NCBI GenBank assembly: GCA_046757965.1
Contig: JBHHZI010000001.1
Span: 25,112 to 89,111, forward strand
From: Acidobacteriota bacterium
GTDB taxonomy: Bacteria; Acidobacteriota; Polarisedimenticolia; SMYD01
Direction of reading: 5' to 3'
DNA length: 64,000 bases
Shown here: piece after piece, positions 1 through 64,000 of the stretch
Position numbering within the stretch: the first letter of the stretch is position 1
How the letters are laid out: the number at the start of each line of letters is the position of its first letter
Translations under genes and position numbers: made by a program
Notes under the pieces: model-generated
What the model was told of the DNA's origin: nothing
Database searches by the model: none
The model's input: the letters and a program-made list of their open reading frames with translations, nothing else

Positions 1-1173
1 GACCACTACACCGTGGTGGTTCTGGGCTGCCTCACGTGACCGCCTTTTCTGGGTAACGTCCCCGGTCTGGAGACGGTCGAGAGAGATTACGCCCCGAAGG
101 GTGTGCAGTTCTTCTACATCTACAAGGCCCTGGCCCATCCCGAGTACAACGACTACGTGACGCCGTTCACGCTCGATGAACGCCTGATGCATGTGCACGA
201 GGCGAAGCGAACACTCGGCTCGAAGATCCCGTGGCTCTGCGACGGCATGTCCAACGACGTGAAGCATTCACTCGGCAATGCCCCCAATGCCGAGTTCGTC
301 GTGGGACCGGATGGCCGGATCGCGCGCCGGCGACTGTGGAGCAACCCCTCGGAACTGCGCAAGGATCTCGAGGCCCTGGTCGGTAAGGTCGAACATCCCA
401 CGCGCGTGGAAGACCTCGATATGCCCGCTCCTCCCCCCCGGGAGGGTGTGGCCACCGGCATCGTACCCGGCGTCGAGGTGCCCGGCCGGATGCGCGCCCT
501 GAAGATCGAGCCGGTCATCAAGGACGACGGCGACCCGTTCTATGTGAAGCTGCGCGCCGAGGCGGATGAATCGTTCCTCGAGAAGGGCACCGGCAAGCTG
601 TTCCTGGGCTTCCGTCTCGATCCCCTCTACCACGTCCACTGGAACAACCGGGCCGACCCGCTCGAGTTCACGGTCAAGGCGGCCAGCAAGGTGACCGTCT
701 CACCCAGCCAGGGTCGGGCGCCCGTGGTGGAGGCGGCAGCCGACGCGGACCCACGGGAGTTCCTGATCGACGTCAGCGCCGACGAGCGGGACCGGCCCCT
801 CGATCTGAGCGTCCGGTATTTCGCCTGTGACGACGCCAATACCTTCTGTGTCCCGGTCACCCAGAACTACCGGATCGATCTCGAGACGGATCCCGACGGT
901 GGAGCCGTGATGTCCCGGCTGGGCGGTGGGGGAGCTCGCAGCCGCGAGGAACTGATCGCCCGCATCAAGGAGTGGGATGCCGACGGTGACGGGAAGATCG
1001 TCGCGACGGAGGTCCCGGGACCGATGCGAGGGCGGTTCGATTCCATGGACGCCAACAGCGATGGTGCTCTCGACGGCGACGAGATCGGAGCGATGGCGGA
1101 TCGGATGCTCAAGATGATGGGAGGTCGCCGAGGGCGACCCCGGCCGACCGCCGCCGCCTCGGGCACCCCGTGA
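1..1173 (+). CDS. Thioredoxin-fold (redoxin/AhpC-TSA/TlpA-like) protein with C-terminal EF-hand pair, 5'-partial. The frame is open from nt 1 through an in-frame TGA at 37-39, giving a candidate selenocysteine in a C-L-T-U motif.
   Basis: Frame 1 reads DHYTVVVLGCLT-TGA-PPFLGNVPGLETVERDYAPKGVQFFYIY. The residues after the TGA match the post-CxxC region of TlpA/ResA/Prx (GVxhhhh strand, then IPWLCD ... AEFVVGPDGRIARR = PttfliDpdGkI motif). The ORF track only begins at GTG 103, which would leave a redoxin fold without an active site. Codons 1-36 have high GC3 in the same frame. C-terminal DADGDGKI and DANSDGALDGDE are EF-hand loops. Confidence 0.5.
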
Positions 1174-1471
1174 TCCCCGCGGGACGCCCAGCGTGGAACG
1201 CCCGTTCTTCGACCACTATCTCCGTGGCGGTGACGACCCGGGCTTGCCCGAGGCCCTGGTCTTCGAGACCGGGGCAGATGACTTCATCACGGTGACCAAC
1301 CGCGTGCATCGGTCCCGGCGTCACCCCGGTCATCTCGAGGTGGGAGTGCTGCCCGGTCCCTGATCTATTCCGGCCACCACGCGCCGGCTGCAGGCGACGG
1401 CATCTTCTGGTCGAACCGGGTGCCACGCGGCCCCGGACGACGCGCCGCCGGATGCCATCACCCGGCCGGTA

Positions 1472-1957
1472 TCATCTCGCCACCGCCAGACACTCGATCT
1501 CCACCCGCGCGCCCAGGACCAGGCCATCGATCGCCACGGCCGCCCGGGCGGGCGGATTGGTGGGAAAGAAGGTCACATACACGTCGTTCATCGCCGACCA
1601 CTCGTCGATGTCGGCCAGGAACACGGTGCACCGGACGATGCGGGCCATGGAGGACCCGTGTCGCGTCACGACGTCGCGGATGTTCGCCAGCGCCTGACGC
1701 GTCTCCCCCTGGATACCACCCGCTGCCAACTCGCGCGTCCCCGGCAGCGTGCCGATCTTGCCGGACAGATACAGCATCCGTCCGACGCGCACCGCCTCCG
1801 AGAGTCGCGGCGAGGGACCGGAAGGACCGGGCAGGTACTCGATCTCCTCCGGCGTGCCGGCCGCCCGGATCCCGCCGGCCATCGCACCCACGAGCAGCAA
1901 GGTGCCCGCCGTGCTCTTCCCGATCTTTACCCACCGTGGTCGTGCTCTTCCCGTCAT
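1472..1957 (-). CDS. RidA/YjgF/UK114 family reactive-intermediate deaminase; may carry an N-terminal signal peptide
   Basis: ORF product contains the hallmark RidA core LYLSGKIG ... CTVFLADIDEW ... AAR, and the length is typical; TGA stop. Confidence 0.85.
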   Translation of the reverse strand: MTGRARPRWVKIGKSTAGTLLLVGAMAGGIRAAGTPEEIEYLPGPSGPSPRLSEAVRVGRMLYLSGKIGTLPGTRELAAGGIQGETRQALANIRDVVTRHGSSMARIVRCTVFLADIDEWSAMNDVYVTFFPTNPPARAAVAIDGLVLGARVEIECLAVAR

Positions 1958-2161
1958 CGTGTGCCTCCCGTCTCATCGAGTCCAGCAGATGGTGTGGCTC
2001 ATCTCGGTGCAGCTTCCAGCCGCCTCGCACAAGACGGTAGGAGATCTCGGGTCGCGTTGACACAGGGAGCTGGTCAAGGCCACTTCCCCATGCCTGTTCG
2101 ACGGCCGGCCATGCCGGTCGCCGGACGCCCGCGCCCCGCACGACCCGACCTCACATGCGAA

Positions 2162-2188
2162 GAGGCCGGCGCTGTCGGCGCCGGCCTC
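2162..2188 (-). terminator. GC-rich perfect inverted repeat (11-bp stem, 5-nt loop); possible terminator downstream of the small sigma-54-dependent ORF
   Basis: The sequence is gaggccggcgc-tgtcg-gcgccggcctc, a perfect palindromic stem. On the minus strand it is followed by cTCTTCg. It sits between convergent/divergent minus-strand genes. There is no strong U-tract. Confidence 0.3.
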
Positions 2189-2281
2189 TCCGTCCCCGAT
2201 CCGGACCACCCTGGTGACCGCGTTCGTTGCCGGTCCGGATCTGTTTCTCAGGGAACGACGTGGATGTTGCCCTTCTCGGTC

Positions 2282-2425
2282 TTATCGGCAGCCGGTGCAG
2301 ATGAGCGTGTGTCCGCGACTTCCGCTGTCGGTGCTTCGCAGACCTTCGATCCGATTGGAACTCCAGAGAGAGGTGGATGCAACGAACATGGCCAACGCGA
2401 TCAGACTTGCTCTCAGAAAACTCAT
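2282..2425 (-). CDS. Small hypothetical peptide (47 aa, MSFLRASLIALAMFVASTSLWSSNRIEGLRSTDSGSRGHTLICTGCR) with a hydrophobic N-terminus and a C-terminal CxxC
   Basis: Strong SD aaaaGGAGtcgagATG. A candidate sigma-54 promoter lies 45-55 nt upstream. TAA stop. Codon usage and GC are lower than in neighbouring genes (agt, ttt, aga codons). The peptide is too short for homology inference. Confidence 0.4.
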   Translation of the reverse strand: MSFLRASLIALAMFVASTSLWSSNRIEGLRSTDSGSRGHTLICTGCR

Positions 2426-2479
2426 CTCGACTCCTTTTCTGCGCCCCCGAGGCGCTCTCGACATTCACCCCGGGACTAC

Positions 2480-2495
2480 GCAAGGGGAATGCCAG
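2480..2495 (-). promoter_or_regulatory. Candidate sigma-54 (RpoN) -24/-12 promoter
   Basis: The minus strand reads TGGCATTCCCCTTGCG, with GG and GC in exact -24/-12 spacing (TGGCAC-N5-TTGC consensus). It lies about 50 nt upstream of the small ORF at 2282-2425 and directly downstream of the sigma-54 activator gene. Confidence 0.5.
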
Positions 2496-2743
2496 CGTGG
2501 AGGGATCGCCGTCCTGCCGGGCGGTGGCCGGCCGGAAGACGCGCGGATCCGGTCGCTATCGCCCAGGAACGGCTGTTGACGATGTTCGAGGGTCATCCGA
2601 CCCGAGAGCGCAGACCGAGGGGGTCGGCATCGGCGCGGGAAGCGATCCGGATATCTGCAGGTACCGATCGGACACGCGGGCAACCGAAAGAGCGACCCCG
2701 GAGGAGACGTGGAGCGCGACGGGCACCCGGGAGGGCGCCATGC

Positions 2744-4588
2744 TCACCGGGCGGTGCCTGACCTGCCGCCGCGCCGGGCGCTTCCCCGCGATCCCCGCAG
2801 GTTCTCGGCCCAGCGGAGTGTGTTCCCAAGGTGCCGGCGGTCATCCGCCAGCAGGTCGGCGATCGATTCGCGGGAGATCGACAGCAGGCGCTTCACGAGG
2901 CTGGCGGCGTCCGACGTGCGCATCGATCGGGTACCGAGAAGCATCCGGACGGCCGTCGTCGGTTTCGGCTCGCCCGACGCGATGGCACTCGCGGCGAGAG
3001 CGGCGTCGAGCTGGCAGGCGATGAAGCGCGCATAGGCCGCCTGCACCTCGCCGAGCCGCCCGAGCCAGCGGTCCTTGTCGGCGATCTCGAATCTCACGGC
3101 ACCCAGGGCGGCGAGGGCATCGTCGAGGGTCGCGCCGGGCTCCGTCACTTCCTCCGGACGCTCCTGCCCCATGCCGTCGACACTCCCCTCGCCGACGGCG
3201 GACACCTCGACCGGCCGGTCGCCTGCGGGCAGGTTGCCCGCTCTCTCCGCGGGACGCCCCCGCGTCGCGCTCGTCGCGGTCGGCGGCAGGACCGACGGGA
3301 GGTGTTCCGGCGACAGGTAGCGAATACCGCGATAGCTGGACACTGCCTGGAGAACGGCGTGTTCGAGTTCCCGCACGTTGCCGGGCCAGGGGCTGGACAT
3401 CATCAATTCCATCGCCTCCGGGGAGATCTCACGCCGTTCAGCCGCGAGTCGTCTCTCGTGCCGGCGGACCAGATACTCCACGAGCAACGGGATGTCCTCC
3501 CGGCGGTCGCGGAGCGGGGGCAGCACCACAGGATTGGCGGCATTCGCGCGCTGCAGGAGGTCGCTGCGGAACCCACGCTCGAGCATCTCGAATCGATTCG
3601 TCGCCATCACCACCTGCAGGTCGAGCTTGCGCACGCTTCCATCGCCGATGCGCTGCGCTTCGCGGGTCCCGGTGTCCAGGAGTCGCATCAGCCGGTCCTG
3701 CACGCCGGCGGGAATATCACCGAATTCGTCGAAGAACAGGGTGCCCCCGTCGGCCATCTCCGCGGCGCCCGGGCGATCCCGGGCAGCTCCGGTGAAGGCC
3801 CCCCGCACATATCCGAACAGGTCCGCCGAGAACATGTCCTCGTTGGCATGGACAAACAGCTTGCAGAATTTGCCGGAACGCCTGGATGACCTGTGGATAT
3901 AGGTCGCGAGCAGTTCCTTCCCCGTGCCGGTCTCCCCGAGCACCAGGATGTTCGCGTTGCCGATGCGGGCGGCACGTCGGGCGGATCTCAAGGCGGCCAG
4001 CAGGGGCACGGAATGTCCGACGATGCCCTCGCCGACGAGATAGGCGTTCTCGAGGAGGAGGTCCCGCAACCGTTTCCGGTCGAGTTGCTGCTTGTCGACG
4101 AATGCGAACACACCATGGCGCGCGAAGCGACTCTCGATGTGCTCGCGCTCCATGGCCGACAGGATCACGACCGGAATCTCGGCCAGATCCGGCTCCTTGC
4201 GGATGCGGTCGAGGATCGTCAGTCCGAAGTAGTGTGCGGGGTCCCGGTCCGTCGACTCTCCCTGGGCATCCCCTGTGAGAGGATCGACCGGACCGGTCTG
4301 GAAGTGCATGTCCAGAAGCACCATGGCCCAGCGCGGCCACTTCTGCCAGCCGGCGCGAAGAAGCTCGATGACCCCGTCGACATCGTTGTCGATGCGCCGA
4401 TCGGTCTGGACCTGACCGCTGTGGAGGATCGCTTCCGCCACGGGTTGACCGACCTCCGCCGTCGCCACGTCTCCCGTCACATCCCGGATCCCGAGCCGCG
4501 CGCAGAACATCTCCCGATCCCGATTGCGGGCCCACGATCCGCGCCCGTAGACATCGTCGATGATCAGCAGTCTCGGCAGGTCGCTCAT
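2744..4588 (-). CDS. Sigma-54-dependent transcriptional activator (bacterial enhancer-binding protein, bEBP) with an N-terminal receiver domain
   Basis: Shows LLIIDD and a VLLDMHF receiver aspartate, Walker A GETGTGKE, the GAFTGA sigma-54 contact motif, and WPGNVRELE. The long C-terminal region has no obvious Fis-type HTH. TGA stop. Confidence 0.9.
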   Translation of the reverse strand: MSDLPRLLIIDDVYGRGSWARNRDREMFCARLGIRDVTGDVATAEVGQPVAEAILHSGQVQTDRRIDNDVDGVIELLRAGWQKWPRWAMVLLDMHFQTGPVDPLTGDAQGESTDRDPAHYFGLTILDRIRKEPDLAEIPVVILSAMEREHIESRFARHGVFAFVDKQQLDRKRLRDLLLENAYLVGEGIVGHSVPLLAALRSARRAARIGNANILVLGETGTGKELLATYIHRSSRRSGKFCKLFVHANEDMFSADLFGYVRGAFTGAARDRPGAAEMADGGTLFFDEFGDIPAGVQDRLMRLLDTGTREAQRIGDGSVRKLDLQVVMATNRFEMLERGFRSDLLQRANAANPVVLPPLRDRREDIPLLVEYLVRRHERRLAAERREISPEAMELMMSSPWPGNVRELEHAVLQAVSSYRGIRYLSPEHLPSVLPPTATSATRGRPAERAGNLPAGDRPVEVSAVGEGSVDGMGQERPEEVTEPGATLDDALAALGAVRFEIADKDRWLGRLGEVQAAYARFIACQLDAALAASAIASGEPKPTTAVRMLLGTRSMRTSDAASLVKRLLSISRESIADLLADDRRHLGNTLRWAENLRGSRGSARRGGRSGTAR

Positions 4589-5175
4589 ACGATCAGGATC
4601 TCGTGGGGCATCCTCGAGAGGCTGTCTCCGAGGTGGTGGCAGCCTCGCCTCAGGTTCTCGAACCGGTGCGCAAGCTGCCTCAGGCGCGAGACGTCGTCTG
4701 CCGGTTCCGCCGCCAGGCGCTCCTTGATGCGCCAGTAGGCCTCATCGGCCTCGATCAATGCCTGCGCCGCCGCGTCCACGCGCTCCGAGATCGGGTAGCG
4801 AGCCGCCCACAGATCATGGAGCAGGGTTCCCAGCCAGTGCCGGGTGGTCCGGGCCAGAAGACAGAGCGGCGCCTGGGTCACGAAGCACCGGGGCGACATC
4901 TCCTGGACGAACGACCAGATGAGATCACCGGCCTGTCTCGACCGCGCCTCCCACGCAGGGAAGTCGTCTCGAACGAACTCCAGGAGCCGTTCCGGATCCG
5001 ATGACGGCACGGCCAGCAGCGCCAGAAAGCCGTCCAGCCGGTTGAGATACCGGTTCTTCAGCCAGTCATGGTTGAACCGGCTGCGCCGTTGCTGCCAGTC
5101 CTCCATCGGGCTCGGGTCCACGACGACCTCGTCTACCTGACGCCGGAGCCGGTGGCGACTCCGGACGCCTGGCAT
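4585..5175 (-). CDS. Hypothetical protein; its stop overlaps the start of the sigma-54 activator (ATGA)
   Basis: ORF with a 4-nt ATGA overlap onto the downstream bEBP gene. No recognizable motif. The true start may be the internal Met (about 5106). Confidence 0.5.
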   Translation of the reverse strand: MPGVRSRHRLRRQVDEVVVDPSPMEDWQQRRSRFNHDWLKNRYLNRLDGFLALLAVPSSDPERLLEFVRDDFPAWEARSRQAGDLIWSFVQEMSPRCFVTQAPLCLLARTTRHWLGTLLHDLWAARYPISERVDAAAQALIEADEAYWRIKERLAAEPADDVSRLRQLAHRFENLRRGCHHLGDSLSRMPHEILIV

Positions 5176-5307
5176 GCATCCTGCTCCTGTTACAGGTCAA
5201 CCGTCGAAGGCACCGCGATACCCGCTCGGGCGGGCCGTCGCGACCTTCCCGGGTGCAACCTCGCAACGCATGGTATCAAGATTGATACCGGAAGTGGAGA
5301 ATCTGTC

Positions 5308-6519
5308 ATGTTCGTGCAACGTGGTTTTCAACAGGATTCCCGGACACACCATGAGGAGATCTATCTCGACAATGCCGCGACGACCGCGCTGGACCCCCGG
5401 GTCCTGGAGGCGATGGCGCCCTATCTGGGCAGCAGGTGCGGCGATCCATCGGGCGCTCACGCCCCCGGACGGCGTGCCCGGCAGGTCGTCGAGCGGGGAC
5501 GGGTGACCGTCGCCAGGCATCTTCATTGCGCCACCGCGGAGGTCGTGTTCACCAGCGGCGGCACTGAATCGAACAACCTGGCACTGATCGGCAGCGCGCG
5601 CCTGCTCAAGCGCCGCGGCCGTCATCTGGTCGTGTCCTCCATCGAACATCCATCCGTGCTCCGGGCAGCCGCCTACCTCGAGACCCAGGGCTTCTCCGTG
5701 ACGTGCGCCGACGCCGACAGCCAGGGCCGCGTGGGTGTGGACGCGGTGCGACACGCCCTCCGCCCGGACACCGTGCTGGTCTCGGTGATGCTCGCCAGCC
5801 ACGTCACCGGCATCGTGCAACCGGTACCGGAGATCGCCCGCCTGGTCCACGCGCACGAGGCGCTCCTTCATACCGATGCCGTCCAGGCGCTGGGCAAGAC
5901 GACGGTCGACGTCCGGGCGCTCGGTGCGGATCTGGTCTCCCTCTCCGCCCACAAGATGCACGGTCCGCAGGGCATCGGCGGCCTGTATGTGCGAGCAGGT
6001 GCCGTCATCCAGCCGCGCCAGTTCGGTGACGGTCAGGAGCGCGGGCTGCGAGGCGGGACGGAGAACATCGCAGGCATCCTCGGCTTCGTGCGGGCGCTGG
6101 ATCTCTGCGGTCCCGGCCGGGATCGTGACCGCATGGGCCGACTGCGGGACATGCTCCAGGACGAGATCACGTCCCGGATCGATGCCGTCATCGTTCATGG
6201 CAGGGAGGTCGCACGGCTGTCATCGATCCTCGCGGTGACCATCCCGGACGTGAACGGTGAGGCGCTCCATCGCGGCCTGGCGGCGCGCGGTCTGGCGGTC
6301 TCATCCGGCGAACCAGGGGCGGCCGGCCGGCGGGCCATGGTGCGGGCCGTCGGCTCCCATCCCGAACCCATCGCCAGCACCATCCGTTTCTCCCTGTCAC
6401 GACGGACCACCCCCGAGGAGATCCATGCCGCGGCGGCCATCGTGGGCGACGTCGTCGCGCGCCTCCATCGTCCAGCAACCGCATCTCCGGCGCGCAACGT
6501 CGTGATCGGATCCGGCTGA
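5308..6519 (+). CDS. Cysteine desulfurase (IscS/NifS family, class V aminotransferase)
   Basis: N-terminal IYLDNAATT, TSGGTESNN, and SAHKMHGPQGIGGLY (PLP-lysine region). Start chosen at ATG 5308 with GGAG 6 nt upstream. The ORF track extends further 5', but that stretch is non-homologous. Confidence 0.9.
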   Translation: MFVQRGFQQDSRTHHEEIYLDNAATTALDPRVLEAMAPYLGSRCGDPSGAHAPGRRARQVVERGRVTVARHLHCATAEVVFTSGGTESNNLALIGSARLLKRRGRHLVVSSIEHPSVLRAAAYLETQGFSVTCADADSQGRVGVDAVRHALRPDTVLVSVMLASHVTGIVQPVPEIARLVHAHEALLHTDAVQALGKTTVDVRALGADLVSLSAHKMHGPQGIGGLYVRAGAVIQPRQFGDGQERGLRGGTENIAGILGFVRALDLCGPGRDRDRMGRLRDMLQDEITSRIDAVIVHGREVARLSSILAVTIPDVNGEALHRGLAARGLAVSSGEPGAAGRRAMVRAVGSHPEPIASTIRFSLSRRTTPEEIHAAAAIVGDVVARLHRPATASPARNVVIGSG

Positions 6520-6579
6520 GACACCGCGGGCGGTCACGCTGTCTCACGATTTCGTTGAAAACGGATCGGATCGAGGAGT

Positions 6580-8589
6580 ATGATGGGCGGTATCTCCTGC
6601 CTGTACTCCGGCGGGGCGGTCCGGACCGCCGCCGGCGTCCAGCAAAGGCCGGGCGTGACCGTGACCAGAGGTTTTCGCAAGAACATCGAGGATCTGCTCG
6701 AGGAATGGCGTCCGCCCGGCGGCATGGCCGCCTTGCTTCTCGAGCATCCAACCGCGGGAGTCTACTTCCCGCTGGCGGTCCAGCCAGCCGCCGAGAACAC
6801 CGACTATTACTCGATGCCGGTGCGATTTCGCGATGGCTGCGACACCAGCCTGCAGCTCGATGAGACTTCTTCGCCGGAACGGCTCGCGTTTCGCGGCCGG
6901 CTCGAGTTGACACGGCCCGATCTGCGATTGCCGGTGAGGCAGGAACTGGTGCCGCTTCACCAGGATGGGGACGGCGGGCTGAAGGTTCTCCTCCTGCGCT
7001 CGTCACCGGGGACGATGCCGGACATGGAGCCGCGAAACCTGAACACCCTGAAGAATCTGGTTCCCCTGACCTGTCTGAACTGGGTGGAACAGGCGCAGAG
7101 ATCGATCGAGATCCCGGAGTTCTCGAGCTTCGAGGAGCTCGCGCAGGACCTGGTCAAGCGGCTCAGCGACGTGGAGCAGGACCCCCCCTATTTCCCCATC
7201 CTGCATGCCGAGGTGACGCCGGACGCTGAGGCTCTCGGCGCCCGTTTCTCCAGCGCCAACCTGCTGAGCTGGAACTGTTACCTCCTCGACGATCAGCGGA
7301 GCATGCCGGCCTACATCCCGCAGATGCCCACCGTGATGGGGGAAAAGAAGATTCACGAGTGGTGGGAGGATGTCACACGGCGGGCCGACGCCTCGAGCAT
7401 GACCGAATCGATCCGGAAGGCCGCCGCCAAGACCATCGATCATGTCCGGCTGATCGGCCGATGCGACCATGATGGCGTGGCGTGGTGGGCGTTTGCCCGC
7501 CACAACAAGGATCGCCGGGAGATGACAGGGCTGCTGTGTGAATGGTCCGAGGGGGAATCGATCCTCTCGGCCGCCGAGGCCTGGAGGGACGTCGACCCGA
7601 TCACGCCCGGTGACCTCGTGCGCCGGGCGCTGGCCGTGCGATCGGATGAAGATGACGTCCTGGTGACGATGTGGCTGGTCAGCGACACGGGCCAGGGCAT
7701 CAATATCGGGTTCAAGGCGGGCAACCGCATCGAGGTTCTCGATCACGCCGAGATGGGCGGCGCGGATCAGGTGGAGATCACGGAGTTCGTTCCGTTCTGT
7801 GTGCGGCTGTCCCCGTTGCCGCTGGTCGACAGGCAGGTCATCGAGGACCGGGTCCGGCCGGTCCTTGCCAGCGCAGCGCGCGCGGCACGACGCATCGACG
7901 GGTCGGGCCTGATCGAGAGCGCCTTCGAGCCGGTTCGCAGGGAGCTGCACGAGGGCTCATGGCATGACGCCTACCCGGGCAGTGGCCTGTTCGTGGACCG
8001 ATTTCATGACGTGGCCGACTGGACCGACGAGGACGTGAAGCGATGCCATGAACGGATGGTCGTGCTTCTCGACGGATTGCTGACCGCCTGGACCGGCAAC
8101 GCGAACCCGCTGAGCCGCAACCGTTGCGAGACACGCTTCGACTGCTGGCACATTCGCGCCCTCAAGGCTCTGGCTCATGACCGTCTGCACTCCAGCCTGG
8201 TGATGGCGGTTCTCTCCGGACCGGTGTCGGACGCGTCGTACCTGCTGGCCGACCGGGAGATATGCCCCGGCGGCAACGTACGCTGGTCAGACCTCCTGGC
8301 GGCGCTGACGACGGTCACGACCGAGGGCAATCGCTTCCGGCTGAAGCAATGGCACCACGGCGCAAGATGCACGCTGATCCTGCGGTTCTCCGGCCAGCTC
8401 AACCCCCAGGGTGTCACCGCCGCACTGACCGGAGAGGGCGCGCAAGAACGACAGGGCAGCTTCACGCGTGCCTGTGAAACCCTGCGTCGCGCGGCGCGAC
8501 GGTTCGGCGTGGAGATCGATCACGACGGAGACGAAGACGAACGATGGAGCCTCGTCGTCGTTCTGGCCGAGAGCGAGCTTGCCTGCTAA
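6580..8589 (+). CDS. Large uncharacterized protein (669 aa) immediately downstream of the cysteine desulfurase
   Basis: Long ORF with high GC3. GAGGAG lies just upstream of ATGATG. No motif I can name. TAA stop. Confidence 0.6.
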   Translation: MMGGISCLYSGGAVRTAAGVQQRPGVTVTRGFRKNIEDLLEEWRPPGGMAALLLEHPTAGVYFPLAVQPAAENTDYYSMPVRFRDGCDTSLQLDETSSPERLAFRGRLELTRPDLRLPVRQELVPLHQDGDGGLKVLLLRSSPGTMPDMEPRNLNTLKNLVPLTCLNWVEQAQRSIEIPEFSSFEELAQDLVKRLSDVEQDPPYFPILHAEVTPDAEALGARFSSANLLSWNCYLLDDQRSMPAYIPQMPTVMGEKKIHEWWEDVTRRADASSMTESIRKAAAKTIDHVRLIGRCDHDGVAWWAFARHNKDRREMTGLLCEWSEGESILSAAEAWRDVDPITPGDLVRRALAVRSDEDDVLVTMWLVSDTGQGINIGFKAGNRIEVLDHAEMGGADQVEITEFVPFCVRLSPLPLVDRQVIEDRVRPVLASAARAARRIDGSGLIESAFEPVRRELHEGSWHDAYPGSGLFVDRFHDVADWTDEDVKRCHERMVVLLDGLLTAWTGNANPLSRNRCETRFDCWHIRALKALAHDRLHSSLVMAVLSGPVSDASYLLADREICPGGNVRWSDLLAALTTVTTEGNRFRLKQWHHGARCTLILRFSGQLNPQGVTAALTGEGAQERQGSFTRACETLRRAARRFGVEIDHDGDEDERWSLVVVLAESELAC

Positions 8590-8670
8590 GAGTCGAACGC
8601 ACGGGCCATGCCGCGGCTCCGGCCACGGCGGCGCGGTCGCCGGACCATGCGCTCGCGGGACCGCCACGGG

Positions 8671-9501
8671 ATGAGTGCCTCGAGCTGGTCGCTTTACCTG
8701 TTCGACCCCGAGGACCGGGCCTACCGCAGGCCCTGGGCGTCGATGCTGCCGGCTCCGTTTCACGAGGTCACCATCGTGGATTCTTTCTTCCAGAGGAGCG
8801 GGGGCAGGGCTCGCGACGGTGTCGTCGTCGTCCACGCCTCGCGCCTGCCTGACGAGAAGCGACGCGGCGATCTGGTCAGCAACGCCAGACAGATGAATCT
8901 TCACCTGGTTCTCATCTCTGGTGGGCATCAGTCAGAGCCGGCGCGTGACAACTGGGTCTATTTCCGCCGCCGCCCGGTTCGCATGCGCGACATCGACGAG
9001 GAGTTTGTCGACTGCTTCGCCCGCTTCTGGCACCATCTTCGGTCCACCGATGAGTTCCGCTTCGAGCTTCTCGAACCGGCGCGAGACATGGTCCGGGTGC
9101 TGGTCGTGCTCTGCCAGGGCTATCTTCTCGCCCACGTGCGGCGCGACCCGCTGCGCCTCGAACTGCCGGGGGAGTCTCACGCGGTGTGTGACCAGGGGCT
9201 CGCAGCGTTGAACCGTCTCGGGCTCGACACGGCCCTGGCGACCCCCCCGGCGCCGGATAGCGTCTCCGAGCTGCTCGAGGAGGAGATGGGAGAGCTCGTG
9301 GACTCCGCCGACTGGTGGTCACCGGTCGATGTGCCGCGGCTTCGCCACGAGCTGGCGACTCTCGACATGAACGATGTGAACGTCCGGCGTCTTGTCGCCG
9401 GAATCGACGCGGAACTCTCCGTTGCTCCGGCCGTGGTGGTCGCGGCGTACTGCGTGCTCGAACAACACCTGCGCGCGAGTCTCCGGCCGCAGAGGGCCTG
9501 A
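8671..9501 (+). CDS. Uncharacterized protein (about 276 aa) in the same apparent operon
   Basis: ORF in the same orientation 80 nt after the preceding gene. Start ambiguous between 8608, 8647 and 8671. No recognizable motif. Confidence 0.5.
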   Translation: MSASSWSLYLFDPEDRAYRRPWASMLPAPFHEVTIVDSFFQRSGGRARDGVVVVHASRLPDEKRRGDLVSNARQMNLHLVLISGGHQSEPARDNWVYFRRRPVRMRDIDEEFVDCFARFWHHLRSTDEFRFELLEPARDMVRVLVVLCQGYLLAHVRRDPLRLELPGESHAVCDQGLAALNRLGLDTALATPPAPDSVSELLEEEMGELVDSADWWSPVDVPRLRHELATLDMNDVNVRRLVAGIDAELSVAPAVVVAAYCVLEQHLRASLRPQRA

Positions 9502-9777
9502 TGCCGACGGCGAGCGACCGGGCCGCCGGCCTGCCGGTCCGCCAGCATCTGGTGCCCGTTCCGTCAGCCCGGGAGCGGCACAGGCGGAGATCCCGGCGGC
9601 GGAATTATCGGCGGACCACTCCGGTTCTTCAGGATGAGAACGACCGTTCGCCATGCCACCGTTCGCTCCCCTGCCGCACCGCGCGATGCGGCCGCCTCGA
9701 CCGGCGCCGGACGGGCCAGAGGGGGACATCCGACGGCGGTGGAGCTGGCCAGGACAGGCCGATGAGCCGATGACCTG

Positions 9778-12700
9778 ATGAGAAGACGGACTCGCTTGGC
9801 CCTCATCGCCGGAGGGATCCTGACAGGGCTCGTGCTGGCCCTGGCCCTCGTGCTGCCTTCCTTCATCGATGTCAACCGATACCGTGGCGAGTTCGAGACC
9901 CGGATCGGCGCCATGCTCGGCCGGGATGTGCATCTCGGACAGATGCAGCTGCGATTCCTGCCTGATGTCGTCATCGACGTGCGCGACCTTGGCATCGGCG
10001 CCCTGCCGTCGGAGGGCGAGGGCGACCTGCTCACCGCGGCTCGCCTGCGTCTGGGCGTGCGGCTGCTGCCGCTACTTCACGACAAGGTCGAGATCACATC
10101 CGTGCGACTGGAGAAGCCCGTACTCATCGTGGACCGGGACGCCAGTGGCGCGTTCAACATCGAGCGACTGATCGCGGCCGGCCCGGAACAGGAATCTCCC
10201 GACAGCGCGGCCGGTGACACGACGAACTTCGCGGTCGATTCTCTGTACATCACCGGCGGCACACTCACCATCAGAGACTCGGCACTGGCGCCGGGCCGTA
10301 CCCTCACCCTGGGTCTCGAACAGATCGATGCCCAGGTGAACCATCTGGCTCCTGATCGCCCCGTGGAGGTGAACCTGACCACGCGGCTGGCCGGGCAGCC
10401 TGACGCACAGGTCGAGATCCAGGGGTCTGCCGGACCGCTTCAGCCTGATGCGGGCCACCCGTTCACCGCCGATCTGCGTGTGGAGCTGTCGGGGCTCGGT
10501 CTGGAGCCTCTCGGCCCCTGGTGTGAGGCGCTCACCGGCTTCTCCCTCCCCCCGGGAACGCTGGGATTGATCGGTGCCGCCCGGTACGCGGGACCGGACG
10601 ACGGTGACCTGTCGCTGGAGTCACTCGACATCGATCTGGGCCGGTCGCACCTGGCGGCCACCGGAACCGTTCACCTGGCCTCGGGTTCCATCGAGGCCGG
10701 CGTGACCGCCCGCGAGATGGAGATCGACCCCGATGAGGTCCGGGATCTTCTGGGCGGTGTCGGAGTGGCGTGGCCCCTGCCGCCGGATGTCGTCGGTAAG
10801 GCGCCGGTGACCGGAAGCGGGACCGTCCGGTTGCAACTGGACCGATCGGGACCGCGGCTTGCGAGCCTGTCGGCGAAACACGTCAAGATTGCCGGCGGCG
10901 AGATCAACCTGCGCCGCCACGCCGATGGCGCATGGAATATCGCGTCCCTGTGGGAAGCGGACGGGGTCAGTCCCAAGGCGACCACACCTCCTCGCCTGGA
11001 GATCGAAGGCCTTCATGTCAAGGACACGCGCCTGCGAATCCGCGACGATCTGACACCGGGCGCCCACCCGGTCGTGATCACCGACCTCGACATCACACTC
11101 GACTCGTTGCCCGTGGCGGCACCGGCACGGGTGAGGCTCAGCGCGGCCGTGGACCCGGGCGGGGGCAACCCGGCGCCCATCGGGGCGGAAGGCACCATCG
11201 GGCCGGTGGGCGACGACGGGGTCGTGCCGGTGAACCTGACCGTCCGGGCCAGCCACTTTCCTGTCGCGCCACTCGGGCCGTACGCGGAACCCTACCTGGC
11301 GGTGGAGACAACCGCCGGCATGGTGAACCTGGAGGCCAAGGTCAAGGGACGGGTGCCGGAAGCGTTCGACAGTTCCGGTACCATCGACCTTGACCAGCTC
11401 GTCGTGACGCTCGCCGGGCCGACAGGGTCGAGCAGGCCCACCCACCTCGACCTGGGCATCGCGTTCGATCTCACCGCCACCCACGGCGCAGACGACGTGA
11501 CCTTCCGTGACCTGACGGTGACGACAGGGGATGAGTCCCTCGGCATGTCAGGTCGCCTAGACAGATCCGGCGGGACGATGCGAGTCGATGCCACCCTGCG
11601 ACCAAGTACCATCAGCGCCGACCGGATCGCGGAGCTACTGGCCATGTTCGACTACGATCCCGGCTTCTCTTTTTCTTCCACCCGGCCGGTGCAGCTGGAG
11701 GGACGCCTGACCGGACCGCTGAGCGGCCCCACCGCACCGACCGTCACGGGGCGGCTCCGCCTCGACGGGTTCACGTTTCGCCACCCGGTGATGACAGCTC
11801 CCATGGAGAAGGTCCGCGCCACGATCCAGGTGGACGGAGAGCAGGTCAGCATCGAGGATTTCTCCGGCGCCATCGGTGGCAGCGATCTGTCCGGGAATGC
11901 CACGCTCTCGGGATTTGACGCACCCGATGTCCGGTTCGACCTGCACTCGCGACACGCCGATTTCTGGGAATTGATGTCGTTTGTCAGCACCGATACGACG
12001 ACCCCGGCAGCACCCCAGGCCCGTGGCACCGACGATGCCAGCGCTCTCCTGGACGCCGTCACGGCGCAGGGCAAGCTGACCATCGACGACGGGTCCTTCC
12101 AGGCCCTGGCGTTCTCCAGCTTGTCCGCCGGTCTGGGTCTGCGTGGCCAGGTCATCACGCTCGATCCCCTGGAGATGGACCTGTACGGCGGACACTTCAC
12201 GGGCAACGCTCGCCTGGACGAGACGGTGACGCCGCCCCGCTTCCGGATCGTGACCACCGCCACCGATGTCGATGTCTCACCGCTCCTGGCCGACAACCTC
12301 GACCTCGGCGACCTGCTGTCGGGACGTTTCTCGGGTCAGGTGAGTGTTCGCGGGGCCGGGACCGACTACGACACGATCGTCTCGGGTCTGACAGGAGACG
12401 GCAAGGTCGAGATCCGGGATGGTCGCGTCGGTCAGCTCGATGTTCTCGGCATTCTCTCGAAGGCCTCCGGCGTGTTCGGCGAGCAGACTCTGCAGAAACT
12501 CTCTCGCAAGATCGAGAAGGAGGGCACGGAGTTCAGCCGCATGACAGGGAGCCTGGAGCTGTCCAGCGGAACGCTGCGCAGCAACGACCTCCGACTGGAC
12601 TCGCCGGACGTGACGATCCGGGGCAAGACATCCGTCGATCTCCTGGGTGCAACCATGAACGGCAAGTTCAAGGTCCTGCTGTCTGCGGACCTCAGCCGGT

Positions 12701-13452
12701 CGATGCGGCAGGAGAAGAGCCGGGCCGCCGAGGTGTTCTGGGATTCGCACGAGGAGCGGGTGAATGTGCCGCTGGCACTCTCAGGACCGTTCGCCTCGCC
12801 GTCTCCGAACATCGACTGGAAGACGGCCACCCACAATCTCGCCCGCACCAAGGGGCGCGAGGCGCTGAAGAGCCGTCTCGGAAAGTTCGGGGCTCTCCTG
12901 GATCGAGACAAGGGAGCCAGTTCCGCACCGCAAGCGTCCAGCCCCCAGGCAAGTTCAGGAACCCCCACCGCCGGAATCACCGCGGGCGACAGTTCCCGGT
13001 CGGCGCTGACCGGTGCCGGTCCGCCGTCGGCGCCACGACCCTCTTCAGCCCAGGCAGCCACATCCGGCTCAGAAGCCCAGACCACTCCCCTCCCCGGCAG
13101 CGGGCCCACCCCATCAACTGCCCGGACACCGGCCGGCACGCCTCCTGCCATGACCATCGAGATCACACGCACCCACTGGAGCGGCAACTTCCTGCTCAAA
13201 TCCCTGGTCGTGGAGGGGCGAGCCGTCGGTGCCACCATCGATCATCTCAGCGCCCAGGTCACCGACGCGTCGGGACGCACCATCCAGACCTTTGACCGGG
13301 TCGAGGCCGGCCCACCGGCGCCCTCGCGATCCTGGTCCTTCAAGGTCTCCGGCAAGAAACTGGTCGGCGGGCACAGCCCCTTCACCGTGCGCATCGTCGC
13401 CCATGACACGGCCGGCACCACCACCGAGATCACCACCCAGGTTCGCCGCTGA
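9778..13452 (+). CDS. AsmA family outer-membrane biogenesis protein, with an N-terminal TM anchor and a long low-complexity C-terminal extension
   Basis: N-terminus MRRRTRLALIAGGILTGLVLALALVLPSFIDVNRYRGEFETRIGAMLGRDVHLGQMQLRF is the characteristic AsmA N-domain. Repetitive beta-rich body. An SAPQASSPQASSG low-complexity linker. Confidence 0.85.
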   Translation: MRRRTRLALIAGGILTGLVLALALVLPSFIDVNRYRGEFETRIGAMLGRDVHLGQMQLRFLPDVVIDVRDLGIGALPSEGEGDLLTAARLRLGVRLLPLLHDKVEITSVRLEKPVLIVDRDASGAFNIERLIAAGPEQESPDSAAGDTTNFAVDSLYITGGTLTIRDSALAPGRTLTLGLEQIDAQVNHLAPDRPVEVNLTTRLAGQPDAQVEIQGSAGPLQPDAGHPFTADLRVELSGLGLEPLGPWCEALTGFSLPPGTLGLIGAARYAGPDDGDLSLESLDIDLGRSHLAATGTVHLASGSIEAGVTAREMEIDPDEVRDLLGGVGVAWPLPPDVVGKAPVTGSGTVRLQLDRSGPRLASLSAKHVKIAGGEINLRRHADGAWNIASLWEADGVSPKATTPPRLEIEGLHVKDTRLRIRDDLTPGAHPVVITDLDITLDSLPVAAPARVRLSAAVDPGGGNPAPIGAEGTIGPVGDDGVVPVNLTVRASHFPVAPLGPYAEPYLAVETTAGMVNLEAKVKGRVPEAFDSSGTIDLDQLVVTLAGPTGSSRPTHLDLGIAFDLTATHGADDVTFRDLTVTTGDESLGMSGRLDRSGGTMRVDATLRPSTISADRIAELLAMFDYDPGFSFSSTRPVQLEGRLTGPLSGPTAPTVTGRLRLDGFTFRHPVMTAPMEKVRATIQVDGEQVSIEDFSGAIGGSDLSGNATLSGFDAPDVRFDLHSRHADFWELMSFVSTDTTTPAAPQARGTDDASALLDAVTAQGKLTIDDGSFQALAFSSLSAGLGLRGQVITLDPLEMDLYGGHFTGNARLDETVTPPRFRIVTTATDVDVSPLLADNLDLGDLLSGRFSGQVSVRGAGTDYDTIVSGLTGDGKVEIRDGRVGQLDVLGILSKASGVFGEQTLQKLSRKIEKEGTEFSRMTGSLELSSGTLRSNDLRLDSPDVTIRGKTSVDLLGATMNGKFKVLLSADLSRSMRQEKSRAAEVFWDSHEERVNVPLALSGPFASPSPNIDWKTATHNLARTKGREALKSRLGKFGALLDRDKGASSAPQASSPQASSGTPTAGITAGDSSRSALTGAGPPSAPRPSSAQAATSGSEAQTTPLPGSGPTPSTARTPAGTPPAMTIEITRTHWSGNFLLKSLVVEGRAVGATIDHLSAQVTDASGRTIQTFDRVEAGPPAPSRSWSFKVSGKKLVGGHSPFTVRIVAHDTAGTTTEITTQVRR

Positions 13453-13567
13453 CAGGTGACGCCGGTCGGCGCGATCGCGCCGACCCCTCGTCGACGGCGA
13501 GGGTGCATGGTAGTGTGCCGGACCGGCAAGATCTGTTTCTCTCCAGGGCCGGCTCCGCCGAGAACAC

Positions 13568-15496
13568 ATGACCCTCACTCCGGATCTCATCATGGCGCTG
13601 GCAGCGCTGGCCATCGTGGCCCTGGCGGCCGACAAGGTCGGGGCCTTCTTCGGCCGGCTGCGACTCCCTCTGATCACCGGTTTTCTGTTCACCGGTGTCC
13701 TGGCCGGGCCACACGGTCTCGATCTGATCCGCAGCTCCGCGATCGGTCATCTCCATGTCGTCAGCGAGACGACCATCGCCTTCATCGCGTTCGCCGCCGG
13801 CTCGGAACTGGATCTCGGCGACCTCAAGCACCGGTTGAGAAGCATCCGCTGGGTGTCCACGGGGCTGGTCGTGGTCACCTTCAGCAGCACGGTTGTCGCG
13901 ACGCTGCTGGTAGCGGACGCTCTGCCGTTTGCCCGCGCGCTGCCGGCCACCGAGCGGTGGGCCGTGGCACTCCTCGCCGGCGCCGTTCTCGTGGCGCGTT
14001 CTCCGTCGTCCGCCATCGCGGTGGTGAACGAGCTGCGGGCGCGGGGCCCGTTCACCGGCATGGTGCTGGGCGTCACCGTCGTCATGGACGCGGTGGTCAT
14101 CGTCCTCTTCGCCGCCAGCTCGTCAATGGCCGACGCCTTGCTCGCCGGACAGGCGTTCGATCTCCAGGTCCCCCTGCTTGTGCTGGGCGAGATCGTGGTC
14201 TCTCTCGGGCTGGGGTTCCTGCTCGGCAAGGTCCTGCCGTCGCTGGTGGGCGGGTCGCGCCATCAGACGGTTCGTGCGGGTCTCCTTCTGGCCACGGGTC
14301 TTCTGAACTTTTCCGGGGCCGATCTGGTCCGGACCCTCAGTCGCGCTCGACTGTCGGTGGACATCCTCATCGAACCGTTGCTGGTCTGCATGGTGGCGGC
14401 GTTCGTGTCCACGAACTTCACATCGCACACCGGCAGGGTCCGGGAGGTCGTCGAGTCCGCCGGACCGACCGTGTAGGTGGTCTTCTTCACGCTGGCAGGG
14501 GCATCACTGGATATCGGCGTTCTGGCAGGAACCTGGCAGGTCGCCCTGATCCTGTTCGGCGTCCGGCTCGCATCCATCGTCGTGGGGTCGGCGGTGGGTG
14601 GCATGCTGGCCGGGGACCCCGCCCGCTTCAATCGCGTCGGCTGGATGAGCTTCGTCACCCAGGCGGGCATCGGGCTTGGACTGGCGGAGGAGATCGCTGG
14701 CGAGTTCCCGACCTGGGGCGGCTCCCTCTCGGCCGTCATCGTCGCCATCATCGTCATGAACCAGGTTGTCGGGCCTCCCCTGTTCAAGTGGGCCCTGCAC
14801 CTGGTCGGAGAGGCCCGCTCTGTCGACGACGTCGCCCGCGACCGCGACCTCTCCCGGGCGGTGATCGTGGGGTGGGACGCGCAGGCCATCGCCGTGGCCC
14901 GGCAGCTCACCGTCCACGGCTGGGAGGTCGCTGTCGCCTCTCGCAAGGTCAACGCGGAAGAGGCAGTGCCAGGTTCTCCGGCCACACTCACACCGCTGTC
15001 GGACCTGACCACCGAGGGTCTGCGCGCTGCCGGCGCGGACCGTGCAGACACCCTCGTGGGTCTGCTCACGGACGAGGAAAACACGCACCTCGTGGAGATG
15101 GCGCGGGCCTCGTTCCCGTCGGCTCACCTGGTCGTGCAGATCCATGATCGAGACCGGGCCGCGACCCTGGCAGGTGATGGTGTGGTGGTCATCGACCCGG
15201 AGACGGCCATCGTGAATCTACTGGACCACCTGGTGCGCACGCCGGCAGCGACCTCGCTCCTGCTCGGTGAGGACCCGGGGCAGGACGTCACGGATCTGCA
15301 GGTCGGCAACGTCGCGCTCCGGGGCGTGGCGGTGCGCGATCTTCATCTTCCGCTGGACATCCGGGTGCTCTCGATCCAGCGCCGCGGCGCCCGCCTCATT
15401 TCCCATGGACACACCCGGCTCGCCGTCGGAGATCAGGTCACCGTGGTCGGGAGTGCGGCGAGTCTGCGCGAGGTGGCGTTCCTGTTCGAGTCCTGA
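13568..15496 (+). CDS. Monovalent cation:proton antiporter (CPA2/Kef-type) with RCK_N and RCK_C (TrkA) domains; the single reading frame is interrupted by an in-frame TAG at 14474-14476
   Basis: The two ORF-track pieces 13568..14476 and 14477..15496 are in the same frame, separated only by TAG. The sequence is continuous across it, PTV-TAG-VVFFTLAGASLDIG, which matches the conserved Kef motif LLLGLFFIAVGMSIDFG. The C-terminal half has RCK domains. Confidence 0.75.
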
Positions 15497-15597
15497 GAAG
15501 CGGACCCGTCACGGGCGAGCACGCGGGATCCACTCTCTCCGCCCCCTCGCCTGATGGAGATCGCCAGGCATCTCGCTCGATGACGATCCTGGCCAGC

Positions 15598-17274
15598 TCA
15601 GCGGGTCCGTCCATGGGACCGGCGATGCGAGCGGCTCGTGCGCGGCACACCGGAACTCGGTCCCGGGAGCCGATGCGGTGGCGTCGTCAGAGTCGCCGGT
15701 CCCGGGGCTGGAATCGAACGGGGTGAGCTGACCGTCTGCCCATCACCGGCGAGGAGGCGGTCGATGAGTGCGCGGGCGGCGTCGATGAGGGCCTGGGCGT
15801 CGGCCGGATCGATCTTCTTGCCACTCTGCGCCTCGACCGCGTGGATGAAGGCCACGAGATTGTTGATGGCGACCTCGGTCTGGCCGGCGAGGAGCTTTCG
15901 CAATGCGTTGTCCAGCTTGGCCAGCAGACTGATGGCGGTTCCGGGGCGGAGCCCCAGGCTATCCACCAGGGCCTGCAGGTCCGCCAGCTCGTCGGCCGGG
16001 GTTCGGGCGAGCTGGAACTCGAACGACCCCACGTCGCAGATCGCCAGACCATCGCCGTCCCCGTCCACCGGCCGAGGGCCACCTGCCTGATCGGCATCGA
16101 GGGCCACGCCTCCGGGATCCATGCATCCGGCCGGATCTCCCGAATCCACCGCCAGGCTGCCAGGGAGCGGCGCGTAGGTCTGTGTTGGCCCACCGTTGTC
16201 GGCGAGCGGCCCGAGAATCTCGGTGAACGTGACGGCAGGGTCGACCTCACGATCGCCCGCACCGGTCACCGGACAGCCGGCACCCAGCCCGAAGAGATTG
16301 TAGTCGTCCGAGAGAACGAAGCCGGAACAGTCTCCCGACACGTTGGCGAGGACGATGCTGTTGGCCACGCGGGTCAGTCCAAATGCCCGCACACCGCCGG
16401 TGAACAGGGTCGACATGTTCTCGCTGACCGTGGTGTTGGCCATCTCGAGAACGGACCCCGAGGCGGTGAAGACACCACCCACCGACAGCGCCTCGTTGCG
16501 GGCGACGGTGCTGTTGAGAACCGTCCCCACGGCTGACGGGTTCAGCACCAGGCCGCCACCCAGGCCACGGACGGCGACATTGTGGCTCAGGGTGCTGTCG
16601 AGAACGACGGCACTCCCCGACGAGCCGATGAACAGACCGCCTCCATTGTCGGCCGAGTTGTGAACGATGGCGGCACGGAGGAGCGTCACGGTGCCGACGG
16701 TGGAGAGAATACCGCCGCCCGAACCATTCACCATGTCGAAGTCGCGAATGACGCTGTCGGCAACGATCAGGTCACGGCGTGCGCCGGTGAATCCACTTCC
16801 CTGCAGGTCGACGCCCCGGAATCCTTCCTGCCGGCTGTCACCTGCCAGGGTGAGCGCCGTGAGCGCCACCTCGATATCGGCGGCCGAGGGATCCACCGCG
16901 ACCGGCGTCGATGCCCGGCCCGCCGCGAGGATCAGAGTGGCACCGGCGCCGGCGCCGGCGATCTGCAGCGACTCGCGCAGAGCGCCGAGTCCGTCCACTC
17001 GCGCGAGGTCCGACGGCAGGAGCGCGTAGGTCCCCGGCCCGAGAACGACGACGTCGGCACCGATCTGTCCCGGCGCGCAATCCAGAGAACCCACGGCGCC
17101 GTTGGTGTTGGCCGACAGGACCGCCTCGTCGAGAGTACAGACGCCATCGCCGACATCACCGAGTCCGGAGAACGGCTGGACCGAGGTGACAATGATCTCG
17201 GCCGCAACAACGCGGGACGACATCCCGGCGGTGAGCATGACGGCGGACAGAAGAGCAACGGCGAAAGGCCGCAT
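15598..17274 (-). CDS. Secreted right-handed parallel beta-helix repeat protein (choice-of-anchor-Q-like domain)
   Basis: Signal peptide MRPFAVALLSAVMLTAG. Repeated NS/GG-rich beta-helix rungs. LADNGGPTQTYAPLPGSLAVDSG motif. Start at ATG 17274, with GGAGG upstream on the minus strand. Confidence 0.75.
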   Translation of the reverse strand: MRPFAVALLSAVMLTAGMSSRVVAAEIIVTSVQPFSGLGDVGDGVCTLDEAVLSANTNGAVGSLDCAPGQIGADVVVLGPGTYALLPSDLARVDGLGALRESLQIAGAGAGATLILAAGRASTPVAVDPSAADIEVALTALTLAGDSRQEGFRGVDLQGSGFTGARRDLIVADSVIRDFDMVNGSGGGILSTVGTVTLLRAAIVHNSADNGGGLFIGSSGSAVVLDSTLSHNVAVRGLGGGLVLNPSAVGTVLNSTVARNEALSVGGVFTASGSVLEMANTTVSENMSTLFTGGVRAFGLTRVANSIVLANVSGDCSGFVLSDDYNLFGLGAGCPVTGAGDREVDPAVTFTEILGPLADNGGPTQTYAPLPGSLAVDSGDPAGCMDPGGVALDADQAGGPRPVDGDGDGLAICDVGSFEFQLARTPADELADLQALVDSLGLRPGTAISLLAKLDNALRKLLAGQTEVAINNLVAFIHAVEAQSGKKIDPADAQALIDAARALIDRLLAGDGQTVSSPRSIPAPGPATLTTPPHRLPGPSSGVPRTSRSHRRSHGRTR

Positions 17275-17646
17275 GTTCCGCCTCCCAGTTTCGGCGGGGG
17301 TTAGGGTGCGTCCGTTCTCCCGATCCTCAAGCTGGGCCCTCGTCGCTCTCGATGCAACCCTTTGACCCATAAAAATTTACGGTGTAACGACTTGGTCAGT
17401 GATGTGACGCTGTCGTACTGTCGTTCGGAGCCTGAACGCGCGATCAGATCCCGAAGTGGCGACCCGGGAACACCCGCGGCGAGCCTGTCCGCGGCCTCCC
17501 GGCATCACCCTTCAATGTCACCGGCCAAGGGAGTAGAATGAGCCCCGGAAATCTTGCCGGATTCGTCCGGGATGAATGGACGTCGCGGGTGCGGCCCACC
17601 AGCCTGGAAGCGCGAATCTGGACGGGTGAGAAGGGATCAGAGAGAG

Positions 17647-17850
17647 ATGGCACAAGGCACGGTGAAGTGGTTCAACGATGCAAAGGGATTCGGTTTCATC
17701 AGCCTGGATGATGGTTCCAGCGATGTGTTCGTGCACCACTCGGCCATCCAGATGGACGGCTTCAAGACCCTGGCCGAGGGCCAGAAGGTCGAGTTCGACG
17801 TGGTCGACGGCCCGAAGGGGCCTGCGGCGGAGAACGTCCGTCCGATCTGA
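17647..17850 (+). CDS. cspA: Cold-shock protein CspA family
   Basis: [18 protein letters not shown] ... VFVHHSAI ... [10 protein letters not shown], with RNP1/RNP2 motifs. A roughly 270-nt upstream untranslated region is typical of csp genes. Confidence 0.95.
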
Positions 17851-17979
17851 TCCCGGTGCGCCCGCCTGAGCCGCCGCGCGGCGATAAGACGGCGACCCTC
17901 GAGATCGGTATTGCAATTCCCCCGGGGTCGCCCGGGTGCCCCCCGGCCCGGGCGTTTCATCCGGCACCACGCCCCGGCG

Positions 17980-18237
17980 TCAGGGCGTGATCAAACCGCC
18001 GGTCCGGAAAGCGCTCGTGTCCCCGTCCATCTGCGAGCCCACGGATGTGCCACACGAGGCGCAACGGTATTCGAACTTGTTGCCACCCGGCAGGACGAGC
18101 AAGAGGCGCTTGCGCACCGGGCGGGAAGACTTGCAGCGAGGACAGTACAGTTCGCTGGCTTCCAGCGAGCGGTAGGACGACGGATCGCGCGGCTGCATTG
18201 TTCTCTCCATCTCGACAGACTCCAGGCCGGTCTCCAT
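17980..18237 (-). CDS. Small zinc-ribbon protein (85 aa) with two CxxC pairs (YCPRCKSS ... YRCASCGT)
   Basis: Minus-strand ORF with GGAGG 10 nt upstream of ATG and plausible high GC3. It lies in the gap between cspA and the kinase gene. It overlaps only a non-homologous 5' extension of the plus-strand kinase ORF. Confidence 0.5.
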   Translation of the reverse strand: METGLESVEMERTMQPRDPSSYRSLEASELYCPRCKSSRPVRKRLLLVLPGGNKFEYRCASCGTSVGSQMDGDTSAFRTGGLITP

Positions 18238-18402
18238 TATGACACGGCCTCCCGGTGTCCGGACCCACCCCGGGGCCACACGTCCCCGGCGGCCAGCCAC
18301 CATCGCCGCCGCGCCATGAGTGCCCGGATGGACACGGGGGATGTAGAATGCTCGCGCCCGACGGGATGCAGTGACGCGACCCGGTCGAGGGGGGGCTTTC
18401 CG

Positions 18403-20583
18403 GTGACCCTGTCGAATGGACCCCGGCTCGGACCGTACGAGATCATCGCCCCGGCCGGAGCCGGCGGCATGGGAGAGGTGTACCGGGCGCGGGATACCCG
18501 GCTGGCGCGCGACGTGGCCATCAAGGTGCTGCCGGAACACCTTTCCGACCATCCCGACCTGCGTGCCCGCTTCGAGCGTGAGGCACGCGCCGTCTCCTCG
18601 CTGAACCATCCGCACATCTGTACGCTCCACGACATCGGCCACGAGGACGGCATCGACTACCTGGTGATGGAGTACCTCGAGGGACAGAGTCTGGCTGCCC
18701 GTCTCGAGACCGGGGGCCCACTGCAGGGCGATGAGCTGCTCGGCATCGCCACGCAGATCGCCGAGGCCCTGGACACCGCTCACCGTCAGGGACTCGTTCA
18801 CCGGGACCTGAAGCCGGGCAACATCATGCTCACCCCGTCGGGCGCCAAGGTGCTGGACTTCGGCCTGGCCAAGATGGCCGCGTCCGGCCCGACAGCCGGC
18901 GACAGGACGGCGATCCTGCCGTTGACCTCCGCACCGACGGTGGCCGGAAGAGAGGCCGCCGGGACACCGTCGCCGCTGACCGCCGCCGGGACGATTCTGG
19001 GCACGTTTCAGTACATGGCGCCGGAGCAGATCGAGGGGAAGGAAGCCGACGTCCGCAGCGATATCTTCGCGTACGGTGCCACCCTCTACGAGATGGCCAC
19101 GGGCCAGCGCCCCTTCCAGGGCGAGACCCAGGCCTCGCTCATCGCCTCGATCCTCAAGGATGATCCCCGATCCATCGCGTCATCCCGGTCGCGCGCTCCC
19201 GGCGGACTGGATCGCCTCGTCCGCAACTGCCTGGCCAAGAATCCGGCTGACCGGCGTCAGACCATGCGCGACGTGCTGCTCGATCTCCGCGCTCTCGCGG
19301 ATGCGGACGACGCCGGCCACACTCCGGACGCCGGGCATCCATCCAGCACTCGCGCCGCCGTTACCTCGCGGTCGGCCAGGGGGGCCTGGGCGGTCGCCAC
19401 CCTGGCCCTCGCCGTGGCCGCACTCACTGCCGTGGCCTGGTGGACCGGCCGGCCGGCGCCGCTCGCCCCGGCCGCGGTGATCCGCTCCTCCGTCGAGGCG
19501 CCTGACGGCATGACGTTCCAGTTCGAAGGCCCCAACGCCGGCGCGGTCACCGTGTCACCAGACGGACGTTTTCTGACCTTTTCCGCCACCAGCACCGATG
19601 GCATCCGGCGACTCTAGCTGCGCCGCCTGGACAAGATGGAGGCAACAGCCATTCCCGAGTCCGACAACGGCCAGTACCCGTTCTGGTCCCCAGATTCACG
19701 CTTCATCGCCTTCTTCGCGTCCGGCAAGCTGAAGAAGGTCTCGACCACCGGCGGCCAGGTGATCACGCTCTGTCGGGCGGCCAACGCACGCGGCGGAACG
19801 TGGGGATCCGCGGGCACCATCCTGTTCACGCCCCATTGGCGGCGCCAGCCGATCTTCCGGGTTCCCGCCGACGGCGGCGAGCCGGTGGCCGTGACGCAGC
19901 TCGACGCGACCCGCAACGAGACGACCCATCGCTGGCCGTGGTTTCTGCCGGACGGCCGCCATTTTCTGTTCCTGGCCGGCAGCCACATCGTCAAGTCGAC
20001 CAGCGGCGACAACGCCATCTATCTGGGTTCCCTGGACTCCGACGAGACCCGTCTGCTGTTTCGGGCTCGCTCCGCCGCGGTCTTCGCCGCCGGCCAGATC
20101 CTGTTCTCACGCGGCGGGTCGCTGGTGGCCCGGCCGTTCGAACCGGACCGTCTGGCGTTCACCGGCGACGAACGCACTCTCGTCACCGGCGTGCAGTACG
20201 AGCGTACCTACTTCCAGGGTGTGTTCGGGGTCTCCGCCGCCGGCCTCCTGGCGTACCATGCCGGCAACACACGGACGGTGAGTAATCTGGTCTGGATGGA
20301 CCGCGACGGCGGCATCACTCCCCGCTGGGCGAATGGCGGCAACGAGTTGTTTTTCATCGCGCCGGATCACACGCTCATGGAGGTGGGCGTCTCCTTCACA
20401 CCCGAGCTGACTCTGGAGGCACCTCGACCCCTGTTCGATTCGGAGGTGCGCATCGACGACACAGCGTGCTACGACGTGACCCCCGACGGCAAGCGTTTTC
20501 TCATCAACCGCCTGCCCGCGAATCAGGGTGCCGCCTCGATCACACTCATCAGCGGATGGACCTCGCTGCTACCCGTGGAATGA
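18403..20583 (+). CDS. Ser/Thr protein kinase with a TM segment and a C-terminal TolB-like (PD40/WD40 beta-propeller) domain; interrupted by an in-frame TAG at 19615-19617
   Basis: Kinase motifs are GPYEII..GAGGMGEVY, VAIK, HRDLKPGNIM, DFG and APE. ORF pieces 17911..19617 and 19636..20583 are in the same frame. The sequence is continuous as DGIRRL-TAG-LRRLDKMEATAIPESDNGQYPFWSPDSRFIAFFASGKLKK. This matches the conserved RLW/YLRPLD ... PFWSPDGR ... GKLKK motif of kinase-TolB fusions. Start proposed at GTG 18403 (GAGGGGG upstream). Confidence 0.8.
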
Positions 20584-21881
20584 AGCCGACGGCGCCCCGG
20601 CCCCGGTCGCCCTGGCTGACACGCAACGTCGTCGGTCTGGGGCTGGCCAGCCTGTTCAACGATGTCTCGTCCGAGATGGTGGTGCCGCTGCTGCCTTTCT
20701 TTCTGACGTCGGTTCTCGGCGTGGGGCCGCTGGCCCTGGGCTGGATCGAGGGTGGCGCCGACGCTGTCGCCAGCCTGCTGAAGCTGCTCTCCGGACGGGT
20801 GGCGGACCGTCTCGGGCGTCACCGCCCGCTGGTTCTTGCCGGCTACGCCGTGTCGGTGCTGGCCCGGCCGTTCGTCGCTACCACGACGACGGCCGCCCAG
20901 GTGCTCGGCGTGCGCCTGGTCGATCGCGCCGGCAAGGGCGTGCGAACCAGTCCGCGGGACGCCCTGCTCGCGCGGTCGGTCAAGCCGGCACGACGCGGCA
21001 GCGCCTTCGGATTCCACCGGGCGATGGATCATGCGGGCGCGGTGATCGGGCCCCTGATCGCCTTCTCGCTCCTGTCGGCGGGCGGCATGGCCGTGCGATC
21101 CATCTTCTGGTGGTGCGCGCTGCCCGGACTGCTGGCCGTGGTCTGTCTCGCCGTGTTCGTCCGAGACCGGCCCGCCCGTCTCGACGACACCGATGACACG
21201 CGGCCGACATCTGACGGGCTCCCTCGTGCGGACTCCGAACGCGCACTCACGCCGGCGGGCGAGACCGCCCCGGCTGCGCCGGCTGTCCCGTCGACGTGGC
21301 GGCCGCCGGTCGGGCTGGGCATCCTGCTGGTCCCTCTGGGCCTGTTCAGCCTGGGAAACGCCAGCGATCTGTTTCTCCTGCTGAAGGCCAGCGAGTCCCG
21401 TTCTCCACTGATGACCCTGCCGCTGCTGTGGATGGCGTTCCACGTGGTCAAGTCGGTCTCGTCGGTCATCGGTGGGCGACTCGCTGACCGGTTCGGCCGG
21501 CGGCGCCTCATCGTCTCGGGATGGCTGGTCTACGCCGCGGTCTACGCCGGGTTCGCGCTGACGACGCAGATCGCCATGGTGTGCGCCCTTTTCATCGTCT
21601 ATGGCCTCTACCACGGTCTGACCGAGGGAGCGGAGAAGGCCCTGATCGCCGATCTCGCCCCGGCGACACGTCACGGAGCCGCGTTTGGCTGGTACCACGT
21701 CACTCTCGGAGCTGGAGCCCTGGCGGCGAGTGTGCTGTTCGGCGGCCTCTGGCAGGGGTTCGGAAGCGCCACGGCCTTTGCCGCAAGCAGCGGCCTGGCG
21801 CTGGCGGCCGCCGCATGGCTCGGCTTCTCCCCGCGCCACACGATCCGGTCCGGCCCGATGGACTCACCCGGCCTCGGTTGA
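20580..21881 (+). CDS. MFS transporter
   Basis: Twelve predicted hydrophobic helices, glycine-rich loops, D/R motifs. The start ATG overlaps the kinase-TolB TGA stop (ATGA). Confidence 0.85.
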   Translation: MKPTAPRPRSPWLTRNVVGLGLASLFNDVSSEMVVPLLPFFLTSVLGVGPLALGWIEGGADAVASLLKLLSGRVADRLGRHRPLVLAGYAVSVLARPFVATTTTAAQVLGVRLVDRAGKGVRTSPRDALLARSVKPARRGSAFGFHRAMDHAGAVIGPLIAFSLLSAGGMAVRSIFWWCALPGLLAVVCLAVFVRDRPARLDDTDDTRPTSDGLPRADSERALTPAGETAPAAPAVPSTWRPPVGLGILLVPLGLFSLGNASDLFLLLKASESRSPLMTLPLLWMAFHVVKSVSSVIGGRLADRFGRRRLIVSGWLVYAAVYAGFALTTQIAMVCALFIVYGLYHGLTEGAEKALIADLAPATRHGAAFGWYHVTLGAGALAASVLFGGLWQGFGSATAFAASSGLALAAAAWLGFSPRHTIRSGPMDSPGLG

Positions 21882-21942
21882 TGCCGTGGATCGACAACCG
21901 GGGCAACGGCCCGCCTCCGGTCAGAGAGTCGACGGGGCGGCC

Positions 21943-22839
21943 TCAGCCAAGCAGATGGCGCAGGGCTTCGTCGAGGCGCGGGTGCCGGAACAGATGACCC
22001 GCGGCCTCCAGACGGGCAGGTCGAACCCGATGGCTGACCAGCAGCAGGGCGTCGGCCATCTCTCCGAACGCGAGCCGGGCCACGATCGCGGGCATCGGGA
22101 GCATCGCGGGACGCGACAGCACCCGCGCGAGCGTGCGAGAGAATTCCGCGTTGGTCACGGGTGACGGCGAGACGGCATTGATCGGACCGCTCCACTCCGG
22201 TTCGGCCAGCGCCTTCGTGATGACCGTGACGGCGTCGTCGAGCGCGATCCAGCTCATGAACTGACGACCGTTTCCGATCCGACCACCGAGGCCCAGCCGG
22301 AACGGCGGCAGCATGCGCGCCAGAGCGCCGCCGCCGGTGTCGAGGATGACCCCGAACCGCAGGTGGATGACCCGGGCGCCACACGCGCGGAGCGGCTCGG
22401 CGGCCGCCTCCCAGTCCGCGCAAACCGAGGCCAGAAACCCCGAACCGGCCGGATGGGTCTCGTCCAGGACCACATCACCTCGATCCCCGTAGAAACCCAC
22501 TGCCGACGCCGCCACGAGGACCGGCGGCGGATGCCGGAGCCGGGCGAGGGCCACACAGAGAAGCCGGGTTCCCTCGACCCGGCTGGCCCGGATACGCTGC
22601 TTCTTGCGCGCCGTCCAGCGTCCCGAGCCGATATTCTCCCCGGCGAGGTGAACCACGGCGTCGAGATCATCGAGGCGATCCAGATCGACGGCGCGTGCGG
22701 CCGGATCCCAGGACACCGCATCCGGACCGACCGGTCCCGGCGGCCGGACCAGGCGGACCACCCGGTGGCCGTCCCGCCTGAGACCGCCGGTGAGAGCCGA
22801 GCCAACCATGCCGCTGGCCCCGGTCACGAGAATCTTCAC
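21943..22839 (-). CDS. TIGR01777/YfcH-family NAD-dependent epimerase/dehydratase (SDR with a DUF1731 C-terminus)
   Basis: N-terminal MKILVTGASGMVGSALT Rossmann motif. Length and C-terminal region are typical of this family. Confidence 0.85.
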   Translation of the reverse strand: MKILVTGASGMVGSALTGGLRRDGHRVVRLVRPPGPVGPDAVSWDPAARAVDLDRLDDLDAVVHLAGENIGSGRWTARKKQRIRASRVEGTRLLCVALARLRHPPPVLVAASAVGFYGDRGDVVLDETHPAGSGFLASVCADWEAAAEPLRACGARVIHLRFGVILDTGGGALARMLPPFRLGLGGRIGNGRQFMSWIALDDAVTVITKALAEPEWSGPINAVSPSPVTNAEFSRTLARVLSRPAMLPMPAIVARLAFGEMADALLLVSHRVRPARLEAAGHLFRHPRLDEALRHLLG

Positions 22840-22986
22840 GACCGGAGGATACTCCAGCCGGAGGCGTCACACCCCTTCGTTGCTTGTGAGACGCCGCGCC
22901 GGCCATGTTATGCTCCGGATGACCCTGTCGGGGCACTCCACCCCGGCTGATGGCCCACGCAGATCCGCCCACGAAACGGCGGAAAG

Positions 22987-24948
22987 ATGTCTCGGAACCA
23001 TCTCATGACGAACCGTTCAGACAGCGAGCGAGAAGCTCTCTCGCGGGCCATCCTGGATGCCACCGCCGACGGACTGCTGGTCGTGGACGCTTCCGGCAAG
23101 GTCATCCGGTCCAACGCGCGCTTCGCGCGCATGTGGCGGATCCCGGACGACCTTCTCGCCTCGCAGGATGATGACGCCCTTCTGGCCCACGTCGTGGACC
23201 AGCTTGTCGATCCCCGCTCGTTTCTCGCCAAGGTGGAACAACTCTACGCGTCCCGGAAGATCGACGTCGACACCCTTCACTTCAAGGACGGCCGGGTGTT
23301 CGAACGATACTCCGCTCCGCTGCTGGTGGCGGACCAGCTCGCCGGGCGGGTCTGGTCCTTCCGCGACCTGACGGAACGATTCCGCTCGCGGGAGGCGCTC
23401 GCGATCAGCGAGGAACGGTTCCGCACTCTCTACAACACGGCTCCCGTGATGATGCACTCCATCAACGCGGACTCGCGCATCGTCGAGGTCAACAACCACT
23501 GGCTCGAGTCAATGGGCTACACCCGGGAGCAGGTGATCGGGCGTACCGCAACCACTTTCGTCACCGAGGAATCGCGAACAATCCTCGACACGGAGGTCCT
23601 GCCCCGCTTCTTCCGCGAGGGTCGCACCGACGACTTCCCGGTCCAGATGCTGAGGGCCGATGGCGACATCCTCGACGTTCGACTCACGGCGCGCGCCGAG
23701 TTCGCCCCCGATGGTAGCTTTCACCGTTCGTTCACGGTACTGGTCGACGTCACCGATCGTCTCCGGGCTGAGCGCGAGAAGGAGCAGCTCCAGGCGCAAC
23801 TCCAGCAGGCGCAGAAGATGGAGAGCCTGGGTGTTCTGGCCGGTGGCATCGCCCACGATTTCAACAATCTGCTCGTCAGCATCATGGGTAACGCCGATCT
23901 TGCCCTGATGCGGATGGAGGACGGTTCGCCCGGCCGCCGGAACATCGATGAGGTGATGAAAGGCTCCCATCGCGCCGCCGACCTCTGCAAGCAGATGCTC
24001 GCCTACTCCGGCAAGGGGCGATTCCAGCCTCGCGCCCTGAACATCGCCGCGATCATCGAGGAGATGACTCATCTGCTCGAGGTCTCGATCTCGAAGAGGG
24101 CCCGGATCGTCTGCGATTTCGCGCCAGATCTCCCGGCCGTGGAGGCGGATGCCACACAGCTCCGGCAGGTGGTCATGAACCTGATCACGAACGCATCGGA
24201 TGCGATGGAGGACAACGCGGGGATCATCAACCTGGCCACCGGAACGGTGCATTGCGACCGGAGTTATCTCAGCAGGCTACTCGTCAATGAGGAGCTCATC
24301 CCGGGAGATTATGTGTTTCTGGAGGTGACCGATTCGGGCAAGGGGATGGACGAACACACTCGCCAGCGCATATTCGACCCGTTCTTCACCACGAAGGCGA
24401 CCGGTCGAGGCCTCGGGCTCGCCGCCACCCTGGGCATCGTCCGGGCCCACCACGGCACCATCAAGGTGTACAGCGAGCCGGGCCATGGCACGACATTCAA
24501 GGTTCTTCTTCCCGCCTCCCGGTCCAGGGCAGAGCAGGCGGACCGGGTGCCGCCGGCGAGCCGGTCTCGGCGGCTCTCCGGCACGGCGCTGGTCGTGGAT
24601 GATGAGCCGGCCGTCCGCGATCTGGCCCGGCAGGTCCTCGAGCATGCAGGGCTGGATGTGATCGAGGCCGCCAGCGGGGAGCGGGCCATCGAGATCGTGC
24701 GCGAACGATCCCCGGCGATCTCCATCGTCGTGCTCGACATGACGATGCCCGGTCTCGACGGAGAGCAGACCTTCCGACGGCTGCGGACCATTCGGGGAGA
24801 TCTCCGCGTCGTCCTCAGCAGTGGATACAACGCCCAGGCAGCAACCAGCCGCTTCGTCGGCAAGGGACTGGCCGGATTCGTCCACAAACCGTACCGGGCG
24901 GCGGATCTGATCGACGCCGTGGCCGACGCACTCGCGTCCCGTCACTGA
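22987..24948 (+). CDS. PAS-domain hybrid sensor histidine kinase/response regulator
   Basis: Two PAS segments. HisKA H-box LAGGIAHDFNNLL. HATPase_c N/G boxes. C-terminal receiver ALVVDDEPAVRDLA ... VLDMTMPGLDG. Confidence 0.9.
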   Translation: MSRNHLMTNRSDSEREALSRAILDATADGLLVVDASGKVIRSNARFARMWRIPDDLLASQDDDALLAHVVDQLVDPRSFLAKVEQLYASRKIDVDTLHFKDGRVFERYSAPLLVADQLAGRVWSFRDLTERFRSREALAISEERFRTLYNTAPVMMHSINADSRIVEVNNHWLESMGYTREQVIGRTATTFVTEESRTILDTEVLPRFFREGRTDDFPVQMLRADGDILDVRLTARAEFAPDGSFHRSFTVLVDVTDRLRAEREKEQLQAQLQQAQKMESLGVLAGGIAHDFNNLLVSIMGNADLALMRMEDGSPGRRNIDEVMKGSHRAADLCKQMLAYSGKGRFQPRALNIAAIIEEMTHLLEVSISKRARIVCDFAPDLPAVEADATQLRQVVMNLITNASDAMEDNAGIINLATGTVHCDRSYLSRLLVNEELIPGDYVFLEVTDSGKGMDEHTRQRIFDPFFTTKATGRGLGLAATLGIVRAHHGTIKVYSEPGHGTTFKVLLPASRSRAEQADRVPPASRSRRLSGTALVVDDEPAVRDLARQVLEHAGLDVIEAASGERAIEIVRERSPAISIVVLDMTMPGLDGEQTFRRLRTIRGDLRVVLSSGYNAQAATSRFVGKGLAGFVHKPYRAADLIDAVADALASRH

Positions 24949-25817
24949 TTCCCGGCAGCCGGGTCGAATCGATGCGCGTGTGCCAGCGCTCGGCGGGCGG
25001 CGAGATCGAGCACCTCGCCTGGCGCCAGCTCGAAGTAGGGGTGGGCCTCGTCCTTGGCGAAGCGCGCGTGGTCATAGACGAGAACCCGACTCGAGCCGAT
25101 CACCTCTGCCCGGTCTCCGTCGACGACGAGGGCCGTATCCTCATCGATACCGAGACCGAGGAGTTCCGGGTGGGCCTCAATGACCGGAAGCAGATCATCC
25201 TGACGGTCCCGGGCGATGACATGCTGGTCAATGGCCACGCCGTGCAGAAAACCGAACCCCGCCTCGTGGCCCGGCGCCATCATGATGGTGTTCCCCTCGG
25301 GGGCGCCGCGCACCAGATACGACCCCTGGATCGTCGCGCCGGCCGACGACCCGCCGATCACACCACCGCGGTCGAGAACGGCGTGGAACGCCTCCTCGGT
25401 GCTCGTCCCGGCATAGGCATCGACAAGACGCCACTGCCGGCCGCCGCCGAACCACACGCCCCGGGCCCGGTCGATGGGCGCGACGAACTCGACGGTGTCG
25501 GCCCGCTCCCGGTCCCGCGTGTGCAGCACCGACACGTCACGGAACCCGGCGTCATGAAACGGCCGCGCGAACTCCTCCACTCGGTCGTCCAGGTCACCTT
25601 CCAGTGCCGTGGGAACCACGACGATCGGAGCGCCCGGACCGCCGGCCAGTTCCATGAAGCGCTTCAGAATCTCCGGGCTGCGCATGCCGCCCCCGACGAT
25701 GACCAGGTGGCCGTGTGCCGGCCCGACCCGAGGCGCCGGCGCCGCGACACCGGGCGGTTCGACAGCGGCAACGAGCAACACCAGGATGACGATGGCTCGC
25801 GCATGGCGGCGGTTCAT
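24942..25817 (-). CDS. Cyanophycinase-like peptidase (S51 family) with a signal peptide
   Basis: Signal peptide MNRRHARAIVILVLLVAAV. Class I glutamine amidotransferase-like S51 features (GGSSAGA with the Ser nucleophile, HLVIVGGG). Start at the signal-peptide Met rather than the longer ORF. Confidence 0.75.
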   Translation of the reverse strand: MNRRHARAIVILVLLVAAVEPPGVAAPAPRVGPAHGHLVIVGGGMRSPEILKRFMELAGGPGAPIVVVPTALEGDLDDRVEEFARPFHDAGFRDVSVLHTRDRERADTVEFVAPIDRARGVWFGGGRQWRLVDAYAGTSTEEAFHAVLDRGGVIGGSSAGATIQGSYLVRGAPEGNTIMMAPGHEAGFGFLHGVAIDQHVIARDRQDDLLPVIEAHPELLGLGIDEDTALVVDGDRAEVIGSSRVLVYDHARFAKDEAHPYFELAPGEVLDLAARRALAHAHRFDPAAGNQ

Positions 25818-25869
25818 GGCCGCGATCCGACTTCCGGCCGGCCCACACACGCCCCGCGCCTCGGACCGG

Positions 25870-27504
25870 TCACTCACCGGGTGCCATGAAGGGATACACC
25901 ACCGAGGTCGGCGGAACGAAGGTTTCCTTGATGGAACGGGGACTGACCCAGCGAACGAGGTTCAGGTAGCTGCCGGCCTTGTCATTGGTTCCGGATGCCC
26001 GGCTCCCCCCGAACGGCTGCTGGCCCACCACCGCGCCGGTCGGCTTGTCATTGATATAGAAGTTGCCCGCCGTGTTGACCAGGGCATCCCGGATCTTGCG
26101 GATGGCGGCACGGTCCTGTGCGAACACCGCCCCGGTCAGACCGTAGGTCGAACCGGAATCACAGATCGACAGCGCCCGATCGAGATCGGCGTCCCTGTAG
26201 ACATGGATGGTCAGGACCGGGCCGAAGATCTCTTCCCGGAGCAGCTTGAAGTCCGGCCTGCGCGCCAGGATCACCGTTGGCTCGATGAAGTAGCCCCGGC
26301 GGGCGTCACACTTTCCTCCGATCAGGATACGCGCCTCGTCAGAACGTGACGCGTACTGGATGGCACGCTTGATCGAATCGAACGCATTGCGATCGATGAC
26401 GGCATTGACGAAATGGGTGAAGTCCGCCGGATCACCCATGGACAGCCTGGCGGTCTCGGCGAGAAGCCGTCGCTCGACCCGCGGCCAGATGGAGCGGGGA
26501 ATGAAGGCACGAGAGGCCGCGGAACATTTCTGCCCCTGGTATTCAAATGCACCGCGCACCAGCGCCGTGACCAGCGCCGGAACGGATGCCGACCGGTGCG
26601 CGAAGACGAAGTCCTTTCCCCCGGTCTCCCCCACGATACGCGGATACGACCGGTATCTTCTGATGTTGCGGCCCACCGTCTCCCACATCCCCTGGAATAC
26701 CTCCGTGGAGCCAGTGAAGTGGATGCCCGCCAGGTCGGGGCTCGCCAGCGCCGGGTCGCCGACCTCCCCGCCCGATCCCGGGACCATGTTGATGACCCCG
26801 GGCGGCAACCCCGCCTCCTCGAGCAGATCCATGAGATGGTGCGCGGTATACACGGCCGTGGACGCCGGCTTCCAGAGAACGACGTTGCCCATCATGGCCG
26901 GGGCCGTCGGCAGATTGCCCGCAATGCTGGTGAAGTTGAACGGCGTGACGGCGAACACGAATCCTTCCAGTGGCCGATGCTCCATCATGTTCCAGCAACC
27001 GGGCGAGGAGTCCGGTTGCTCGTCGTAGATCCTTTCCATGTACTCGGCGTTGAACCGCCAGAAGTCGATCAGCTCACAGGCGGCATCGATCTCGGCCTGG
27101 TGGACATTCTTCGACTGGGACAGCATCGTCGCGGCGTTGAGCACCTGCCGGTGCCGCCCGGCCAGCAACTCCGCTGCCTTGAGGAAGATGGCGGCGCGGT
27201 CCGACCACGGCATGGCAGCCCACCGCGGACGCGCCTCCAGCGCCGCGCGGATCGCCCGGTCCACCTCCTTCTTCCGACAGCGGTGCCAGGTGGCGAGAAC
27301 GTGAGCATGGTCGTGGGGCATCACCGCCTTCGCCAGCCGGCGCGTTCGCACCTTCCGGCCGCCGATACGCGCCGGAATATCGATGGTCTTGTTTGACAGA
27401 CGGTTCAACTGCTGCCGGATCTCGCGGCGCTCCGGGCTCCCGGGAGCGAATTCCAGAACCGGTTCGTTGTACGGGGCGGGAACGGTCAACGCGCCGTTGG
27501 ACAT
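25870..27504 (-). CDS. pruA: L-glutamate gamma-semialdehyde (1-pyrroline-5-carboxylate) dehydrogenase, aldehyde dehydrogenase superfamily
   Basis: ALDH motifs FTGSTEVF, ETGGKDF and CSAASR (catalytic Cys), with the overall 544-aa architecture typical of P5CDH. Confidence 0.9.
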   Translation of the reverse strand: MSNGALTVPAPYNEPVLEFAPGSPERREIRQQLNRLSNKTIDIPARIGGRKVRTRRLAKAVMPHDHAHVLATWHRCRKKEVDRAIRAALEARPRWAAMPWSDRAAIFLKAAELLAGRHRQVLNAATMLSQSKNVHQAEIDAACELIDFWRFNAEYMERIYDEQPDSSPGCWNMMEHRPLEGFVFAVTPFNFTSIAGNLPTAPAMMGNVVLWKPASTAVYTAHHLMDLLEEAGLPPGVINMVPGSGGEVGDPALASPDLAGIHFTGSTEVFQGMWETVGRNIRRYRSYPRIVGETGGKDFVFAHRSASVPALVTALVRGAFEYQGQKCSAASRAFIPRSIWPRVERRLLAETARLSMGDPADFTHFVNAVIDRNAFDSIKRAIQYASRSDEARILIGGKCDARRGYFIEPTVILARRPDFKLLREEIFGPVLTIHVYRDADLDRALSICDSGSTYGLTGAVFAQDRAAIRKIRDALVNTAGNFYINDKPTGAVVGQQPFGGSRASGTNDKAGSYLNLVRWVSPRSIKETFVPPTSVVYPFMAPGE

Positions 27505-27653
27505 GGACGCTCTCCTCGCATTGGATGTCGATGTCTTGTGCCGGGCGGGTCATTCTAGCAGGCGGAGCCGTGCGCGGGACCTGACCGTGCGCCTTGCGGC
27601 ACAGATGGGAGCTCACGGTCTGGAAGCGACCACGGCGCCCTGAGGCAGATCGA

Positions 27654-28166
27654 TCAGTGTTTTCTGCGATACAGCCCGTCGAAGACCGTGTGCCATGTCT
27701 TGCCGGCGTCCGCTGACTCTTCCCAGTGCTGGCGAATGGTACCGTCCTCCTTGCTGGACCATGTGATGCGGTCGCGCGCCCCCTTGCCGTCGCGGCCGGG
27801 GGAATCGCCGGAGAGGATCATCTTGCCGTCGTGGAATCCACCGCTGAGATCGAGCGTCGTGCCGTTGCGCCAGACCCAGAACTGGTGCCACTTCCCGGTG
27901 GAAGGATTGAAGAAGTTCAAGCTGGTCCCGGCACTTCCCTGACTGCCGACCCATTTTTCCTGCAGAACACACCCGTCCAGGATCGGTGTGATGCTGTTGG
28001 TGCCCGCCTGCTTGTCGCCGGCGAATACGTTCAACTCTCCGACCCAGAAATCGAACTGATGAGATCTCTCATCCGCACATGGTGTCGCCACCCGGGTTGC
28101 CGCAGGAACCTGTGAGAGGAGCAGCATCGCCCCCGCCAGCACATACCCTCCTGAAGAAACACGCAT
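27654..28166 (-). CDS. Secreted hypothetical beta-barrel protein (DUF1579-like)
   Basis: Signal peptide MRVSSGGYVLAGAMLLLSQVPAA. A Trp/Gly-rich beta pattern (FDFWVGEL, WHQFWVWRNG). Confidence 0.6.
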   Translation of the reverse strand: MRVSSGGYVLAGAMLLLSQVPAATRVATPCADERSHQFDFWVGELNVFAGDKQAGTNSITPILDGCVLQEKWVGSQGSAGTSLNFFNPSTGKWHQFWVWRNGTTLDLSGGFHDGKMILSGDSPGRDGKGARDRITWSSKEDGTIRQHWEESADAGKTWHTVFDGLYRRKH

Positions 28167-28435
28167 GATCTCCTCCGGTTCGGAACCGCGTTCGACCCAG
28201 GCTACCCCTCGCGAGTCGCGCGTCAAGGGATCTGCGTCCGTCGGCTGCGGTGCCCACGCCCCGACGGCAGCCGGGCCTCGAGACCGGTTTCGCCACTCTC
28301 ACACCTGCCCCTGACGTGGCGCGCGGCCTCTCCAGACGGATGGTTGTGGCCTGCCAGGTCGCCCGGTATAGTGCGGCGAACCGGGTTACGATCCCCGCTC
28401 GCCGCGCACCAGAAACCGCGCGTCAGGAGGTGGCA

Positions 28436-28636
28436 ATGATTGCGCTCACGTCACTTGTGCTTCCCATCCTGCTGTCCGCCGTACTCGTCTTCGTGGTCAG
28501 CTCGATCATTCACATGGTGCTGCCCTACCACCGGGGAGACTTCAGTCAGCTCCCCGCGGAGGACGACCCTGAAGCTCACCTTCGACGGCCTGCTCACCGG
28601 CGGAACGTTCGGCTGGCTCTGGCCCTGAGCCGCTGA
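28436..28636 (+). CDS. Small membrane protein (66 aa) upstream of the efflux operon
   Basis: AGGAGG SD 6 nt before ATG. One hydrophobic helix (LVLPILLSAVLVFVVSSIIHMVL). Confidence 0.4.
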   Translation: MIALTSLVLPILLSAVLVFVVSSIIHMVLPYHRGDFSQLPAEDDPEAHLRRPAHRRNVRLALALSR

Positions 28637-28701
28637 CCTTCCGGGACCCCGTCGCGGGTCACCCGGTCGAGGCGACCCTCACCCATCGGGGATCATCGTT
28701 C

Positions 28702-30078
28702 GTGCCCATCGGGGAGATATCGTCAGGTCGTCGTCCGGCGGAAGTCTTCCGGACGAACGACCTGGGCGCCGGCGCCGGCCCGGCGATCGGGCCGGAGCGT
28801 GGATTGCATGGAGGTCTCGCCGGCCTGAAGGCCCGAGAAGAGGAGGACAGCATTCGCGACCAGCTCGCGGCCCTGCGTATCGACCGTTCGGATGACGCCG
28901 CCCACCGGCGCCACCGGCGGTCCGCGGTCTGGATCGCGCTCCTGCTGATTCTGATAGCCGCTGTCGCCCTCGTGACATGGCGATGGCGTGCGACCCCGAT
29001 GGCCGAGGTGCGCGTGGTGCCGGTTCGCACCAGCAACACCGTCCCGACACGCGCCACTGTTCTCAACGCTTCCGGGTACGTCACCGCCCGGCGTCGCGCC
29101 ACGGTGTCGGCGAAGCTCACGGGCAAGCTGGTGGATGTATCGGTCGAGGAGGGCGTGCCGGTGGTCGCCGGGCAGATCCTGGCCCGGCTGGACGACTCTC
29201 TTCACCGGGCCAATCTGGACCTGGCCCGGGCGAGGCTGAGCACGGCCCGCCGAACCGTCATCGAGAGCACGTCGCGACGTCAACTGGCAGATCTCACCTA
29301 CGAACGATCGGTCCGCCTGGCCACGGACGGGATCATCGGCCAGGCGGACCTCGACGAGAGCCGCACGGAACGTGAGGCCCTCTCCGCGCGTGAGGCCCGC
29401 GACCGGGACCAGGTCAAGGTGGCCGAGCGGGAGGTTGCCGTCCGCGAAGCACAGATGAAGGAGACCATCGTCCGGGCTCCGTTCGACGGCATCGTGATAT
29501 CGAAGGACGCGCAGGAGGGTGAGATGGTCTCGCCGATCTCCGCCGGCGGCGGATTCACGCGGACAGGCATCTGCACCCTGGTGGACATGAACTCGCTGGA
29601 GATCGAGGTCGACGTCAACGAGGCGTACATCGCCCGTGTCAAGCGGCGGCAACCGGTCGAGGCGATTCTCGACGCCTATCCCGAGTGGAAGATCCCGGCG
29701 CACGTGATCACCACGATTCCGGCGGCTGACCGCCAGAAGGCCACGGTTCTGGTCCGGATCGGGTTCGACGCGCTGGACTCTCGCATTCTGCCCGACATGG
29801 GGGTCAAGGTGGCGTTTCGGGAATCCGGCGCGAGGAGTTCCGAGGCAGTCACGGCCGGGTTCACCATTCCGCGGGACGCGATCCGTCATGTGAAGGATCA
29901 CGACGTCGTGTTCGTCTATGTCGCCGGACATGTCGAACTCCGACCTGTCCGTATCGGATCGAGAGGTGAGGAGAGTTCCGAGGTCCTTGCGGGGCTGGTG
30001 TCCGGCGATCTCGTCGTGGTCGACGGACCGGAATCTCTCTCGGACGGTGAACCTGTCCGGCTACGTCCCGTAGAATGA
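28702..30078 (+). CDS. HlyD-family efflux periplasmic adaptor (membrane fusion protein)
   Basis: N-terminal TM segment. Coiled-coil region (LARARLSTARR ... REAQMKE). Beta-barrel/lipoyl hairpins. Position immediately upstream of ABC ATPase and permease genes. Confidence 0.85.
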   Translation: MPIGEISSGRRPAEVFRTNDLGAGAGPAIGPERGLHGGLAGLKAREEEDSIRDQLAALRIDRSDDAAHRRHRRSAVWIALLLILIAAVALVTWRWRATPMAEVRVVPVRTSNTVPTRATVLNASGYVTARRRATVSAKLTGKLVDVSVEEGVPVVAGQILARLDDSLHRANLDLARARLSTARRTVIESTSRRQLADLTYERSVRLATDGIIGQADLDESRTEREALSAREARDRDQVKVAEREVAVREAQMKETIVRAPFDGIVISKDAQEGEMVSPISAGGGFTRTGICTLVDMNSLEIEVDVNEAYIARVKRRQPVEAILDAYPEWKIPAHVITTIPAADRQKATVLVRIGFDALDSRILPDMGVKVAFRESGARSSEAVTAGFTIPRDAIRHVKDHDVVFVYVAGHVELRPVRIGSRGEESSEVLAGLVSGDLVVVDGPESLSDGEPVRLRPVE

Positions 30079-30104
30079 GAAAGACTGGCGGGAGGATCCA
30101 AACG

Positions 30105-30800
30105 ATGAGCGGTGACGACGTTCTCGTCCGGGTACGTGGGGTTCACAAGGTCTTCCATCGCGGGACGGAACGCATCGACGTCCTGCAAGGACTAGACATG
30201 GATATCAGGAAAGGTGAATTCCTGGCGCTGATGGGCCCTTCCGGTTCGGGCAAGACGACTCTGCTCAACCTGCTCGGAGGACTCGACCACCCCACCCAGG
30301 GGCGCATCCATGTGGGCGGAAAGCAGATCGATGAACTCGGCTCCGCGGCGCTGGCTCGCTGGCGGTCGGTCGAGGTGGGGTTCGTGTTCCAGCTTTACAA
30401 TCTCCTCCCGGTGCTCACCGCCGAGCGTAACGTCGAGTTGCCGCTGCTGCTGACCCGCTTATCCCGCGCCGAGCGCCGGCAGCATGTCGCGGCGGCCCTG
30501 GACGTCGTCGGCCTCGCGGACCGCGCCCGCCATTACCCCCGACAACTGTCGGGCGGCCAGGAACAGCGGGTCGGCATCGCCCGCGCCATCATCAACGATC
30601 CGACGTTGCTGCTGTGCGATGAGCCCACCGGCGATCTCGACCGCCAGGCCGGCGGCGAGATTCTCGCGCTGCTTCAGGCCCTGAACGCCGACCAGGGCAA
30701 GACCATCGTGATGGTCACCCACGATCCCCTGGCGGCGGAACGAGCCGGACGTACCCTGCATCTGGACAAGGGCGTTCTGCGCGAGGAGACCGCCGCGTGA
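30105..30800 (+). CDS. ABC transporter ATP-binding protein (MacB/LolD-like)
   Basis: Walker A GPSGSGKTT, Q-loop, signature LSGGQEQRV, Walker B LLLCDEPTGDLD, and H-loop. GGAGG upstream of ATG 30105. Confidence 0.9.
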   Translation: MSGDDVLVRVRGVHKVFHRGTERIDVLQGLDMDIRKGEFLALMGPSGSGKTTLLNLLGGLDHPTQGRIHVGGKQIDELGSAALARWRSVEVGFVFQLYNLLPVLTAERNVELPLLLTRLSRAERRQHVAAALDVVGLADRARHYPRQLSGGQEQRVGIARAIINDPTLLLCDEPTGDLDRQAGGEILALLQALNADQGKTIVMVTHDPLAAERAGRTLHLDKGVLREETAA

Positions 30801-31960
30801 GATTCGCGCATCTGGTGTGGCGCAACCTGCTGCGCAAGAAGGCCAGGACACTGTTCACCTTGCTGTCCATCGCGATCGCCTTCATCCTGTTCGCGCATCT
30901 GTCAGCGATCGGCCAGGCGTTCTCTCTCGGCGTCGAGGTTGCCGGCGCGGACCGTCTGATGGTCATTCACAAGGTGTCGCTCATCCAGCCCCTGCCGGTC
31001 AGCTATGGAGCCCGGTTGAAGAACATCCCGGGTGTCGCGGACGCCACTCACGCGACCTGGTTCGGGGGCAAGTATCAGGATGAGCACGAGGGGCGTTTCG
31101 GGATCTTTCCGGTGGTTCCCGAGGAATACCTCCGCACCTATCCCGAATTCGTACTCCCCGAGGAGCAGAAGATTGACTGGTTCGCCGACCGCACGGGAGC
31201 CGTGGTGGGACGCCAGACCGCAGATGATTTCGGCTGGAAGGTGGGCGATCGAATACCGATACAGGGAACGATCTTTCGCAGGACCGGTGGAAATGACACG
31301 TGGGAATTCACCATCGATGGAATCTACCACGGGGCCAAGCAGGGTGTCGACGAGACCCTGTTCCTCATCCACTACGACAGCTTCAACGAATCACGGGAGG
31401 CGCTGGCCGGTAAGGACCTGGTCGGCTGGTACATCGTCCGGGTGGAGGACCCGGAACATGCCGCGGAAATAGCCGACCGCATCGATGTGGAGTTCGCCAA
31501 CTCGGCGGCGGAGACGGAGACCTCGACGGAAAAGGCCTTCGTCCAGGGCTTCGCCAACCAGATTGGCAACATCGGCGCCATACTCCGGGCCGTGATGACA
31601 GCGGTGTTCTTCACCATCCTCATGGTGGCCGGCACGACCATGGCCCAGTCGGTCCGCGAAAGAACGTCGGAGCTGGCCGTCCTCAAGACGCTGGGTTTCT
31701 CGGACGGACGCATCCTGTGGTTCGTTCTGCAGGAATCCCTTCTCATCGCCGGTCTCGGGGGCGGCCTGGGTCTGGGACTCGGGTGGCTGATGGTGCAGGG
31801 CGGCGACCCCACCGGCGGCTATCTGCCACTGTTCGCCATGCCGGCCTCCCACGTGGGACTGGGCGTGGCACTCATCGTGCTTCTGGGTCTGACGAGTGGC
31901 CTGATGCCGGCCTTGCAGGCGATGCGGCTGAGAATCGTCACTGCCCTGCGGAGCACCTGA
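30797..31960 (+). CDS. ABC transporter permease (FtsX/MacB-type)
   Basis: N-terminal TM helix, a large periplasmic domain, then three TM helices (FtsX fold). 4-nt overlap with the ATPase gene. Confidence 0.85.
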   Translation: MRFAHLVWRNLLRKKARTLFTLLSIAIAFILFAHLSAIGQAFSLGVEVAGADRLMVIHKVSLIQPLPVSYGARLKNIPGVADATHATWFGGKYQDEHEGRFGIFPVVPEEYLRTYPEFVLPEEQKIDWFADRTGAVVGRQTADDFGWKVGDRIPIQGTIFRRTGGNDTWEFTIDGIYHGAKQGVDETLFLIHYDSFNESREALAGKDLVGWYIVRVEDPEHAAEIADRIDVEFANSAAETETSTEKAFVQGFANQIGNIGAILRAVMTAVFFTILMVAGTTMAQSVRERTSELAVLKTLGFSDGRILWFVLQESLLIAGLGGGLGLGLGWLMVQGGDPTGGYLPLFAMPASHVGLGVALIVLLGLTSGLMPALQAMRLRIVTALRST

Positions 31961-31962
31961 AC

Positions 31963-33150
31963 ATGGGATGGCTGAACCAGACGCTGGCGATCACCGGCAT
32001 GAGTCTCCGCACCATTCCTCGCCGACTTGGCGCGTCGCTGTCCGCCGCCATCGGCGTGGCCGGCGTCGTGGCAGTGATGGTCGCGGTGCTGTCCATCGCG
32101 GAAGGATTCCGGGCGACACTGGCACGCACGGGCTCACCGGACACGGCGCTCGTGCTGCGGAGCGGTTCCGACTCGGAGATGAGCAGCACCCTCCCTCTGG
32201 CCCAGTCTCGCATCATCAGAGACGCGCCCGGAATCTTGCGCGGTGAGATGGGGCCCGTGGTCTCCGCCGAGCTGTTCGTCATCGTCGATCTGCCCAAGCG
32301 CAGCACCGGGACCAAGGCAAATGTCCCCCTGCGCGGTGTGGAGCCCGGGGCGTTTGACGTGCGTGAGAAGGTGCGGATCGTCGAAGGGAGACGATTCGAC
32401 ACCGGTCGCAACGAACTCATCGTCGGCACCGGCGCCCGCGATCAGTTCGTCGGACTGGACCTCGGGCATACCATCCGCCTCGGGGCGATTGACTGGGAGG
32501 TCGTGGGGATCTTCAGCGCCGGAGGGGCCCTCAACGAGTCCGAGATGTGGTGCGACGCGAACGTGCTGAGACCGGCCTATCACCGAGACGACACATTTCA
32601 GTCGATGTATGCCCGGATGGAATCGCCGGCAAGTTTCGAGACCTTGAAGGACGCACTCACCACAGATCCGCGTCTGAGCGTCAAGGTCATTCGCGCGGAA
32701 GAGTACTACGCAAGTCAGTCCGATCTCCTCCATGCGCTCGTCACCGGCCTGGGCACCCTGGTCGCAGCCCTGATGGCGATAGGCGCAGTGTTCGGGGCCA
32801 TCAACACGATGTACTCGGCGGTGGCGGCCCGCACCCGCGAGATCGCCACGTTGCGGGCCCTGGGCTTCGGCGGCAGACCCGTGATCCTGTCAGTGCTTTG
32901 CGAGTCCCTGCTCATCTCCCTGTGCGGCGGCATGGCCGGCGGCATCGGGGCCTACCTGGCGTTCAACGGCTACCAGGCCGCGACGCTGAACTGGCAGAGC
33001 TTCAGCCAGGTGGTCTTCGCCTTCCAGGTGACTCCCGGCCTGCTGCTGGCTGGCCTCCTCGCCTCGCTCCTGATGGGGTTGCTCGGCGGCCTGCTGCCGG
33101 CCGTGCGGGCTGCGAGAACCCCGGTGGCCACGGCGCTGCGACAACTCTGA
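31963..33150 (+). CDS. Second ABC transporter permease (FtsX/MacB-type)
   Basis: Same architecture as the preceding permease. The start ATG is 3 nt after the previous stop. Confidence 0.85.
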   Translation: MGWLNQTLAITGMSLRTIPRRLGASLSAAIGVAGVVAVMVAVLSIAEGFRATLARTGSPDTALVLRSGSDSEMSSTLPLAQSRIIRDAPGILRGEMGPVVSAELFVIVDLPKRSTGTKANVPLRGVEPGAFDVREKVRIVEGRRFDTGRNELIVGTGARDQFVGLDLGHTIRLGAIDWEVVGIFSAGGALNESEMWCDANVLRPAYHRDDTFQSMYARMESPASFETLKDALTTDPRLSVKVIRAEEYYASQSDLLHALVTGLGTLVAALMAIGAVFGAINTMYSAVAARTREIATLRALGFGGRPVILSVLCESLLISLCGGMAGGIGAYLAFNGYQAATLNWQSFSQVVFAFQVTPGLLLAGLLASLLMGLLGGLLPAVRAARTPVATALRQL

Positions 33151-33184
33151 CCATCCCCGCCAACGCCCCCGGCCGTCCGGACGG

Positions 33185-33213
33185 TTGACATCGTCAGCCG
33201 AACGGCGTACAAA
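33185..33213 (+). promoter_or_regulatory. Candidate sigma-70-type promoter (TTGACA, 17 bp spacer, TACAAA) preceded by a 12-nt perfect palindrome CCGTCCGGACGG
   Basis: Consensus -35 hexamer and a reasonable -10, about 180 nt upstream of the giant gene. The palindrome at 33173-33184 abuts the -35. Confidence 0.35.
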
Positions 33214-33390
33214 CTGGGTCATCTGCCCCGTCACGGCGTGCGTCCCGATTTCCGGAACCTGAATCCCGAGAGGTTCGTGCGCGCCGTGTGATAAGGCGTC
33301 GGGGGCAACGGCGTCCTTCATATCAGAACCGCGCCGGCAGAGTGACCCGGGCAATGCGGCCCGCAGGCTGTGGGATATCTTGGGGGGATC

Positions 33391-36300
33391 ATGAAGAAGA
33401 GCCTGTACCTCTGTGTATTCCTCGCGAGCGGTGTCATCGCGACCGCCGCCGAGATTCCGTTCTATGATGCCCGGGCGATCGCCCGGGGACTCACCGATCC
33501 ATCGAAGATATTCCTTGCTGACCTGGATGGCGACGGCCGTGCTGACCTGCTCTCCGCCTCCTTCGGAGACGAGATCGTCGCCTGGTCGCGCAACCTGGGC
33601 AAGGACTCCGCCGGCCAGACGCTGTTCGGGTCCCGGCAGACCATCGCCGCGGCCCCGGCTGTCTTCAGTCCCACCGGCGTCCTTGCGATCGATGTCGATG
33701 GGGATGGCGACCTCGACGTGCTGTCGTCCTCGTTTGCCGACGCGAAGATCGCCTGGTACGAGAATCTCGGCACTGGAAACTTCGGCGACCCCGCCACCAA
33801 CCAGAAGGTCATCTCCACCGGCGCCATCGGCGCCTTCGCCGTCTCGGCCGCCGACATCGATGGCGACGGGGACGTTGACGTTCTCTCCGCCTCCCAGAGC
33901 GACTCGCGCATCGTCTGGTACGAGAACAGCGGCGCGCCGGCAGCACCGGGCGAGTGGACGTTTCACGACGTGTCCACCGCCGCCATGGCGGCACGCCAGG
34001 TGATCGCGGCGGACCTCGATGCCGACGGCGATCTGGATCTGCTGTCGGCGTCGGTGTTCGGCAACCCCATCGCCTGGTACGAGAACCTCGGTGGTGGCGT
34101 CTTCGGCGACGCCGCCACCAATCAGAGGGTGATCTCGTCGACCGTGCTGAGCGGGCGCGCGGCTGTCGCCGGCGACGTGGACGGTGACGGGGATCTCGAT
34201 CCGATCTCCGCCTCGTGCGTCGACAACACCGTGGCCTGGTACGAGAACAGCGGCTCCACCACCACCGGCATCTGGAACCAGCGCGTCGTCTCGAGCACCG
34301 CCGCCTGTCCCGAGTCGGTCTTTGCGGCTGATCTGGATCAAGACGGCGATATCGACATCCTCTCGGCCTCGTCGGGTGGCACGCTGAACTGGTTCGAGAA
34401 TGTCAATGGCCTCGGCATGTTCGCCACCGCCCGGCCCCTGGCAAGCGCCTTCGGCGGCATCGATGCCCGCGCCGGCGACATGGACGGCGACGGCGACCTC
34501 GATGTGGTGGGTGCGACGGCTCTCACCGGTGAGATCGCCTGGTTCGAGAACCGCACCATCCACGGCAACAGCACCTTCGCGCCCGCGTCCATCATCGATT
34601 CCGCCGTCGACGTCACGGCGGTGGTGGCGGCCGACCTCGACCGGGACGGCAGTCCCGACGCGGTGGCCGGCAGCGGGGCCGATGGATCCCTGGCCTGGTG
34701 GCACAACGACGAGCAGGGCCTCTTCTCGCAGATCGCCCGGGACATCTCGCTCAACTCGCCCGGCACGGAGGCGATCGTGGCAGCCGACCTGGACGGCGAC
34801 GGCGATCTCGATGTGGCGTCGGCTACGACGAGCAGCGGCTCCCGCCTCGCCTGGCACCGGAACCTGGGCGCCGGTGACTTCGGTGCGGATTCGATCATCG
34901 ATGCCTCCGGCGTCAATTACAGGACCATCGACTCAGGCGACATCGATGGCGACGGGGATCTCGATCTGCTGGCCGGCGGCAACTTCAACGAAGGCTCCAC
35001 ACCCGGCGTGCTGACCTGGCTCGAGAATACCGACGGGAACGGCACGTTCTCCGCCCGGCCGAACATTCCCACGGGAATCGTCGAGAGCATCGCCTCCGTT
35101 CATCTGGCAGACCTGGACGGTGACGGCGACCTGGACATCATCACCGGAGGAGTCACGTCGGCGCTTGGCAGCGTCGACTGGTTCGCCAACGACGGCGCCG
35201 GGAACTTCTCACCCGCCGCGGGCATCGACACCACGAGCGATCCGATCGCATCGGTCACGACCACCGATGTGGACGGCGACGGCGACCGGGACGTCGTGGC
35301 CGGCCGGTCCTTTGCCGTGTCATGGTACGAGAACGTGGATGGTCACGCAGGAGCGTTCGGACCGGCCCGGAGCATCACGGCCAGTGTCAAGTCGGTCCGC
35401 TCCGTGTTCGCCGCCGATGTGGATCGGGACGGCGATGCCGATGTTCTCGCCGCGTCGTCCGATGACAACCTCCTCTCCTGGTACGAGAACCTCAACGGCG
35501 CCGGAAACTTCGGCCCACAGCAGACCGTCGATGCCGACTCCGTCGGCGCCCGCTCCATCGTCACGGCAGACATCGACAGCGACGGGGACCTCGACGTGCT
35601 GTCCGCTTCTCCCCTGGGATTGGCGCTGGCCTGGTCGGAGAATCGTGGCGGCCAGTACAGTTTCTCGGGTTCCGACCTGGCCCCGGCGCGCGCACCGTCG
35701 GGGCAGGTGATCCCGCTGCTGTCCCTGACGGCGACGTTGCATGCCCGTCCGGGAGACTCCCCGGGTGAGGTCACCTCACTCGCCCTGCTCTTCGAGCAGG
35801 CGCCGGGTGTCCCGCTGACCACCGAGGAGGCCAACGGTCTCATCGATGCCCTGCGGGTTTACCGCGACACCGGCTCGGGCATGTTCGAGGCGGGCGACGA
35901 CCTCGTCGTGACCACGGTCCAGACACTCGCCCTCGGCGGCGGGGTCCAGACCGTCCTGTTCGGCGATGGAGATGCTCTCGCCCGGCTGGCGGCCCCCGCA
36001 ACCTTCTTCGTGGTCGCCGAGCTGTCGCACGCCTCCTTTGACCTGATTCCCGACCACTTCCGCGTGACCCATCTGGCACCCAGCAGTGTCGTCGAGGACT
36101 TCCGCACCGACCTGCCCCTGGCACCGGCCACACTCGCCAGCATCACCTCGACCATCACCACCGCCTTCCAGCCGCTGGTGGTGACCACCACCGCCGACAG
36201 GGTCGACGACGCCGACGGCGTGTCCAGCCTGCGCGAGGCGGTTCAGGACGCCAACAGCCGTCCCGGGCCCGACCTCATTCTTCTCGGGCCGGGGACGTAC

Positions 36301-39300
36301 ACGCTGAGCATCGCCGGCGCCGGGGAGAATGCGGCGGCGAGTGGAGATCTCGACGTGACGGATTCCTCCGGCACACTCACCATCCAGGGCGCCGGCGCCC
36401 CCTCGCCCATCATCGAGGCCAGCGGCATCGACCGGGTGTTCGAGATCATCGGCGCCAGCCTGACGCTGGAAGGCGTCACCATCACAGGCGGCATGCCGCC
36501 GGAAGGCACCAGTCGGGGCGGCGGCATCGGCCATTTCTGTTGCTCGACCGGCACCACCACGCTCATCAACAGCGTGGTCACCGGCAACACGGCCTCCTTC
36601 TCGGGCGGTGTTGACAACAACAGCCCGAACGGTTCCATCATCGTGCTGAACAGCACGCTGACAGGGAACAGCTCCGGCTTCGGCAGTGCCATGGCGCTGG
36701 CCTTCGGCGCCGTCACCGTGTCCGGCAGCACCATCTCCGGCAACACCGGTTCCGCGGCGGTCGTCATCTCTCAGGATACGATCGGCACCATCGACAGCAG
36801 CACCATCACCGGCAACGATACCGGCCTGTCGAGTTCCTCGTCCACGCCGCTGCGCCTGTCCAACACGGTGGTGGCGGGCAACACCACGGATCTGACGGGT
36901 TCGTTCAACCTCGCCGGCCACAACCTCATCGGCAACCTCGGCGCAGCGGTACTCTCTTCCACCACGGTCACCGACCAGATCGGCGGCGAGGATGGGGGCC
37001 CCGCCATCGACGCTCTCCTCGGGCCGCTGCAGCTCAACAACGGCCCCACGCCGAATCATGCCCTGCTCGCCGGCAGTCCCGCGATCGATGCGGGGAACTG
37101 TTCCGGTCAGACCACCGACCAGCGAGGGGCTCCTCGCCCGGTGGACCTCTCCTCCGTGCCGAACGTGACCGGAGGCGACGGCTGTGATATCGGCGCCATC
37201 GAGGACACCGTCGCGCAGACCCTGACCGTCGTCAACGTTCCGGTCCGCTGGTGCGGGGTCGTCGGTGCGCCGTCGCTGCCGACAACCGCCGCCGCAGCCA
37301 ATGCCGAGCTTCTCTCCCGCAGCGAGGCGGCGACGTCGAACGTCCTGGCTCCCGTTGCCTCGATCCGGGTGCGCTCGGGAGCCACGGCGACCTTCCCCAG
37401 TTTTCCGCTGCTGACCGACCCGGACACCACCATCGGCAATCCCGGCGATGTTGTCGTCGACCCGGCGGCACGCAATTACGACGAAGTCCTGCAGCTCTTC
37501 ACCAGTTGCCGGACAGCCTGGGAGCAGGGAGACCCCTCGGTGGTCGGGATCACGGCCGTCCAGATCAACCAGTTCGTCGACCCGGCCAGGAACGCACTGG
37601 GGCTGCTCGGAGTCGGCGGTCGAGCCGAGCCCCTCAACGCCCCCCAGCAGGCCGTCGCCGGCCGTGTGATGATAGTGGACCCGCAACACCTGGTCGGACT
37701 CACACCCGCCGATTCCATCGAGCGGATCCTGGCCCACGAGTTCGGTCACGCCCTGTCCCTTCCCCACGGCAACGGGATGGACGATGACCTCAATGGCGTT
37801 CTTGACGACAACGACGACCGGTTCCTCGGCCTGCCGCGATTCGACGGGCCGAACCTGATGCACTACCGGACGGGATCCCAGCTCACCGATCTCCAGATCG
37901 GTCAGGCACGCCTGCACGCTGTCTCGACGATCCCCGACACGACGCTGTCGTCGAGCCTCGCGGTGGATGCCGACGACGTGCCGATCGATGAGGGCTTCAT
38001 CGACATCCTCGACTTTGGCTTCATCGATATTCTCGATTTCGGCTTCATCGACATCCTCGACTTCGGCTTCATCGACATCCTCGACTTCGCCATGAACGAG
38101 ACTCTCGATTTCGGCTTCGTCGATATCCTCGACTTTGGCATGTCCATCGGGACGGAAGCCCCGGACGAGACGACCCTGTTCACCTCCACCGGGGGCCTCC
38201 TGTGGCCACAGCCGATCCGGGTGGACTCGTCGTACTACTTCTACCTGGACCTCGACATGAATCCGGCCACGGGCGGCACGCCGTCCGATTTCGGCTTTCC
38301 TGGAGCCGGCGTGGCCGCCCAGACCGGCGTCGATCTCATCGCTCAGGTCGATGTGACGGCAACCGGCCAGACCCTGACCGTCCACCAGTTTGTCGATTCG
38401 ACCACCGGCTTCGTCGTCGTGCCGAACCCGGTGGCGGAACCGACCCGGGTGGAGAACGTGAGCGTCGGCCTGTTCCAGAGAACCGGCGGCGCGGCCGCCG
38501 AGACCGACGACCAGGCCATCGGCATCAACGTGCGGGCCCAGATCAAGAACAGTGTCCTGGAAGGAGCCGGCTGGACGGTCGGCGATCCGCTGACGCTCGA
38601 GACCCTCTCGACCGTGACCTGTTCAGGCATCCTGCCGGCCGGTTTCACCATTGATTGCCAGTGCATGGACTGTGCTGTCTGTCCGGATTTTCCGGGCTGT
38701 GCGGCCACCGGGACGCCCGACACCATCGATCCGGTCGTCGTCACCGACTGCGTCAACGCGGACCTCGACTTCACCCCCCCGCTGCTCCCGGCCTGCTTGG
38801 CCACCCCCGGGGAGATCGTCCCCGGAGGCAGCACCGTGGTCACCGCGAGCCATTTCCCGGCCGGCGCGGGCAACGTCGAGGTCCTGATCGGCTCCACCGT
38901 GCTGGGCAGTTCGCCGGTCGATGGGAGCGGGGATGCCGTCATCCCGGTCACCATTCCCTCCGGCACCACCGGTGGCCCGCTCGTCCTGACGACACGCATC
39001 CCCGGCCTCGCCACGGAGGCCACATGCGGCGTGCAGGTCAGTTCTCAGACGTCGGTCTGCGCGCCGGACCTCCAGGCGCCGTCGGTCAGTGTGACTGACA
39101 GCCTCATCGTGGCCGAGCAGACCACCTGTGGCGGCACGCCGGTCGACGTGCTCACCGCCAGCGGCTTCAGTGCGGATGATCTGTGCGATGGCTCACCGGC
39201 TGTCGCACTCTCGGATGCCGGACCCTATCCACTCGGCGACACCGTGGTCACCATCACCGCAACGGATGCGACCGGCAACAGCGCCGCCATCGACGTCACG

Positions 39301-39954
39301 GTGCGCATCGAGGACACGACGCCACCCGCGCTGTCGGTGCCGGCACCGCTGGTCGTCACCTCCACACAGCTCACGGTCGATGGCATCGGATGCGCGAAGA
39401 TCGACAATCCGGCCATCTCCGCCTGGCTGGCCGGGGCCAGTGCCACCGACGTCTGTGCCACCGGCACGGCCATCGCGCACGATGCACCGGACACCTTCCC
39501 GGTGAACACGACCACGGTGACGTTCACGGCCACCGACCCGTCGGGCAACATGACACAGGCCACGTCGGACGTGCAGGTGGTGTACGAGTTCAGCGGGTTC
39601 GGCAAACCGCTGATGTCGGACGGCTCGGCCTCGGTCAAGCAGGGCAAGAAGGGTCGCACGATACCCGTGAAGTTCGCCCTGAGCTGCGGCGGCACACCCG
39701 TCGCCACCGCTGTGGCGAGCATCGGAGTGTTCCAGATATCGAACGCGGACACCGGCACCGTCGACACCACGGATCTGACGGAGGACTCGGGCACTGCCAA
39801 TGATGGCGGGAATCTCTTCCGTTTCGACCCGAACAATCAGCAGTACATCTTCAACCTCTCCACCACGGGGTTCGCGGCACCGGCCACCTACCGGATCGTG
39901 GTGGGTCTTGACGATGGAACGGAGAAGACGGTGGAGTTCTCGCTGCGGCCCTGA
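33391..39954 (+). CDS. Giant secreted multi-domain protein. It combines FG-GAP/VCBS-type repeats, a parallel beta-helix, a zinc-metalloprotease-like HExxHxxxxxH motif, a GFIDILDF tandem repeat, and C-terminal Ig-like (HYR-like) domains.
   Basis: Signal peptide MKKSLYLCVFLASGVIATAA. More than 12 repeats of DxDGDGDLDxL ... IAWYEN (FG-GAP-like Ca-binding beta-propeller blades). NxxGxxS beta-helix rungs. ILAHEFGHALSLPHG. Conserved Cys-rich segments in the C-terminal third. Confidence 0.85.
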   Translation: MKKSLYLCVFLASGVIATAAEIPFYDARAIARGLTDPSKIFLADLDGDGRADLLSASFGDEIVAWSRNLGKDSAGQTLFGSRQTIAAAPAVFSPTGVLAIDVDGDGDLDVLSSSFADAKIAWYENLGTGNFGDPATNQKVISTGAIGAFAVSAADIDGDGDVDVLSASQSDSRIVWYENSGAPAAPGEWTFHDVSTAAMAARQVIAADLDADGDLDLLSASVFGNPIAWYENLGGGVFGDAATNQRVISSTVLSGRAAVAGDVDGDGDLDPISASCVDNTVAWYENSGSTTTGIWNQRVVSSTAACPESVFAADLDQDGDIDILSASSGGTLNWFENVNGLGMFATARPLASAFGGIDARAGDMDGDGDLDVVGATALTGEIAWFENRTIHGNSTFAPASIIDSAVDVTAVVAADLDRDGSPDAVAGSGADGSLAWWHNDEQGLFSQIARDISLNSPGTEAIVAADLDGDGDLDVASATTSSGSRLAWHRNLGAGDFGADSIIDASGVNYRTIDSGDIDGDGDLDLLAGGNFNEGSTPGVLTWLENTDGNGTFSARPNIPTGIVESIASVHLADLDGDGDLDIITGGVTSALGSVDWFANDGAGNFSPAAGIDTTSDPIASVTTTDVDGDGDRDVVAGRSFAVSWYENVDGHAGAFGPARSITASVKSVRSVFAADVDRDGDADVLAASSDDNLLSWYENLNGAGNFGPQQTVDADSVGARSIVTADIDSDGDLDVLSASPLGLALAWSENRGGQYSFSGSDLAPARAPSGQVIPLLSLTATLHARPGDSPGEVTSLALLFEQAPGVPLTTEEANGLIDALRVYRDTGSGMFEAGDDLVVTTVQTLALGGGVQTVLFGDGDALARLAAPATFFVVAELSHASFDLIPDHFRVTHLAPSSVVEDFRTDLPLAPATLASITSTITTAFQPLVVTTTADRVDDADGVSSLREAVQDANSRPGPDLILLGPGTYTLSIAGAGENAAASGDLDVTDSSGTLTIQGAGAPSPIIEASGIDRVFEIIGASLTLEGVTITGGMPPEGTSRGGGIGHFCCSTGTTTLINSVVTGNTASFSGGVDNNSPNGSIIVLNSTLTGNSSGFGSAMALAFGAVTVSGSTISGNTGSAAVVISQDTIGTIDSSTITGNDTGLSSSSSTPLRLSNTVVAGNTTDLTGSFNLAGHNLIGNLGAAVLSSTTVTDQIGGEDGGPAIDALLGPLQLNNGPTPNHALLAGSPAIDAGNCSGQTTDQRGAPRPVDLSSVPNVTGGDGCDIGAIEDTVAQTLTVVNVPVRWCGVVGAPSLPTTAAAANAELLSRSEAATSNVLAPVASIRVRSGATATFPSFPLLTDPDTTIGNPGDVVVDPAARNYDEVLQLFTSCRTAWEQGDPSVVGITAVQINQFVDPARNALGLLGVGGRAEPLNAPQQAVAGRVMIVDPQHLVGLTPADSIERILAHEFGHALSLPHGNGMDDDLNGVLDDNDDRFLGLPRFDGPNLMHYRTGSQLTDLQIGQARLHAVSTIPDTTLSSSLAVDADDVPIDEGFIDILDFGFIDILDFGFIDILDFGFIDILDFAMNETLDFGFVDILDFGMSIGTEAPDETTLFTSTGGLLWPQPIRVDSSYYFYLDLDMNPATGGTPSDFGFPGAGVAAQTGVDLIAQVDVTATGQTLTVHQFVDSTTGFVVVPNPVAEPTRVENVSVGLFQRTGGAAAETDDQAIGINVRAQIKNSVLEGAGWTVGDPLTLETLSTVTCSGILPAGFTIDCQCMDCAVCPDFPGCAATGTPDTIDPVVVTDCVNADLDFTPPLLPACLATPGEIVPGGSTVVTASHFPAGAGNVEVLIGSTVLGSSPVDGSGDAVIPVTIPSGTTGGPLVLTTRIPGLATEATCGVQVSSQTSVCAPDLQAPSVSVTDSLIVAEQTTCGGTPVDVLTASGFSADDLCDGSPAVALSDAGPYPLGDTVVTITATDATGNSAAIDVTVRIEDTTPPALSVPAPLVVTSTQLTVDGIGCAKIDNPAISAWLAGASATDVCATGTAIAHDAPDTFPVNTTTVTFTATDPSGNMTQATSDVQVVYEFSGFGKPLMSDGSASVKQGKKGRTIPVKFALSCGGTPVATAVASIGVFQISNADTGTVDTTDLTEDSGTANDGGNLFRFDPNNQQYIFNLSTTGFAAPATYRIVVGLDDGTEKTVEFSLRP
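37993..38136 (+). repeat. Near-perfect 24-nt tandem repeat (6 units) encoding GFIDILDF x4 plus two variant units
   Basis: The unit ggcttcatcgacatcctcgacttt is repeated head-to-tail with only synonymous third-position changes. It lies inside the giant gene just downstream of the HExxH motif. Confidence 0.8.
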
Positions 39955-40049
39955 CGGAGTATGATGACGGTCCCGGTGGGAAGCGGGAAAGCGTTGATCG
40001 GCACCGCGCCTTTCGAGACGGACGATGGTCTTTTGCGTGGGGGGCACGC

Positions 40050-42662
40050 GTGACGCAAGACGACACCCGGAACACGCCGCGGCCATCCACACCCGCCGGT
40101 TCCAGTCATGATGACGCGGCGTCGTCCGGTGACCCGACGAGGGGACCCGGTCGCGGCGACGGTCAAGATCCCATCCGGTCGGCCGGGGACAAGGCGATGG
40201 GGATTCCCGCTCCCGGCGGTCCGGACGCTGCTGAGCCAGACCCCTCCAGCCAGCGCCGCGAACTCGAGGACCAGGAGACCGTCCTGCGCACGCAGCGCTC
40301 CGTGTCGGCGGGAAACACGCCGGCAGGCGTGGCGGGCCCGGAGGACGAGGAGACCTTGCTGGCCATTTCGCCGCCGGCCGGCCAGGCCCCGAGGTCAACG
40401 GGCGACCTCGAGGCCGGCCATGTGATCGGCCGCTACCACCTGCTCCAGAAGATCGGCGAGGGGGGAATGGGCGATGTCTGGGAGGCCGACCAACACGAAC
40501 CGGTCCGCCGCCGGGTCGCCTTGAAGCTCATCAAGCAGGGCATGGATACCCGGCAGGTCGTGGCGCGCTTCGAGAGCGAACGGCAGGCCCTGGCCGTGAT
40601 GGACCATCCCTTCATCGCCCAGGTGTTCGATGCCGGCAGCACCGACAGGGGCCGCCCGTACTTCGTGATGGAGTACGTGAAGGGAGTGCCGATCTCCGAG
40701 TACTGCGACCGCCGACGACTGGACACACGCGCCCGCCTGGCCCTGTTCATGCAGGTCTGCGAGGGTGTCCAGCACGCGCATCACAAGGCGATCATTCACC
40801 GGGATCTGAAGCCGTCGAACATCCTGATCGCCCTGCACGGTGACAAGGCGACCCCGAAGATCATCGACTTCGGCGTGGCCAAGGCCACATCCAGGCCGCT
40901 GACCGACAGCACCATGTTCACGGAGCTGGGCCAGTTCATCGGCACTCCCGAGTACATGAGCCCGGAGCAGGCGGAGATGGGCGGTCAGGACATCGATACC
41001 CGCACCGATGTCTACGCCCTCGGGGCCATCCTCTATGAACTCCTGGTCGGGGCACTGCCGTTCGACGCCGGGCCACTGCGTCGCGCCGGGCTGGACGAGA
41101 TCCGGCGTCACATCATCGACGTGGACCCGCCGACTCCCAGTGCCCGTTTTCCCACCCTCGGAGGCGAGGCCGCCGCCACGTCCGCCCGCAACCGATCCAC
41201 CGACGTCTCGACACTGAGACGCCAGCTCCGCGGCGATCTGGACTGGATCGTCATGAAGGCGATGGAGAAGGACCGGTCGCGTCGTTATGGGTCGCCCATG
41301 GAACTGGCGGCCGACATCGGGCGCTATCTGGCCTCGGAGCCGATCGCCGCCCGCCCACCAAGCACCACCTACCGGATGCAGAAATTCGTGCGCCGCCACA
41401 CCGGCGCCGTCGCGGCTGCCGGCACCCTGGCGAGTCTCCTGGTGGCGTTCGCCGTCGTCATGGCCGTCCAGGCGGGTCGGATCGCGGCAGAGCGGGACCG
41501 CGCCAACCAGGAGGCGGCAGCCGCCACCCGGGTCTCGAGTTTTCTCACCGGCCTGTTCAGGGTCTCCGACCCCGGCGAGGCGCGTGGCAACAGCATCACA
41601 GCTCGCGAGATCCTCGACCAGGGAGCAGACAGCATTCACAAGACGCTCGCCGACCAGCCGGCCATCCAGGCTCGCCTCATGGACACCATGGGTGAGGTGT
41701 ACCGCAACCTGGGACTGTACGCTCCCGCCACGCCACTGCTGAGTGACGCGCTTCAGACACGGCGTCATCTTCTGGGCGATGACCACCCGGACGTTCTGCG
41801 CTCGATGCAGCAGCTCGGCATCCTCTACTACCAGCAGGGACGCTTTGACGAGGCAGAGCCACTCCTGGCCGACGCCCTGGCCAAGCGACGCCGGGTTCTT
41901 GGCCCGGAGGATCCCGACACGCTGGACTCCATGAACAGCCTGGCCAATCTGTACCTCCGGTCACGCCGCACGGAGGAGGCCGAGCCGCTCTATGTGACGG
42001 CCCTGGCCGCCCAGCGGCGCATTCTGGATGATGACGATCCGGCAACACTCAAGACGATGAACAACCTCGCCGCGCTGTACAAGCGGACCAGGCAGTTTGA
42101 ACTTGCCGAACCGCTGGCTCGTGACGCCCTTGCGTCCCGACGGCGCGTACTGGGCGACGATCACCCCAGCACGCTCAACGCCCTGCAGAACCTCGCCGTC
42201 ATCAATACATTCGAGGGCGATTTCGACCAGGCGGAACCACTGTTCGAGGAAGCGCTGGCCACACGCCGGCGGGTGCTGGGTGAGGAACATCCCGAGACCC
42301 TGCTGCAGATGAACAATCTGGCCGAGTTCTACCGGATGGCGGGCAAGGCCGAACGGGCCGAGCCGCTGCTGGTCTCGGCACTGGCAACCCAGCGGCGGGT
42401 TCTGGGCAACGATCACCCCAGCACGTTCGCCATGCTGGACACCCTCGCCCATGTCTACATGGACGAGAAACGCTTCGACGCCGCCGAACCGCTGTTCCAG
42501 GAGGCCCTGGAGGGACGGGCCCGCGTCCTGGGGCCCGCCGACCGAAGTACCATCGAATCTCTCAACGCCATGATCGCCCTGTGCGATGCGAAGGGCCACG
42601 AGAAGATGGCCGGGCATTACCGGGAGCGTCTGGCCCGAGCCATGGCAGACCGCGAGAGATGA
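40050..42662 (+). CDS. Ser/Thr protein kinase with a TM segment and C-terminal tetratricopeptide (TPR) repeats
   Basis: Kinase motifs are GEGGMGDVW, VALK, HRDLKPSNIL, DFG and PEYMSPE. One TM helix. Then more than 8 repeats of the LxxLxxLYxxQGRxxEAEPL type. GTG start is provisional. Confidence 0.85.
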   Translation: MTQDDTRNTPRPSTPAGSSHDDAASSGDPTRGPGRGDGQDPIRSAGDKAMGIPAPGGPDAAEPDPSSQRRELEDQETVLRTQRSVSAGNTPAGVAGPEDEETLLAISPPAGQAPRSTGDLEAGHVIGRYHLLQKIGEGGMGDVWEADQHEPVRRRVALKLIKQGMDTRQVVARFESERQALAVMDHPFIAQVFDAGSTDRGRPYFVMEYVKGVPISEYCDRRRLDTRARLALFMQVCEGVQHAHHKAIIHRDLKPSNILIALHGDKATPKIIDFGVAKATSRPLTDSTMFTELGQFIGTPEYMSPEQAEMGGQDIDTRTDVYALGAILYELLVGALPFDAGPLRRAGLDEIRRHIIDVDPPTPSARFPTLGGEAAATSARNRSTDVSTLRRQLRGDLDWIVMKAMEKDRSRRYGSPMELAADIGRYLASEPIAARPPSTTYRMQKFVRRHTGAVAAAGTLASLLVAFAVVMAVQAGRIAAERDRANQEAAAATRVSSFLTGLFRVSDPGEARGNSITAREILDQGADSIHKTLADQPAIQARLMDTMGEVYRNLGLYAPATPLLSDALQTRRHLLGDDHPDVLRSMQQLGILYYQQGRFDEAEPLLADALAKRRRVLGPEDPDTLDSMNSLANLYLRSRRTEEAEPLYVTALAAQRRILDDDDPATLKTMNNLAALYKRTRQFELAEPLARDALASRRRVLGDDHPSTLNALQNLAVINTFEGDFDQAEPLFEEALATRRRVLGEEHPETLLQMNNLAEFYRMAGKAERAEPLLVSALATQRRVLGNDHPSTFAMLDTLAHVYMDEKRFDAAEPLFQEALEGRARVLGPADRSTIESLNAMIALCDAKGHEKMAGHYRERLARAMADRER

Positions 42663-42767
42663 CTCCTGATGGCCGTGGCAGCGTTTTCTCACCGCGATTG
42701 CGCCACCATGTGAGGCGGACAGCTCGAAGAGCCGCCGGCTGACAACACCGCTGATGGCGATGGCCGC

Positions 42768-43274
42768 TCAGTCGGTCCACAGGAGAAGACGCGCTCCGTC
42801 AGCTCGGGACGTGTCGAGCACCAGCGCCGGGCCGCGACGCTGCAGGTCCTCCTCGGAGACGCGCAGATCGAGATGTTGCCAGTCGCCGGACAGGGCGGAG
42901 GTCAACGTCCCGAGATTGACACTGCGGGTCATCTTGGCCTTCACGAACCAGAACGGAAAATCGATACGGAGAAGACGCCGGCCGGCAGGGTCCCAGCCCA
43001 GCAGATGAAGCCGGCGCAGGTCGGCCGGTGTGTCGCGCTCCAGTTCCCGATGCACGACGGCTGGACCGTCGGCCGGAATCTCCACGTACGGGACGCCTCC
43101 TCCAGAGCGGGCGATCGCCTCGGCAAAGACGGCGGCCGCCGCGGACTCATCCACCGTGGCGAGGTCGCTCCAGCTCGAGAACATGATCCAGAAGATCCCG
43201 ACACCGCCCACCGCCATGGCGACGAGACCGACGCCCAGCCGGGCCACCCAGCGCCTTGTGCTCCCACCGCTCAT
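42768..43274 (-). CDS. Hypothetical membrane-anchored protein
   Basis: ORF with an N-terminal hydrophobic helix (LGVGLVAMAVGGVGIFWIMF). No known motif. Confidence 0.5.
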   Translation of the reverse strand: MSGGSTRRWVARLGVGLVAMAVGGVGIFWIMFSSWSDLATVDESAAAAVFAEAIARSGGGVPYVEIPADGPAVVHRELERDTPADLRRLHLLGWDPAGRRLLRIDFPFWFVKAKMTRSVNLGTLTSALSGDWQHLDLRVSEEDLQRRGPALVLDTSRADGARLLLWTD

Positions 43275-43671
43275 CAGACGACAACATCGTACACCCCGCT
43301 CCGCCGGCGTGGAGACAGCCGGCGGGTGACGGGTGAGCAGGCCATCGCACCGGATGGCGCCACTCCGAACTCTTCCGCCCGGCGAGACAGAGGAACAGGG
43401 TCATGGCCCGCGGCCGGGGCCAGCCATCTGGATGATGCCACCGGCGGCCGCACGCATCACGCCCGGTCCAGAAAACCAACGGCAGGACGCCCCGCTTTCG
43501 GATGGAGCGGGGCGAGCCTTGCACCTGTCGACCGGAGGCGGCACTCTTCGGTTCATCGGCGCCATGATCCCGTGCTATGGTGCGAACGGTCGCAGGTCCT
43601 CCCACGCTGGTTCACCACCAGCCGACAGACGACGTGGCCGGATACTCGGCCCGTCCGGAGATCCAGACATC

Positions 43672-45117
43672 ATGAATCGATTCCGTTTCCTGATCGCGAT
43701 TCTCGACGCCCGCAGGTTTCTGGTGCTGGGCCTAGGGCTCGGGTTGTGTGTCGTCGCCGCCTCCGCCGGCCAGGCGGCTGCTGGCATGCCGAACCACCCT
43801 CCCGGCCGCGCCGACCCACCCGGCACCAACCTCCCGGCAACCAGCACGGCCGGCACCCTGCTGTTCGATGATGTCACGATCCTCGACGGGACCGGCCGGC
43901 CGCCGATGCCCCATGCGCATCTCCTGGTCCGCGAGGGCCGGATCGAGCGACTCGGCCGGACGGCCTGGAAGGTTTCTGGCCAGGTGCGACGGATCGACGG
44001 CCACGGAAGGTATCTCATCCCCGGCCTCATCGACGTCCACGTGCATGTTGTCGGCGGCTTCGCCGATGAGGATGAGGGCGACACCGGGAAGCAGGCCGGC
44101 GTCCGCGCCCTGCACGGCTATCTCTACTCCGGTGTCACGACCATCTTCGATGCCGGAAACGATCCGGACTACATTTTCGGCCTGCGGGCCGCCGAGCGCG
44201 CCGGCGCACTGGTGGCGCCTCACCTGCTGGCGGCCGGGGGCATCGTCACGGTTCCCGGCGGCCACGGTGGGTTCACCCCGTCGACGCTGATCGAGACCTG
44301 GCCTGGCGCCCGCTCGGTTCTCGACGCCGAGATCGCCCTGGCACCGGACATGGTCAAGTTCACCTACGACGAGCACAACTGGGGAACGCGGCCGCTGATT
44401 CCTCTCCTGCCGCTTGACCTCATGCAACATGCCATCGAGTACCTCAACGATCACGGTCTACGCACGACGGTCCACACGTCCAACGAGATCCGGGCGCGGG
44501 AGGCGATCTTCGCCGGCATCGATACGCTGGCGCACCCTGTCATCCAGAGCCCGGTCAGCGACGGCTTTGTCGCGCTGATGGCGGCCAAGCAGGTGCCGAT
44601 GGCCTCCACCCTGACCATCGGCGAGGGTTACAGCCGTCTGGTCGATCACCCGGAGTTTCTCGATGCGCCGCTCTATGCGGCGGTGTTCGAACCAGGTGAG
44701 ATCGCCCGGCTCAAAGGTGAGGTGCGGGATCGGTACGCGGCCCGCGCCTGGACCACCTGGATGAAGGTGATGACGCCTGTGGCCCAGGAGAACCTGCGCC
44801 GCATCGACGCCGCAGGCGGCGTCATCGCCCTCGGGTCGGATCAGTCCAACGGACCGGCCTCACAGCGCGAGCTGGAGCTACTGGTCCAGGGCGGTATCCC
44901 GCCGCTGTCGGCACTGAAGATCGCCACACTCAACAGTGCGGTGTTTCTCGGGCGGGCCCGCGAGACCGGATCCATCGAGGAGGGCAAGGTCGCCGACCTG
45001 GTCCTGCTCTCCGCCAACCCCCTCGACGACATCTCACACCTGCAATCGATCGACATGGTCGTGAAGGCCGGCCGGATCATCGACCGGGCCGCACTCGACC
45101 TGCCGGTCAATCGTTGA
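43672..45117 (+). CDS. Secreted amidohydrolase-family metal-dependent hydrolase
   Basis: Signal peptide. Metal-binding IPGLIDVHVHV HxH motif and later His/Asp residues typical of the amidohydrolase TIM barrel. GGAG upstream of ATG 43672. Confidence 0.8.
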   Translation: MNRFRFLIAILDARRFLVLGLGLGLCVVAASAGQAAAGMPNHPPGRADPPGTNLPATSTAGTLLFDDVTILDGTGRPPMPHAHLLVREGRIERLGRTAWKVSGQVRRIDGHGRYLIPGLIDVHVHVVGGFADEDEGDTGKQAGVRALHGYLYSGVTTIFDAGNDPDYIFGLRAAERAGALVAPHLLAAGGIVTVPGGHGGFTPSTLIETWPGARSVLDAEIALAPDMVKFTYDEHNWGTRPLIPLLPLDLMQHAIEYLNDHGLRTTVHTSNEIRAREAIFAGIDTLAHPVIQSPVSDGFVALMAAKQVPMASTLTIGEGYSRLVDHPEFLDAPLYAAVFEPGEIARLKGEVRDRYAARAWTTWMKVMTPVAQENLRRIDAAGGVIALGSDQSNGPASQRELELLVQGGIPPLSALKIATLNSAVFLGRARETGSIEEGKVADLVLLSANPLDDISHLQSIDMVVKAGRIIDRAALDLPVNR

Positions 45118-45349
45118 CGCTGGCCAGGCTCCAGGCGGGCCGGCTGGTGACCGGAGAGCCGCACCGACTCCACACGCGGGTTGTCCGTGGCCACGCGTCC
45201 TCCGGCGCCAGGGAAGGCCTCGACCTCCCCGTCCCGTCCGGAGCCCGGATCGGGTTCGATTCCCCGTCCCTTCGAGAACCCGACACTCGTCGAGAATCGA
45301 TCGGGGCCTGTGCGACCGGTTCGCCACGGCATGATTCACCGACCGCGTC

Positions 45350-46753
45350 TCACGGTGTGCCGGGCGCGAATCGATCGCCGTAGACCAGCGGCTCTCCGGT
45401 CTCCCAGGGCCGGTAACCATTGCAGAAGTCTATCCGCTCCCCGAGCGGCGGGTGCGTGGAGCGCCACAGCTTGAACAGCACGCCAGGACGGGGATTGCCG
45501 AGATTCTCCTCCTGGAGCTTCACGAAGGCCGTGGCGGCGGCATGATTGTCGCGGGTCAGCTCCAGGCCGAAGCGGTCGGCCTCGTGTTCCAGGTGCCGGC
45601 CGAATCCCATGACCACCGGCGTCAGGAGAAAGAAGAACAGGGAAAACAGCAGCAGCACCAGCGGCACCGATGCGATGTCGCCCAGTTCGTCGAACCCGAA
45701 CCGGTGCCGAAAACGGGCGATGAGCCTGTCCGCCAGCCGGTGGATGAGAAACAGCGCGACCAGGATCAGACTCGCGCCGAAGAAGATCCCCTTGATGGCG
45801 TGGTTGAGCACGTAGTGCCCCATCTCGTGCCCCATGACGAAGAGCAGTTCCTCCGGGTCGAGCCGGTCGATGATGGTGTCCCAGAGGACGATCCGCTTGG
45901 TGTTCGCGAAACCGGTCACGTAGGCATTGACCGCCTTGGTGTCCACGCTCTTGTTCACCTCGAACACCCGGCTGCCCTGGATGCCGGCCCGGTCGGCCAG
46001 GGCGAGAATCCGTGCCTCCAGGGCCTGGTCCTTCATCGGCCCGAACTTGTTGAACAGCGGCGCCACCCAGACGGGCTGCACGAGGAAGACGAAGAACAGG
46101 AACGGCACCATGGCGATGCCGGTATACAACCACCAGCGGCGCGGACTTTTCCGGATCAGTAGGTACGGCACCCAGGCAAACAGCACGGCGGCAATCATGC
46201 CGACGAGAAGGCCCGTCACCGAATCACTGAACCACTTGCCGGGCGTCTGAGTGGACAGGTCGTACGCATGCTGGCGCACGAACTGCTGGTAATACGACAG
46301 GGGCAGGTCTATGAGGTAGCTCACGGCCAGGAACAGGATCATGTAGACGGCAACGATGAAGAACCACTTCCGTCCGACGCGCCGGGCCAGATCCCGGAGC
46401 CGGGCGGAGAAACCGGTGAACAGGAACAGTGCCGGGATCAACCAGCCCCAGAGGGTGTTGAAGGCCCACAGCCAGTTCCCGGTGCGGTAGTACCGCATCG
46501 CCCGATCACTGGCTGCCGGCACGGCGACCGCGCCCTCCGTTCCGGCCGGCCTGTTCGGGGGGGTTTCCGTCTCGCCGGCGGCAGCGGGATCCGTACCCCC
46601 CTGATCGCCCGCGGCGGCCAGGCCCGACACCATACCGCCCGGCTCCGTTCCGGTGGGCGCCGGCTCCCGGGACCACGCCGCCGGCGCCATCAGCACCGCG
46701 CACAGAACCGAGACAACGAGAAGCTGGTGCCGAAGTCCACCCATCCACCGCAT
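45350..46753 (-). CDS. M48-family zinc metallopeptidase (Ste24/HtpX-like) with an N-terminal signal/TM region
   Basis: FVMGHEMGHYVLNH (HExxH) plus a downstream HEADRFG glutamate. Multiple TM helices. The ORF track extends further upstream; start chosen at the Met before the signal-like segment. Confidence 0.8.
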   Translation of the reverse strand: MRWMGGLRHQLLVVSVLCAVLMAPAAWSREPAPTGTEPGGMVSGLAAAGDQGGTDPAAAGETETPPNRPAGTEGAVAVPAASDRAMRYYRTGNWLWAFNTLWGWLIPALFLFTGFSARLRDLARRVGRKWFFIVAVYMILFLAVSYLIDLPLSYYQQFVRQHAYDLSTQTPGKWFSDSVTGLLVGMIAAVLFAWVPYLLIRKSPRRWWLYTGIAMVPFLFFVFLVQPVWVAPLFNKFGPMKDQALEARILALADRAGIQGSRVFEVNKSVDTKAVNAYVTGFANTKRIVLWDTIIDRLDPEELLFVMGHEMGHYVLNHAIKGIFFGASLILVALFLIHRLADRLIARFRHRFGFDELGDIASVPLVLLLFSLFFFLLTPVVMGFGRHLEHEADRFGLELTRDNHAAATAFVKLQEENLGNPRPGVLFKLWRSTHPPLGERIDFCNGYRPWETGEPLVYGDRFAPGTP

Positions 46754-47008
46754 GCTAGTCCGGGGTCGCGGGCCGGCGCAACCGTGCCGAGACGACGCTC
46801 GTCCTGGAGCCGGCCGCCCGGTCGGGCCCGGCAGGTGACGATCGCCTCTGCTCCTGCACCGCACACGAATCAAGAAGTGCTCCCGGAACCGTGGCCGGGA
46901 TCGCGCCGAGCGATATATACTTCTCAGCGGTCTTGACAGCGATGGGAGAAGATCGGCCCGCAACGCGCACCGGCCCACCTGTCGTCGATGCCAGGAGGAG
47001 ATGAGGTG

Positions 47009-48475
47009 ATGCGTCGCGCCGGATGGCTGATCGTTGCATGCTGTTGTGCCGGCATCTTTCCACCGGCCCAAGACGCTCACGCGGCCGGCACGGATGCTTC
47101 AGTCGTTCGCATCGTCAACTCGTCCCAGCACGGTGACTGGTACTCCCCCTGGGACGTGACCCGGGTCGCCGAGCTCACCGGCTCGGGATTCGTCATCGAC
47201 GGCGGGCTGGTGATGACCAACGCCCACGTGGTCAGCGATTCCCGCCTGCTTCTCATCCAGGTACGCAATGACCCCGAACCGCATGTCGCCGAGATCGTCT
47301 TCATCGCTCACGACAGCGACCTGGCTCTCATTCGCCCGACGGATCCGGAAGCCCTCGCGACGATCAAGCCGCTCCGGTTCGGCCGGCCACCCGAACTGGG
47401 GTCGACCGTCGACACCATCGGCTATCCGGCCGGCGGCTTGCAGGTTTCCTCCACGCGCGGCGTGGTCTCCCGCATCGAAGATCAGCTCTACGTCCATTCA
47501 GGCAAGGACAGCCACCTCACGGTGCAGACCGACGCCGCCATCAATCCCGGCAACAGCGGTGGACCCGTCGTCCAGCGCGGCCGCGTCGTGGGCGTCGCGT
47601 TTCAGGCGAGCCTCGATCTGGAAAGTGTCGGCTTCTTCATTCCCCTCGAGGTCATTCATCGATTCCTCGACGACGTCTCCGACGGCCATTACGACGGCTA
47701 TCCGGAACTGGGGGCCATCACGTCGTCGCTCCAGAATCCCGCGGCCCGCACCCGGGCACAGCTCGATCCCGGCGAGACAGGTGTGCGCGTGGACCGGGTC
47801 TACGGCGGCACCAGCGCGACCGGCATCCTGCGCCCAGGCGACGTGCTGCTCTCGGTGGACGGCCGTCTCGTGGGCAACGACGGCTCCGTCCCGGATGACG
47901 GCAGGCGGATTCCGTTCGGCCTGCTCGTGGACCGGATGCAGATCGGTGACAACCTGGCGGTGCGGGTGATGCGCGGCGGTGAGCGAGTCGGCCTGACGGT
48001 GCCCCTGGCCGACTTTCCCGCCGTGGCCAGCCAGGGTCACGTCTACGACCAGCATCCTCGCTACCTGATCTACGGAGGACTCGTGTTCGTCCCGATCAAC
48101 CGCGAGACCATGCAGACCTACGGATCCAGCTGGCGGCAAGATGCCGACAAGGAGCTCCTTCATGAGTACTTCATGCGGCCCCTGTTCGATCCCGATGCCT
48201 ACCTGCACCCGCGTGTTCTGCTGTTGAGGCGCCTCGCTCACCCGGTGAATGCCGACATGGCCTGGTACCGGAACGAGGTCGTGGACCGGGTGGATGGCAG
48301 GACGATCAACAGCCTTGCGGAACTGGCCGAGACCCTGGACAGCTTCACGGGAAAGTTCCATCTCATAGAGTTCGCTCACCACGGCCGGTTCGCGGTTCTG
48401 GACCGCGAGAAGGCCGAACAGGCCCGTGACGAGATCCGGGAGCACTACGGCATCCGCGAAGACCGACACCTGTGA
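47009..48475 (+). CDS. HtrA/DegP-like trypsin-fold serine protease with a PDZ domain
   Basis: Catalytic triad contexts TNAHVV (His), DLALI (Asp) and GNSGGPVV (Ser). Signal peptide. AGGAGG 10 nt upstream of the second ATG. Confidence 0.85.
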   Translation: MRRAGWLIVACCCAGIFPPAQDAHAAGTDASVVRIVNSSQHGDWYSPWDVTRVAELTGSGFVIDGGLVMTNAHVVSDSRLLLIQVRNDPEPHVAEIVFIAHDSDLALIRPTDPEALATIKPLRFGRPPELGSTVDTIGYPAGGLQVSSTRGVVSRIEDQLYVHSGKDSHLTVQTDAAINPGNSGGPVVQRGRVVGVAFQASLDLESVGFFIPLEVIHRFLDDVSDGHYDGYPELGAITSSLQNPAARTRAQLDPGETGVRVDRVYGGTSATGILRPGDVLLSVDGRLVGNDGSVPDDGRRIPFGLLVDRMQIGDNLAVRVMRGGERVGLTVPLADFPAVASQGHVYDQHPRYLIYGGLVFVPINRETMQTYGSSWRQDADKELLHEYFMRPLFDPDAYLHPRVLLLRRLAHPVNADMAWYRNEVVDRVDGRTINSLAELAETLDSFTGKFHLIEFAHHGRFAVLDREKAEQARDEIREHYGIREDRHL

Positions 48476-49998
48476 GAGGCGCCACCCATCTGTGTGCCAT
48501 GGCTCTCCTGGTCTTGCTTCCCACCGGTCCCCGACTCGCCCGGGAAGCTCGGGTTCCGGACGACATCTACAAGGGGGGTGTCGTGGGGCTGCAGGTGACC
48601 TACCAGAACTGGGACGAAGATCGGCCCTGGGCCAAGCACACACCAAAGTCCCGCAGCGTATCAGGCGTGATGATCGATGCCACCCATATCCTCACGACCG
48701 CCGACATCATCGATCAGGCCACATTCCTGCAACTGCGAACCTTCGGCCGCTCGCGGCAGGTGGAGCCCCGGATCGTTCTGGTGGACCCCGGCATCAACCT
48801 GGCGCTCCTCGAGATCGTCGATCCTGTATCGCTGGACGGCCTGGCTCCCGTGCCGATCGCCAGCGAGACGCCCACGTCCGGTGATCTACGCACTGTCCGA
48901 TGGCGTGGACAGCAGCTCGAATCGGCGGTCTCCCGGGTGCTGCGGTTCGACGTGTCCCGGGCCTGGGGCAGCCGGGTGAAGCACGCCTTCCTGTACATGC
49001 GCACCGACGTGGCTCGCGGCGGCTGGGCCGAGCCTGTGTTCGATGACGGGAAACTGGTCGGCATCACCGTGTCTCAATCGGATCAGGTGAGCCGCGCCAT
49101 TCCTGTGGAGATCCTGCGAGCCTTCCTCGAACGGGCCGCCGACCCGGGCGGATATGTCGGCTTTCCGGCGGTCGGTGTCTTCTGGCAGGTCAACCGGGAC
49201 CCCGCGGTGAGCCACTACCTGGGTCAGCAGGGCGAACCACGCGGTGTTCTCGTGCGACAGGTGCCGTGGGGGTCATCGGGGTGCGGAGTCGTCAAACCCA
49301 GAGACATCCTGCTCGAGATCGACGGCTACCCCATCGACGCGGAGGGATTCACGCGACACCAGCGGCTGGGGCGCATCCAGTTCGGCCACATTCTCACCGA
49401 ATTCCACCGGCCGGGCGATTTGATCGACGTGCGCGTGCTACGCCACCGAGAGGAAAAACAACTGACCATGACCCTTCGAGAGTACCCGCTGGCTCTCGAC
49501 CTCATCCCGGCCCGCCGTGCCGGTCCGCCGGCCTACGTCATCGTCGGTGGCCTCGTCCTGCGTGAACTGGATGTGCCTTACCTGCACACCTGGGGAAACG
49601 ACTGGCTCAAGCAGGCGCCGATCTCTCTTCTCACACGCTACTACCTTGACCAGGATCGCCAGACGCCGGGGCAGCGACGCCTCGTTCTGATCTCATCGGT
49701 GCTTCCGGCCCCGTACAATATCGGCTACCAGAATCTGGCTGACGAGGTGATCGAGACCATCAACGGGCACGCCATCGGGTCCATCGCCGACGTGCTCCAG
49801 GCCCTCGACGACCCCCAGGACGGATTTCACGTCATCCGCCTCGCGCCGGACTCGACCCGCACGGAGGTCGTGCTCGACGCGGCGACATTCGATGCCGCCA
49901 CCGAAGAGATCGCCCACACCTACCAGGTTCCCACGCCGTTCCGGCTTCCCGCGTCTCCCCTGCCTCCCGGCGGGGGTTCGTGTGACGGAGATTTCTGA
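48472..49998 (+). CDS. HtrA-like paralog that lacks the catalytic serine (a likely pseudo-protease) with PDZ-like domains
   Basis: Same trypsin-fold layout, but the GNSGGP motif is replaced by GGWAEP (Ser to Trp). 4-nt ATGA overlap with the upstream active HtrA gene. Confidence 0.7.
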   Translation: MRGATHLCAMALLVLLPTGPRLAREARVPDDIYKGGVVGLQVTYQNWDEDRPWAKHTPKSRSVSGVMIDATHILTTADIIDQATFLQLRTFGRSRQVEPRIVLVDPGINLALLEIVDPVSLDGLAPVPIASETPTSGDLRTVRWRGQQLESAVSRVLRFDVSRAWGSRVKHAFLYMRTDVARGGWAEPVFDDGKLVGITVSQSDQVSRAIPVEILRAFLERAADPGGYVGFPAVGVFWQVNRDPAVSHYLGQQGEPRGVLVRQVPWGSSGCGVVKPRDILLEIDGYPIDAEGFTRHQRLGRIQFGHILTEFHRPGDLIDVRVLRHREEKQLTMTLREYPLALDLIPARRAGPPAYVIVGGLVLRELDVPYLHTWGNDWLKQAPISLLTRYYLDQDRQTPGQRRLVLISSVLPAPYNIGYQNLADEVIETINGHAIGSIADVLQALDDPQDGFHVIRLAPDSTRTEVVLDAATFDAATEEIAHTYQVPTPFRLPASPLPPGGGSCDGDF

Positions 49999-50014
49999 CC
50001 CGATACCGCGGCGA

Positions 50015-52198
50015 TCACTGGCAGGCGGAGACCTGCTGGGCCAGGCAGGCGACAACGCCACGAGACCGCTCGGCGCCGGCGCCGGTGGTGCCGTGGGAGC
50101 CCTCGTGGAAGCCGTTGCTGGCCGCGATCAGGTAATAGCGATCGCCGGCGCCTGGTGTGAACGTCACCGTGGTGCCCCCGCCGGTACTGCAGAACCGTGG
50201 AACATGGCTGGTGAACTCTCCCAGCGTGCCCTCGTAGAGACCGTAATCCGTGTCGGTCGCCGTGCACGACACCGGCCAGGTGGCCACGATATCCCCACCC
50301 GCCGTCGAGGACAGGGTGAGAATGCCGGCGACGGCCCCTGCGGCGCCACTGCAGTCCGTCCCGCACGCCGCCGTCGTCTCACCGCCGTCGCAGACGCCGT
50401 CGCCGCAACAGGACGCAATGGCGGGAGTCTCGATGCAGGCGAAACCGCCGGATGTGCACCGGCTGTCCGCACACGACCCTCCCTGGCCGCAGCAGAACCG
50501 ACCCGACGGCGGGCCATTCGTCACGCCGTTGCAATCGGCCGCGCAGCTGGCGCAGTCTTCACCGTCCGCCGCCTCACAGATGCCGTTGCCGCAGGCGGCG
50601 GTTCCCGACGCCGGGCAATCGGCGGAGCAGGTATTGCAATCCTCCACGCCGTTGCACACGCCATCTCCACAGGCCGGCCCGCAGGCTGGATCGGCGCTGC
50701 ACTCGAAGTCGGCGCAATCCGTGAAGCCATCGCAGTCGTTGTCCAGGCCATCACTACACAGTGTCTCGCTCGGGGCCGGAGCGCCACAATCGGCCGGACA
50801 ACCACAGGCATCCTCGCTCGCCGCGCAGATGCCATCACCACAGACAGCCGTCGGCACCAGGTTGAGGGAGCTGATGACGTCGATGCGGCCATGGCCAAAG
50901 ACGGGGTCGAAGCCTGGAGCGCCGAGATCGACGGCGCCATCGCGAATGAACTGTCTCACCTCGGCCGGTGTCAGGGTCGGGTCGGCACTGAGCAACAGCG
51001 CCGCCAGCCCCGCCACGTGGGGCGAGGCCTGGCTGGTGCCGCAGAATCCCACGAGACCGCTGGGACTCATTGTCGAGTCCGCCGAGAAGGTCAGGCAACC
51101 GGGAGCGGCCACGTCGATCTGGCTGCTGTGATTGCTGAAGCAGGCGATCTGGTCGACCACGGGCCCCGTGTCCGTACAGGTCTGCGCGCAGCCGCCGCCG
51201 GCATTGGTGCTCACGCAGAACGTGAAGGCATCCTGCGTGGGAAACTCGCAGTTCGGAAAGTCGTCGTCATAGGTCGCCGCCACTGCCATCACCTTCGAAC
51301 CGCACGCCGGCGTGCCGATGGCGTCGGTCTGGCCCTCGTTCCCGGCCGAGGAGACAACGACCACGCCGGCATCCACCGCTGCGTTGGCCGCGGCCGCGGC
51401 CGTGTCGGTATCACAGGCTGTGGAGAACGCTCCACCGCCCAGGCTCATGTTGATCACATCGGCCCGACCGCCGGACGGTGTCTGGTCCGCGCAGTAGTCG
51501 ATCCCCGCGATGACATCGGAGAACATCCCCGAACCGGTGGAGCCGAGGACCTTCACGCCGATCAGCGTGGCCGCCGGGGCGATACCCTGGAACGGCTCCG
51601 GCCCCACACAGCCGAAATCGACCGTGACCCCGGTGCCGCCCAGCACGGTGCCGGCAACATGGGAACCGTGGCCGTTGTCGTCCTCCGGATTGTTGTCGTT
51701 GTTGACGAAGTCCCGACCTGCCGCGGTATCGATCCGGCTGGCATACATGATGTGGTCGGAGTCGATGCCGGTATCGACGACACAGACCCGGATGCCGTTG
51801 CCGTCGGCGGACAGGCCGGCGCCGGTGATCTGACTCGCCAGGCCCCGGACCAGCGGCGTGCTGTCATTCAGATGCGCATGGGCGATGCCGTCCGCTTCCA
51901 CACGCACCACACCCGGAGCCCGTTCGAGAGCATGAAGTGCGGTCGCCGGGATGCCACGCAGGTTGAGAAGGTCGGGAAGGATGCGGTATTCGTGGGCCAC
52001 GCGACCGCCCTGGTTCCTGGCGAACGCCCGGACGGCCGCCCGGTCGGCGCCCGGATGCAGGTGCACGAGGACGCTGACGCGCTCCACCGCGGGAGGGGCG
52101 GGAGCCGGCGCCGGCGCGCCGGCGGCCAGCCCCATCACTCCGGACAACCCGGACAACCCCATGACCACGAGGACCTGGCGGCGCCACCCTCCAGCCAT
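50015..52198 (-). CDS. Secreted subtilisin-like serine protease (S8) with a C-terminal cysteine-rich repeat region
   Basis: The D/H/S triad contexts are VCVVDTGID, GHGSHVAGT and GTSQASPHVAG. Signal peptide. About 250 aa of CGDGVC/CxxC repeats at the C-terminus. Confidence 0.85.
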   Translation of the reverse strand: MAGGWRRQVLVVMGLSGLSGVMGLAAGAPAPAPAPPAVERVSVLVHLHPGADRAAVRAFARNQGGRVAHEYRILPDLLNLRGIPATALHALERAPGVVRVEADGIAHAHLNDSTPLVRGLASQITGAGLSADGNGIRVCVVDTGIDSDHIMYASRIDTAAGRDFVNNDNNPEDDNGHGSHVAGTVLGGTGVTVDFGCVGPEPFQGIAPAATLIGVKVLGSTGSGMFSDVIAGIDYCADQTPSGGRADVINMSLGGGAFSTACDTDTAAAAANAAVDAGVVVVSSAGNEGQTDAIGTPACGSKVMAVAATYDDDFPNCEFPTQDAFTFCVSTNAGGGCAQTCTDTGPVVDQIACFSNHSSQIDVAAPGCLTFSADSTMSPSGLVGFCGTSQASPHVAGLAALLLSADPTLTPAEVRQFIRDGAVDLGAPGFDPVFGHGRIDVISSLNLVPTAVCGDGICAASEDACGCPADCGAPAPSETLCSDGLDNDCDGFTDCADFECSADPACGPACGDGVCNGVEDCNTCSADCPASGTAACGNGICEAADGEDCASCAADCNGVTNGPPSGRFCCGQGGSCADSRCTSGGFACIETPAIASCCGDGVCDGGETTAACGTDCSGAAGAVAGILTLSSTAGGDIVATWPVSCTATDTDYGLYEGTLGEFTSHVPRFCSTGGGTTVTFTPGAGDRYYLIAASNGFHEGSHGTTGAGAERSRGVVACLAQQVSACQ

Positions 52199-52441
52199 GA
52201 CCCCGGGCCGGTGCGCCAGGATCCTGCAGAAGGCAGGGATGCGCCTGCGCCTGGTCGTCTCGTCCAGCCCCAGTCCCTCCAAGGACCCGGGCCGGCCACT
52301 TCTGAGCCGCCCGTCCATCGATCAGCCTCCCCCGCCCGCGCCGCGAGCCGTCTGAATATACGACGACACGGTCCACCCGTCGACGCCTGGCCGGCATAAA
52401 TCCCGTTTGCCGAGAATGGCCTGGAGGGCCGCTGCACCGGG

Positions 52442-54280
52442 TCATCGAGGCCCCGCGATCCTGACCTTCGACAGAAAGGGGTGGTCCGGACCCAGGAGAG
52501 CCACCAGGTCGATCCGCAGTCCTTCCTGGATCTCCTCCACGGCGGCGAGCGCCTGCCGGCGGTGCGTGATCTCCCGGCCGGTCAGCGTTTCGAGGAAGGG
52601 CCATGGTTCGTCCGGCAACCGGATACGGACCAGGGCAAGATCGTCGCCTGGCTCGACAACCACCTCCAGGACTCCCGACTCGTCCAGTTCGCGGGCCAGT
52701 GTTGTCTGGAGGACCCCGAGCGGCACATCCATCTCGAGCCGCCCGCCGCCCCCGGCATCGAACCGTCCCAGCAAGCCACCCCCTTCGAGAACGCCACCCA
52801 CGGGCAGCGGCGGCGGCGCCGGCGTCAAGAGATCGGCGCGCAGCCAGCATCCCGAGTCTTCATCCTCGACCCACGTCTGTCCCGACAGGACATACCGATC
52901 TGCCGGCCGGACACGGGTCCCTCTCGCCAGGCGGCCAGCGCCTCCCGTGGGATCCGGCCGGTCCGGTGCCCGCCAGCAGCGCACGCCGAGGTCATCCCCC
53001 ACCGGGAGAACCCACCGCGGCCCGATCTCTTCCGCATCGTCATCGTTCTGTCCGGTTCGCGACACCGGCGCGGCCTTGTCGATGTTGACGATGGCGACAT
53101 TCTCGCGAGCGAATGTGCGGCGGGCAAACGACACATCTGGCGCGGCCACATCGCCGAACCGGGCCGCTCGGCGCATCAGAACCCGACGCGCCGCCCGCGC
53201 CACCAGACCGCGGCCGGCGGAGGGGCGGCGCACCACTCTCACCAGCGCCGGCGAGATCGCAGGATGACGCCTGCCCTGGAGAGACCAGATGATCTCCGCA
53301 TGAACGGCTTCCGCGGCGGGCTCGTCGAGGAACGCCACGAGACGCTGCGCGGCCCGGTCCTGGGAGAACCTCGTCAGCGACCGGACTGCCCGGACGCGCG
53401 TTGCGTGGTCGGTCCGGTGAGACAGATCGAGGAGCAGGTCGAGAACCTCCGGCGACTGCGTCCCTCCGGCGAGCGCCTCGATGGCCCGGAGAGACAGGCG
53501 GCGCGGCCCGACTCGCACCACCGACATCAGCGCCTCTTGCGCTGTCGGAGTGTGCAATCGAGACAGGGCGTCCACCGCGGCTTGCGCCAGATCCAGATCG
53601 TCCTCGGTCAGAAGGGCAACGAAGTCATCCTCGAAGGGTGCCGATCCGAACCCGGCCAGAACCTGAAGCAGGTCGGCCCGGACCCAGCCCGGGATGCCCG
53701 GCTCGGCCCACCAGCGTTCCAGCCCATCCCGCAACTCCGCCGGCAGATCTTCGTCCGAGTAGGTCACCTCCAGATAGGAGAGCGCGGCGCGACGTTCGTT
53801 CACCGTGCCATCGTGCAGATACTGAGAGAAGATCCAGTCGGCCATGTCGCCCGAGACCCAGATCAACTCCTTCAGCAGCGAATAACGGATCCAGCCGTCG
53901 GGCTCCGCCTGCAGAACCGCCATCACCTCCGCACCAGTCTCCTCGTTCAGTTCGTCCGGAATCCAGGCATCGTCGCCGGCGACAGCGAGGCGTTCGTCAT
54001 CGGTGCCGGTCCACAGGGTGACCATCGCGGCCGAGAACGCCGCACATTCCGAGCAGGTCTCTTCCGGACCGGTGCGAGAGTCGCCCCGAACCGGCTCCAC
54101 CGGGCTGAGCAGGGCCAGGGTCAGGATGACGATGGTGACGACCCGTTGGACGCGGCGACAATTCAGAGAATCGAGATACACAGGGGGCCTCCGTTCTCCC
54201 CCTGAAATCGCCGCGTCCCGATCGTAGCAACGCGTCCGCTGCCGTTCCTCCGATTCGGCGATTGGCGCGGGGTCCGACAC
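52442..54280 (-). CDS. HEAT/PBS-lyase-like repeat protein, membrane-anchored, hypothetical
   Basis: Repeats of the RVRAVRSL/AIEALAGG type. One N-terminal hydrophobic segment. No catalytic motif. Confidence 0.6.
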   Translation of the reverse strand: MSDPAPIAESEERQRTRCYDRDAAISGGERRPPVYLDSLNCRRVQRVVTIVILTLALLSPVEPVRGDSRTGPEETCSECAAFSAAMVTLWTGTDDERLAVAGDDAWIPDELNEETGAEVMAVLQAEPDGWIRYSLLKELIWVSGDMADWIFSQYLHDGTVNERRAALSYLEVTYSDEDLPAELRDGLERWWAEPGIPGWVRADLLQVLAGFGSAPFEDDFVALLTEDDLDLAQAAVDALSRLHTPTAQEALMSVVRVGPRRLSLRAIEALAGGTQSPEVLDLLLDLSHRTDHATRVRAVRSLTRFSQDRAAQRLVAFLDEPAAEAVHAEIIWSLQGRRHPAISPALVRVVRRPSAGRGLVARAARRVLMRRAARFGDVAAPDVSFARRTFARENVAIVNIDKAAPVSRTGQNDDDAEEIGPRWVLPVGDDLGVRCWRAPDRPDPTGGAGRLARGTRVRPADRYVLSGQTWVEDEDSGCWLRADLLTPAPPPLPVGGVLEGGGLLGRFDAGGGGRLEMDVPLGVLQTTLARELDESGVLEVVVEPGDDLALVRIRLPDEPWPFLETLTGREITHRRQALAAVEEIQEGLRIDLVALLGPDHPFLSKVRIAGPR

Positions 54281-54439
54281 GCGCGACTGTGCAGCGGCGA
54301 TGCCGCAAACATCGTCCCGGAACCGGCCGGAGCTCGCGCGCCAAGCGATTCATGACGCCCGGATGCGGTCCCCGGCCCACGACCCACCGATCGGCCGTCC
54401 TCTTCAATCCGTGATGAGGTGCTGAGTTCGCGGTGGGCG

Positions 54440-57400
54440 TCAGTGCCGCGGTTGCGTCAGATCGACAGTGACCTGCTCCCCCACCTGCGTCTCGATGGGG
54501 AAGCTGCCACTCTCGATGTCACTGAGGATGAAGTCGCCGGCCGGAAAGTGTTCGAACCTCACTCGGAGGACGCTGGCCGGCATCTTGTCCACATCGCCTC
54601 GAGACAGCAACGGAAGCAGAATCGAGTGCGTCAGATCGAACCGTGCATCGCGCAGACGAAGGCGCGCCTCAACGTCGTCGGTCCCCGCGGGCAGCCACAA
54701 CTCCACAACCGAACCCCGGTCCAGCGGGATCTCCATCTCCGTCGGTTGGCCCGGCTCCACGCGCACCGCCGGTTTCCGTGTCGGCGCCGATGACCCACAC
54801 GTCCCCCAGATGTCATACTCCCCGGCCTTCACTGCATCGAAGCGGACGTGGCCCAGGGCATCGGTGTCGCTTCCATACTGCTCTTCCGATTGCAGCAGCA
54901 GGACATACCCTTGACAGCCGCTGGTGGAGTTCGGAGCCACGAGCTGCACCTGCACCTCGCTGCCGCGATACAACGGTAAGGCGGCCGTCCGTCCGGTCAG
55001 CAGACGCTCGACGCCAACCTCATCGGGGAGATAGTCGGGGTGGTAGAGAGAGACGCCCCGGCTGGGTTCCTTCAGGTGGAGCCGAAACCGACCTTCGCCG
55101 TCCGACCGTGAGGCGTTCAAATCGGCTGTCCATCCTTGAACCTCACTGTAGTTGCCGCCTCGGGAGAGGTTCTGAATCATGAACGAACTGAGTGGTTCCT
55201 GGACTGACGTGGTCACCTCGACCCCGGGAAGCAGCGCTCCGTAGTCTCCATCGATGGTCACCCCCTCGACACGGACGGACCCAACGTCCAGATCGTAGCG
55301 CGCACCTGACTCGTCGACACCCACGATGCGGTTGGCGATTTCCGCGTCGAGAAGAGCCTGAAGAATATAGGTGCCGGGACTGAGGTGCCGGAGATCGAAC
55401 GAGCCGTCGTCGTGGCTCCGGGTGGTGTGCAGCGTCATATTCTCCGGCGCGGACCCTTGCTGCTCCAGACGAACGCTCCGGACGAGAACCCCTCCCAGAG
55501 GAACGCCGCCCTCGAGGATACGTCCGCTCAGCACGCTTCCCAGAGCAATCTCGATGTGATTCACGTCACCGGGTTCGAGATGAACCCTGCGTTCCACTCG
55601 CTCGTCGAATTCTTCCACCAGCGGGTCGGTCAGAACCAGGTGGGCATCTCCAGCAGGTAGGTCATCCATGGCGAACGAGCCTGAAGAATCGGTTTCGCCG
55701 TGTCGCTTCCACCCAGGTCCCGACAGCTCGACCTGCCAGGACTGCATCACGACATCGCCCTGTCCCCGGACGCGGCCCTCCAGTCGGATCCCCTCCGCAA
55801 GCAGCACCGTGACGGACGATTCGCCATGAACCTTTACCTGCTGCGGAGCGAACCCGGAATGCTCCACGACTACCACCTGAGTCTGTTCGTCCGCGAGATC
55901 ACAAAGTGAAAAGTGTCCCGTCTCGTCCGTGTACGTCAGGGTCGTCTGGGAGTTCGCGGTGAGGCTGAACCCGACGGGAACCGGGTGAATGGCCGCATCG
56001 GCGAGAGGTGCCTCGGATGCTCGCGTCAGAACAACCCCTCCCGCGCAGATCCCGGGCTCCATGAGCACGGTGACCTCCGGTTCCTCGCCCGTTCCGATCT
56101 CGACGGATCGGCTGCGCTCGATGTATCCGCGAGCCGAGACAGTCAGCGTGTAATGTCCATCGAGAAGCCCATCTATCGTGAAGCGCCCCTGAGAATCCGA
56201 ATGTGTCGCGGGTGGAGTGCCATGAATCCTGAGAAGGCGCAGGTCCGGGTGCATCGCGTCGATGTCGAGTGGCGCTATCTGAACCTGGAACAGAGTGATC
56301 GGCAGTCCTCCGTCCGCTTCGAGGACCTCGCCCCGAAGTCTTCCACCACGGACCAGGTGCAATGGCAACAGAGGCCCAGGCACAGTGACCCTTTCCCTCA
56401 AGACCGGGATAAAACCGTCCGCGCGCACCTCGACATCGTAGGTGCCCTCCGGAATTCTGCGGAGAGTAGCACGACCGTCGGCACTCGTTTCCCCGTCCCC
56501 GACCTTGTTGCGCCCCCCCCGGCGTTCATACGCGGTGACCTGCGCCGCCTCGATGGGTACGCCCGTTTCTTCTTCCACGCTGACGTTCAGAGCCGGCGCG
56601 TGCGCAAGCGCGACGTTGCCCAGGTCAAGGATTTTCCCGGCCACGAGTTCGACGTCCGCCAGCACGCGGTCCACAGCCTCGTCTCCGCCGACCGTTGGCC
56701 GGTACCAGCCGGCCGGAAGATCGAGCGTGACACACGGAGTGTCCGTGGCTCCGGTCGCTGTCAGGGAGAGCATCTCGAGTTGCTCCAGATCACGGATCGC
56801 CCGCTGTCGACTGCCGACTCTGAGTTGAAACGGCACGACAGGATCGTCCGTGCCTTCCCATACGCCACACACCTGCAGGTGGGCATAGGGGACCGCATCA
56901 ATCTGGAGGCCGGCGGACTCGACGGTGTCGGCCACGGCAACGCCAAAGAGTCCGCCTCCATGAGCCTCCGCCAGGACGACCGCCCCCTCAGGAAAGGAGC
57001 CCAGCACGAACCGTCCGTCGACCCCCGTGCCGGCAACGAGGTGGTGCTTCGAGTCCGCGCCGCCGGGACCGGTCAACCAGGCATTCACCTCGGCCTGCGA
57101 CACGGGATGATGTCGCGCGTCGACGACCACACCCCTCAACTCGATGGCCCGATCGAGAGGAATGTCCACTGGACGGGCCTGACCTGGGACGAATGAATCC
57201 ATGTCGACCGGGAAGAAGCCCGGCGCTTCCACGCGAACACGATAGGGATGACTTGACAGTCCATCGATACGGAACGTGCCATCCTTGCCTGTCACCGCCC
57301 GTTCCACCTCCGTGCCGTCGATCAGCAGGAGAACGACCGTGGCGCCAGCAATGGGCCCGCGGTGGTTTGCGGTGACCACCCGCCCGGTCCAGGACAGCTG

Positions 57401-57754
57401 GTGGCGGAGTCGAACGGGCAAGAAGGACGCACGATCTGGCACCGGAATCTCGCGTCGCAGGAATCCGGCGGCCTCGACCAGCAAGATCGCCCTCCCGGGA
57501 CCGGGCGACGCCAGCTCGAACCCGCCGCGATCGTCCGCGAGCACCGGGGCCACGGTGGCAACCCCTTTCCACGCAAGGCGGGCTCCCGGCACGACCTCGC
57601 CCTGTTCATCCCGAACAACGCCGCGCAGAGGGGACGATGCATCGCTCGCTGTCCTGGCGGACGCGGCGAACAAGAGTCCAATGAGCACAACCGCCGCCGC
57701 CGCGCCGCCCGATGAAGAACAATACAAGCACCGAAAACGATGGCCTGATCGCAT
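54440..57754 (-). CDS. Large secreted protein made of tandem carboxypeptidase-regulatory-like (CarboxypepD_reg/CNA-B-type) beta-sandwich domains
   Basis: More than 10 repeats of about 80-90 aa. Each begins GxVxDxxGxPxxGAxV and contains conserved G/D/E positions. A signal-like N-terminus after Met 57754. Confidence 0.75.
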   Translation of the reverse strand: MRSGHRFRCLYCSSSGGAAAAVVLIGLLFAASARTASDASSPLRGVVRDEQGEVVPGARLAWKGVATVAPVLADDRGGFELASPGPGRAILLVEAAGFLRREIPVPDRASFLPVRLRHQLSWTGRVVTANHRGPIAGATVVLLLIDGTEVERAVTGKDGTFRIDGLSSHPYRVRVEAPGFFPVDMDSFVPGQARPVDIPLDRAIELRGVVVDARHHPVSQAEVNAWLTGPGGADSKHHLVAGTGVDGRFVLGSFPEGAVVLAEAHGGGLFGVAVADTVESAGLQIDAVPYAHLQVCGVWEGTDDPVVPFQLRVGSRQRAIRDLEQLEMLSLTATGATDTPCVTLDLPAGWYRPTVGGDEAVDRVLADVELVAGKILDLGNVALAHAPALNVSVEEETGVPIEAAQVTAYERRGGRNKVGDGETSADGRATLRRIPEGTYDVEVRADGFIPVLRERVTVPGPLLPLHLVRGGRLRGEVLEADGGLPITLFQVQIAPLDIDAMHPDLRLLRIHGTPPATHSDSQGRFTIDGLLDGHYTLTVSARGYIERSRSVEIGTGEEPEVTVLMEPGICAGGVVLTRASEAPLADAAIHPVPVGFSLTANSQTTLTYTDETGHFSLCDLADEQTQVVVVEHSGFAPQQVKVHGESSVTVLLAEGIRLEGRVRGQGDVVMQSWQVELSGPGWKRHGETDSSGSFAMDDLPAGDAHLVLTDPLVEEFDERVERRVHLEPGDVNHIEIALGSVLSGRILEGGVPLGGVLVRSVRLEQQGSAPENMTLHTTRSHDDGSFDLRHLSPGTYILQALLDAEIANRIVGVDESGARYDLDVGSVRVEGVTIDGDYGALLPGVEVTTSVQEPLSSFMIQNLSRGGNYSEVQGWTADLNASRSDGEGRFRLHLKEPSRGVSLYHPDYLPDEVGVERLLTGRTAALPLYRGSEVQVQLVAPNSTSGCQGYVLLLQSEEQYGSDTDALGHVRFDAVKAGEYDIWGTCGSSAPTRKPAVRVEPGQPTEMEIPLDRGSVVELWLPAGTDDVEARLRLRDARFDLTHSILLPLLSRGDVDKMPASVLRVRFEHFPAGDFILSDIESGSFPIETQVGEQVTVDLTQPRH

Positions 57755-57806
57755 CACACCTCTCGACGAATGTGGGGCCCGTCCCTCCCATCGGGCCCCG
57801 TCTGTT

Positions 57807-58199
57807 TCAGGATACCAGTTGGGACGATGTTGCCGCATTGTTCCACGCGATCTCCATCCCCGCGCGGTGAACAGAGCGACCGAAGAGGCCGCGAATCAGT
57901 CGTTCCGAGCGAATCGGTCGCAGATCCGGGCGTGGCGCCCAGAATCGAGAGATGATCGGCTTGATGGTCGTTGGCCCGTCATCGCCGCCACCATTGCCGG
58001 GAACCACGCAGTTGCCACTGAGATTGCAACGACCGAAAAGCTTCGAACTGTGACACGAACTGGCGCCACTACCCTCCGTGGCGGAGCAAACGCGACTTGC
58101 CGAACAGGTCACGCAAGCGCGGGGTGCCGCAGGGATACCGGCGGCGAGCATCACAACCGCTGAGAGACCGAGAACAAACGTGAGACGTTTCGAGTTCAT
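57807..58199 (-). CDS. Small secreted cysteine-rich protein (130 aa; signal peptide, then 6 Cys within about 35 aa)
   Basis: GGAAGGAG SD before ATG. Signal peptide MNSKRLTFVLGLSAVVMLAAGIPAAP. CVTCSASRVCS ... CHSSKLFGRCNLSGNC. Confidence 0.5.
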   Translation of the reverse strand: MNSKRLTFVLGLSAVVMLAAGIPAAPRACVTCSASRVCSATEGSGASSCHSSKLFGRCNLSGNCVVPGNGGGDDGPTTIKPIISRFWAPRPDLRPIRSERLIRGLFGRSVHRAGMEIAWNNAATSSQLVS

Positions 58200-58866
58200 G
58201 AAGCTCCTTCCCTTTCCGCACAGCCCGATGTCGAGATGAGACGCCAGGCGTGGGCGGTGAATGGCGCGGAGACGGCGCTGGTCACGCTCTTTCTCCGCGT
58301 ACGGTTGATGAAATATCGCCGGTGGTAGGCGACGGTTTCCTTGGAACGCAGCATGCCGATGAGACAACTCCGGACAGGCGTGGTCAGCCAACCATCCAGG
58401 AGCCAGGGCCACAGGTGGCGATACGACGCTGGCGGAGACGTTCATCATTTCACCGGTTTCTTCCCCACGACAGGTTCGACCCGGAACCTTGCCGGCAGAG
58501 ATTGGTGGTCACGGCGGAGCAAGAGGCAAATTGTGTGCCAGCTCTCCGCTTTCCCCCGGATCCATGCAGACCACCATCGAACAGCGTACCGGAGCGCAGG
58601 GAAACGGCGACGGCGGCCAAGAAAGTCGGATCCATGCACCGATTCAACCAGCCTGGAGGTCGTCTCATTCGCAGATAGAGACGGGCCGCTGCGCGCGCTC
58701 TAGGACGACTGTTCCATCTCGCACAGTGGCTGTTCTGTGTTGTCCTGCAGTGGGACATCCGGCTCTCGAGACCACGGTCCGGCGTTCATGTCCACCCGTG
58801 CCGCCCGACCTCGCCCCGCGGCATGCCGTGATACACTGCCCAAACAACGAACGAGGAGACCTGCCT

Positions 58867-59103
58867 GTGACCGAGCCGACCGTTGCCGAGAAGTACCCTG
58901 CTGTCCTGGAGCTCGAACCCGGCACTTACCACTGGTGCCGCTGCGGGCGCTCCGCCGGCCAGCCGTACTGCGACGGGTCGCATGCCGGCACGGCGTTCAC
59001 ACCGCTCACCTTCACGATCGAGGAGAAGAAGACCGTGGCCCTGTGCCAGTGCAAGGTCACCGGCAATGCTCCGTTCTGCGACGGCGCTCACAAGCGTCTC
59101 TGA
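58867..59103 (+). CDS. CDGSH iron-sulfur domain protein (two CDGSH-type motifs)
   Basis: CRCGRSAGQPYCDGSH and CQCKVTGNAPFCDGAH. GAGGAG upstream of the GTG start. The 79-aa size is typical. Confidence 0.8.
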   Translation: MTEPTVAEKYPAVLELEPGTYHWCRCGRSAGQPYCDGSHAGTAFTPLTFTIEEKKTVALCQCKVTGNAPFCDGAHKRL

Positions 59104-59400
59104 CAGATCACCGGTCTTCGCCGGCGCCGGCCACCTCTTCGAGGGAAGGGAACGGCCGGCGACAACGTCCGTCCGTCAGGTGAGCACGCCGGCCGGGAGC
59201 CTCTCCTCGATGGGTGAGCCGACGCGATGGCGGCATCTGGCCCGATCGACCGACCGTCGCCGGCAGGCCCGCCGGTGGCGCGGCACGGGCAAGACCGGCA
59301 GCCGGATCCTTCCCGGCGGGAGATGGTAGTCTGTGGGTGACTCTCGCGGACGTGAGGCGCCCCATCTGAACCGCGGGGTCGCACCACGGGAGGGCTTGTC

Positions 59401-61440
59401 GTGAAGGCACTTCTGGTCTATCCTGAACACCCCGATCAGACCTACTGGAGCTTCAGCCGCTCGCTCCCCTACATCGGATGCCGTAGCGCCATGCCTCCGC
59501 TGGGGCTCATCACGGTGGCGGCCATGCTACCGGACCACTGGCAGCTTCGCCTCATCGACATGAACACCACGATTCTGCGCGACGCGGACCTGCTGTGGGC
59601 CGACGTCGTTCTCACCTCGACCATGGTGGTTCAGGCGGCCTCGCTCCACGCGGTCATCGACCGATGCCATCGGCTCGACATTCCGGTGGTGGCGGGCGGT
59701 CCGTACCCCAGCGGCTCCCCCGGACAGGTTCACCAGGCGGACCACATCTTCGTCGGAGAGGCCGAGGACGAGATCGCCGCGTTCGCGGCAGCGCTGGAGT
59801 CGGGAACGGCCCCGAAGATTCACCGCGCCTCCGGCCTGCCCGCCATCGGCCACGCTCCGGTGCCCCGGTTCGACCTCCTGGATCTCGACGCATATGCTTC
59901 CATGGCCATCCAGCACTCGCGGGGCTGCCCGTTCGGATGCGAGTTCTGCGACATCTGGAAGCTGTACGGCCGACGCTCCCGGGTCAAGGAACCGTCCCAG
60001 ATGGCCGCCGAGCTGGACGCACTCCACGACGCGGGCTGGCGCGGCTCGGTCTTCTTCGTCGACGATAACTTCATCGGCAACCCGCATGTGGCTCGCCGCT
60101 CGCTGGCGACTCTCGAGTCCTGGCAGGCGGAGCACGGTTTTCCCTTCCAGTTCTACACCGAGGCATCTGTGAATCTCGGTACTGACGACGCGCTCATGGG
60201 CGCCATGCGTGATGCCGGCTTCAACTTCGTCTTTCTCGGCATCGAATCACCATCGAGCGAGAGCCTGGCCGGCGCCAACAAGCCGCTGAACGCGAGGCTC
60301 GATCTCCTCGATGTGGTCCGCCGCATCCAGGCGCACGGCCTCGAGGTCTCCGGGGGCTTCATTGTCGGCTTCGACGAGGACACGGAGGACATCTTCGACC
60401 GCCAGATCGCCTTCATCCGGGAAGCCGCCATCCCGATGGCCATGGTGGGCATTCTCACCGCCATCGAGGGCACGGACCTCTACGACCGGCTGAGGGCGGA
60501 GGGCCGTCTGCTGCACGAATCGCCCGGCGACAATACCCACCGCTTCGAGGCGAACTTCATCCCTCGCCTGCCCGCCGATCAGCTCGCCGCCGGTTACCGG
60601 CGCGTGATGAACACGCTCTACGACCCGACACTGAGGGATTACTTCTCCCGCTGCCGGCGTCTGTTCGACCGGCTGGGGCCCAACCCCCGCTTCACCCGGC
60701 GCATCGTGTCGCGGGAGATCCGCGCCCTGCTCCGCTCTCTCGCCACGATCGTAACCCGCCGGTACGGCCGGGAGTACCTTCGCTTTCTCCTCTGGTGCCT
60801 GCGGCGCCACCCGGCCCGCTTTCCGGAGGCGGTGCGCCTCGCCATCCAGGGCTTCCATCTCGAGGCGATCACGCGGGAAGCGCTCGCCTGTGACGATCTA
60901 CGCAAGGTGTCCGTGAAGCTCACCGAGCGGTTCGCGGTGCGCCTGGGCCGGATCGCACGCGGCGCACGGAGACCATCCATCACTGCCGCCGCGTATGTCC
61001 GCACGGTGATGATCGAGCGGGACCGAGTGCTGCGCAATCTGAGGCGGCGCCTGCGCAGCCTGGCTCCCGACGCCCGCGCTGCCGCCGCGTTGATCTACGG
61101 GGAGACCCTCACCAGGCTCGACGCCCTGTGCTCCGAGCACCTCCCCACAGCTTCGGGTGTGTTCCACGCCGGCACCGAGCGACTCGCCGCCCTGCGCACG
61201 GCACTGCAGAATGATGTCGATCGAGTTCGCTTGCGATCTCTCGCGCTCTACGCCAGGGCCGGTGACGGCGTGGCAGAGATCCGTCGAGAGATACGGGCCG
61301 TCCATGGCATGCGCCGCGCGATCCTGCGTCGGGCGAGGCGGCGCGTGCAGGCTCTGCCCGCCGAGTACCGTGTTCTGGGCAGTGTCGAGCTGCAGGCCCT
61401 GCGCCGCACACTCGCCGGCGTGGTCCCCGTCACCACCTGA
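59401..61440 (+). CDS. B12-binding-domain radical SAM protein with a DUF4070-like C-terminal domain
   Basis: N-terminal cobalamin-binding Rossmann-like region. CPFGCEFC (CxxxCxxC) radical SAM cluster motif. Long C-terminal helical domain. Confidence 0.85.
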   Translation: MKALLVYPEHPDQTYWSFSRSLPYIGCRSAMPPLGLITVAAMLPDHWQLRLIDMNTTILRDADLLWADVVLTSTMVVQAASLHAVIDRCHRLDIPVVAGGPYPSGSPGQVHQADHIFVGEAEDEIAAFAAALESGTAPKIHRASGLPAIGHAPVPRFDLLDLDAYASMAIQHSRGCPFGCEFCDIWKLYGRRSRVKEPSQMAAELDALHDAGWRGSVFFVDDNFIGNPHVARRSLATLESWQAEHGFPFQFYTEASVNLGTDDALMGAMRDAGFNFVFLGIESPSSESLAGANKPLNARLDLLDVVRRIQAHGLEVSGGFIVGFDEDTEDIFDRQIAFIREAAIPMAMVGILTAIEGTDLYDRLRAEGRLLHESPGDNTHRFEANFIPRLPADQLAAGYRRVMNTLYDPTLRDYFSRCRRLFDRLGPNPRFTRRIVSREIRALLRSLATIVTRRYGREYLRFLLWCLRRHPARFPEAVRLAIQGFHLEAITREALACDDLRKVSVKLTERFAVRLGRIARGARRPSITAAAYVRTVMIERDRVLRNLRRRLRSLAPDARAAAALIYGETLTRLDALCSEHLPTASGVFHAGTERLAALRTALQNDVDRVRLRSLALYARAGDGVAEIRREIRAVHGMRRAILRRARRRVQALPAEYRVLGSVELQALRRTLAGVVPVTT

Positions 61441-61760
61441 TGGTTCACGGCGCAAGTTGACGACGCCGGCCGGATGGGCCTCACTGAATTCCCGGAACGC
61501 CAGGTCCTGCTTTCCGACCGTGCCGACGAGGCCCTCGCCCTCCACGCGCTCCATGACGAGAACAGGCATGCCGGCGTCTTCCTCGACCAAGTGCACGGTG
61601 ACGATGTTCGGATGATTGACGGCGGCGGTCACCCACACGGACAACATCCATTGATTCAGTCACTTGAAGAGCATCAATAGCAAGATTCTGGCGTCTTGAC
61701 TTTCGCCTCGCCCGGGTCGACTTTTTCTTGACGGGGCGGTTCTGCCCCCTGGGGGTAGCC

Positions 61761-62168
61761 ATGCGAAGAGATCCGACCAAAGTGATGCCCGGCTCCCAGG
61801 AGAGCAGGGGATTCCAGCAGTTCCTGACCGGCCACGACGTGAAGCTCGTCCAGGTGTCCGGGGACGCGGCCGGCACGCAGTTCGAGCTCCGCCAGGAGGT
61901 TCAGACGCTCGGTCGCGGAGCGGATGCCGACCTCGTCATCGATACAGAGGCCGCGTCTCGAAAGCACGCCGCCATCGAATTCGCCGGCGGACAGTTCCGC
62001 GTGCGCGATCTCGGCAGCACCAACGGCTTCCTGCTCAACGGCAAGTCGGTGCAGACAGCGAACCTGCAACACGGCGATCAGATCGAGATCGGCGGGCAGG
62101 TTTTCCAGTTCATCTGCGACACCCGGGATGTCGATCCCGAGACCTATCAGATCGACGCGGACGACTGA
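61761..62168 (+). CDS. FHA domain protein
   Basis: LGRGADADLVID ... SRKHAAIEF ... VRDLGSTNGFLLNGKSV, the canonical FHA core. Confidence 0.8.
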   Translation: MRRDPTKVMPGSQESRGFQQFLTGHDVKLVQVSGDAAGTQFELRQEVQTLGRGADADLVIDTEAASRKHAAIEFAGGQFRVRDLGSTNGFLLNGKSVQTANLQHGDQIEIGGQVFQFICDTRDVDPETYQIDADD

Positions 62169-62207
62169 TCCGACAGGTTCCCCCACGAACCGGAACGGCA
62201 AACCAAC

Positions 62208-63692
62208 ATGAGCAGGCCGTCCAACCCACGCCCCAGACATGTCGCGGACTACGAGATCGAACGGGAGATCGGTCAGGGCGGCATGGGTGTGGTCTACCTG
62301 GCCCACCAGCAGACTCTCGAGCGCCCTGCCGTTCTCAAGAAGATCCGCCGCGAGCTCTTGACCGACACCATTGCTGTCGAACGCTTCCGGCGTGAGGCAT
62401 GCGCGGCCGCAGCCGTGCACCATCAGAACGTCGTTGCCGTCTACGACGCCTTCGAGTGGCGCAACGACCTCTACATCGCCCAGGAACTGGTCGACGGACA
62501 GGACCTGCGGGCAATTCTCGACAAGGCGAAGCGCCTGCGCCCCGAGATCGCCGCACTGATCGCCCTGGAGGTCGTACGTGGCCTCGAGGAGATCCACGCC
62601 CGCGGGATCGTGCACCGCGACGTCAAGCCCGGCAACGTTCTCATCGGCTGGGAGGGCGAGACCAAGATCGCCGACTTCGGCATCGCGCTGGCGGAGAACG
62701 GCAACGGCCTCACCCGGCCCGGCCTGATGGTCGGCTCGGTCCACTACATGTCTCCCGAACAGATCCTGGGCGAGCCGCTCGACCATCGCAGCGACCTCTT
62801 CCTGCTCGGTATCCTCCTGTACGAGATGATCGCGGGCATGCCGCCGTTCCAGGAATCGACCGACGCCTCGGCGGACACGCTCCTCCACAGGATACAGGAC
62901 GGCCGCTTCACACCGCTGCGCAAGATCGCGCCGCAGGCGCCGCGCTATCTGGCGCGCCTGATCCGTTTCTGCCTGCGAGCCCGGCCGGCGCAGCGCGTGC
63001 CATCGACCACCGCCGTCCGGCGGTTACTCGAGCGCCGGCTGCGCAGCCACTCGCCGGCCGACTGCCGCCGGAGGATCGCCATCTACCTGCGGGAGCGTGG
63101 CATCCTGGAGCCGATCGACGAGCACACCGCCGTGCGACCGAGGCAGCCGGGGGCCAGGGCGCAGCCGCGCGGCGCCCGGTTCCCACAACGCCGACTCCCT
63201 GACGGGCGGGCAGGTCTGCCGTCATCGCTCTCGCGCCGTGTCACCGTGGCGGCGTCGCTGCTGATGGCGGTGATCACCACGGGCTACGTCCTGCGCCCGG
63301 CGAGCACCGGGACGACGAGAGCCGAGCTCGCCCAGGTGCGATTCGCGGAGGGGAGCCCGCTGGGCGCAAACGAGTCGGGTTCGCCACCGCCCACTGGCTC
63401 GTCGACCGGTTCGTCGCAACCTGCTCCCACGGGGCCGGCAGTCGGAACCGTTCCATCACCGTCGCCCGAGCCGGCAAGCGTGCGCTTCGTCGCCTATCCA
63501 TGGGCCGAGATTCGTGTTGATGATGGCCCGCCTTTCTTGACCCCGCGGGCACTGCCGGTGGAACTGCCGCCCGGATCGCACCGGGTCGTCTTCACGCACC
63601 CGACTTACGGCGAGGCGGAGGTGACCATCGACGTCGAGCCGGGCGAGACACTCGACGTGCGGCACGAGTTCGAGAAGGCGGCGGGCCGATGA
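62208..63692 (+). CDS. Ser/Thr protein kinase with a TM helix and a C-terminal PEGA domain
   Basis: Kinase motifs IGQGGMGVVY, VLKK, HRDVKPGNVL, DFG and SPEQ. The C-terminal FVAYPWAEIRVDDGP ... HRVVFTHPTYGEAEVTIDVEPGETL is a PEGA beta-sandwich. Confidence 0.9.
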   Translation: MSRPSNPRPRHVADYEIEREIGQGGMGVVYLAHQQTLERPAVLKKIRRELLTDTIAVERFRREACAAAAVHHQNVVAVYDAFEWRNDLYIAQELVDGQDLRAILDKAKRLRPEIAALIALEVVRGLEEIHARGIVHRDVKPGNVLIGWEGETKIADFGIALAENGNGLTRPGLMVGSVHYMSPEQILGEPLDHRSDLFLLGILLYEMIAGMPPFQESTDASADTLLHRIQDGRFTPLRKIAPQAPRYLARLIRFCLRARPAQRVPSTTAVRRLLERRLRSHSPADCRRRIAIYLRERGILEPIDEHTAVRPRQPGARAQPRGARFPQRRLPDGRAGLPSSLSRRVTVAASLLMAVITTGYVLRPASTGTTRAELAQVRFAEGSPLGANESGSPPPTGSSTGSSQPAPTGPAVGTVPSPSPEPASVRFVAYPWAEIRVDDGPPFLTPRALPVELPPGSHRVVFTHPTYGEAEVTIDVEPGETLDVRHEFEKAAGR

Positions 63693-64000
63693 ATGCACGC
63701 CGGATGGCCTCGCCACGGCCGATGGTCCTGGACCTGATCGGACCTCTCCTGCGGGTGGGGCTGGTCGGCCTGGCAGTGCTGATGGCGACAGGCGCCGGCG
63801 CCGTCGAATTGACTCACAAGGTGCGCCGCGGCCAGTCGGCGTCGTCCATCGCCCGGGACTACTACGGCAAGCTGGCAGCCGGTGAGTTGCTGCTCCTGTA
63901 CAACGGCAAGACCAGCGACGTGCTGCATCCGGGCGAGACACTCCGCATCCCGTACACCGCGGTGCACACGGTGCGACCCGGAGACTCGTGGTCGGCCATC
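63689..64000 (+). CDS. LysM-domain protein, 3'-partial; start overlaps the kinase stop (ATGA)
   Basis: TM/signal segment, then HKVRRGQSASSIARDYYG and HTVRPGDSWSAI LysM motifs. Runs off the window end. Confidence 0.7.
   Translation, partial: MNARRMASPRPMVLDLIGPLLRVGLVGLAVLMATGAGAVELTHKVRRGQSASSIARDYYGKLAAGELLLLYNGKTSDVLHPGETLRIPYTAVHTVRPGDSWSAI

Follow-up and report, generated by a model that had tools for sequence, protein, structure and literature searches.

Organisation of the locus

The 64-kb stretch of DNA that we analysed (the window) encodes, on its minus strand, a probable activator of the NtrC class of enhancer-binding proteins (EBPs), preceded by a small gene of no known family and followed by a short unit that comprises a sigma-54-type promoter (P_pep), a 47-codon open reading frame (ORF) and a terminator-like hairpin. 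On the plus strand a second promoter of the same type (P_div) faces into a divergent operon that opens, in this genome, with a gene for a cysteine desulfurase. The activator is the sole EBP in the window, and no RpoN-box ORF was found within these 64 kb. The coordinates of all features are collected in Table 1.

Table 1. Features of the locus in window coordinates.
Feature	Position	Strand	Remarks
Terminator-like hairpin, GC-rich	2161..2190	-	GAGAGGCCGGCGC-CGACA-GCGCCGGCCTCT; 14-bp stem in the fold
3'UTR hairpin, specific to the window	2197..2243	-	GATCCGGACC ... GGTCCGGATC, by direct reading; segment missing from the other aligned loci
47-codon ORF with TAA (2284-2282)	2282..2425	-	Product MSFLRASLIALAMFVASTSLWSSNRIEGLRSTDSGSRGHTLICTGCR; signal-like N-terminus, C-terminal ...LICTGCR
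Shine-Dalgarno (SD) sequence	2431..2436	-	AAGGAG, 5 nt ahead of the ATG (2425-2423)
5'UTR hairpin, small and GC-rich	2441..2455	-	GCGCCU-CGG-GGGCGC; predicted in the transcript fold, just 5' of the SD
P_pep, core sigma-54 (-24/-12) promoter	2480..2494	-	TGGCATTCCCCTTGC; core kept at the matching position in all orthologous loci
Upstream regulatory region	2495..2743	-	From activator stop to promoter; conserved blocks in the 12-unit alignment
Probable activator, 614 aa	2744..4588	-	NtrC-class EBP; directly upstream of the peptide unit
Family-less protein, at most 196 aa	4585..5175	-	Start probably internal; stop overlaps the activator start (ATGA)
P_div, second sigma-54-type promoter	5170..5185	+	TGGCATGCATCCTGCT; faces into the divergent operon
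Palindrome in the divergent-operon leader	5272..5289	+	GGTATCAAGATTGATACC; the L002 clade has GGGTATCCGATGTGATACCC at the equivalent position
Cysteine desulfurase, NifS/IscS/DndA-like	5308..6519	+	Operon gene 1; Aminotran_5 246 bits; NifS model 343 bits, under its cut-off
Family-less protein, 669 aa	6580..8589	+	Divergent operon; GAF-like or PAS-like sensor folds
Family-less protein, 297 aa	8608..9501	+	Last conserved gene of the divergent operon; orthologues 41-45% identical in L001 and L002

The promoter P_pep and its predicted transcription unit

Read directly from the minus strand, the P_pep motif is TGGCATTCCCCTTGCG (2494..2479), with the GG at 2493-2492 and the GC at 2481-2480, which is the canonical spacing. 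The general sigma-54 consensus is TGGCAC-N5-TTGCT (PMC12316311). A site was counted as a sigma-54 promoter if it had GG and GC at canonical spacing in the context TGGCAC-N5-TTGCW, and P_pep is such a site: as TGGCAT-TCCCC-TTGCG it agrees with 9 of 11 consensus positions, and the orthologous promoters agree with 10-11 of them (TGGCATCCGTCTTGCT, TGGCACACCCCTTGCT). The strict core TGGCA-N6-TTGC occurs twice in the 64-kb window, against 0.27 ± 0.47 occurrences expected from shuffles. With the loose consensus (at least 9 of the 11 positions) there are 17 matches in the window where 13.7 ± 2.8 are expected, about as many as chance would give, so that the P_pep motif taken alone is unconvincing. What places it beyond chance is its setting, since it is intergenic, is oriented towards the ORF and stands at the same place in all 12 orthologous loci.

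The initial annotation of this DNA, made from its letters and a list of ORFs, had described a minus-strand promoter with exact -24/-12 spacing some 50 nt upstream of a small ORF with an AAGGAG SD and a TAA stop, located directly downstream of an activator gene and lower in GC and codon usage than its neighbours; the product was said to have a hydrophobic, leader-like N-terminus and a C-terminal CTGC. This description holds in each of its parts. The end of P_pep lies 54 nt from the ATG, the activator ORF is present on the minus strand, an apolar run follows Arg5 of the peptide, and the GC3 of the ORF is 0.62 (overall GC 0.56), compared with 0.83 ± 0.065 for 47-codon windows of real genes, which places it at about the 1st percentile. 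The coding log-odds of the ORF are likewise weak (0.065 per codon, compared with 0.385 in real genes), and gene finders do not call it. Low GC3 is shared by most members of the peptide family described below; it is thus a family trait and no sign of foreign origin. The exact 47-aa sequence is absent from a collection of 15 billion proteins, and the gene is therefore unannotated. A longer, 60-aa form that would begin at an in-frame upstream ATG (2464) was rejected, as this start has no SD and is not conserved.

From the position of the promoter, transcription is predicted to start near 2468, and the anatomy of the unit suggests a monocistronic transcript of about 310 nt that would run to the terminator at 2190-2161. 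Several elements of this putative transcript recur elsewhere: a GGCGC...GGCGC hairpin is found at the equivalent 5'UTR position in all aligned loci, the SD block GGAAAAGGAGAGGAC-ATG is conserved across them, and the terminator stem GAGAGGCCGG/CCGGCCTCTC is conserved in all of them. The predicted fold of the whole transcript is not more stable than those of shuffled sequences (z = -0.65). Rfam gave no match at gathering thresholds anywhere in the window, and a permissive scan of 2100-2780 returned sub-threshold noise.

Between the activator stop and P_pep, two candidate enhancer elements can be proposed, CCGATCGGTACC at 2671-2660 and CCGGATCCGCGC at 2552-2541. The best 12-mer shared across clades, GCAGATCCGCAC, has 10 mismatches, compared with 14.4 ± 0.9 in shuffles, and it is not enriched in the window. 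Repeat finding in the upstream regions revealed no common element, and the regions upstream of P_pep and P_div share no more k-mers than expected by chance. An enhancer (UAS) site could thus not be defined from the repeat, 12-mer and k-mer searches.

The probable activator

The activator consists of a receiver-like region (residues 1-181), an AAA+ domain that carries the GAFTGA motif (190-441), a disordered linker (435-486) and a C-terminal domain of seven helices (488-599). Pfam recognises PF00158 at 131 bits (cut-off 20.2) together with AAA_lid_14. In Foldseek searches with an AF2 model (pLDDT 80), the top matches were the receiver and AAA+ structures of NtrC1, NtrX, NtrC4, LuxO and FleQ, and the AAA+ fold superposes at a TM score of 0.88 on FlrC, FleQ, NtrC1 and PspF. 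The receiver region scores 17 bits with the Pfam Response_reg model, which is under the cut-off of 30.2; it has an alpha/beta fold in the model and the full Asp/Asp/Asp/Ser/Lys set, with D11, D12, D93 and S144 invariant, and carries a 27-residue insertion after D93. No histidine kinase gene was found near the activator.

The Fis-type helix-turn-helix (PF02954) is absent from the activator and from roughly 80 full-length relatives. A profile of the C-terminal domain gave no match in the PDB and no detectable similarity to known DNA-binding domains; judging from the model, this compact seven-helix domain could itself bind DNA.

GAFTGA is intact in all close homologues of the activator. Among distant relatives it is degenerate in five of the six that were aligned, and at the three distant loci for which DNA was at hand (L005-L007) there is no sigma-54 site beside the activator-like gene. 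From the adjacency of the two elements, their strict co-occurrence and the joint loss of promoter and GAFTGA in distant relatives, we infer that the activator acts on P_pep.

The partner gene, the second promoter and the divergent operon

The overlap between the stop codon of the 196-aa gene and the start codon of the activator suggests that the two are translationally coupled. Homologues of the 196-aa protein are encoded directly upstream of every activator relative, the distant ones included. The protein has no match in Pfam, PADLOC or the PDB, and sequence searches of Pfam and the PDB were likewise negative for the 297- and 669-aa proteins of the divergent operon. Since PADLOC found nothing in any of these partner proteins, a reading of the locus as a defence system is unsupported.

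The P_div motif matches once in the window, where 0.05 matches are expected, and TGGCAYG-NN-TCCTGCT occurs at the same spot in five related loci (L001, L002, L003, L016 and L017). The operon that it faces varies in its first gene: a cysteine desulfurase stands at this position only in the present genome, and orthologous loci have instead an unrelated family-less protein of 238-315 aa. The 669-aa protein looks like a sensor and not like an enzyme. A convergent neighbouring gene for a 356-aa protein has weak matches to DsbD_N and to deiodinase-like (thioredoxin-fold) families, all of them under thresholds, and is not conserved in the other loci.

Conservation of the cassette and the peptide family

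The comparison set consisted of about 12 retrievable related activator loci, whose peptides fall into four subtypes. All 12 loci of the activator subfamily (60-65% identity) have a promoter of the P_pep type in the equivalent position, and in every one of them the promoter-ORF-terminator unit lies immediately 3' of the activator; wherever the available subfamily sequence was long enough, the full cassette of promoter, 5'UTR hairpin, SD, small ORF and terminator was found. The check proposed in the initial annotation, a search for the small ORF beside orthologous activators, thus found the unit at every subfamily locus, and its central claim, a sigma-54 promoter and a peptide gene next to an activator, is strengthened by the conservation of the whole unit, by purifying selection on the ORF and by the retention of GAFTGA throughout the subfamily. 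The cassette is found in a narrow group, a few uncultured Acidobacteriota. In some of the related genomes the peptide gene is present in two or three tandem copies, and every copy is preceded by a sigma-54 promoter and an upstream region of its own. These tandem copies had been overlooked earlier, as had the second sigma-54 promoter, the uncommon domain composition of the activator and the nature of low GC3 as a family trait.

Between L002 and L003 the small ORF has a pS of 0.46 and a pN of 0.12. For pairs of intermediate divergence dN/dS is 0.18-0.30, with synonymous sites nearing saturation, and the indels between orthologues are all multiples of 3. These substitution patterns show that the small ORF evolves as a protein, under purifying selection, despite its low GC3. 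Constraint acts on both halves of the peptide. Behind the signal-like segment, 25 residues are nearly invariant within the largest clade and variation is found mostly in the ~12 residues that precede the C-terminal CxxC; diversifying selection was tested for in this pre-CxxC segment and not found (pN/pS 0.46).

A search with the single 47-aa sequence gave no matches, and only a profile built from the locus-derived orthologues recovered the peptide family. It comprises 17 database clusters of proteins of 58-64 aa, all of them annotated as "hypothetical", with the same N-terminal pattern and the same C-x-x-C-X end; neither Pfam nor NCBIfam has a family for any of the peptide subtypes. The amino-acid motifs hold across the four subtypes, the DNA of which has diverged. 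N-termini follow the pattern M-x-[FYT]-[LVI]-R-x-S, and the orthologous small ORFs end in two hydrophobic residues followed by C-x-x-C-X and the stop. Both cysteines, at -5 and -2, are invariant in every member and are the only cysteines of the peptide. The peptide of the window is the most divergent member, being 28-34% identical to the others and some 16 residues shorter, and for this reason the case for its homology draws on its position and the signals around it no less than on its sequence.

Residue 5 is basic in every member, and after it comes an apolar run of 17-18 residues that ends in small ones. By simple sequence rules, the n-h-c layout of a signal peptide is seen in all subtypes, with SVA/G, AVS/G and VAS/T as candidate cleavage sites, and the peptide is probably exported by means of a Sec-like signal. 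Of the options that had been listed for the product at the outset (a secreted peptide, a small membrane regulator or a toxin-like peptide), this layout, present in all members, makes secretion the best supported.

Four known classes of small protein were considered and rejected. A type IV pilin would have Gly before the apolar run and a Glu, and neither is present. The lipobox L-[AS]-[GA]-C of bacterial lipoproteins is absent, cysteine being found only at the C-terminus. A CAAX box needs a cysteine four residues from the C-terminus and two aliphatic residues, and the peptide has its cysteines at -5 and -2. Finally, the tripartite sorting signals with cysteine (MYXO-, JDVT-, Synerg- and CGP-CTERM, as defined in the Haft preprint) do not fit a peptide that stops one residue past its second cysteine.

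Genes around the unit in related genomes

In the largest clade, the MAYLRIS clade, a gene for an Rce1-like/CPBP protein follows directly after the peptide gene or genes. Beyond it lie a peptidase gene of the M61-like PDZ type, in convergent orientation, and a gene for an ABC-2 transporter. PDZ or ABC genes of related kinds are found near the module in L013 and L001. None of the CPBP, PDZ and ABC genes is present in the window, and they are not universal among the loci; a CPBP gene adjoins the peptide gene in the MAYLRIS clade only, and is missing from this position in the window and in two other clades. The CPBP protein of the MAYLRIS clade scores 20-23 bits with the MrtJ, MrtS and Mrt-core models, which have cut-offs of 75-130 (for MrtJ, 22.6 against 75). 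The N-terminal part of the peptides is conserved and the segment before the CxxC varies more, both being under purifying selection, and no known maturase family is encoded nearby: a recognisable RiPP maturase (radical SAM, YcaO, LanM and others) was not found near any locus.

Discussion

We consider it probable (roughly 0.7) that the locus holds a genuine sigma-54-dependent unit whose protein product is very small and probably exported, and that this unit is part of a self-contained module found in a narrow group of uncultured Acidobacteriota. According to this reading, sigma-54 polymerase would form a closed complex on the conserved site TGGCAT-N5-TTGC (2494-2480), and the activator, with its ATPase domain and intact GAFTGA, would open this complex by ATP hydrolysis, provided that P_pep is indeed its target. 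The receiver, the coupled 196-aa partner or the two together probably gate the activity, and the signal may be supplied by the GAF-like 669-aa protein, encoded in an operon with its own conserved sigma-54 promoter (5170-5185). The resulting monocistronic mRNA, presumably starting near 2468 and ending at the terminator (2190-2161) after ~310 nt, would be translated from its strong SD into the 47-aa pre-peptide, the coding status of which is attested by purifying selection. The N-terminal 22-25 residues would then serve as a Sec signal peptide or as a membrane anchor, leaving outside the cytoplasm a short tail with the terminal Cys-x-x-Cys-X, whose cysteine pair may form a disulfide or bind metal. 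Our best guess is that the peptide is an extracytoplasmic product made in bursts, such as a signal, an antagonist or an envelope factor, and no cytoplasmic regulator.

The regulatory logic of such a module is classical, and the peptide and its partner proteins are new. EBP genes often adjoin their targets, as with PilR and pilA of Geobacter sulfurreducens, where the EBP gene is directly followed by a sigma-54-dependent gene for a small exported structural protein (PMC2725144). The present unit resembles that pair in that the target, directly 3' of the EBP gene, is served by an RpoN-type promoter of its own and codes for a short exported protein whose N-terminus is hydrophobic (PMC2725144), export being a prediction in our case. 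It differs in that the class III (prepilin) leader is missing from the peptide, which has neither a Gly-Phe/Met site before the hydrophobic segment nor a Glu at +5, in that neither pilus assembly genes nor a PilS-type kinase gene lie nearby, and in the C-terminal domain of the activator.

One may speculate, as a refinement of the sigma-54-dependent export unit that we favour, that the peptide is a bacteriocin-, pheromone- or RiPP-like precursor that is matured, exported or neutralised by dedicated proteins. In the MAYLRIS clade, such roles could fall to the CPBP intramembrane protease, to the M61/PDZ peptidase and to the ABC-2 exporter. Further possible candidates are the products of the divergent operon, namely the 669- and 297-aa proteins and the 238-315-aa protein or, in the window, the cysteine desulfurase, which the second sigma-54 promoter would place under common regulation with the peptide. 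CPBP genes are known downstream of bacteriocin genes and beside single clients with an invariant cysteine, and the same adjacency logic, a CPBP gene beside a single Cys-bearing client, was applied to JDVT-CTERM and MrtJ (Haft preprint). The largest clade fits this pattern, as its CPBP gene adjoins a single small client with an invariant C-terminal cysteine, and PDZ and ABC genes recur near L013 and L001. On the other hand, the peptide has neither the transmembrane segment nor the Arg-rich tail that belong to the tripartite signals, its cysteines stand at -5 and -2 and not at the -4 of CAAX proteins, the CPBP scores fall far under the Mrt cut-offs, and the window, like two other clades, has no such gene beside the peptide. 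The tandem arrays of peptide genes, and the concentration of variation in the ~12 residues before CxxC behind 25 near-invariant ones, are also as expected of a precursor; however, the variable segment is itself under purifying selection, with diversifying selection not seen, no RiPP maturase is recognisable at any locus, the 669-aa protein is sensor-like and not enzyme-like, and a Sec-type hydrophobic N-terminus is unusual as a RiPP leader. Class II bacteriocin and peptide-pheromone loci typically have a double-glycine leader and a peptide-sensing two-component system. They share with the present module small precursors, sometimes in tandem, that lie beside CPBP genes (Abi/CPBP immunity genes in the bacteriocin loci) and ABC-2 transporter genes and a dedicated regulator. 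The module is unlike them in its probably Sec-type leader, its predicted sigma-54/EBP control and its diderm host of the Acidobacteriota. On balance the precursor reading is a tentative one, with the odds clearly against it. Its fullest form is slightly more doubtful still: a new sigma-54-gated ribosomal peptide system with precursors that can be amplified in tandem and an exported peptide, the terminal Cys-x-x-Cys of which would be modified or processed by proteins of the divergent operon and, in one clade, by the CPBP protein as an analogue of CAAX processing. Were this the case, the product would be a signal, antagonist or metal-binding molecule of uncultured Acidobacteriota.

It is also conceivable, if unlikely, that the peptide works in the envelope as a small accessory protein, binding a metal or sensing redox state with its terminal CxxC and exerting feedback on the module, as ZraP does on ZraSR. 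In that system ZraR drives divergent sigma-54 promoters, and ZraP is a small periplasmic metal-binding protein that feeds back on the system (PMC4987338). The layout here is much like that of zraP/zraSR in E. coli and Salmonella, with one EBP and two adjacent sigma-54 promoters, one of them serving a small exported protein (again, here, by prediction). The two cysteines are invariant in every member, the putatively co-regulated operon of the window opens with a cysteine desulfurase, and the 356-aa neighbour is weakly DsbD_N- or deiodinase-like. These neighbour matches are all sub-threshold, however, and are not conserved elsewhere. The peptide has no similarity to ZraP, CpxP or any metal-binding family, is three to four times smaller than ZraP and can occur in tandem copies, such amplification being atypical of a feedback accessory protein. 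Moreover, no sensor kinase is found here, and the second promoter would drive an operon of family-less cytoplasmic proteins where ZraR drives regulator genes.

With its N-terminal segment left uncleaved, the peptide would stay in the membrane as a small single-pass protein, either a regulator of a membrane partner or a toxin-like peptide. The apolar run of 17-18 residues after Arg5 could span the membrane, but a stable transmembrane helix would usually be longer, and the small residues at the end of the run, seen in all subtypes, are typical of signal peptides. Neither an antitoxin nor an antisense element can be seen, and the conservation of the hydrophilic tail of 25-40 residues points to this tail as the part that carries the function. 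We regard this outcome as quite improbable in comparison with an exported peptide.

Sigma-54-dependent small RNA genes beside EBP genes are a familiar architecture, as in Qrr/luxO, CrcZ/cbrB and GlmY/glrR, and the Qrr genes are present in several copies. The unit described here has much in common with them, namely a compact arrangement of EBP gene, sigma-54 promoter and short monocistronic transcript with a strong terminator, which in some genomes is multi-copy as well. It could thus be supposed that the product is an sRNA and the ORF incidental or, in a weaker version, that the RNA has a dual function; the weak coding statistics of the window's ORF, and the conservation of the 5'UTR hairpin and especially of the terminator hairpin at least as well as the ORF, would agree with this. 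In contrast to those sRNAs, the predicted transcript has an SD that is conserved and an ORF on which purifying selection acts, and it matches no Rfam family. The low dN/dS (0.2-0.3) with near-saturated synonymous sites, the frame-preserving indels, the retention of SD, ATG and amino-acid motifs across four subtypes with diverged DNA, the lack of any Rfam match beyond noise and a fold no better than shuffled sequence all speak against a pure RNA, and we hold this explanation to be very improbable. As for a chance promoter match in front of a spurious ORF, the number of relaxed matches in the window, close to that in shuffles, and the failure of gene finders to call the ORF are outweighed by the conserved position of the cassette in every orthologous locus and by purifying selection, and this explanation can be set aside.

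The peptide gene is an example of a conserved micropeptide gene that is skipped by gene finders and was recovered by combining promoter logic with comparative genomics. Together with P_div it would form a putative sigma-54 regulon of two promoters, in a phylum whose sigma-54 biology has hardly been explored; its parts would be an activator whose C-terminal domain is novel and putatively DNA-binding, a coupled partner, a rare protein with GAF-like folds and, as output, the peptide. Should the peptide be a signal, a bacteriocin or a metal binder, it would represent a new family with an unusual terminal CxxC, served in one clade by a dedicated CPBP protease. Finally, the distant relatives of the activator, which keep the partner protein and have lost both GAFTGA and the sigma-54 promoters, may show how EBP-type AAA+ proteins leave sigma-54 control.

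A probable sigma-54 cassette and its peptide product

The initial annotation placed a -24/-12 sigma-54 promoter, an AAGGAG Shine-Dalgarno sequence (SD) and a small TAA-terminated ORF on the minus strand of the window, and this arrangement is confirmed (see table), the promoter lying in the context ...CCACGC-TGGCATTCCCCTTGCG-TAGTCC.... Two exact cores are present across the 64 kb of the window, where shuffled sequence yields 0.27 on average, but a looser consensus scan of the window returned 17 matches vs 13.7 expected, so that in a genome of 67% GC the motif by itself is only suggestive. The low GC and unusual codon usage also attributed to the ORF are real: its GC3 is 0.62, compared with 0.83 +/- 0.065 in real genes, and its coding log-odds per codon is 0.065 versus 0.385, with the ORF frame still the best of six. 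This composition makes a sigma-54-driven non-coding RNA a serious alternative, and the decisive evidence therefore had to be comparative. The window peptide, in 47-aa or 60-aa form, was absent from a collection of 15 billion sequences, and the gene calls of an identical Logan contig do not include its ORF.

Features of the peptide module, its flanks and the second exact sigma-54 core (window coordinates)
Feature	Position	Strand	Remarks
356-aa protein	103-1173	plus	convergent; weak EF-hand, DsbD_N and deiodinase-like matches
RidA/YjgF-family protein	1472-1957	minus	downstream of peptide gene; unusual N-terminal signal-like segment
Terminator hairpin, GAGAGGCCGG...CCGGCCTCTC	2190-2161	minus	
Inverted repeat, GATCCGGACC...GGTCCGGATC	2197-2243	minus	3'UTR of peptide mRNA
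47-codon ORF, MSFLRASLIALAMFVASTSLWSSNRIEGLRSTDSGSRGHTLICTGCR	start 2425, TAA 2284-2282	minus	
SD, AAGGAG	2436-2431	minus	ATG at 2425
Sigma-54 promoter, TGGCA-N6-TTGC core	2494-2480	minus	
Probable activator ORF	2744-4588	minus	
Second sigma-54-type promoter, TGGCATGCATCCTGCT	5170-5185	plus	divergent intergenic region; points into divergent operon
Palindrome, GGTATC-N5-6-GATACC	5272-5289	plus	
NifS/IscS/DndA-like cysteine desulfurase	5308-6519	plus	first divergent-operon gene; in this genome only
669-aa protein	6580-8589	plus	GAF-like or Roadblock-like folds (model)
Second exact sigma-54 core, GCTGGCACACAATTTGCC	58526-58540	minus	flanks 57800-58640
Small CDGSH-type iron-sulfur ORF	58880-59103	plus	divergent from second core
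679-aa radical SAM protein, B12-binding domain	59401-61440	plus	divergent from second core

Loci were gathered through close activator homologues and a probe from the subfamily-specific C-terminal domain of the activator. In 12/12 loci fetched, TGGCA-N6-TTGC lies just past the activator stop codon, and wherever enough contig is left a small ORF ends in hydrophobic-hydrophobic-C-x-x-C-X-stop, which is the conservation beside orthologous activators that the initial annotation had proposed to check. Alignment of the units reveals six conserved parts. A ~200-nt upstream region leads into the promoter (CTGGCATCCGYCTTGCTCTA); the 5'UTR holds a hairpin with a GCGC stem, after which come the SD with the ATG, then the ORF, and finally a strikingly conserved terminator hairpin. 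Nei-Gojobori comparison of ORF pairs at intermediate divergence gives a dN/dS of 0.18-0.30 (for loci L002 and L003, pS 0.46 and pN 0.12), and all indels in the ORF are multiples of three. From these two patterns we conclude that the peptide ORF is translated; both argue against the non-coding RNA, to which the poor coding signature of the window ORF had lent weight. Since most members share the low GC3 (0.56-0.67 vs 0.79-0.83 in the adjoining activator genes), it gives no evidence of a foreign origin for the window copy. No enhancer consensus was recovered from repeats, cross-clade 12-mers or comparison of the upstream regions of both promoters.

Across clades the terminator stem is better conserved than the peptide coding sequence, which hints at a role beyond termination, for example in RNA stability or protein binding. 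The perfect 10-bp inverted repeat in the window 3'UTR falls within a ~50-nt segment that is missing from other loci.

The micropeptide family is unannotated and undescribed. Searched against 5.8 billion proteins, a nine-peptide profile matched only 17 clusters, each of 58-64 aa and each 'hypothetical', the named ones all from Acidobacteria MAGs. Three subtypes, MAYLRIS...(I/V)CTGC(K/N), MNFVRIS...FTC(S/N)ACG and MDTIRFS...FVCV(I/S/V)C(Q/N), are joined by the shorter, more divergent window peptide as a fourth. Tandem amplification of the unit is likewise new: L018 carries two complete units 647 bp apart, L019 also has two, and the upstream region is repeated at the tail of L002, with a separate sigma-54 promoter and upstream region for each tandem copy. 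L016 and L018 share one MAG. Assemblies are prone to breaks or scaffold gaps within these arrays (L018 81-1000; L019 2094-3100), L016 terminating within a peptide gene and one L019 copy containing an N run, and peptide copy number per genome is thus probably underestimated.

Nature of the peptide

The hydrophobic, leader-like N-terminus described for the window peptide is a family trait. In all members a basic residue at position 5 is followed by an apolar run of 17-18 residues ending in small residues, with candidate cleavage points SVA|G, AVS|G and GIA|G, and VAS|T in the window peptide. This layout is that of a Sec signal peptide and would imply export. Next come a Gly/Ser-rich hydrophilic tail and the invariant C-x-x-C-X end. 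Within the MAYLRIS clade, variation clusters in the ~12 residues preceding CxxC, and purifying selection acts on both peptide halves (pN/pS 0.32 and 0.46). The peptide has neither a lipobox, as a lipoprotein would, nor the prepilin leader of type IV pilins; its Cys residues at -5 and -2 rule out a CAAX box, and the lack of a transmembrane segment or Arg tail past the Cys motif rules out a tripartite Cys sorting signal.

In the largest clade, MAYLRIS, the peptide gene is followed by an Rce1-like (CPBP) intramembrane protease, scoring far under myxosortase cut-offs. Beyond it are genes for an M61-like PDZ peptidase, in convergent orientation, for an ABC-2 exporter and for a DUF4126 protein. The PDZ peptidase is retained in L013, and in L001 the PDZ and ABC genes lie on the module's opposite side; the window contains neither, and there the peptide gene is followed by a predicted secreted RidA-like protein. 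Taken together, the data favour an extracytoplasmic peptide produced on demand, and the initial interpretation of a sigma-54-driven peptide gene beside its activator is supported. The peptide may have a bacteriocin-, pheromone- or RiPP-like role, or may be a metal or redox accessory; the finding would gain considerably in interest if the product were shown to act as a modified signal or antagonist.

The probable activator and a second promoter

The upstream ORF claimed as a sigma-54 activator has the sigma-54 interaction AAA+ domain (PF00158, 131 bits), in which GAFTGA is present, followed by an AAA+ lid, and is 100% identical to an annotated protein of an Acidobacteriota MAG. Its receiver match is sub-threshold, no Fis-type HTH was found in it, and PF02954 occurs in none of ~80 full-length relatives. 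In an AlphaFold model (pLDDT 80), residues 1-181 form a receiver-like alpha/beta domain that precedes the AAA+ core; residues 435-486 are a disordered linker, and residues 488-599 fold into a compact C-terminal domain of seven helices. The best structural matches of the model are the receiver+AAA+ structures of NtrC1, NtrX, NtrC4, LuxO and FleQ. In the receiver, D11, D12, D93 and S144 are invariant and a 27-residue insertion follows D93. A sequence profile of the C-terminal domain had no match in the PDB.

GAFTGA is kept in all close homologues. Five of six aligned distant relatives (36-46% identity) have a degenerate loop (GAFDGA, GAFHGA, GAHDGA, GAFAGA or GTATGV), the exception being P0065 at L006, and at the three distant loci compared at DNA level (L005-L007) neither a sigma-54-like site beside the gene nor a small CxxC ORF was found. 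This co-variation, together with the ORF being the only enhancer-binding protein (EBP) in the window and the tendency of EBP genes to adjoin their targets (PMC2725144), makes it the likely activator of the peptide and divergent-operon promoters. The relatives at L005-L007 may be AAA+ machines that ceased working with sigma-54; their operons also encode large proteins lacking Pfam matches (about 1000, 430 and 260 aa). No rpoN was found within the window.

In tblastn comparisons of the neighbourhoods, a 196-aa ORF, whose stop overlaps the activator start codon, has a homologue with every activator relative, directly upstream in the distant L005-L007. In L005 this partner is a C-terminal fusion to a 440-aa protein, adjoining a second EBP paralogue. 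The divergent 669-aa and 297-aa ORFs accompany only the peptide-bearing subfamily; none of the three matched Pfam, NCBIfam, PADLOC or PDB. In place of the desulfurase, other loci have an unrelated 238-315-aa protein. The 669-aa family is very rare, only 17 of 1.84 billion cluster representatives belonging to it at E<=1e-3, and the helical C-terminal third of its model is of low confidence.

The pattern of the second promoter has one match in the window vs 0.05 expected, and the same variant, TGGCAYG-NN-TCCTGCT, is equivalently placed in L001, L002, L003, L016 and L017. Its conservation points to at least two putative sigma-54 targets in the module, an arrangement resembling that of ZraR, which drives the divergent promoters of zraP and zraSR (PMC4987338). 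The palindrome between this promoter and the first divergent-operon gene is conserved in L002, L003, L016 and L017, and may serve as an operator or form an RNA hairpin. The regulatory principle is classical; what is new here is an activator subfamily with a novel C-terminal domain and coupled partner protein, and a rare GAF-like protein behind the second promoter.

Flanking genes and the second exact core

The RidA/YjgF and 356-aa genes are not conserved among related loci. At the second exact core, TGCATGGATCCG is present upstream in two direct copies; ~330 nt downstream an SD precedes an ORF whose ~130-aa product (MNSKRLTFVLGLSAVVMLAAG...) is Cys-rich and predicted to be secreted, after which comes a 1132-aa protein.

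Follow-up and report, generated by a model that had tools for sequence, protein, structure and literature searches.

The stretch of DNA analysed here (the window; 64,000 nucleotides from an Acidobacteriota bacterium) carries three confirmed ORFs on the same strand, at 5308-6519 (403 aa), 6580-8589 (669 aa) and 8671-9501 (276 aa, with 8608 as the start of the longest possible ORF). The NCBI annotation of an Acidobacteriota MAG gives the same three products. The initial annotation described them as a cysteine desulfurase and two large uncharacterized proteins in one apparent operon, possibly representing a sulfur-transfer or thio-modification pathway. It turned out that the conserved unit reaches further, to 2282-5175 on the minus strand (Table 1).

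Table 1. Genes and predicted regulatory elements of the conserved unit
Feature	Position	Strand	Basis or context
Small ORF (47 aa, MSFLRASLIALAMFVASTSLWSSNRIEGLRSTDSGSRGHTLICTGCR): signal-peptide-like N-terminus, C-terminal CxxC-x end	2282..2425	-	Shine-Dalgarno, conserved position
Predicted sigma-54 promoter P2 (TGGCATTCCCCTTGC)	2480..2494	-	just 3' of activator gene
Sigma-54 enhancer-binding protein (614 aa): receiver, AAA+ and C-terminal helical region	2744..4588	-	Pfam
~180-aa helical protein (longest ORF 196 aa)	4585..5175	-	homologues beside activator in every long-form locus
Predicted sigma-54 promoter P1 (TGGCATGCATCCTGC)	5170..5184	+	faces desulfurase and sensor genes
Perfect palindrome GGTATCAAGATTGATACC	5272..5289	+	in leader 3' of P1
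NifS/IscS-like PLP protein (403 aa) without catalytic cysteine loop	5308..6519	+	Aminotran_5 match, motif comparison
Predicted sigma-70-like promoter TTGAAA-18-TATGAT	6555..6584	+	between desulfurase and 669-aa gene
Sensor protein, 642 aa from GTG 6661 (669 aa from ATG 6580 as annotated)	6661..8589	+	homologue starts, structure model
Atypical receiver protein (276 aa): N-terminal receiver fold, His55 at phospho-acceptor position, helical C-terminal domain	8671..9501	+	

The 403-aa product is a class-V aminotransferase of the NifS-like type (Pfam Aminotran_5, 4.7e-73). It has the class-V fold and the PLP-binding lysine, its SAHK corresponding in the alignment to S(A/G)HK in desulfurases of solved structure, and it also keeps the HxDAVQ and C-terminal RFSLS motifs. 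It thus shares the fold of class I cysteine desulfurases (NifS, IscS; DndA, SspA) and is 40-49% identical to NifS-type enzymes, the closest database homologue being only 49% identical. The ORFs and the NifS-like fold of the initial annotation therefore stand, but the catalytic cysteine loop and the NNE motif are gone. The SGSAC motif is present in the solved desulfurase 9wep_A (TASGSAC), in four NifS proteins linked to related clusters and in eight inspected database hits, whereas the window copy reads VSSGEPGAAGR; it has a three-residue deletion, and a Gly aligns with the Cys of all these references. The second motif is ASHVTG instead of the NNE(I/V)G of relatives, with SHV in place of NNE. 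Other reading frames of 5308-6519 restored neither SGSAC nor NNE, and among the NifS proteins compared only the window copy has lost both the catalytic Cys and the NNE motif. It also falls below every NCBIfam equivalog cut-off (NifS, 344 vs 531 bits; IscS, 288 vs 643; DndA, 300 vs 480).

Since the catalytic cysteine is lost, the protein cannot form a persulfide, and by these motif comparisons it is probably an inactive desulfurase, one that may retain some non-desulfurase role. The label "Cysteine desulfurase family protein" is wrong in the functional sense. Pfam assigned none of the flanking genes to a family of Fe-S scaffolds or sulfur carriers, in agreement with the reported lack of an IscU/SufE/TusA-type partner, and Dnd and Ssp partner genes are likewise missing from the window. 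Because the catalytic Cys is missing and the closest relatives lack the gene, this locus gives no indication of a working sulfur-transfer pathway.

Nor do the three genes form a simple single operon, since a predicted sigma-70-like promoter lies within the row. This match is unique within 8 kb (0.5 expected) and has equivalents in related loci: TTGATA-18-TATGAT in L002, TTGCCA-18-TAGGAT in L007 and L024, and TTGCCC followed by TAGGAT in L004. A -10 element before the sensor gene is also found in L001, L022 and L025. The annotated start of the 669-aa protein, ATG 6580, falls within the TATGAT element, and its homologues begin at the equivalent of GTG 6661. Judged by these alignments, GTG 6661 is likely the true start, giving a protein of 642 aa.

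The structural model of the 642-aa form was built from 8 input sequences and is of moderate confidence only (pLDDT 65). It displays an N-terminal GAF-like input module of ~360-400 aa, with the appearance of a tandem GAF, and a C-terminal transmitter module of ~220 aa, in which a helical hairpin and an alpha/beta domain resemble the DHp and CA domains of histidine kinases. Whole-chain Foldseek TM-scores were low (0.16-0.18), so that the likeness is supported only at the level of domains. GAF, HisKA, HATPase_c and Response_reg profiles gave no significant match to this protein or to the 276-aa protein; on the sensor, HisKA and HATPase_c remained without a match even at E 10. In the kinase-like domain, ATP-binding motifs of the N, G1 or G2 type could not be recognised (no DxGxG or GxGxG). 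The only widely conserved histidine, H449 (motif HD[VI]), occurs in long-form members and lies outside the modelled first helix, its placement being uncertain. Five cysteines (C138, C206, C462, C489 and C495) are invariant in the family. On the basis of the model, the protein is most likely a phytochrome-shaped sensor. What it shares with phytochrome and bacteriophytochrome kinases is the domain plan, at fold level: GAF domains, then a kinase-like output. In contrast to these, it has no sequence similarity to them, no demonstrated chromophore site and low TM-scores, and the window has no bilin-synthesis gene.

The 276-aa protein adopts a (beta/alpha)5 receiver fold with no Pfam Response_reg match. 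At the end of strand 3, where receivers carry the phospho-accepting Asp, it has His55, which is invariant in both close and distant homologues. As the Asp phospho-acceptor is missing, a classical phosphorelay is only a candidate mechanism. The atypical receivers CsgD and VpsT and the kinase-like phosphotransferase ChpT are among the known systems closest to the cassette. However, unlike CsgD/VpsT-type receivers, the 276-aa family combines the invariant His with a helical C-terminal domain of its own and has no LuxR-type DNA-binding domain. The ~180-aa protein, which may actually begin at GTG 5121 or ATG 5106, is encoded with a 4-nt overlap between its gene and the start of the activator gene. 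Residues R10, H15, L18, N20, P74, H99 and P169 are invariant in the family alignment. R10 to N20 make up the motif R-x4-H-x2-L-x-N, and most members contain NHDWLKN. Pfam and PDB sequence searches with this protein were without a match; indeed, Pfam, NCBIfam, PADLOC and PDB-sequence searches returned 0 matches for the sensor, the His-for-Asp receiver, the ~180-aa protein and protein X (see below). Hence, the two large proteins are rightly called uncharacterized as far as Pfam, NCBIfam and PADLOC are concerned, but signalling folds can be assigned to them from the models. Profile and structure searches led to such folds and to no well-characterized sequence family.

The divergently encoded activator matches Sigma54_activat (PF00158; 4.7e-38) and AAA_lid_14 (4e-20). 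Its Walker motifs are intact, as is the canonical GAFTGA, both in the window and in the close family, and the receiver Asp triad D11, D12 and D93 does not vary among nine homologues. Two putative cognate -24/-12 promoters, both consensus matches, each keep their position across five to seven loci, the window counted. The P1 pattern, TGGCAY-N3-TTCCTGC, recurs at a conserved position in L001, L002, L004, L007/L023, L024 and L025, and the P2 element at a homologous position in L001, L004, L007/L023 and L024; the sigma-54 pattern alone is no commoner than chance (57 found vs 56 expected). The palindrome in the P1 leader is the sole perfect copy in the window, and its offset is conserved in L002, L004 and L007. 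It may act in DNA, as an operator or enhancer site, or in RNA, as a hairpin; folding of the leader as RNA is not unusual (z = -0.6). About 55 nt downstream of P2, the Shine-Dalgarno sequence AAAGGAG and an ATG open the small ORF, which has no Pfam or NCBIfam match. Equivalent ORFs occupy the corresponding site in L001, L004, L007 and L024 and end in FVCVICQ, FRCSSCM, FICTGCN and IICTGCN. The small ORF is a likely target of the sigma-54 activator.

Gene content and synteny, observed directly like the motif loss, fold similarities and promoter conservation described above, separate a constant core from a variable slot. The sensor, the receiver-like protein, the ~180-aa protein and the activator occur together in every locus with enough sequence (the window, six Acidobacteriota lineages and five distant cluster types), and the families are shared by Acidobacteriota, Planctomycetota (including the cultured Bremerella) and other metagenome lineages. 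In all related Acidobacteriota loci NifS is absent: the slot holds a Cys-rich protein, which we call X, in four lineages and is empty in two (L002 and L004 retain the cassette with neither NifS nor X). In Planctomycetota and other metagenomes, by contrast, cassette proteins have as neighbours X, an SSF transporter, a methyltransferase and an intact NifS, the last of these a few genes upstream of homologues of both large proteins in four distant cluster types (L009, L010/11 from Bremerella, L012/13 and L016/17). The NifS arrangement is thus missing in the close relatives and recurs in distant ones, and the link between NifS and the two families is therefore probably ancestral. The tightest co-occurring trio is SSF, X and the N-terminal sensor module, short one-component paralogues included. 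For X, no homology to a known family could be detected; in distant lineages it carries C-x(1-3)-C-(A/S)-G-E and P-x-E-C motifs, whereas Acidobacteriota X lacks most of these cysteines. The loci form a natural decay series, from intact NifS with X, through X only and Cys-less NifS only, to nothing. The NifS-like gene in the window is most likely all that is left there of an ancestral metabolic module made up of NifS, the SSF transporter, the methyltransferase and X.

We consider it somewhat better than an even bet (a probability of roughly 0.55) that region 2282-9501 is one conserved sigma-54-dependent signalling cassette and not a sulfur-relay operon. Most likely it represents an undescribed variant of two-component/bEBP signalling with a decayed metabolic remnant. 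The original proposal, a single operon whose desulfurase supplies sulfur to two novel acceptors or thio-modification enzymes (the 669-aa and 276-aa proteins), draws on the recurrence of intact NifS upstream of homologues in the four distant cluster types, on the invariant cysteines of the sensor family and on the lack of a classical IscU, SufE or TusA partner close by. This link of NifS to the two families is no accident, and its recurrence together with X and SSF in distant lineages shows a tie between the family and some sulfur-related chemistry. Yet in the window the persulfide cysteine is missing, and every close relative lacks NifS while keeping the two large genes (54-67% identity for the sensor, 42-51% for the 276-aa protein). 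The modelled folds are GAF/kinase-like and receiver-like, the sensor N-terminal module also occurs fused to a DNA-binding domain, and the large proteins always accompany a sigma-54 activator. Sulfur transfer as originally proposed is accordingly improbable. A possible, if unlikely, role for the ancestral chemistry is that NifS and X, with the methyltransferase, acted on a compound taken up by SSF to make a sulfur-containing ligand or cofactor for the GAF-like module, chemistry that the reduced version in the window would no longer perform. The close co-occurrence of SSF, X and the N-terminal module, even in short paralogues, would fit, as would the presence of the X cysteine motifs where NifS is intact and the parallel loss of cysteines from Acidobacteriota X and from the window NifS. 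On the other hand, X resembles no known family, co-location is equally compatible with a sensor regulating a catabolic operon, and the cassette persists in two lineages without either enzyme.

The small ORF raises the idea of a RiPP-like system, in which NifS or X, as slot enzymes, would modify the peptide with the CxxC tail and the large proteins would act as maturation or export factors. Its leader-like N-terminus and Cys-containing C-terminus, conserved in five loci with predicted sigma-54 co-regulation, are consistent with this; however, the peptide gene is present in L004 although the slot there is empty, the N-terminus looks more like a Sec signal peptide than a RiPP leader, known RiPP enzyme families were not found, and distant clusters showed no comparable peptide. 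We regard peptide maturation as very unlikely. Least probable of all is an anti-phage defence system or a mobile island with a DndA/SspA-like desulfurase and an RtcR-like AAA+ protein at its centre. PADLOC models of DndA and SspA do match the desulfurase (about 1e-110 and 1e-109), RtcR/PspF-type models match the AAA+ core, and downstream of some distant clusters lie a Macro-domain gene and very large genes of unknown kind. But these matches reflect generic NifS and AAA+ similarity: DndB-E and SspB-D were not found, PADLOC was blank for the remaining proteins of the window and of the distant loci, GC content equals that of the flanks, and neither integrase nor repeat boundaries were seen.

Returning to the signalling cassette, we infer the order of its partners, the firing of its promoters and the identity of any ligand as follows. 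The ~642-aa protein would be a cytoplasmic sensor, with its conserved, GAF-like N-terminal half as input and its DHp/CA-like C-terminal half as transmitter. The transmitter would act on the receiver-AAA+ activator jointly with the 276-aa and ~180-aa proteins, either by phosphorelay or by NifL/NifA-style protein-protein control. The activated AAA+ ring would then open both conserved sigma-54 promoters, P2 producing the small, putatively secreted CxxC-tailed peptide and P1 transcribing the variable slot followed by the sensor genes, which would add positive feedback to the sigma-70-type promoter. The NifS-like gene in the slot would encode a decaying or repurposed PLP protein unable to make persulfide. 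Speculatively, and at longer odds than the ligand-supply idea itself, the 642-aa protein may found a new multi-phylum family of cytoplasmic sensors with phytochrome architecture whose GAF-like module binds a sulfur-containing molecule or cofactor made by dedicated NifS and X from an SSF-imported precursor; the signal would be relayed to the sigma-54 activator in an unprecedented manner, through the His-site receiver-fold protein and the His-bearing helical protein, and the window lineage would have shed the ligand-making enzymes.

The proposed arrangement resembles NifL-NifA and NtrB-NtrC control, in which a sigma-54 activator likewise has, encoded beside it, a cytoplasmic sensor whose C-terminus is histidine-kinase-like, and promoters are autoregulated; as in the NtrC-like case, the cassette activator has a receiver domain, with its Asp intact. 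The cassette differs in that the sensor input belongs to an unclassified ~360-aa family, the kinase-like domain lacks recognisable ATP-binding motifs, and there are two extra obligatory partners, the His-for-Asp receiver-like protein and the ~180-aa protein with its R-x4-H-x2-L-x-N motif. Together with protein X, the co-inherited families of the sensor and these two partners would define an unstudied mode of sigma-54 activator control.

The locus is also a tractable case of modular sensor evolution, one input module being joined to either a winged helix or a kinase-like transmitter. Short sensor paralogues keep the N-terminal module and end in an OmpR/ToxR-like winged helix, which profile searches match to the DNA-binding domains of ArlR (E 0.008) and ToxR (0.09). 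Judging from the sequences, such module swapping is a pattern typical of sensors. The only short-paralogue locus with downstream sequence, L019, lacks the receiver-like and ~180-aa partners (the L018 contig stops just past the sensor gene). Conversely, the L014 protein consists of the C-terminal half only, and all three partners are still present.

The initial annotation read positions 5308–9501 as a cysteine desulfurase followed by two large proteins without assignable motifs, in one apparent operon that might encode a sulfur-transfer or thio-modification pathway. The gene anatomy held up. All three plus-strand ORFs are present in the window, which is GC-rich throughout (~65–70%), and their products have identical counterparts in the NCBI annotation of an Acidobacteriota MAG. 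The gaps are short as claimed: 60 nt before the annotated ATG of the 669-aa gene, 141 nt before its conserved GTG start and 81 nt before the 276-aa gene. The first ORF encodes a class-V aminotransferase/NifS-like protein (Pfam Aminotran_5, 4.7e-73), and the 669-aa and 276-aa products have no match in Pfam, NCBIfam or PADLOC. The idea of a sulfur pathway stood in part: the association with NifS is real at depth, but the large proteins are most likely regulators and the desulfurase is probably dead in the window genome. Together with two divergent genes, for a ~180-aa protein and a sigma-54 enhancer-binding protein (bEBP, the activator), the genes of the two large proteins would form a two-component/bEBP-type signalling cassette built from four unclassified families.

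Features of the window and of related loci (L-numbers)
Feature	Locus	Position	Strand	Remarks
356-aa flanking protein	window	103–1173		weak DsbD_N-like region, C-terminal EF-hand
Small ORF, 47 aa	window	2425–2282	−	signal-peptide-like N-terminus; C-terminal CxxC-x end, LICTGCR
P2, −24/−12 element	window	2494 to 2480	−	directly past activator stop codon
Activator (bEBP)	window	2744–4588	−
~180-aa protein	window	4585–5175	−
P1, −24/−12 element	window	5170–5184		TGGCATGCATCCTGC; adjoins start of ~180-aa gene, faces slot
Perfect 7+7 palindrome	window	5272–5289		GGTATCAAGATTGATACC; ~80 nt downstream of P1
Same palindrome	L002	1480–1497
NifS-like protein	window	5308–6519	+
Sensor	window	6580–8589	+	669 aa from ATG 6580; 642 aa from GTG 6661
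276-aa receiver-like protein	window	8671–9501	+	ATG 8671
1224-aa flanking protein	window	9778–13452		AsmA/DUF748 family
Antiporter-type ORF, first part	window	13568–14476		in-frame TAG at 14474–14476
Antiporter-type ORF, second part	window	14477–15496		same frame
Cys-rich small protein, possibly secreted	window	57807–58199		MNSKRLTFVLGLSAVVMLAAG...CVTCSASRVCS...
Perfect sigma-54 consensus	window	58526–58540	−	TGGCACACAATTTGC; 0 mismatches
Protein X	L001	9263–9979
X	L007	4374–5372
X	L009	5880–6848
X	L010	5578–6567
X	L012	7063–8004
X	L018	7025–7996
X	L019	2095–3033
Decarboxylase–receiver-like fusion	L010	114–2582		head of Bremerella cluster

The 669-aa family is rare, with eight proteins at 57–67% identity. 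On the contigs of these eight, and in further loci recovered by genome and metagenome scans, one frame is common to all: the ~180-aa gene overlaps the ~600-aa activator gene on the same strand, and the opposite arm carries a ~642-aa gene followed by a 220–290-aa homologue of the 276-aa protein. Neither of the flanking genes (356 and 1224 aa) is kept beside the cassette in related loci. What lies in the slot between the divergent halves differs from lineage to lineage. A NifS-like gene occupies it only in the window; the conserved protein X, which is unrelated to NifS, occupies it in L001, L007/L023/L020, L024 and L022/L025 (BLASTP 3e-25 between two copies), and in L002 and L004/L005 the slot is empty. 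In L002 the sequence aatctgtcacg is unbroken, and in the window aatctgtcATG (~5300) and ctgtctcacg (~6535) lie on either side of the NifS gene. These short repeats would fit an insertion or deletion event in the variable slot.

We aligned the window desulfurase with a solved structure (9wep_A), four NifS proteins of related clusters and eight of the best matches among 5.8 billion proteins. It retains the PLP lysine (SAHK), HTDAVQ and RFSLS. At the place of the SGSAC motif, which supplies the persulfide cysteine in all other aligned proteins, it has VSSGEPGAAGR with a 3-residue deletion, and ASHVTG replaces their NNE(I/V/T)G; neither a compensated frameshift nor another frame hiding the SGSAC loop was found. 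Class I desulfurases use the loop cysteine as the nucleophile that attacks the sulfur of their substrate, cysteine. Since it is missing, the window protein can neither generate a persulfide nor hand one over and, judged by its sequence, is catalytically crippled or dead: a NifS-family protein by fold that fails the catalytic criterion of that family. It also scores below every NCBIfam equivalog cut-off. Its identity is 37–42% to cluster-linked NifS and 45–49% to generic NifS, the closest database relative reaching only 49%; the gene may be an orthologous remnant or have arrived later.

The link to NifS emerges among distant sensor homologues (E 1e-22 to 1e-7; 19–24% identity), which are located in larger clusters. 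L009 encodes NifS, a methyltransferase, X, sensor and receiver-like protein, with the ~180-aa and activator genes divergent. In L010/L011 (Bremerella, Planctomycetota) a pyridoxal-dependent decarboxylase fused to a C-terminal receiver-like domain precedes NifS, an SSF transporter, X, sensor, receiver-like protein, ~180-aa protein and activator. L012/L013 has the order NifS, SSF, methyltransferase, 44-aa protein, X and the four cassette genes from sensor to activator, then an unannotated 1086-aa protein and a Macro-domain gene; L016/L017 runs NifS, SSF, X and the same four genes, ending with an unannotated 1000-aa protein. In all four cluster types NifS keeps SGSAC and NNE, and X (~240–340 aa) carries the conserved cysteine motifs C-x(1-3)-C-(A/S)-G-E and P-x-E-C, besides GHF(M/L)L, LVNDxxF and FSE..LR.R. 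No homology between X and a known family could be detected; X always adjoins the N-terminal module of the sensor and, outside Acidobacteriota, adjoins SSF in six of seven cluster types. Within Acidobacteriota, X is without most of its cysteines, SSF and methyltransferase are gone, and the only NifS left is the window copy, which lacks the cysteine; tblastn detected no X, SSF or methyltransferase in the rest of the 64-kb window. Most simply read, these patterns reflect an ancestral metabolic module, combining uptake with the chemistry of NifS, X and the methyltransferase, that the cassette regulates or senses and that is being lost in the window's lineage while the signalling genes remain under constraint.

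Is the 669-aa protein a sensor or part of a sulfur relay? Its superfamily comprises 30 members in an exhaustive profile search, whose shared conservation is confined to the N-terminal ~360 residues, with P37, D170, P176, N200, L202, D260, R280, W338 and G350 invariant. In short members (546–584 aa), found in SSF/35-aa/X/sensor loci, the C-terminal half is replaced by a segment whose profile matches OmpR-family winged-helix domains; all six of its best PDB matches are winged-helix (three to ArlR, E 0.008–0.01; three to ToxR, ~0.09). L019, a short-form locus with downstream sequence present, lacks both the receiver-like and the ~180-aa partner; genes 3′ of this paralogue were tested as diverged homologues of the partners and rejected. 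The contig of L018 stops just past the sensor gene. Conversely, a 413-aa protein of L014 shares only the C-terminal half with the sensor (profile positions 419–640), and its gene is followed by 271-aa, 179-aa and activator genes; a 730-aa protein of that locus was tested as the missing N-terminal half of a split gene and rejected. Because the input module swaps between DNA-binding and kinase-like outputs, and the transmitter module co-varies with the three partner proteins, we read the protein as a sensor, not a sulfur-relay enzyme. The model of the 642-aa protein is a weaker one (pLDDT 65). Its best Foldseek matches are full-length phytochromes (E 1e-6), followed by a LOV-histidine kinase, bacteriophytochrome cores, isolated GAF domains, ChpT and BCKD kinase. 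Neither ATP-binding motifs nor HisKA/HATPase_c profiles are detectable in the sensor, and H449 (motif HD(V/I)) is the sole broadly conserved His in its transmitter.

The activator has a Sigma54_activat AAA+ core (4.7e-38) plus lid, a canonical GAFTGA loop and intact Walker motifs; the acidic pair and phospho-acceptor of its receiver domain (D11, D12, D93) are invariant among nine homologues. Distant activators (L009, L010, L012, L016) have a degenerate loop (GAFTSG, GAFTE, SAFDGA, DAHDHA) yet keep the receiver Asp and Walker motifs, and these homologues may no longer contact or act through sigma-54. On its own, the sigma-54 pattern shows no enrichment over the window (57 found, 56 expected); support for the putative promoters P1 and P2 comes from conserved position. 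P1 recurs as TGGCAY-N3-TTCCTGC in L001, L002, L004, L007/L023, L024 and L025, and P2 in L001, L004, L007/L023 and L024. Downstream of P2 follow a conserved GC hairpin, a Shine-Dalgarno sequence and the small ORF; with the window, five loci (the others L001, L004, L007 and L024) have CxxC-x-ended equivalents at the same place, none with a family match in Pfam or NCBIfam. The palindrome, conserved in four loci, might be bound by the activator or by some other regulator. The P1 leader RNA folds no better than shuffled sequence, the palindrome as RNA is not unusually stable, and Rfam found nothing over window positions 1–12000. Directly 5′ of the sensor gene lies a sigma-70-like element, TTGAAA-18-TATGAT, the sole such match in 8 kb, with counterparts in L002 (TTGATA-18-TATGAT), L007 and L024 (TTGCCA-18-TAGGAT) and L004 (TTGCCC before TAGGAT); the sensor genes thus have a predicted promoter of their own. 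GTG 6661 is favored as the sensor start, as the annotated ATG falls within the −10 hexamer.

We propose that the GAF-like half of the sensor would detect a cytoplasmic cue and its kinase-like half, jointly with the His-receiver and ~180-aa proteins, would set the activity of the receiver–AAA+ activator. The latter would then fire P1, giving feedback and slot-gene expression, and P2, giving the secreted CxxC peptide. We consider this whole chain slightly better than an even bet (roughly 0.55). Control might take the form of a four-step phosphorelay or of NifL-like stoichiometric control; H15 and H99 are invariant in the ~180-aa protein, and the middle, 276-aa protein, with His55 at the phospho-acceptor site, cannot be phosphorylated on Asp.

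Several known systems invite comparison. Control of a bEBP is the functional likeness to NtrB/NtrC and NifL/NifA, the modeled sensor architecture would resemble that of phytochrome-type kinases, and the 276-aa protein resembles the atypical receivers CsgD and VpsT. The cassette can be assigned to none of them; tests for phospho-Asp, kinase motifs and chromophore established none of these features. PADLOC excluded membership in Dnd/Ssp systems, and a defence island was rejected as well, there being no partner genes and the composition being uniform. Across all cassette proteins, 18 superfamily members and X, the Pfam, NCBIfam and PADLOC searches matched only NifS and the AAA+ protein; in the PDB, neither sequence nor profile searches with the sensor, 276-aa protein, ~180-aa protein or X rose above noise, and a full-text literature search found no description of this gene combination.

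Elsewhere in the window, an in-frame TAG divides an apparent cation/proton-antiporter-type gene, which could reflect a pseudogene, an assembly error or recoding. The perfect sigma-54 consensus lies ~330 nt upstream of the ORF for the possible secreted Cys-rich small protein, which precedes that of a 1132-aa repeat protein; this site may belong to the regulon of the cassette or to another sigma-54 regulon.

Follow-up and report, generated by a model that had tools for sequence, protein, structure and literature searches.

We identified an in-frame amber codon (TAG) within a gene for a predicted cation:proton antiporter, at a position where nearly all related proteins have tyrosine. The gene lies in a 64-kb stretch of DNA (hereafter the window), which is part of a 90,757-bp contig from a metagenome-assembled genome (MAG) of an uncultured Acidobacteriota bacterium. 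Its domain matches place it in the cation:proton antiporter superfamily, with an RCK module at the C terminus. We favor, with moderate confidence, the reading that the TAG is a recent, ordinary nonsense mutation that inactivates this antiporter. In GenBank the two halves are listed as two normal proteins, with no pseudogene flag, and the second is called from a GTG at 14477.

Translated in a single frame on the forward strand, positions 13568-15496 give 642 sense codons and one internal stop, and the local peptide reads ESAGPTV-stop-VVFFTLAGASLD. The TAG occupies 14474-14476, within the interval 14471-14482 given by the original prediction. The upstream ORF (13568-14476, 302 aa) and the downstream ORF (14477-15496, 339 aa) are in the same frame, and GC3 is 0.83 on both sides of the stop. 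With the stop masked, the joined translation yields one Na_H_Exchanger match (PF00999, 77 bits against a cut-off of 26.2) over residues 26-379, which corresponds to profile positions 9-343 of 375. Both domains of the regulatory module exceed their Pfam cut-offs (TrkA_N, 31.3 bits; TrkA_C, 37.1 bits). Hydropathy peaks are present on either side of the TAG (residue 303), and one peak spans it. The TrkA_N region aligns with a solved TrkA-type RCK protein (3l4b); sequence matches to solved structures are confined to the RCK part, with none for the membrane domain. It had been predicted that the two halves share one frame and one homology, with the break in the membrane core and the RCK domains downstream. 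The joined Pfam match and the collinear single-chain homologs bear this out, as the continuity is far beyond chance; the Pfam domains confirm where the break falls, and neither half looks self-sufficient. With TAG at residue 303, the gene has no uninterrupted frame for a single polypeptide. Coordinates are given in Table 1.

Table 1. Features of the interrupted antiporter gene and of a second gene with an in-frame TAG (window positions).
Feature	Position	Strand	Basis
Codons 1-302 of the antiporter gene, encoding the N-terminal portion of the Na+/H+-exchanger membrane domain	13568..14473	+	ORF, Pfam, GenBank CDS MFQ5717935.1
Amber codon TAG at near-invariant Tyr position (ancestral TAC or TAT)	14474..14476	+	Sequence, homolog alignment
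Remaining 339 codons and TGA stop: last exchanger-core hydrophobic segments, then RCK module	14477..15496	+	ORF, Pfam, hydropathy; GenBank CDS MFQ5717936.1
Na_H_Exchanger (PF00999) match across the TAG, halves joined	13643..14704	+	Pfam
TrkA_N (RCK Rossmann-type) domain	14861..15184	+	Pfam, downstream-half residues 129-236
TrkA_C domain	15317..15478	+	Pfam, downstream-half residues 281-334
Second in-frame TAG, at near-invariant Trp (ancestral TGG), in Ser/Thr kinase and TolB-like propeller gene	19615..19617	+	Homolog alignment
Approximate in-frame deletion junction in kinase/TolB-like gene	20305..20316 (near 20311)	+	Homolog comparison

The gene had been labeled CPA2/Kef. The general part of this label stands, given an Na_H_Exchanger domain with RCK, but the label is too specific, as the protein scores below the cut-off of every KefB/KefC-type NCBIfam model. 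Among the NCBIfam Kef or K+/H+ antiporter equivalogs, the top hit scored 38 bits where the cut-off is 355, and involved the TrkA_C region only. Like the CPA2 K+/H+ antiporters with KTN/RCK domains (KefC/KefB and YbaL types), the protein has a PF00999 domain fused to a cytoplasmic TrkA_N-type nucleotide-binding domain. The break falls within a conserved FF-x-x-x-G-x-S helix that was earlier compared with the Kef motif. Unlike KefC/KefB and YbaL, the antiporter has an additional TrkA_C domain and falls in a separate family of ~643-aa proteins, and it lacks a Kef equivalog match. No flavodoxin-like gene of the type that encodes a KefF/KefG partner was evident adjoining the antiporter gene among the Pfam-annotated neighbors. 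Orthology to KefB or KefC is not demonstrable from the sequence.

The joined antiporter sequence has 1559 homologs, and the best 120 of these are all single proteins that cover 95-100% of it. About two thirds of the 120 are about 643 aa in length; the others are larger proteins of up to 869 aa, with an additional domain at the C terminus (PF00359 or PF00571). The best homolog, with 59% identity, is from an Acidobacteriota MAG, and the ~643-aa family also occurs in Planctomycetota, Chloroflexota and other groups. The ortholog alignment proposed with the original prediction gives a clear result for the TAG column: among the best 120 of the 1559 homologs, Tyr occupies it in 118, His in one and Phe in one. 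The column lies within a block that is highly conserved in the family, with the consensus GPP(V/I)Y(I/V)xFFTLxGASL, compared with GPTV-TAG-VVFFTLAGASLD in the query. At the nucleotide level, the codons in 26 aligned related loci are TAC (17), TAT (5), TTT or TTC (3) and GTA (1), and in none of the 26 is TAG conserved or otherwise present at the site. The nearest relative (L001, 59% identity) has TAC. When genome and metagenome contigs were scanned with the joined protein, no hit exceeded 59% identity. Within public protein sets, the halves are present only as their own CDSs (MFQ5717935.1 and MFQ5717936.1), and an exhaustive search with the N-terminal half returned its own fragment and otherwise relatives of at most 50% identity, mostly full length and some fragmentary.

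As the relatives carry TAC or TAT and never TAG, the stop is one base from the ancestral codon and private to this genome, as in a nonsense pseudogene. A single C-to-G change at the third base of the Tyr codon (TAC to TAG) would account for it. Translation would then end after residue 302, and the resulting membrane fragment would lack both the final hydrophobic segments of the exchanger core and all of the regulatory module, leaving the transporter inactive. The event would be recent, given that the downstream 339 codons remain open with normal codon bias. The position of the TAG, the ancestral codon, the restriction to this genome and the lack of recoding or re-initiation signals are observed; from these we infer that the organism itself carries the change and that its truncated product does not function.

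Comparison of the two halves is consistent with a young event. Identity to the best hit is 0.59 before the TAG and 0.58 after it. Where at least 95% of homologs agree on a residue, the query keeps 0.947 of such columns upstream of the TAG and 0.894 downstream, and the minimum downstream retention among 14 equally isolated intact homologs is 0.921. The lower downstream value is a weak hint that constraint on this part of the sequence may have relaxed. That both in-frame stops found in the window (see below) are TAG is unremarkable, because with the codon usage of the window a random nonsense change yields TAG about 60% of the time, and the probability that both do so is ~0.36. Counting against a plain nonsense mutation are the nearly undecayed state of the downstream half, the lack of TAG terminators in 34 intact genes of the window, and a probability of only ~0.04-0.07 that both in-frame TAGs would hit aromatic residues under random nonsense mutation.

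A nonsense-disrupted gene is an ordinary and already known kind of feature. Bacterial pseudogenes formed by nonsense substitution, which annotations show either with an internal stop or as a pair of neighboring partial CDSs, likewise have a stop that is one base off a conserved codon and private to one genome. Their fragments are also collinear with single-chain homologs, and they too have no re-initiation or recoding signals. A neighboring gene is likewise damaged here, and also has a deletion. The difference from the usual case is that the downstream part is almost undecayed, which points to a very young event, a variant or an error.

The damaged neighbor was found when the whole window was scanned with TAG treated as sense, which returned one other real gene with an in-frame TAG. 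This gene spans about 18316-20583 and encodes a Ser/Thr kinase with a TolB-like propeller. The TAG column is occupied by Trp in 114 of 120 homologs and by Tyr in one. Also missing is a median of 190 propeller residues that are present in all 120. In GenBank the TolB portion has a protein entry of its own (MFQ5717941.1). The gene looks to be decaying, because a TAG at a conserved Trp is combined with a loss of about 190 residues, and it is probably a pseudogene.

This is one of three genes for eukaryotic-like Ser/Thr kinases in the 64 kb, the others being located at 39912-42662 and 61668-63692. One of the three is fused to the TolB-like propeller and one to TPR repeats, and one is preceded by an FHA-domain gene. 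Such a density of Ser/Thr kinase genes is probably typical of Acidobacteriota. A 2203-codon ORF at 33346-39954, with at least 13 FG-GAP/VCBS-type repeats and an HYR domain, encodes a giant repeat protein that is secreted or located at the cell surface. A region of about 1.4 kb (57900-59350) has a weak coding signal and lower GC; its sole match is to a CDGSH iron-sulfur zinc-finger, in the C-terminal part of ORF 58363-59103.

The sequence derives from a MAG, and the TAG could be a consensus, assembly or sequencing error, or a minority allele, in which case the gene of the organism reads TAC and is intact. We consider this unlikely, although it is the alternative to which we give the most weight. 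The essentially undecayed state of the downstream half would be expected if the gene were intact, and two single-base, stop-creating differences occur within 5 kb. However, about 34 other genes in the window are full-length and free of frameshifts, whereas error-prone assemblies of homologous loci show serial frameshifts. This favors a real variant over noisy sequence. Furthermore, the 190-residue deletion in the kinase gene cannot be a base-calling error. A systematic, motif-linked miscall of GTAC as GTAG was considered and rejected, as GTAC is common (107 copies in the window) and the two TAG sites have no common context.

Disrupted antiporter homologs were encountered in other assemblies. 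In two unrelated long-read-style assemblies (L025, 3135-5017; L026, 807-2694), the homolog shifts frame around residues 290-308, not far from where the TAG lies here. The G/C homopolymer that encodes the G-P-P motif could be a hotspot for indel errors. In a Thermoanaerobaculia MAG (GCA_041394745.1; L027, 3281-5170), the homolog is disrupted by frame changes near residue 28 and near residues 118-198, and the only CDS called for it is a 399-aa C-terminal piece. This disruption may reflect repeated loss of the antiporter across the phylum, or assembly errors.

The GTG from which GenBank starts the second half directly follows the TAG, and an adjacent stop and start is a geometry that permits termination-reinitiation (translational coupling) in bacteria. 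Ribosomes might thus stop at the TAG and re-initiate at GTG 14477, with the two polypeptides assembling into a working antiporter that lacks only the Tyr; an undecayed downstream half would fit such a split but functional gene. We regard this as improbable. The GTG is the inherited Val/Ile codon of the family (the column after the TAG has Ile in 64 of the 120 homologs and Val in 46) rather than a purpose-built start, and the residue that would be lost is near-invariant. No Shine-Dalgarno-like motif was identified within 20 nt upstream of the GTG, nor was a promoter-like site identified inside the antiporter gene ahead of the downstream half. Four candidate natural standalone C-terminal halves (P0271, P0255, P0249 and P0260) were rejected, as tblastn indicates that they are pieces of full-length genes broken by frameshifts; several are from visibly error-rich assemblies. 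No natural split at this point was found among the C-terminal halves examined or in the search with the N-terminal half. The original prediction had considered that the downstream half might have its own promoter and ribosome-binding site, or standalone RCK homologs; among the sites and halves checked there are none.

The original prediction implied that the TAG is decoded, on the grounds that the gene would be functional only in that case. Decoding could involve a suppressor tRNA, loss or weakening of RF1 with near-cognate read-through, or codon reassignment, and would give a full-length antiporter. The terminators in the window are unusual in this regard. Of the 34 intact genes, 33 end in TGA, one in TAA (8587-8589) and none in TAG, and the probability of no TAG terminator is ~0.015 given the window's own stop-trinucleotide frequencies (11.6% TAG; a 64-kb sample). 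In comparably GC-rich loci of other genomes, TAG makes up roughly 14-50% of terminators (2 of 14 in the nearest relative). However, TAG is depleted as a trinucleotide in general (3.5 per kb, compared with 25.5 per kb for TGA, counting both strands; CTAG occurs 7 times), and both this frequency and its share of the stop trinucleotides are the lowest among the compared loci. Its absence as a terminator is thus partly compositional, although the probability of ~0.015 already allows for this, and may also involve a lineage-specific terminator bias. The single TAA-terminated gene (6559-8589, 676 aa) is followed by an adjacent ORF (8590-9501, 303 aa); both are well formed (GC3 0.82) and neither has a Pfam match.

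Also in line with decoding, both in-frame TAGs fall on conserved aromatic residues, and native near-cognate tRNAs in RF1-deficient E. coli are reported to insert Tyr, Trp and Gln at UAG (PMC4333366). The inserted Tyr and Trp match both ancestral residues here. This match is expected in any case, since a single base separates TAG from TAC and likewise from TGG. Moreover, the E. coli background was engineered, whereas nothing here indicates that RF1 is missing.

Several observations count against decoding. One TAG stands in place of Tyr and the other in place of Trp, and no single amino-acid assignment fits both: Trp is found in none of 120 homologs at the antiporter column, and Tyr in only one of 120 at the kinase column. 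Just two in-frame TAGs occur in about 17,500 codons, and the second gene that carries one also has a large deletion. We identified no tRNA gene in the 64-kb window, and so no suppressor tRNA was seen, and a scan of the window for Rfam families returned none. Predicted RNA structure following the antiporter and kinase TAGs is not significant (z = -0.85 and -1.15, respectively), and alignment of the two sites revealed no common sequence context. Pyrrolysine was considered and rejected: it is Tyr and Trp that are replaced, neither gene has a link to methylamine metabolism, and the Pfam annotations of the window include no pyl-like genes. Every bacterial stop reassignment known so far concerns UGA, and pseudogenes with in-frame stops are documented to give rise to false reassignment calls (PMC8629427).

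Known recoding systems (UGA in codes 4 and 25, UAG as pyrrolysine, and UAG-recoded phages) likewise have in-frame stops in conserved genes and a codon that is scarce as a terminator, as TAG is in the 64 kb sampled here. They differ from the present case, in which there is no consistent amino acid at the TAGs, only two instances occur, and no relative keeps the TAG. Also lacking in the window are tRNA-CUA and pyl genes, and the affected genes are not methylamine methyltransferases. Unlike UAG-recoded phages, the region resembles an ordinary bacterial chromosome, with nothing phage-like.

Overall, we consider decoding of the TAG to be very unlikely. The implication that it is decoded gains no positive support, given that the change from Tyr to TAG is a single base and private to this genome and that the second TAG is on Trp. 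The earlier argument is better turned around: the antiporter gene is probably not functional. The lack of TAG terminators, together with the aromatic TAG sites, leaves a small chance that the lineage avoids and reads through TAG. In its most specific form, a deep-branching lineage would have lost or down-graded RF1, purged TAG terminators, and now read TAGs derived from TAC and TGG via suppressor or near-cognate tRNA-Tyr and tRNA-Trp, an early stage of amber-codon capture. We think this highly improbable, and we know of no bacterial chromosome in which amber-codon capture is documented.

Our preferred reading, a recent nonsense mutation, matters mainly for annotation. MFQ5717935.1 and MFQ5717936.1 are best treated as fragments of one disrupted antiporter gene and merit a flag as a probable pseudogene. 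If the genome did lack both RF1 and TAG terminators, this would be the first bacterial chromosomal reassignment of UAG. More generally, an in-frame stop at a conserved site, or even two such stops in one window, does not constitute evidence for recoding when each is one base off the ancestral codon.

Follow-up and report, generated by a model that had tools for sequence, protein, structure and literature searches.

The locus described here raises the question of what an amber codon is doing inside a reading frame that runs, in a single phase, from a Ser/Thr protein kinase into a TolB-like propeller. The codon lies in a 64-kb stretch of DNA (64,000 nucleotides, referred to as the window), which has a GC content of approximately 67% and derives from a metagenome-assembled genome (MAG) of an uncultured Acidobacteriota bacterium. 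About 34 genes were accepted in the window by their three-position GC pattern, about 30 of these being confirmed by Pfam; calling by GC3 alone was dropped, as it yielded many antisense shadow ORFs, and was replaced by the three-position filter together with Pfam. The genes include an ORF of 2194 codons with clean coding composition (33370..39954, + strand) and two additional Ser/Thr kinase genes, at 40050..42662 and 61728..63692 (both + strand), one being a kinase-TPR fusion and the other a kinase that follows an FHA-domain gene; kinase paralogy in the genome is high. Two stretches of 1.2-1.5 kb (57839-59400 and 27505-28700) are devoid of a convincing coding signal and gave no Rfam or tRNA matches.

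The kinase-PD40 gene and its amber codon

The region around the amber codon comprises the following features:

18212..18240, + strand: sigma-70-like promoter match upstream of the kinase start (9 of 12 positions, a consensus match only)
18403..19614, + strand: 5' part of the kinase-PD40 gene, encoding the Ser/Thr kinase domain, a single transmembrane helix (AWAVATLALAVAALTAVAWW) and blade 1 of the propeller as far as ..DGIRRL
19615..19617, + strand: in-frame TAG, codon 405, in the same frame as the kinase ORF and the downstream ORF
19618..20583, + strand: 3' part of the kinase-PD40 gene, 966 nt in the same frame, open for 321 codons to TGA 20581-20583
20580..21881, + strand: MFS transporter gene, whose ATG (20580-20582) overlaps TGA 20581-20583 (ATGA); homologs match residues 5-400

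A cold-shock protein gene (17647..17850) precedes the kinase gene, and in the interval a 72-aa ORF is found on the opposite strand (17980..18198, - strand), with a zinc-ribbon-like CPRC...CASC pattern and a good Shine-Dalgarno sequence.

The in-frame TAG reported in a preliminary description of this DNA is real, the same frame extending from GTG 18403, with GAGGGGGGG just before it, to the TGA at 20581-20583. The upstream ORF contains a Pkinase domain (Pfam, E = 4.9e-48) in which the catalytic motifs HRDLKPGN, DFGLAK (DFG) and APEQ (APE) are present and whose invariant columns are common with those of 119 homologs; it is followed by a linker, one hydrophobic helix and the beginning of a PD40 blade. 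The hydrophobic stretch, AWAVATLALAVAALTAVAWW, aligns to helix 300-327 in the model of the homolog P0020. In GenBank this 5' part is MFQ5717940.1 (404 aa, 100% identical and the same sequence as P0001), and the region from ATG 19636 onwards (19636..20583) is listed as a protein of its own, MFQ5717941.1 (315 aa), under the name 'TolB family protein'. The 3' part contributes the remainder of propeller 1 and the last two blades of propeller 2, and its TGA overlaps the start of the MFS gene, as had been noted earlier; this ATGA overlap is a translationally coupled arrangement, and no terminator-like site was found from the TAG to position 20580.

Using the read-through sequence as query we obtained thousands of homologs, the best 119 of which (about 890 aa, 50-56% identity) were compared with it. 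All 119 are continuous over the junction, so that the objection that the family might normally be split into separate genes at this point fails. Indeed, one tblastn segment of the homolog P0002 crosses the TAG (18403-20310, 55.6% identity over 638 residues, E = 0), and the motifs beside it agree with the family consensus (..GKxxLWVRxLD.. and YPFWSPDSRFIGFFAxGKLKK), as the preliminary description had recognized from the flanks. Its expectation of an aromatic residue exactly at the TAG is likewise borne out, the corresponding column holding W in 115 of the 119 homologs, while the other four have F (two), L and S (one each). This Trp is part of a recurring (D)[LI]W blade motif in the consensus; its counterpart in the full-length homolog P0020, W384, is placed by the AlphaFold model (mean pLDDT 86.5) within beta-strand 381-387 of blade 1. 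The codon at this position is TGG in L083, the only relative checked, which together with the Trp column means that one G-to-A transition (TGG>TAG) explains the kinase TAG. Judged by these alignments, the two ORFs are the halves of one ancestral kinase-PD40 gene of about 890 codons, formerly a single ORF. The MFS protein was compared with 185,579 species genomes, with a best match of 55% identity, and at no locus was a kinase-PD40 gene found upstream, so that this neighbourhood yields no ortholog by synteny.

A deletion in the propeller ectodomain

The downstream half of the propeller had been described as intact. Its frame is open for 321 codons, yet about 190 aa are absent from it in comparison with every one of the 119 homologs, at the following position:

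20305..20313, + strand: in-frame deletion junction, ..VWMDRDG / GITPRW.., with about 190 aa, i.e. four blades of propeller 2, lost

Between VWMDRDG and GITPRW the homologs hold 141-202 further residues (median 188; 119 of 119), and the tblastn alignment breaks off at 20310 (query residue 614), to resume at 20308 (residue 803). The deletion corresponds to residues 615-807 of P0020 and deprives propeller 2 of four of its six blades, about a third of the sensor domain; as 15 of the 44 modelled beta-strands of the ectodomain are thereby removed, propeller 2 cannot close. The PD40 score is 30 bits in the window protein versus 90 bits in P0020, whose strongest repeats fall in the deleted part. The AlphaFold model of the downstream product has a mean pLDDT of 85, but values below 50 are found at residues 231-234, exactly at the junction, and the PDB matches retrieved with this product in a fold search are generic propellers only, such as TolB (2ojh) and S9 peptidase. 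The last 87 residues, after the deletion, retain the conserved positions of the family. The Gly codons at the junction (GAC GGC GGC) suggest microhomology.

The kinase gene thus carries two independent lesions, a stop after codon 404 and the in-frame loss of about 190 codons, and the presence of the second one points to decay. The explanation that we favour, and which we regard as reasonably probable, is that the kinase TAG is an ordinary amber nonsense mutation (Trp to stop) in a degenerating kinase-PD40 paralog, one of many. In such a gene translation would end at the TAG, giving a 404-aa membrane-anchored kinase with an extracytoplasmic stub of about 55 residues and no sensor. The 966 nt downstream would be translated weakly at best, by re-initiation at ATG 19636, into a product predicted to have neither signal peptide nor membrane anchor, and the MFS gene, once coupled via the ATGA, would lose most of this coupling, its expression being probably weakened. 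Both lesions would be recent, because the downstream frame keeps a coding-type composition and family-level conservation.

A second amber codon and the use of TAG in the window

During tabulation of the stop codons another in-frame TAG was found, about 5.1 kb upstream of the kinase TAG and in an unrelated gene:

13568..15496, + strand: cation/proton antiporter gene (Na_H_Exchanger + TrkA_N + TrkA_C), 642 codons, full length save for one in-frame TAG
14474..14476, + strand: second in-frame TAG, with GTG 14477 directly after; it joins ORFs 13568..14476 and 14477..15496

The read-through antiporter (642 aa) covers 97-100% of homologs of 642-645 aa and has no other lesion. At the TAG column 118 of 120 homologs hold Tyr, one His and one Phe, and two relatives have TAC at this position. 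The read-through sequence around the codon is ESAGPTV-x-VVFFTLAGASLDIGVLAGTWQVALILFGVR, that of the kinase being GIRRL-x-LRRLDK. GenBank splits this gene as well, into MFQ5717935.1 (302 aa) and MFQ5717936.1 (339 aa), so that four 'proteins' of the public annotation are to be corrected to what are really two broken genes. Under the decay explanation, the antiporter TAG would be a second, independent nonsense mutation. Frames with true coding composition in the window contain no TAG beyond these two sites. A TAG-ending ORF at 55385..55660 was rejected as a gene, being the shadow of an opposite-strand 1132-aa gene. Two ORFs in the same frame on the + strand, 6580..8589 (669 aa, TAA) and 8608..9501 (297 aa), were considered as a third interrupted gene and rejected: they read as two proteins, the second with its own start and neither with Pfam matches, and hence were not counted. 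They are separated by a TAA, the only TAA stop of the window, plus 18 nt.

The position of start codons after both TAGs, 0 nt away in the antiporter (GTG 14477) and 18 nt away in the kinase gene (ATG 19636), might be taken to mean that the split is tolerated or even functional, with a 404-aa sensor-less kinase that works, downstream pieces made by termination-reinitiation and antiporter halves that assemble in the membrane. Both downstream frames are undecayed and all four pieces are proteins in the GenBank annotation. We consider this very improbable, as neither restart codon has a convincing Shine-Dalgarno sequence, the PD40 fragment would be made without signal peptide or anchor while blade 1 resides on another polypeptide, and no naturally split homolog occurs among the 119 of the kinase or the 120 of the antiporter.

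Stop codon usage was then considered across the window, in which the approximately 34 genes end with TGA in 33 cases, TAA in one and TAG in none. The TAG share of stops at the loci used for comparison is as follows:

Loci of the nearest homologs of the kinase or the antiporter (four, Acidobacteriota, of similar GC content): 21 of 71
Loci of the nearest relatives by P5C dehydrogenase (three, 75-79% identity): 14 of 35
43 GC-rich loci, same calling heuristic as for the window: 57 of 283 (20%)
14 of these 43 loci, with TAG observed/expected up to 0.31: 8 of 83 (about 10%)

In GC-rich relatives TAG accounts for 10-40% of the stops, the seven loci of Acidobacteriota relatives giving together 35 of 106 (33%), and in the closest available relative (79% P5C dehydrogenase identity) TAG ends 2 of 7 genes; several GC-rich lineages have no TAG end in about 20 genes. 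One Acidobacteriota relative with a GC content of 67%, L084 (GCA_947259925.1, CAMYOG010000006.1), ends 12 of 18 genes with TAG, which indicates that stop usage differs widely inside the phylum. In the window the observed/expected ratios are 0.30 for TA, 0.19 for TAG and 0.04 for CTAG (7 sites), the lowest of 44 GC-rich loci, and this depletion, the strongest of the set, would largely explain the missing TAG terminators. Given the depletion, about 10% of TAG ends would be expected, so that the probability of finding none in 34 is approximately 0.03-0.2 and not 1e-6, as the nearest relatives alone would imply.

The kinase TAG itself makes one of the few CTAG sites of the window, and given the near-absence of this tetranucleotide one would expect a site of this kind to be either short-lived or an artefact. 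The TAG could then stem from an error in consensus calling or assembly, or the MAG could have captured a strain's minority allele that is not fixed in the living genome. In line with this, public data contain the sequence of this MAG contig only once, P0001 and the two antiporter half-proteins each being singletons on a contig of 90,757 bp, and JGI metagenomes gave no matches when searched exactly for the DNA surrounding the TAG with the variable base set to N. The other genes of the window speak otherwise: in about 30 of them, which include ORFs of 2194, 1224 and 1132 codons, there are no frameshifts or cut-off Pfam domains, which indicates a low error rate, and two substitution errors that both make stops would imply many more missense errors. 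Moreover, the 190-aa deletion cannot arise by collapse of identical repeats. An error or a minority allele is an unlikely origin of the codon.

Decay, decoding and known systems

The preliminary description had implied that the TAG is recoded. Such a reading would require a suppressor or reassigned tRNA, most simply a tRNA-Tyr with a CUA anticodon, or a weak or lost release factor 1 with near-cognate Tyr/Trp tRNAs, and we regard it as quite improbable. Both genes would in that case be read to full length, the antiporter regaining its Tyr and the kinase blade receiving Trp or Tyr, an outcome to which we attach an equally low expectation. The points that speak for it are the two in-frame TAGs at near-invariant aromatic columns of two unrelated genes, the otherwise full-length antiporter and the lack of TAG terminators when compared with the 20% and 33% given above. 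In addition, random nonsense changes drawn from the codon usage of the window convert TGG or TAY to TAG in only 0.125-0.16 of the events. On the side of decay, the same model yields TAG in 60% of all nonsense events, which makes TAG the expected product. At columns with a conservation of 95% or more among homologs, the deviations amount to 6 of 147 in the kinase, which is similar to the 5 of 252 in a TAG-free control gene, and to 10 of 123 in the antiporter. In each of the three genes the query is a mild outlier; constraint is not clearly relaxed and, at most, these counts would suggest that the lesions are recent. In E. coli deficient in release factor 1 (RF1), UAG is decoded by near-cognate Gln, Tyr and Trp tRNAs (PMC4333366), which makes a translated TAG at least coherent as a minority hypothesis, and it is the antiporter TAG at an invariant Tyr, together with the absence of TAG terminators, that keeps recoding alive as such.

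The analysis of the window does not support recoding. Within the 64 kb no tRNA was found, and therefore none with a CUA anticodon as had been proposed as a check; tmRNA and release-factor genes were not found either, and the Rfam search matched no family. The in-frame codons of the window comprise 2 TAG in 18,981, against 204 TAC and 79 TAT (and 229 TGG), from which it follows that TAG is not an established sense codon, nor a synonym of the Tyr codons. Different residues are expected at the two sites, W and Y, even if both are aromatic and both near-cognate to UAG. The TA/TAG depletion provides a reason at the DNA level for the few TAG stops, the closest relatives do have TAG stops, and the kinase gene has an independent disabling deletion. 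Programmed stop-codon read-through was rejected, as the RNA fold of the 121 nt at 19600-19720 is not unusual in respect to shuffled sequences (z = 0.03, no unusual structure 3' of the TAG) and the contexts of the two TAGs differ, being CTC TAG CTG in the kinase and GTG TAG GTG in the antiporter. A pyrrolysine system was also rejected, since the window contains neither pylTSBCD nor a tRNA and the affected genes code for a kinase and an antiporter.

Decay of the kinase gene remains our preferred explanation, and it has its own difficulties. Two internal stops in about 34 genes without any frameshifted gene is a high number for a free-living bacterium, and both stops are TAG at near-invariant aromatic codons, a rare class under the random nonsense model above. 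No gene of the window ends with TAG, as compared with 35 of 106 in the loci of the seven relatives; the downstream part of the kinase gene shows no further decay, the antiporter no other lesion, and the deletion is in frame. Taken together, two aromatic-to-TAG events without a single frameshifted gene or TAG terminator would be a somewhat improbable result of independent decay. In-frame stops of pseudogenes are known to mimic a stop-to-Trp reassignment and are a source of false calls (Shulgina and Eddy, PMC8629427). If it is no more than a nonsense allele in a sensor kinase with many paralogs, the kinase TAG is of little importance, and it documents gene decay in a large kinase family. The stakes would be different if this Acidobacteriota lineage, Polarisedimenticolia-like to judge by the names of its P5C dehydrogenase relatives, had given up UAG as a terminator and decoded the few UAG codons present in frame with an aromatic amino acid, most simply with Tyr by way of a tRNA-Tyr(CUA) or of near-cognate decoding once RF1 had weakened or been lost, a proposition that we hold to be quite improbable. 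If true, it would be the first bacterial UAG unassignment or reassignment outside pyrrolysine, at an early stage, and the public code-11 annotation would split genes genome-wide. A free-living, GC-rich bacterium rid of its UAG terminators, in which UAG is tolerated where Tyr and Trp are expected, would be nature's equivalent of the E. coli strains engineered to lack RF1 and would show code evolution at its 'unassigned codon' stage.

Several known systems offer a comparison. In the bacterial UGA reassignments (to Trp in Mycoplasmatales and others, to Gly in Gracilibacteria and Absconditabacteria) and in TAG-recoded phages, in-frame stops occur at conserved positions, as they do here, and the codon is avoided at gene ends, to which the lack of TAG ends among the approximately 34 genes of the window might correspond. 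The bacterial stop-codon reassignments on record all concern UGA (PMC8629427, PMC13462651); unlike these, the codon is here UAG and is extremely rare in frame, at 2 of 18,981 positions. Amber suppression by a supF-type tRNA-Tyr(CUA), or in RF1-deficient E. coli (PMC4333366), is similar in that insertion of Tyr, Trp or Gln at UAG would restore the residues expected at both sites or replace them conservatively; it is a laboratory phenomenon, and the 64 kb contain no suppressor tRNA. Pyrrolysine decoding also has UAG in frame, but the genes concerned here are not methylamine methyltransferase genes, Trp and Tyr are the residues expected, and the window holds no pyl genes or the corresponding tRNA.

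A closer relationship is that with the Acidobacteriota eukaryotic-like Ser/Thr kinases that have a C-terminal PD40/TolB-like double beta-propeller (Tricorn_N / Tricorn_2nd / PD40; about 890 aa). The domain order is the same and the identity amounts to 50-56% over the kinase, the transmembrane helix and propeller 1. In that family one uninterrupted ORF runs through the propeller ectodomain of about 540 aa, unlike in the window gene, where a TAG replaces the blade-1 Trp and about 190 aa are absent, neither of which is seen in the 119 homologs. The kinase gene has, in respect to intact homologs, a premature stop at a sense position, and it resembles the pseudogenes with internal stops in that a single-base change from sense to TAG is found in a recognisable gene, here together with a second lesion. 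What sets the present case apart from typical members of that class is that it comprises two alleles of this kind about 5 kb apart, each at a near-invariant aromatic site, in a window without TAG gene ends, and that the public record shows the two genes as four normal proteins.
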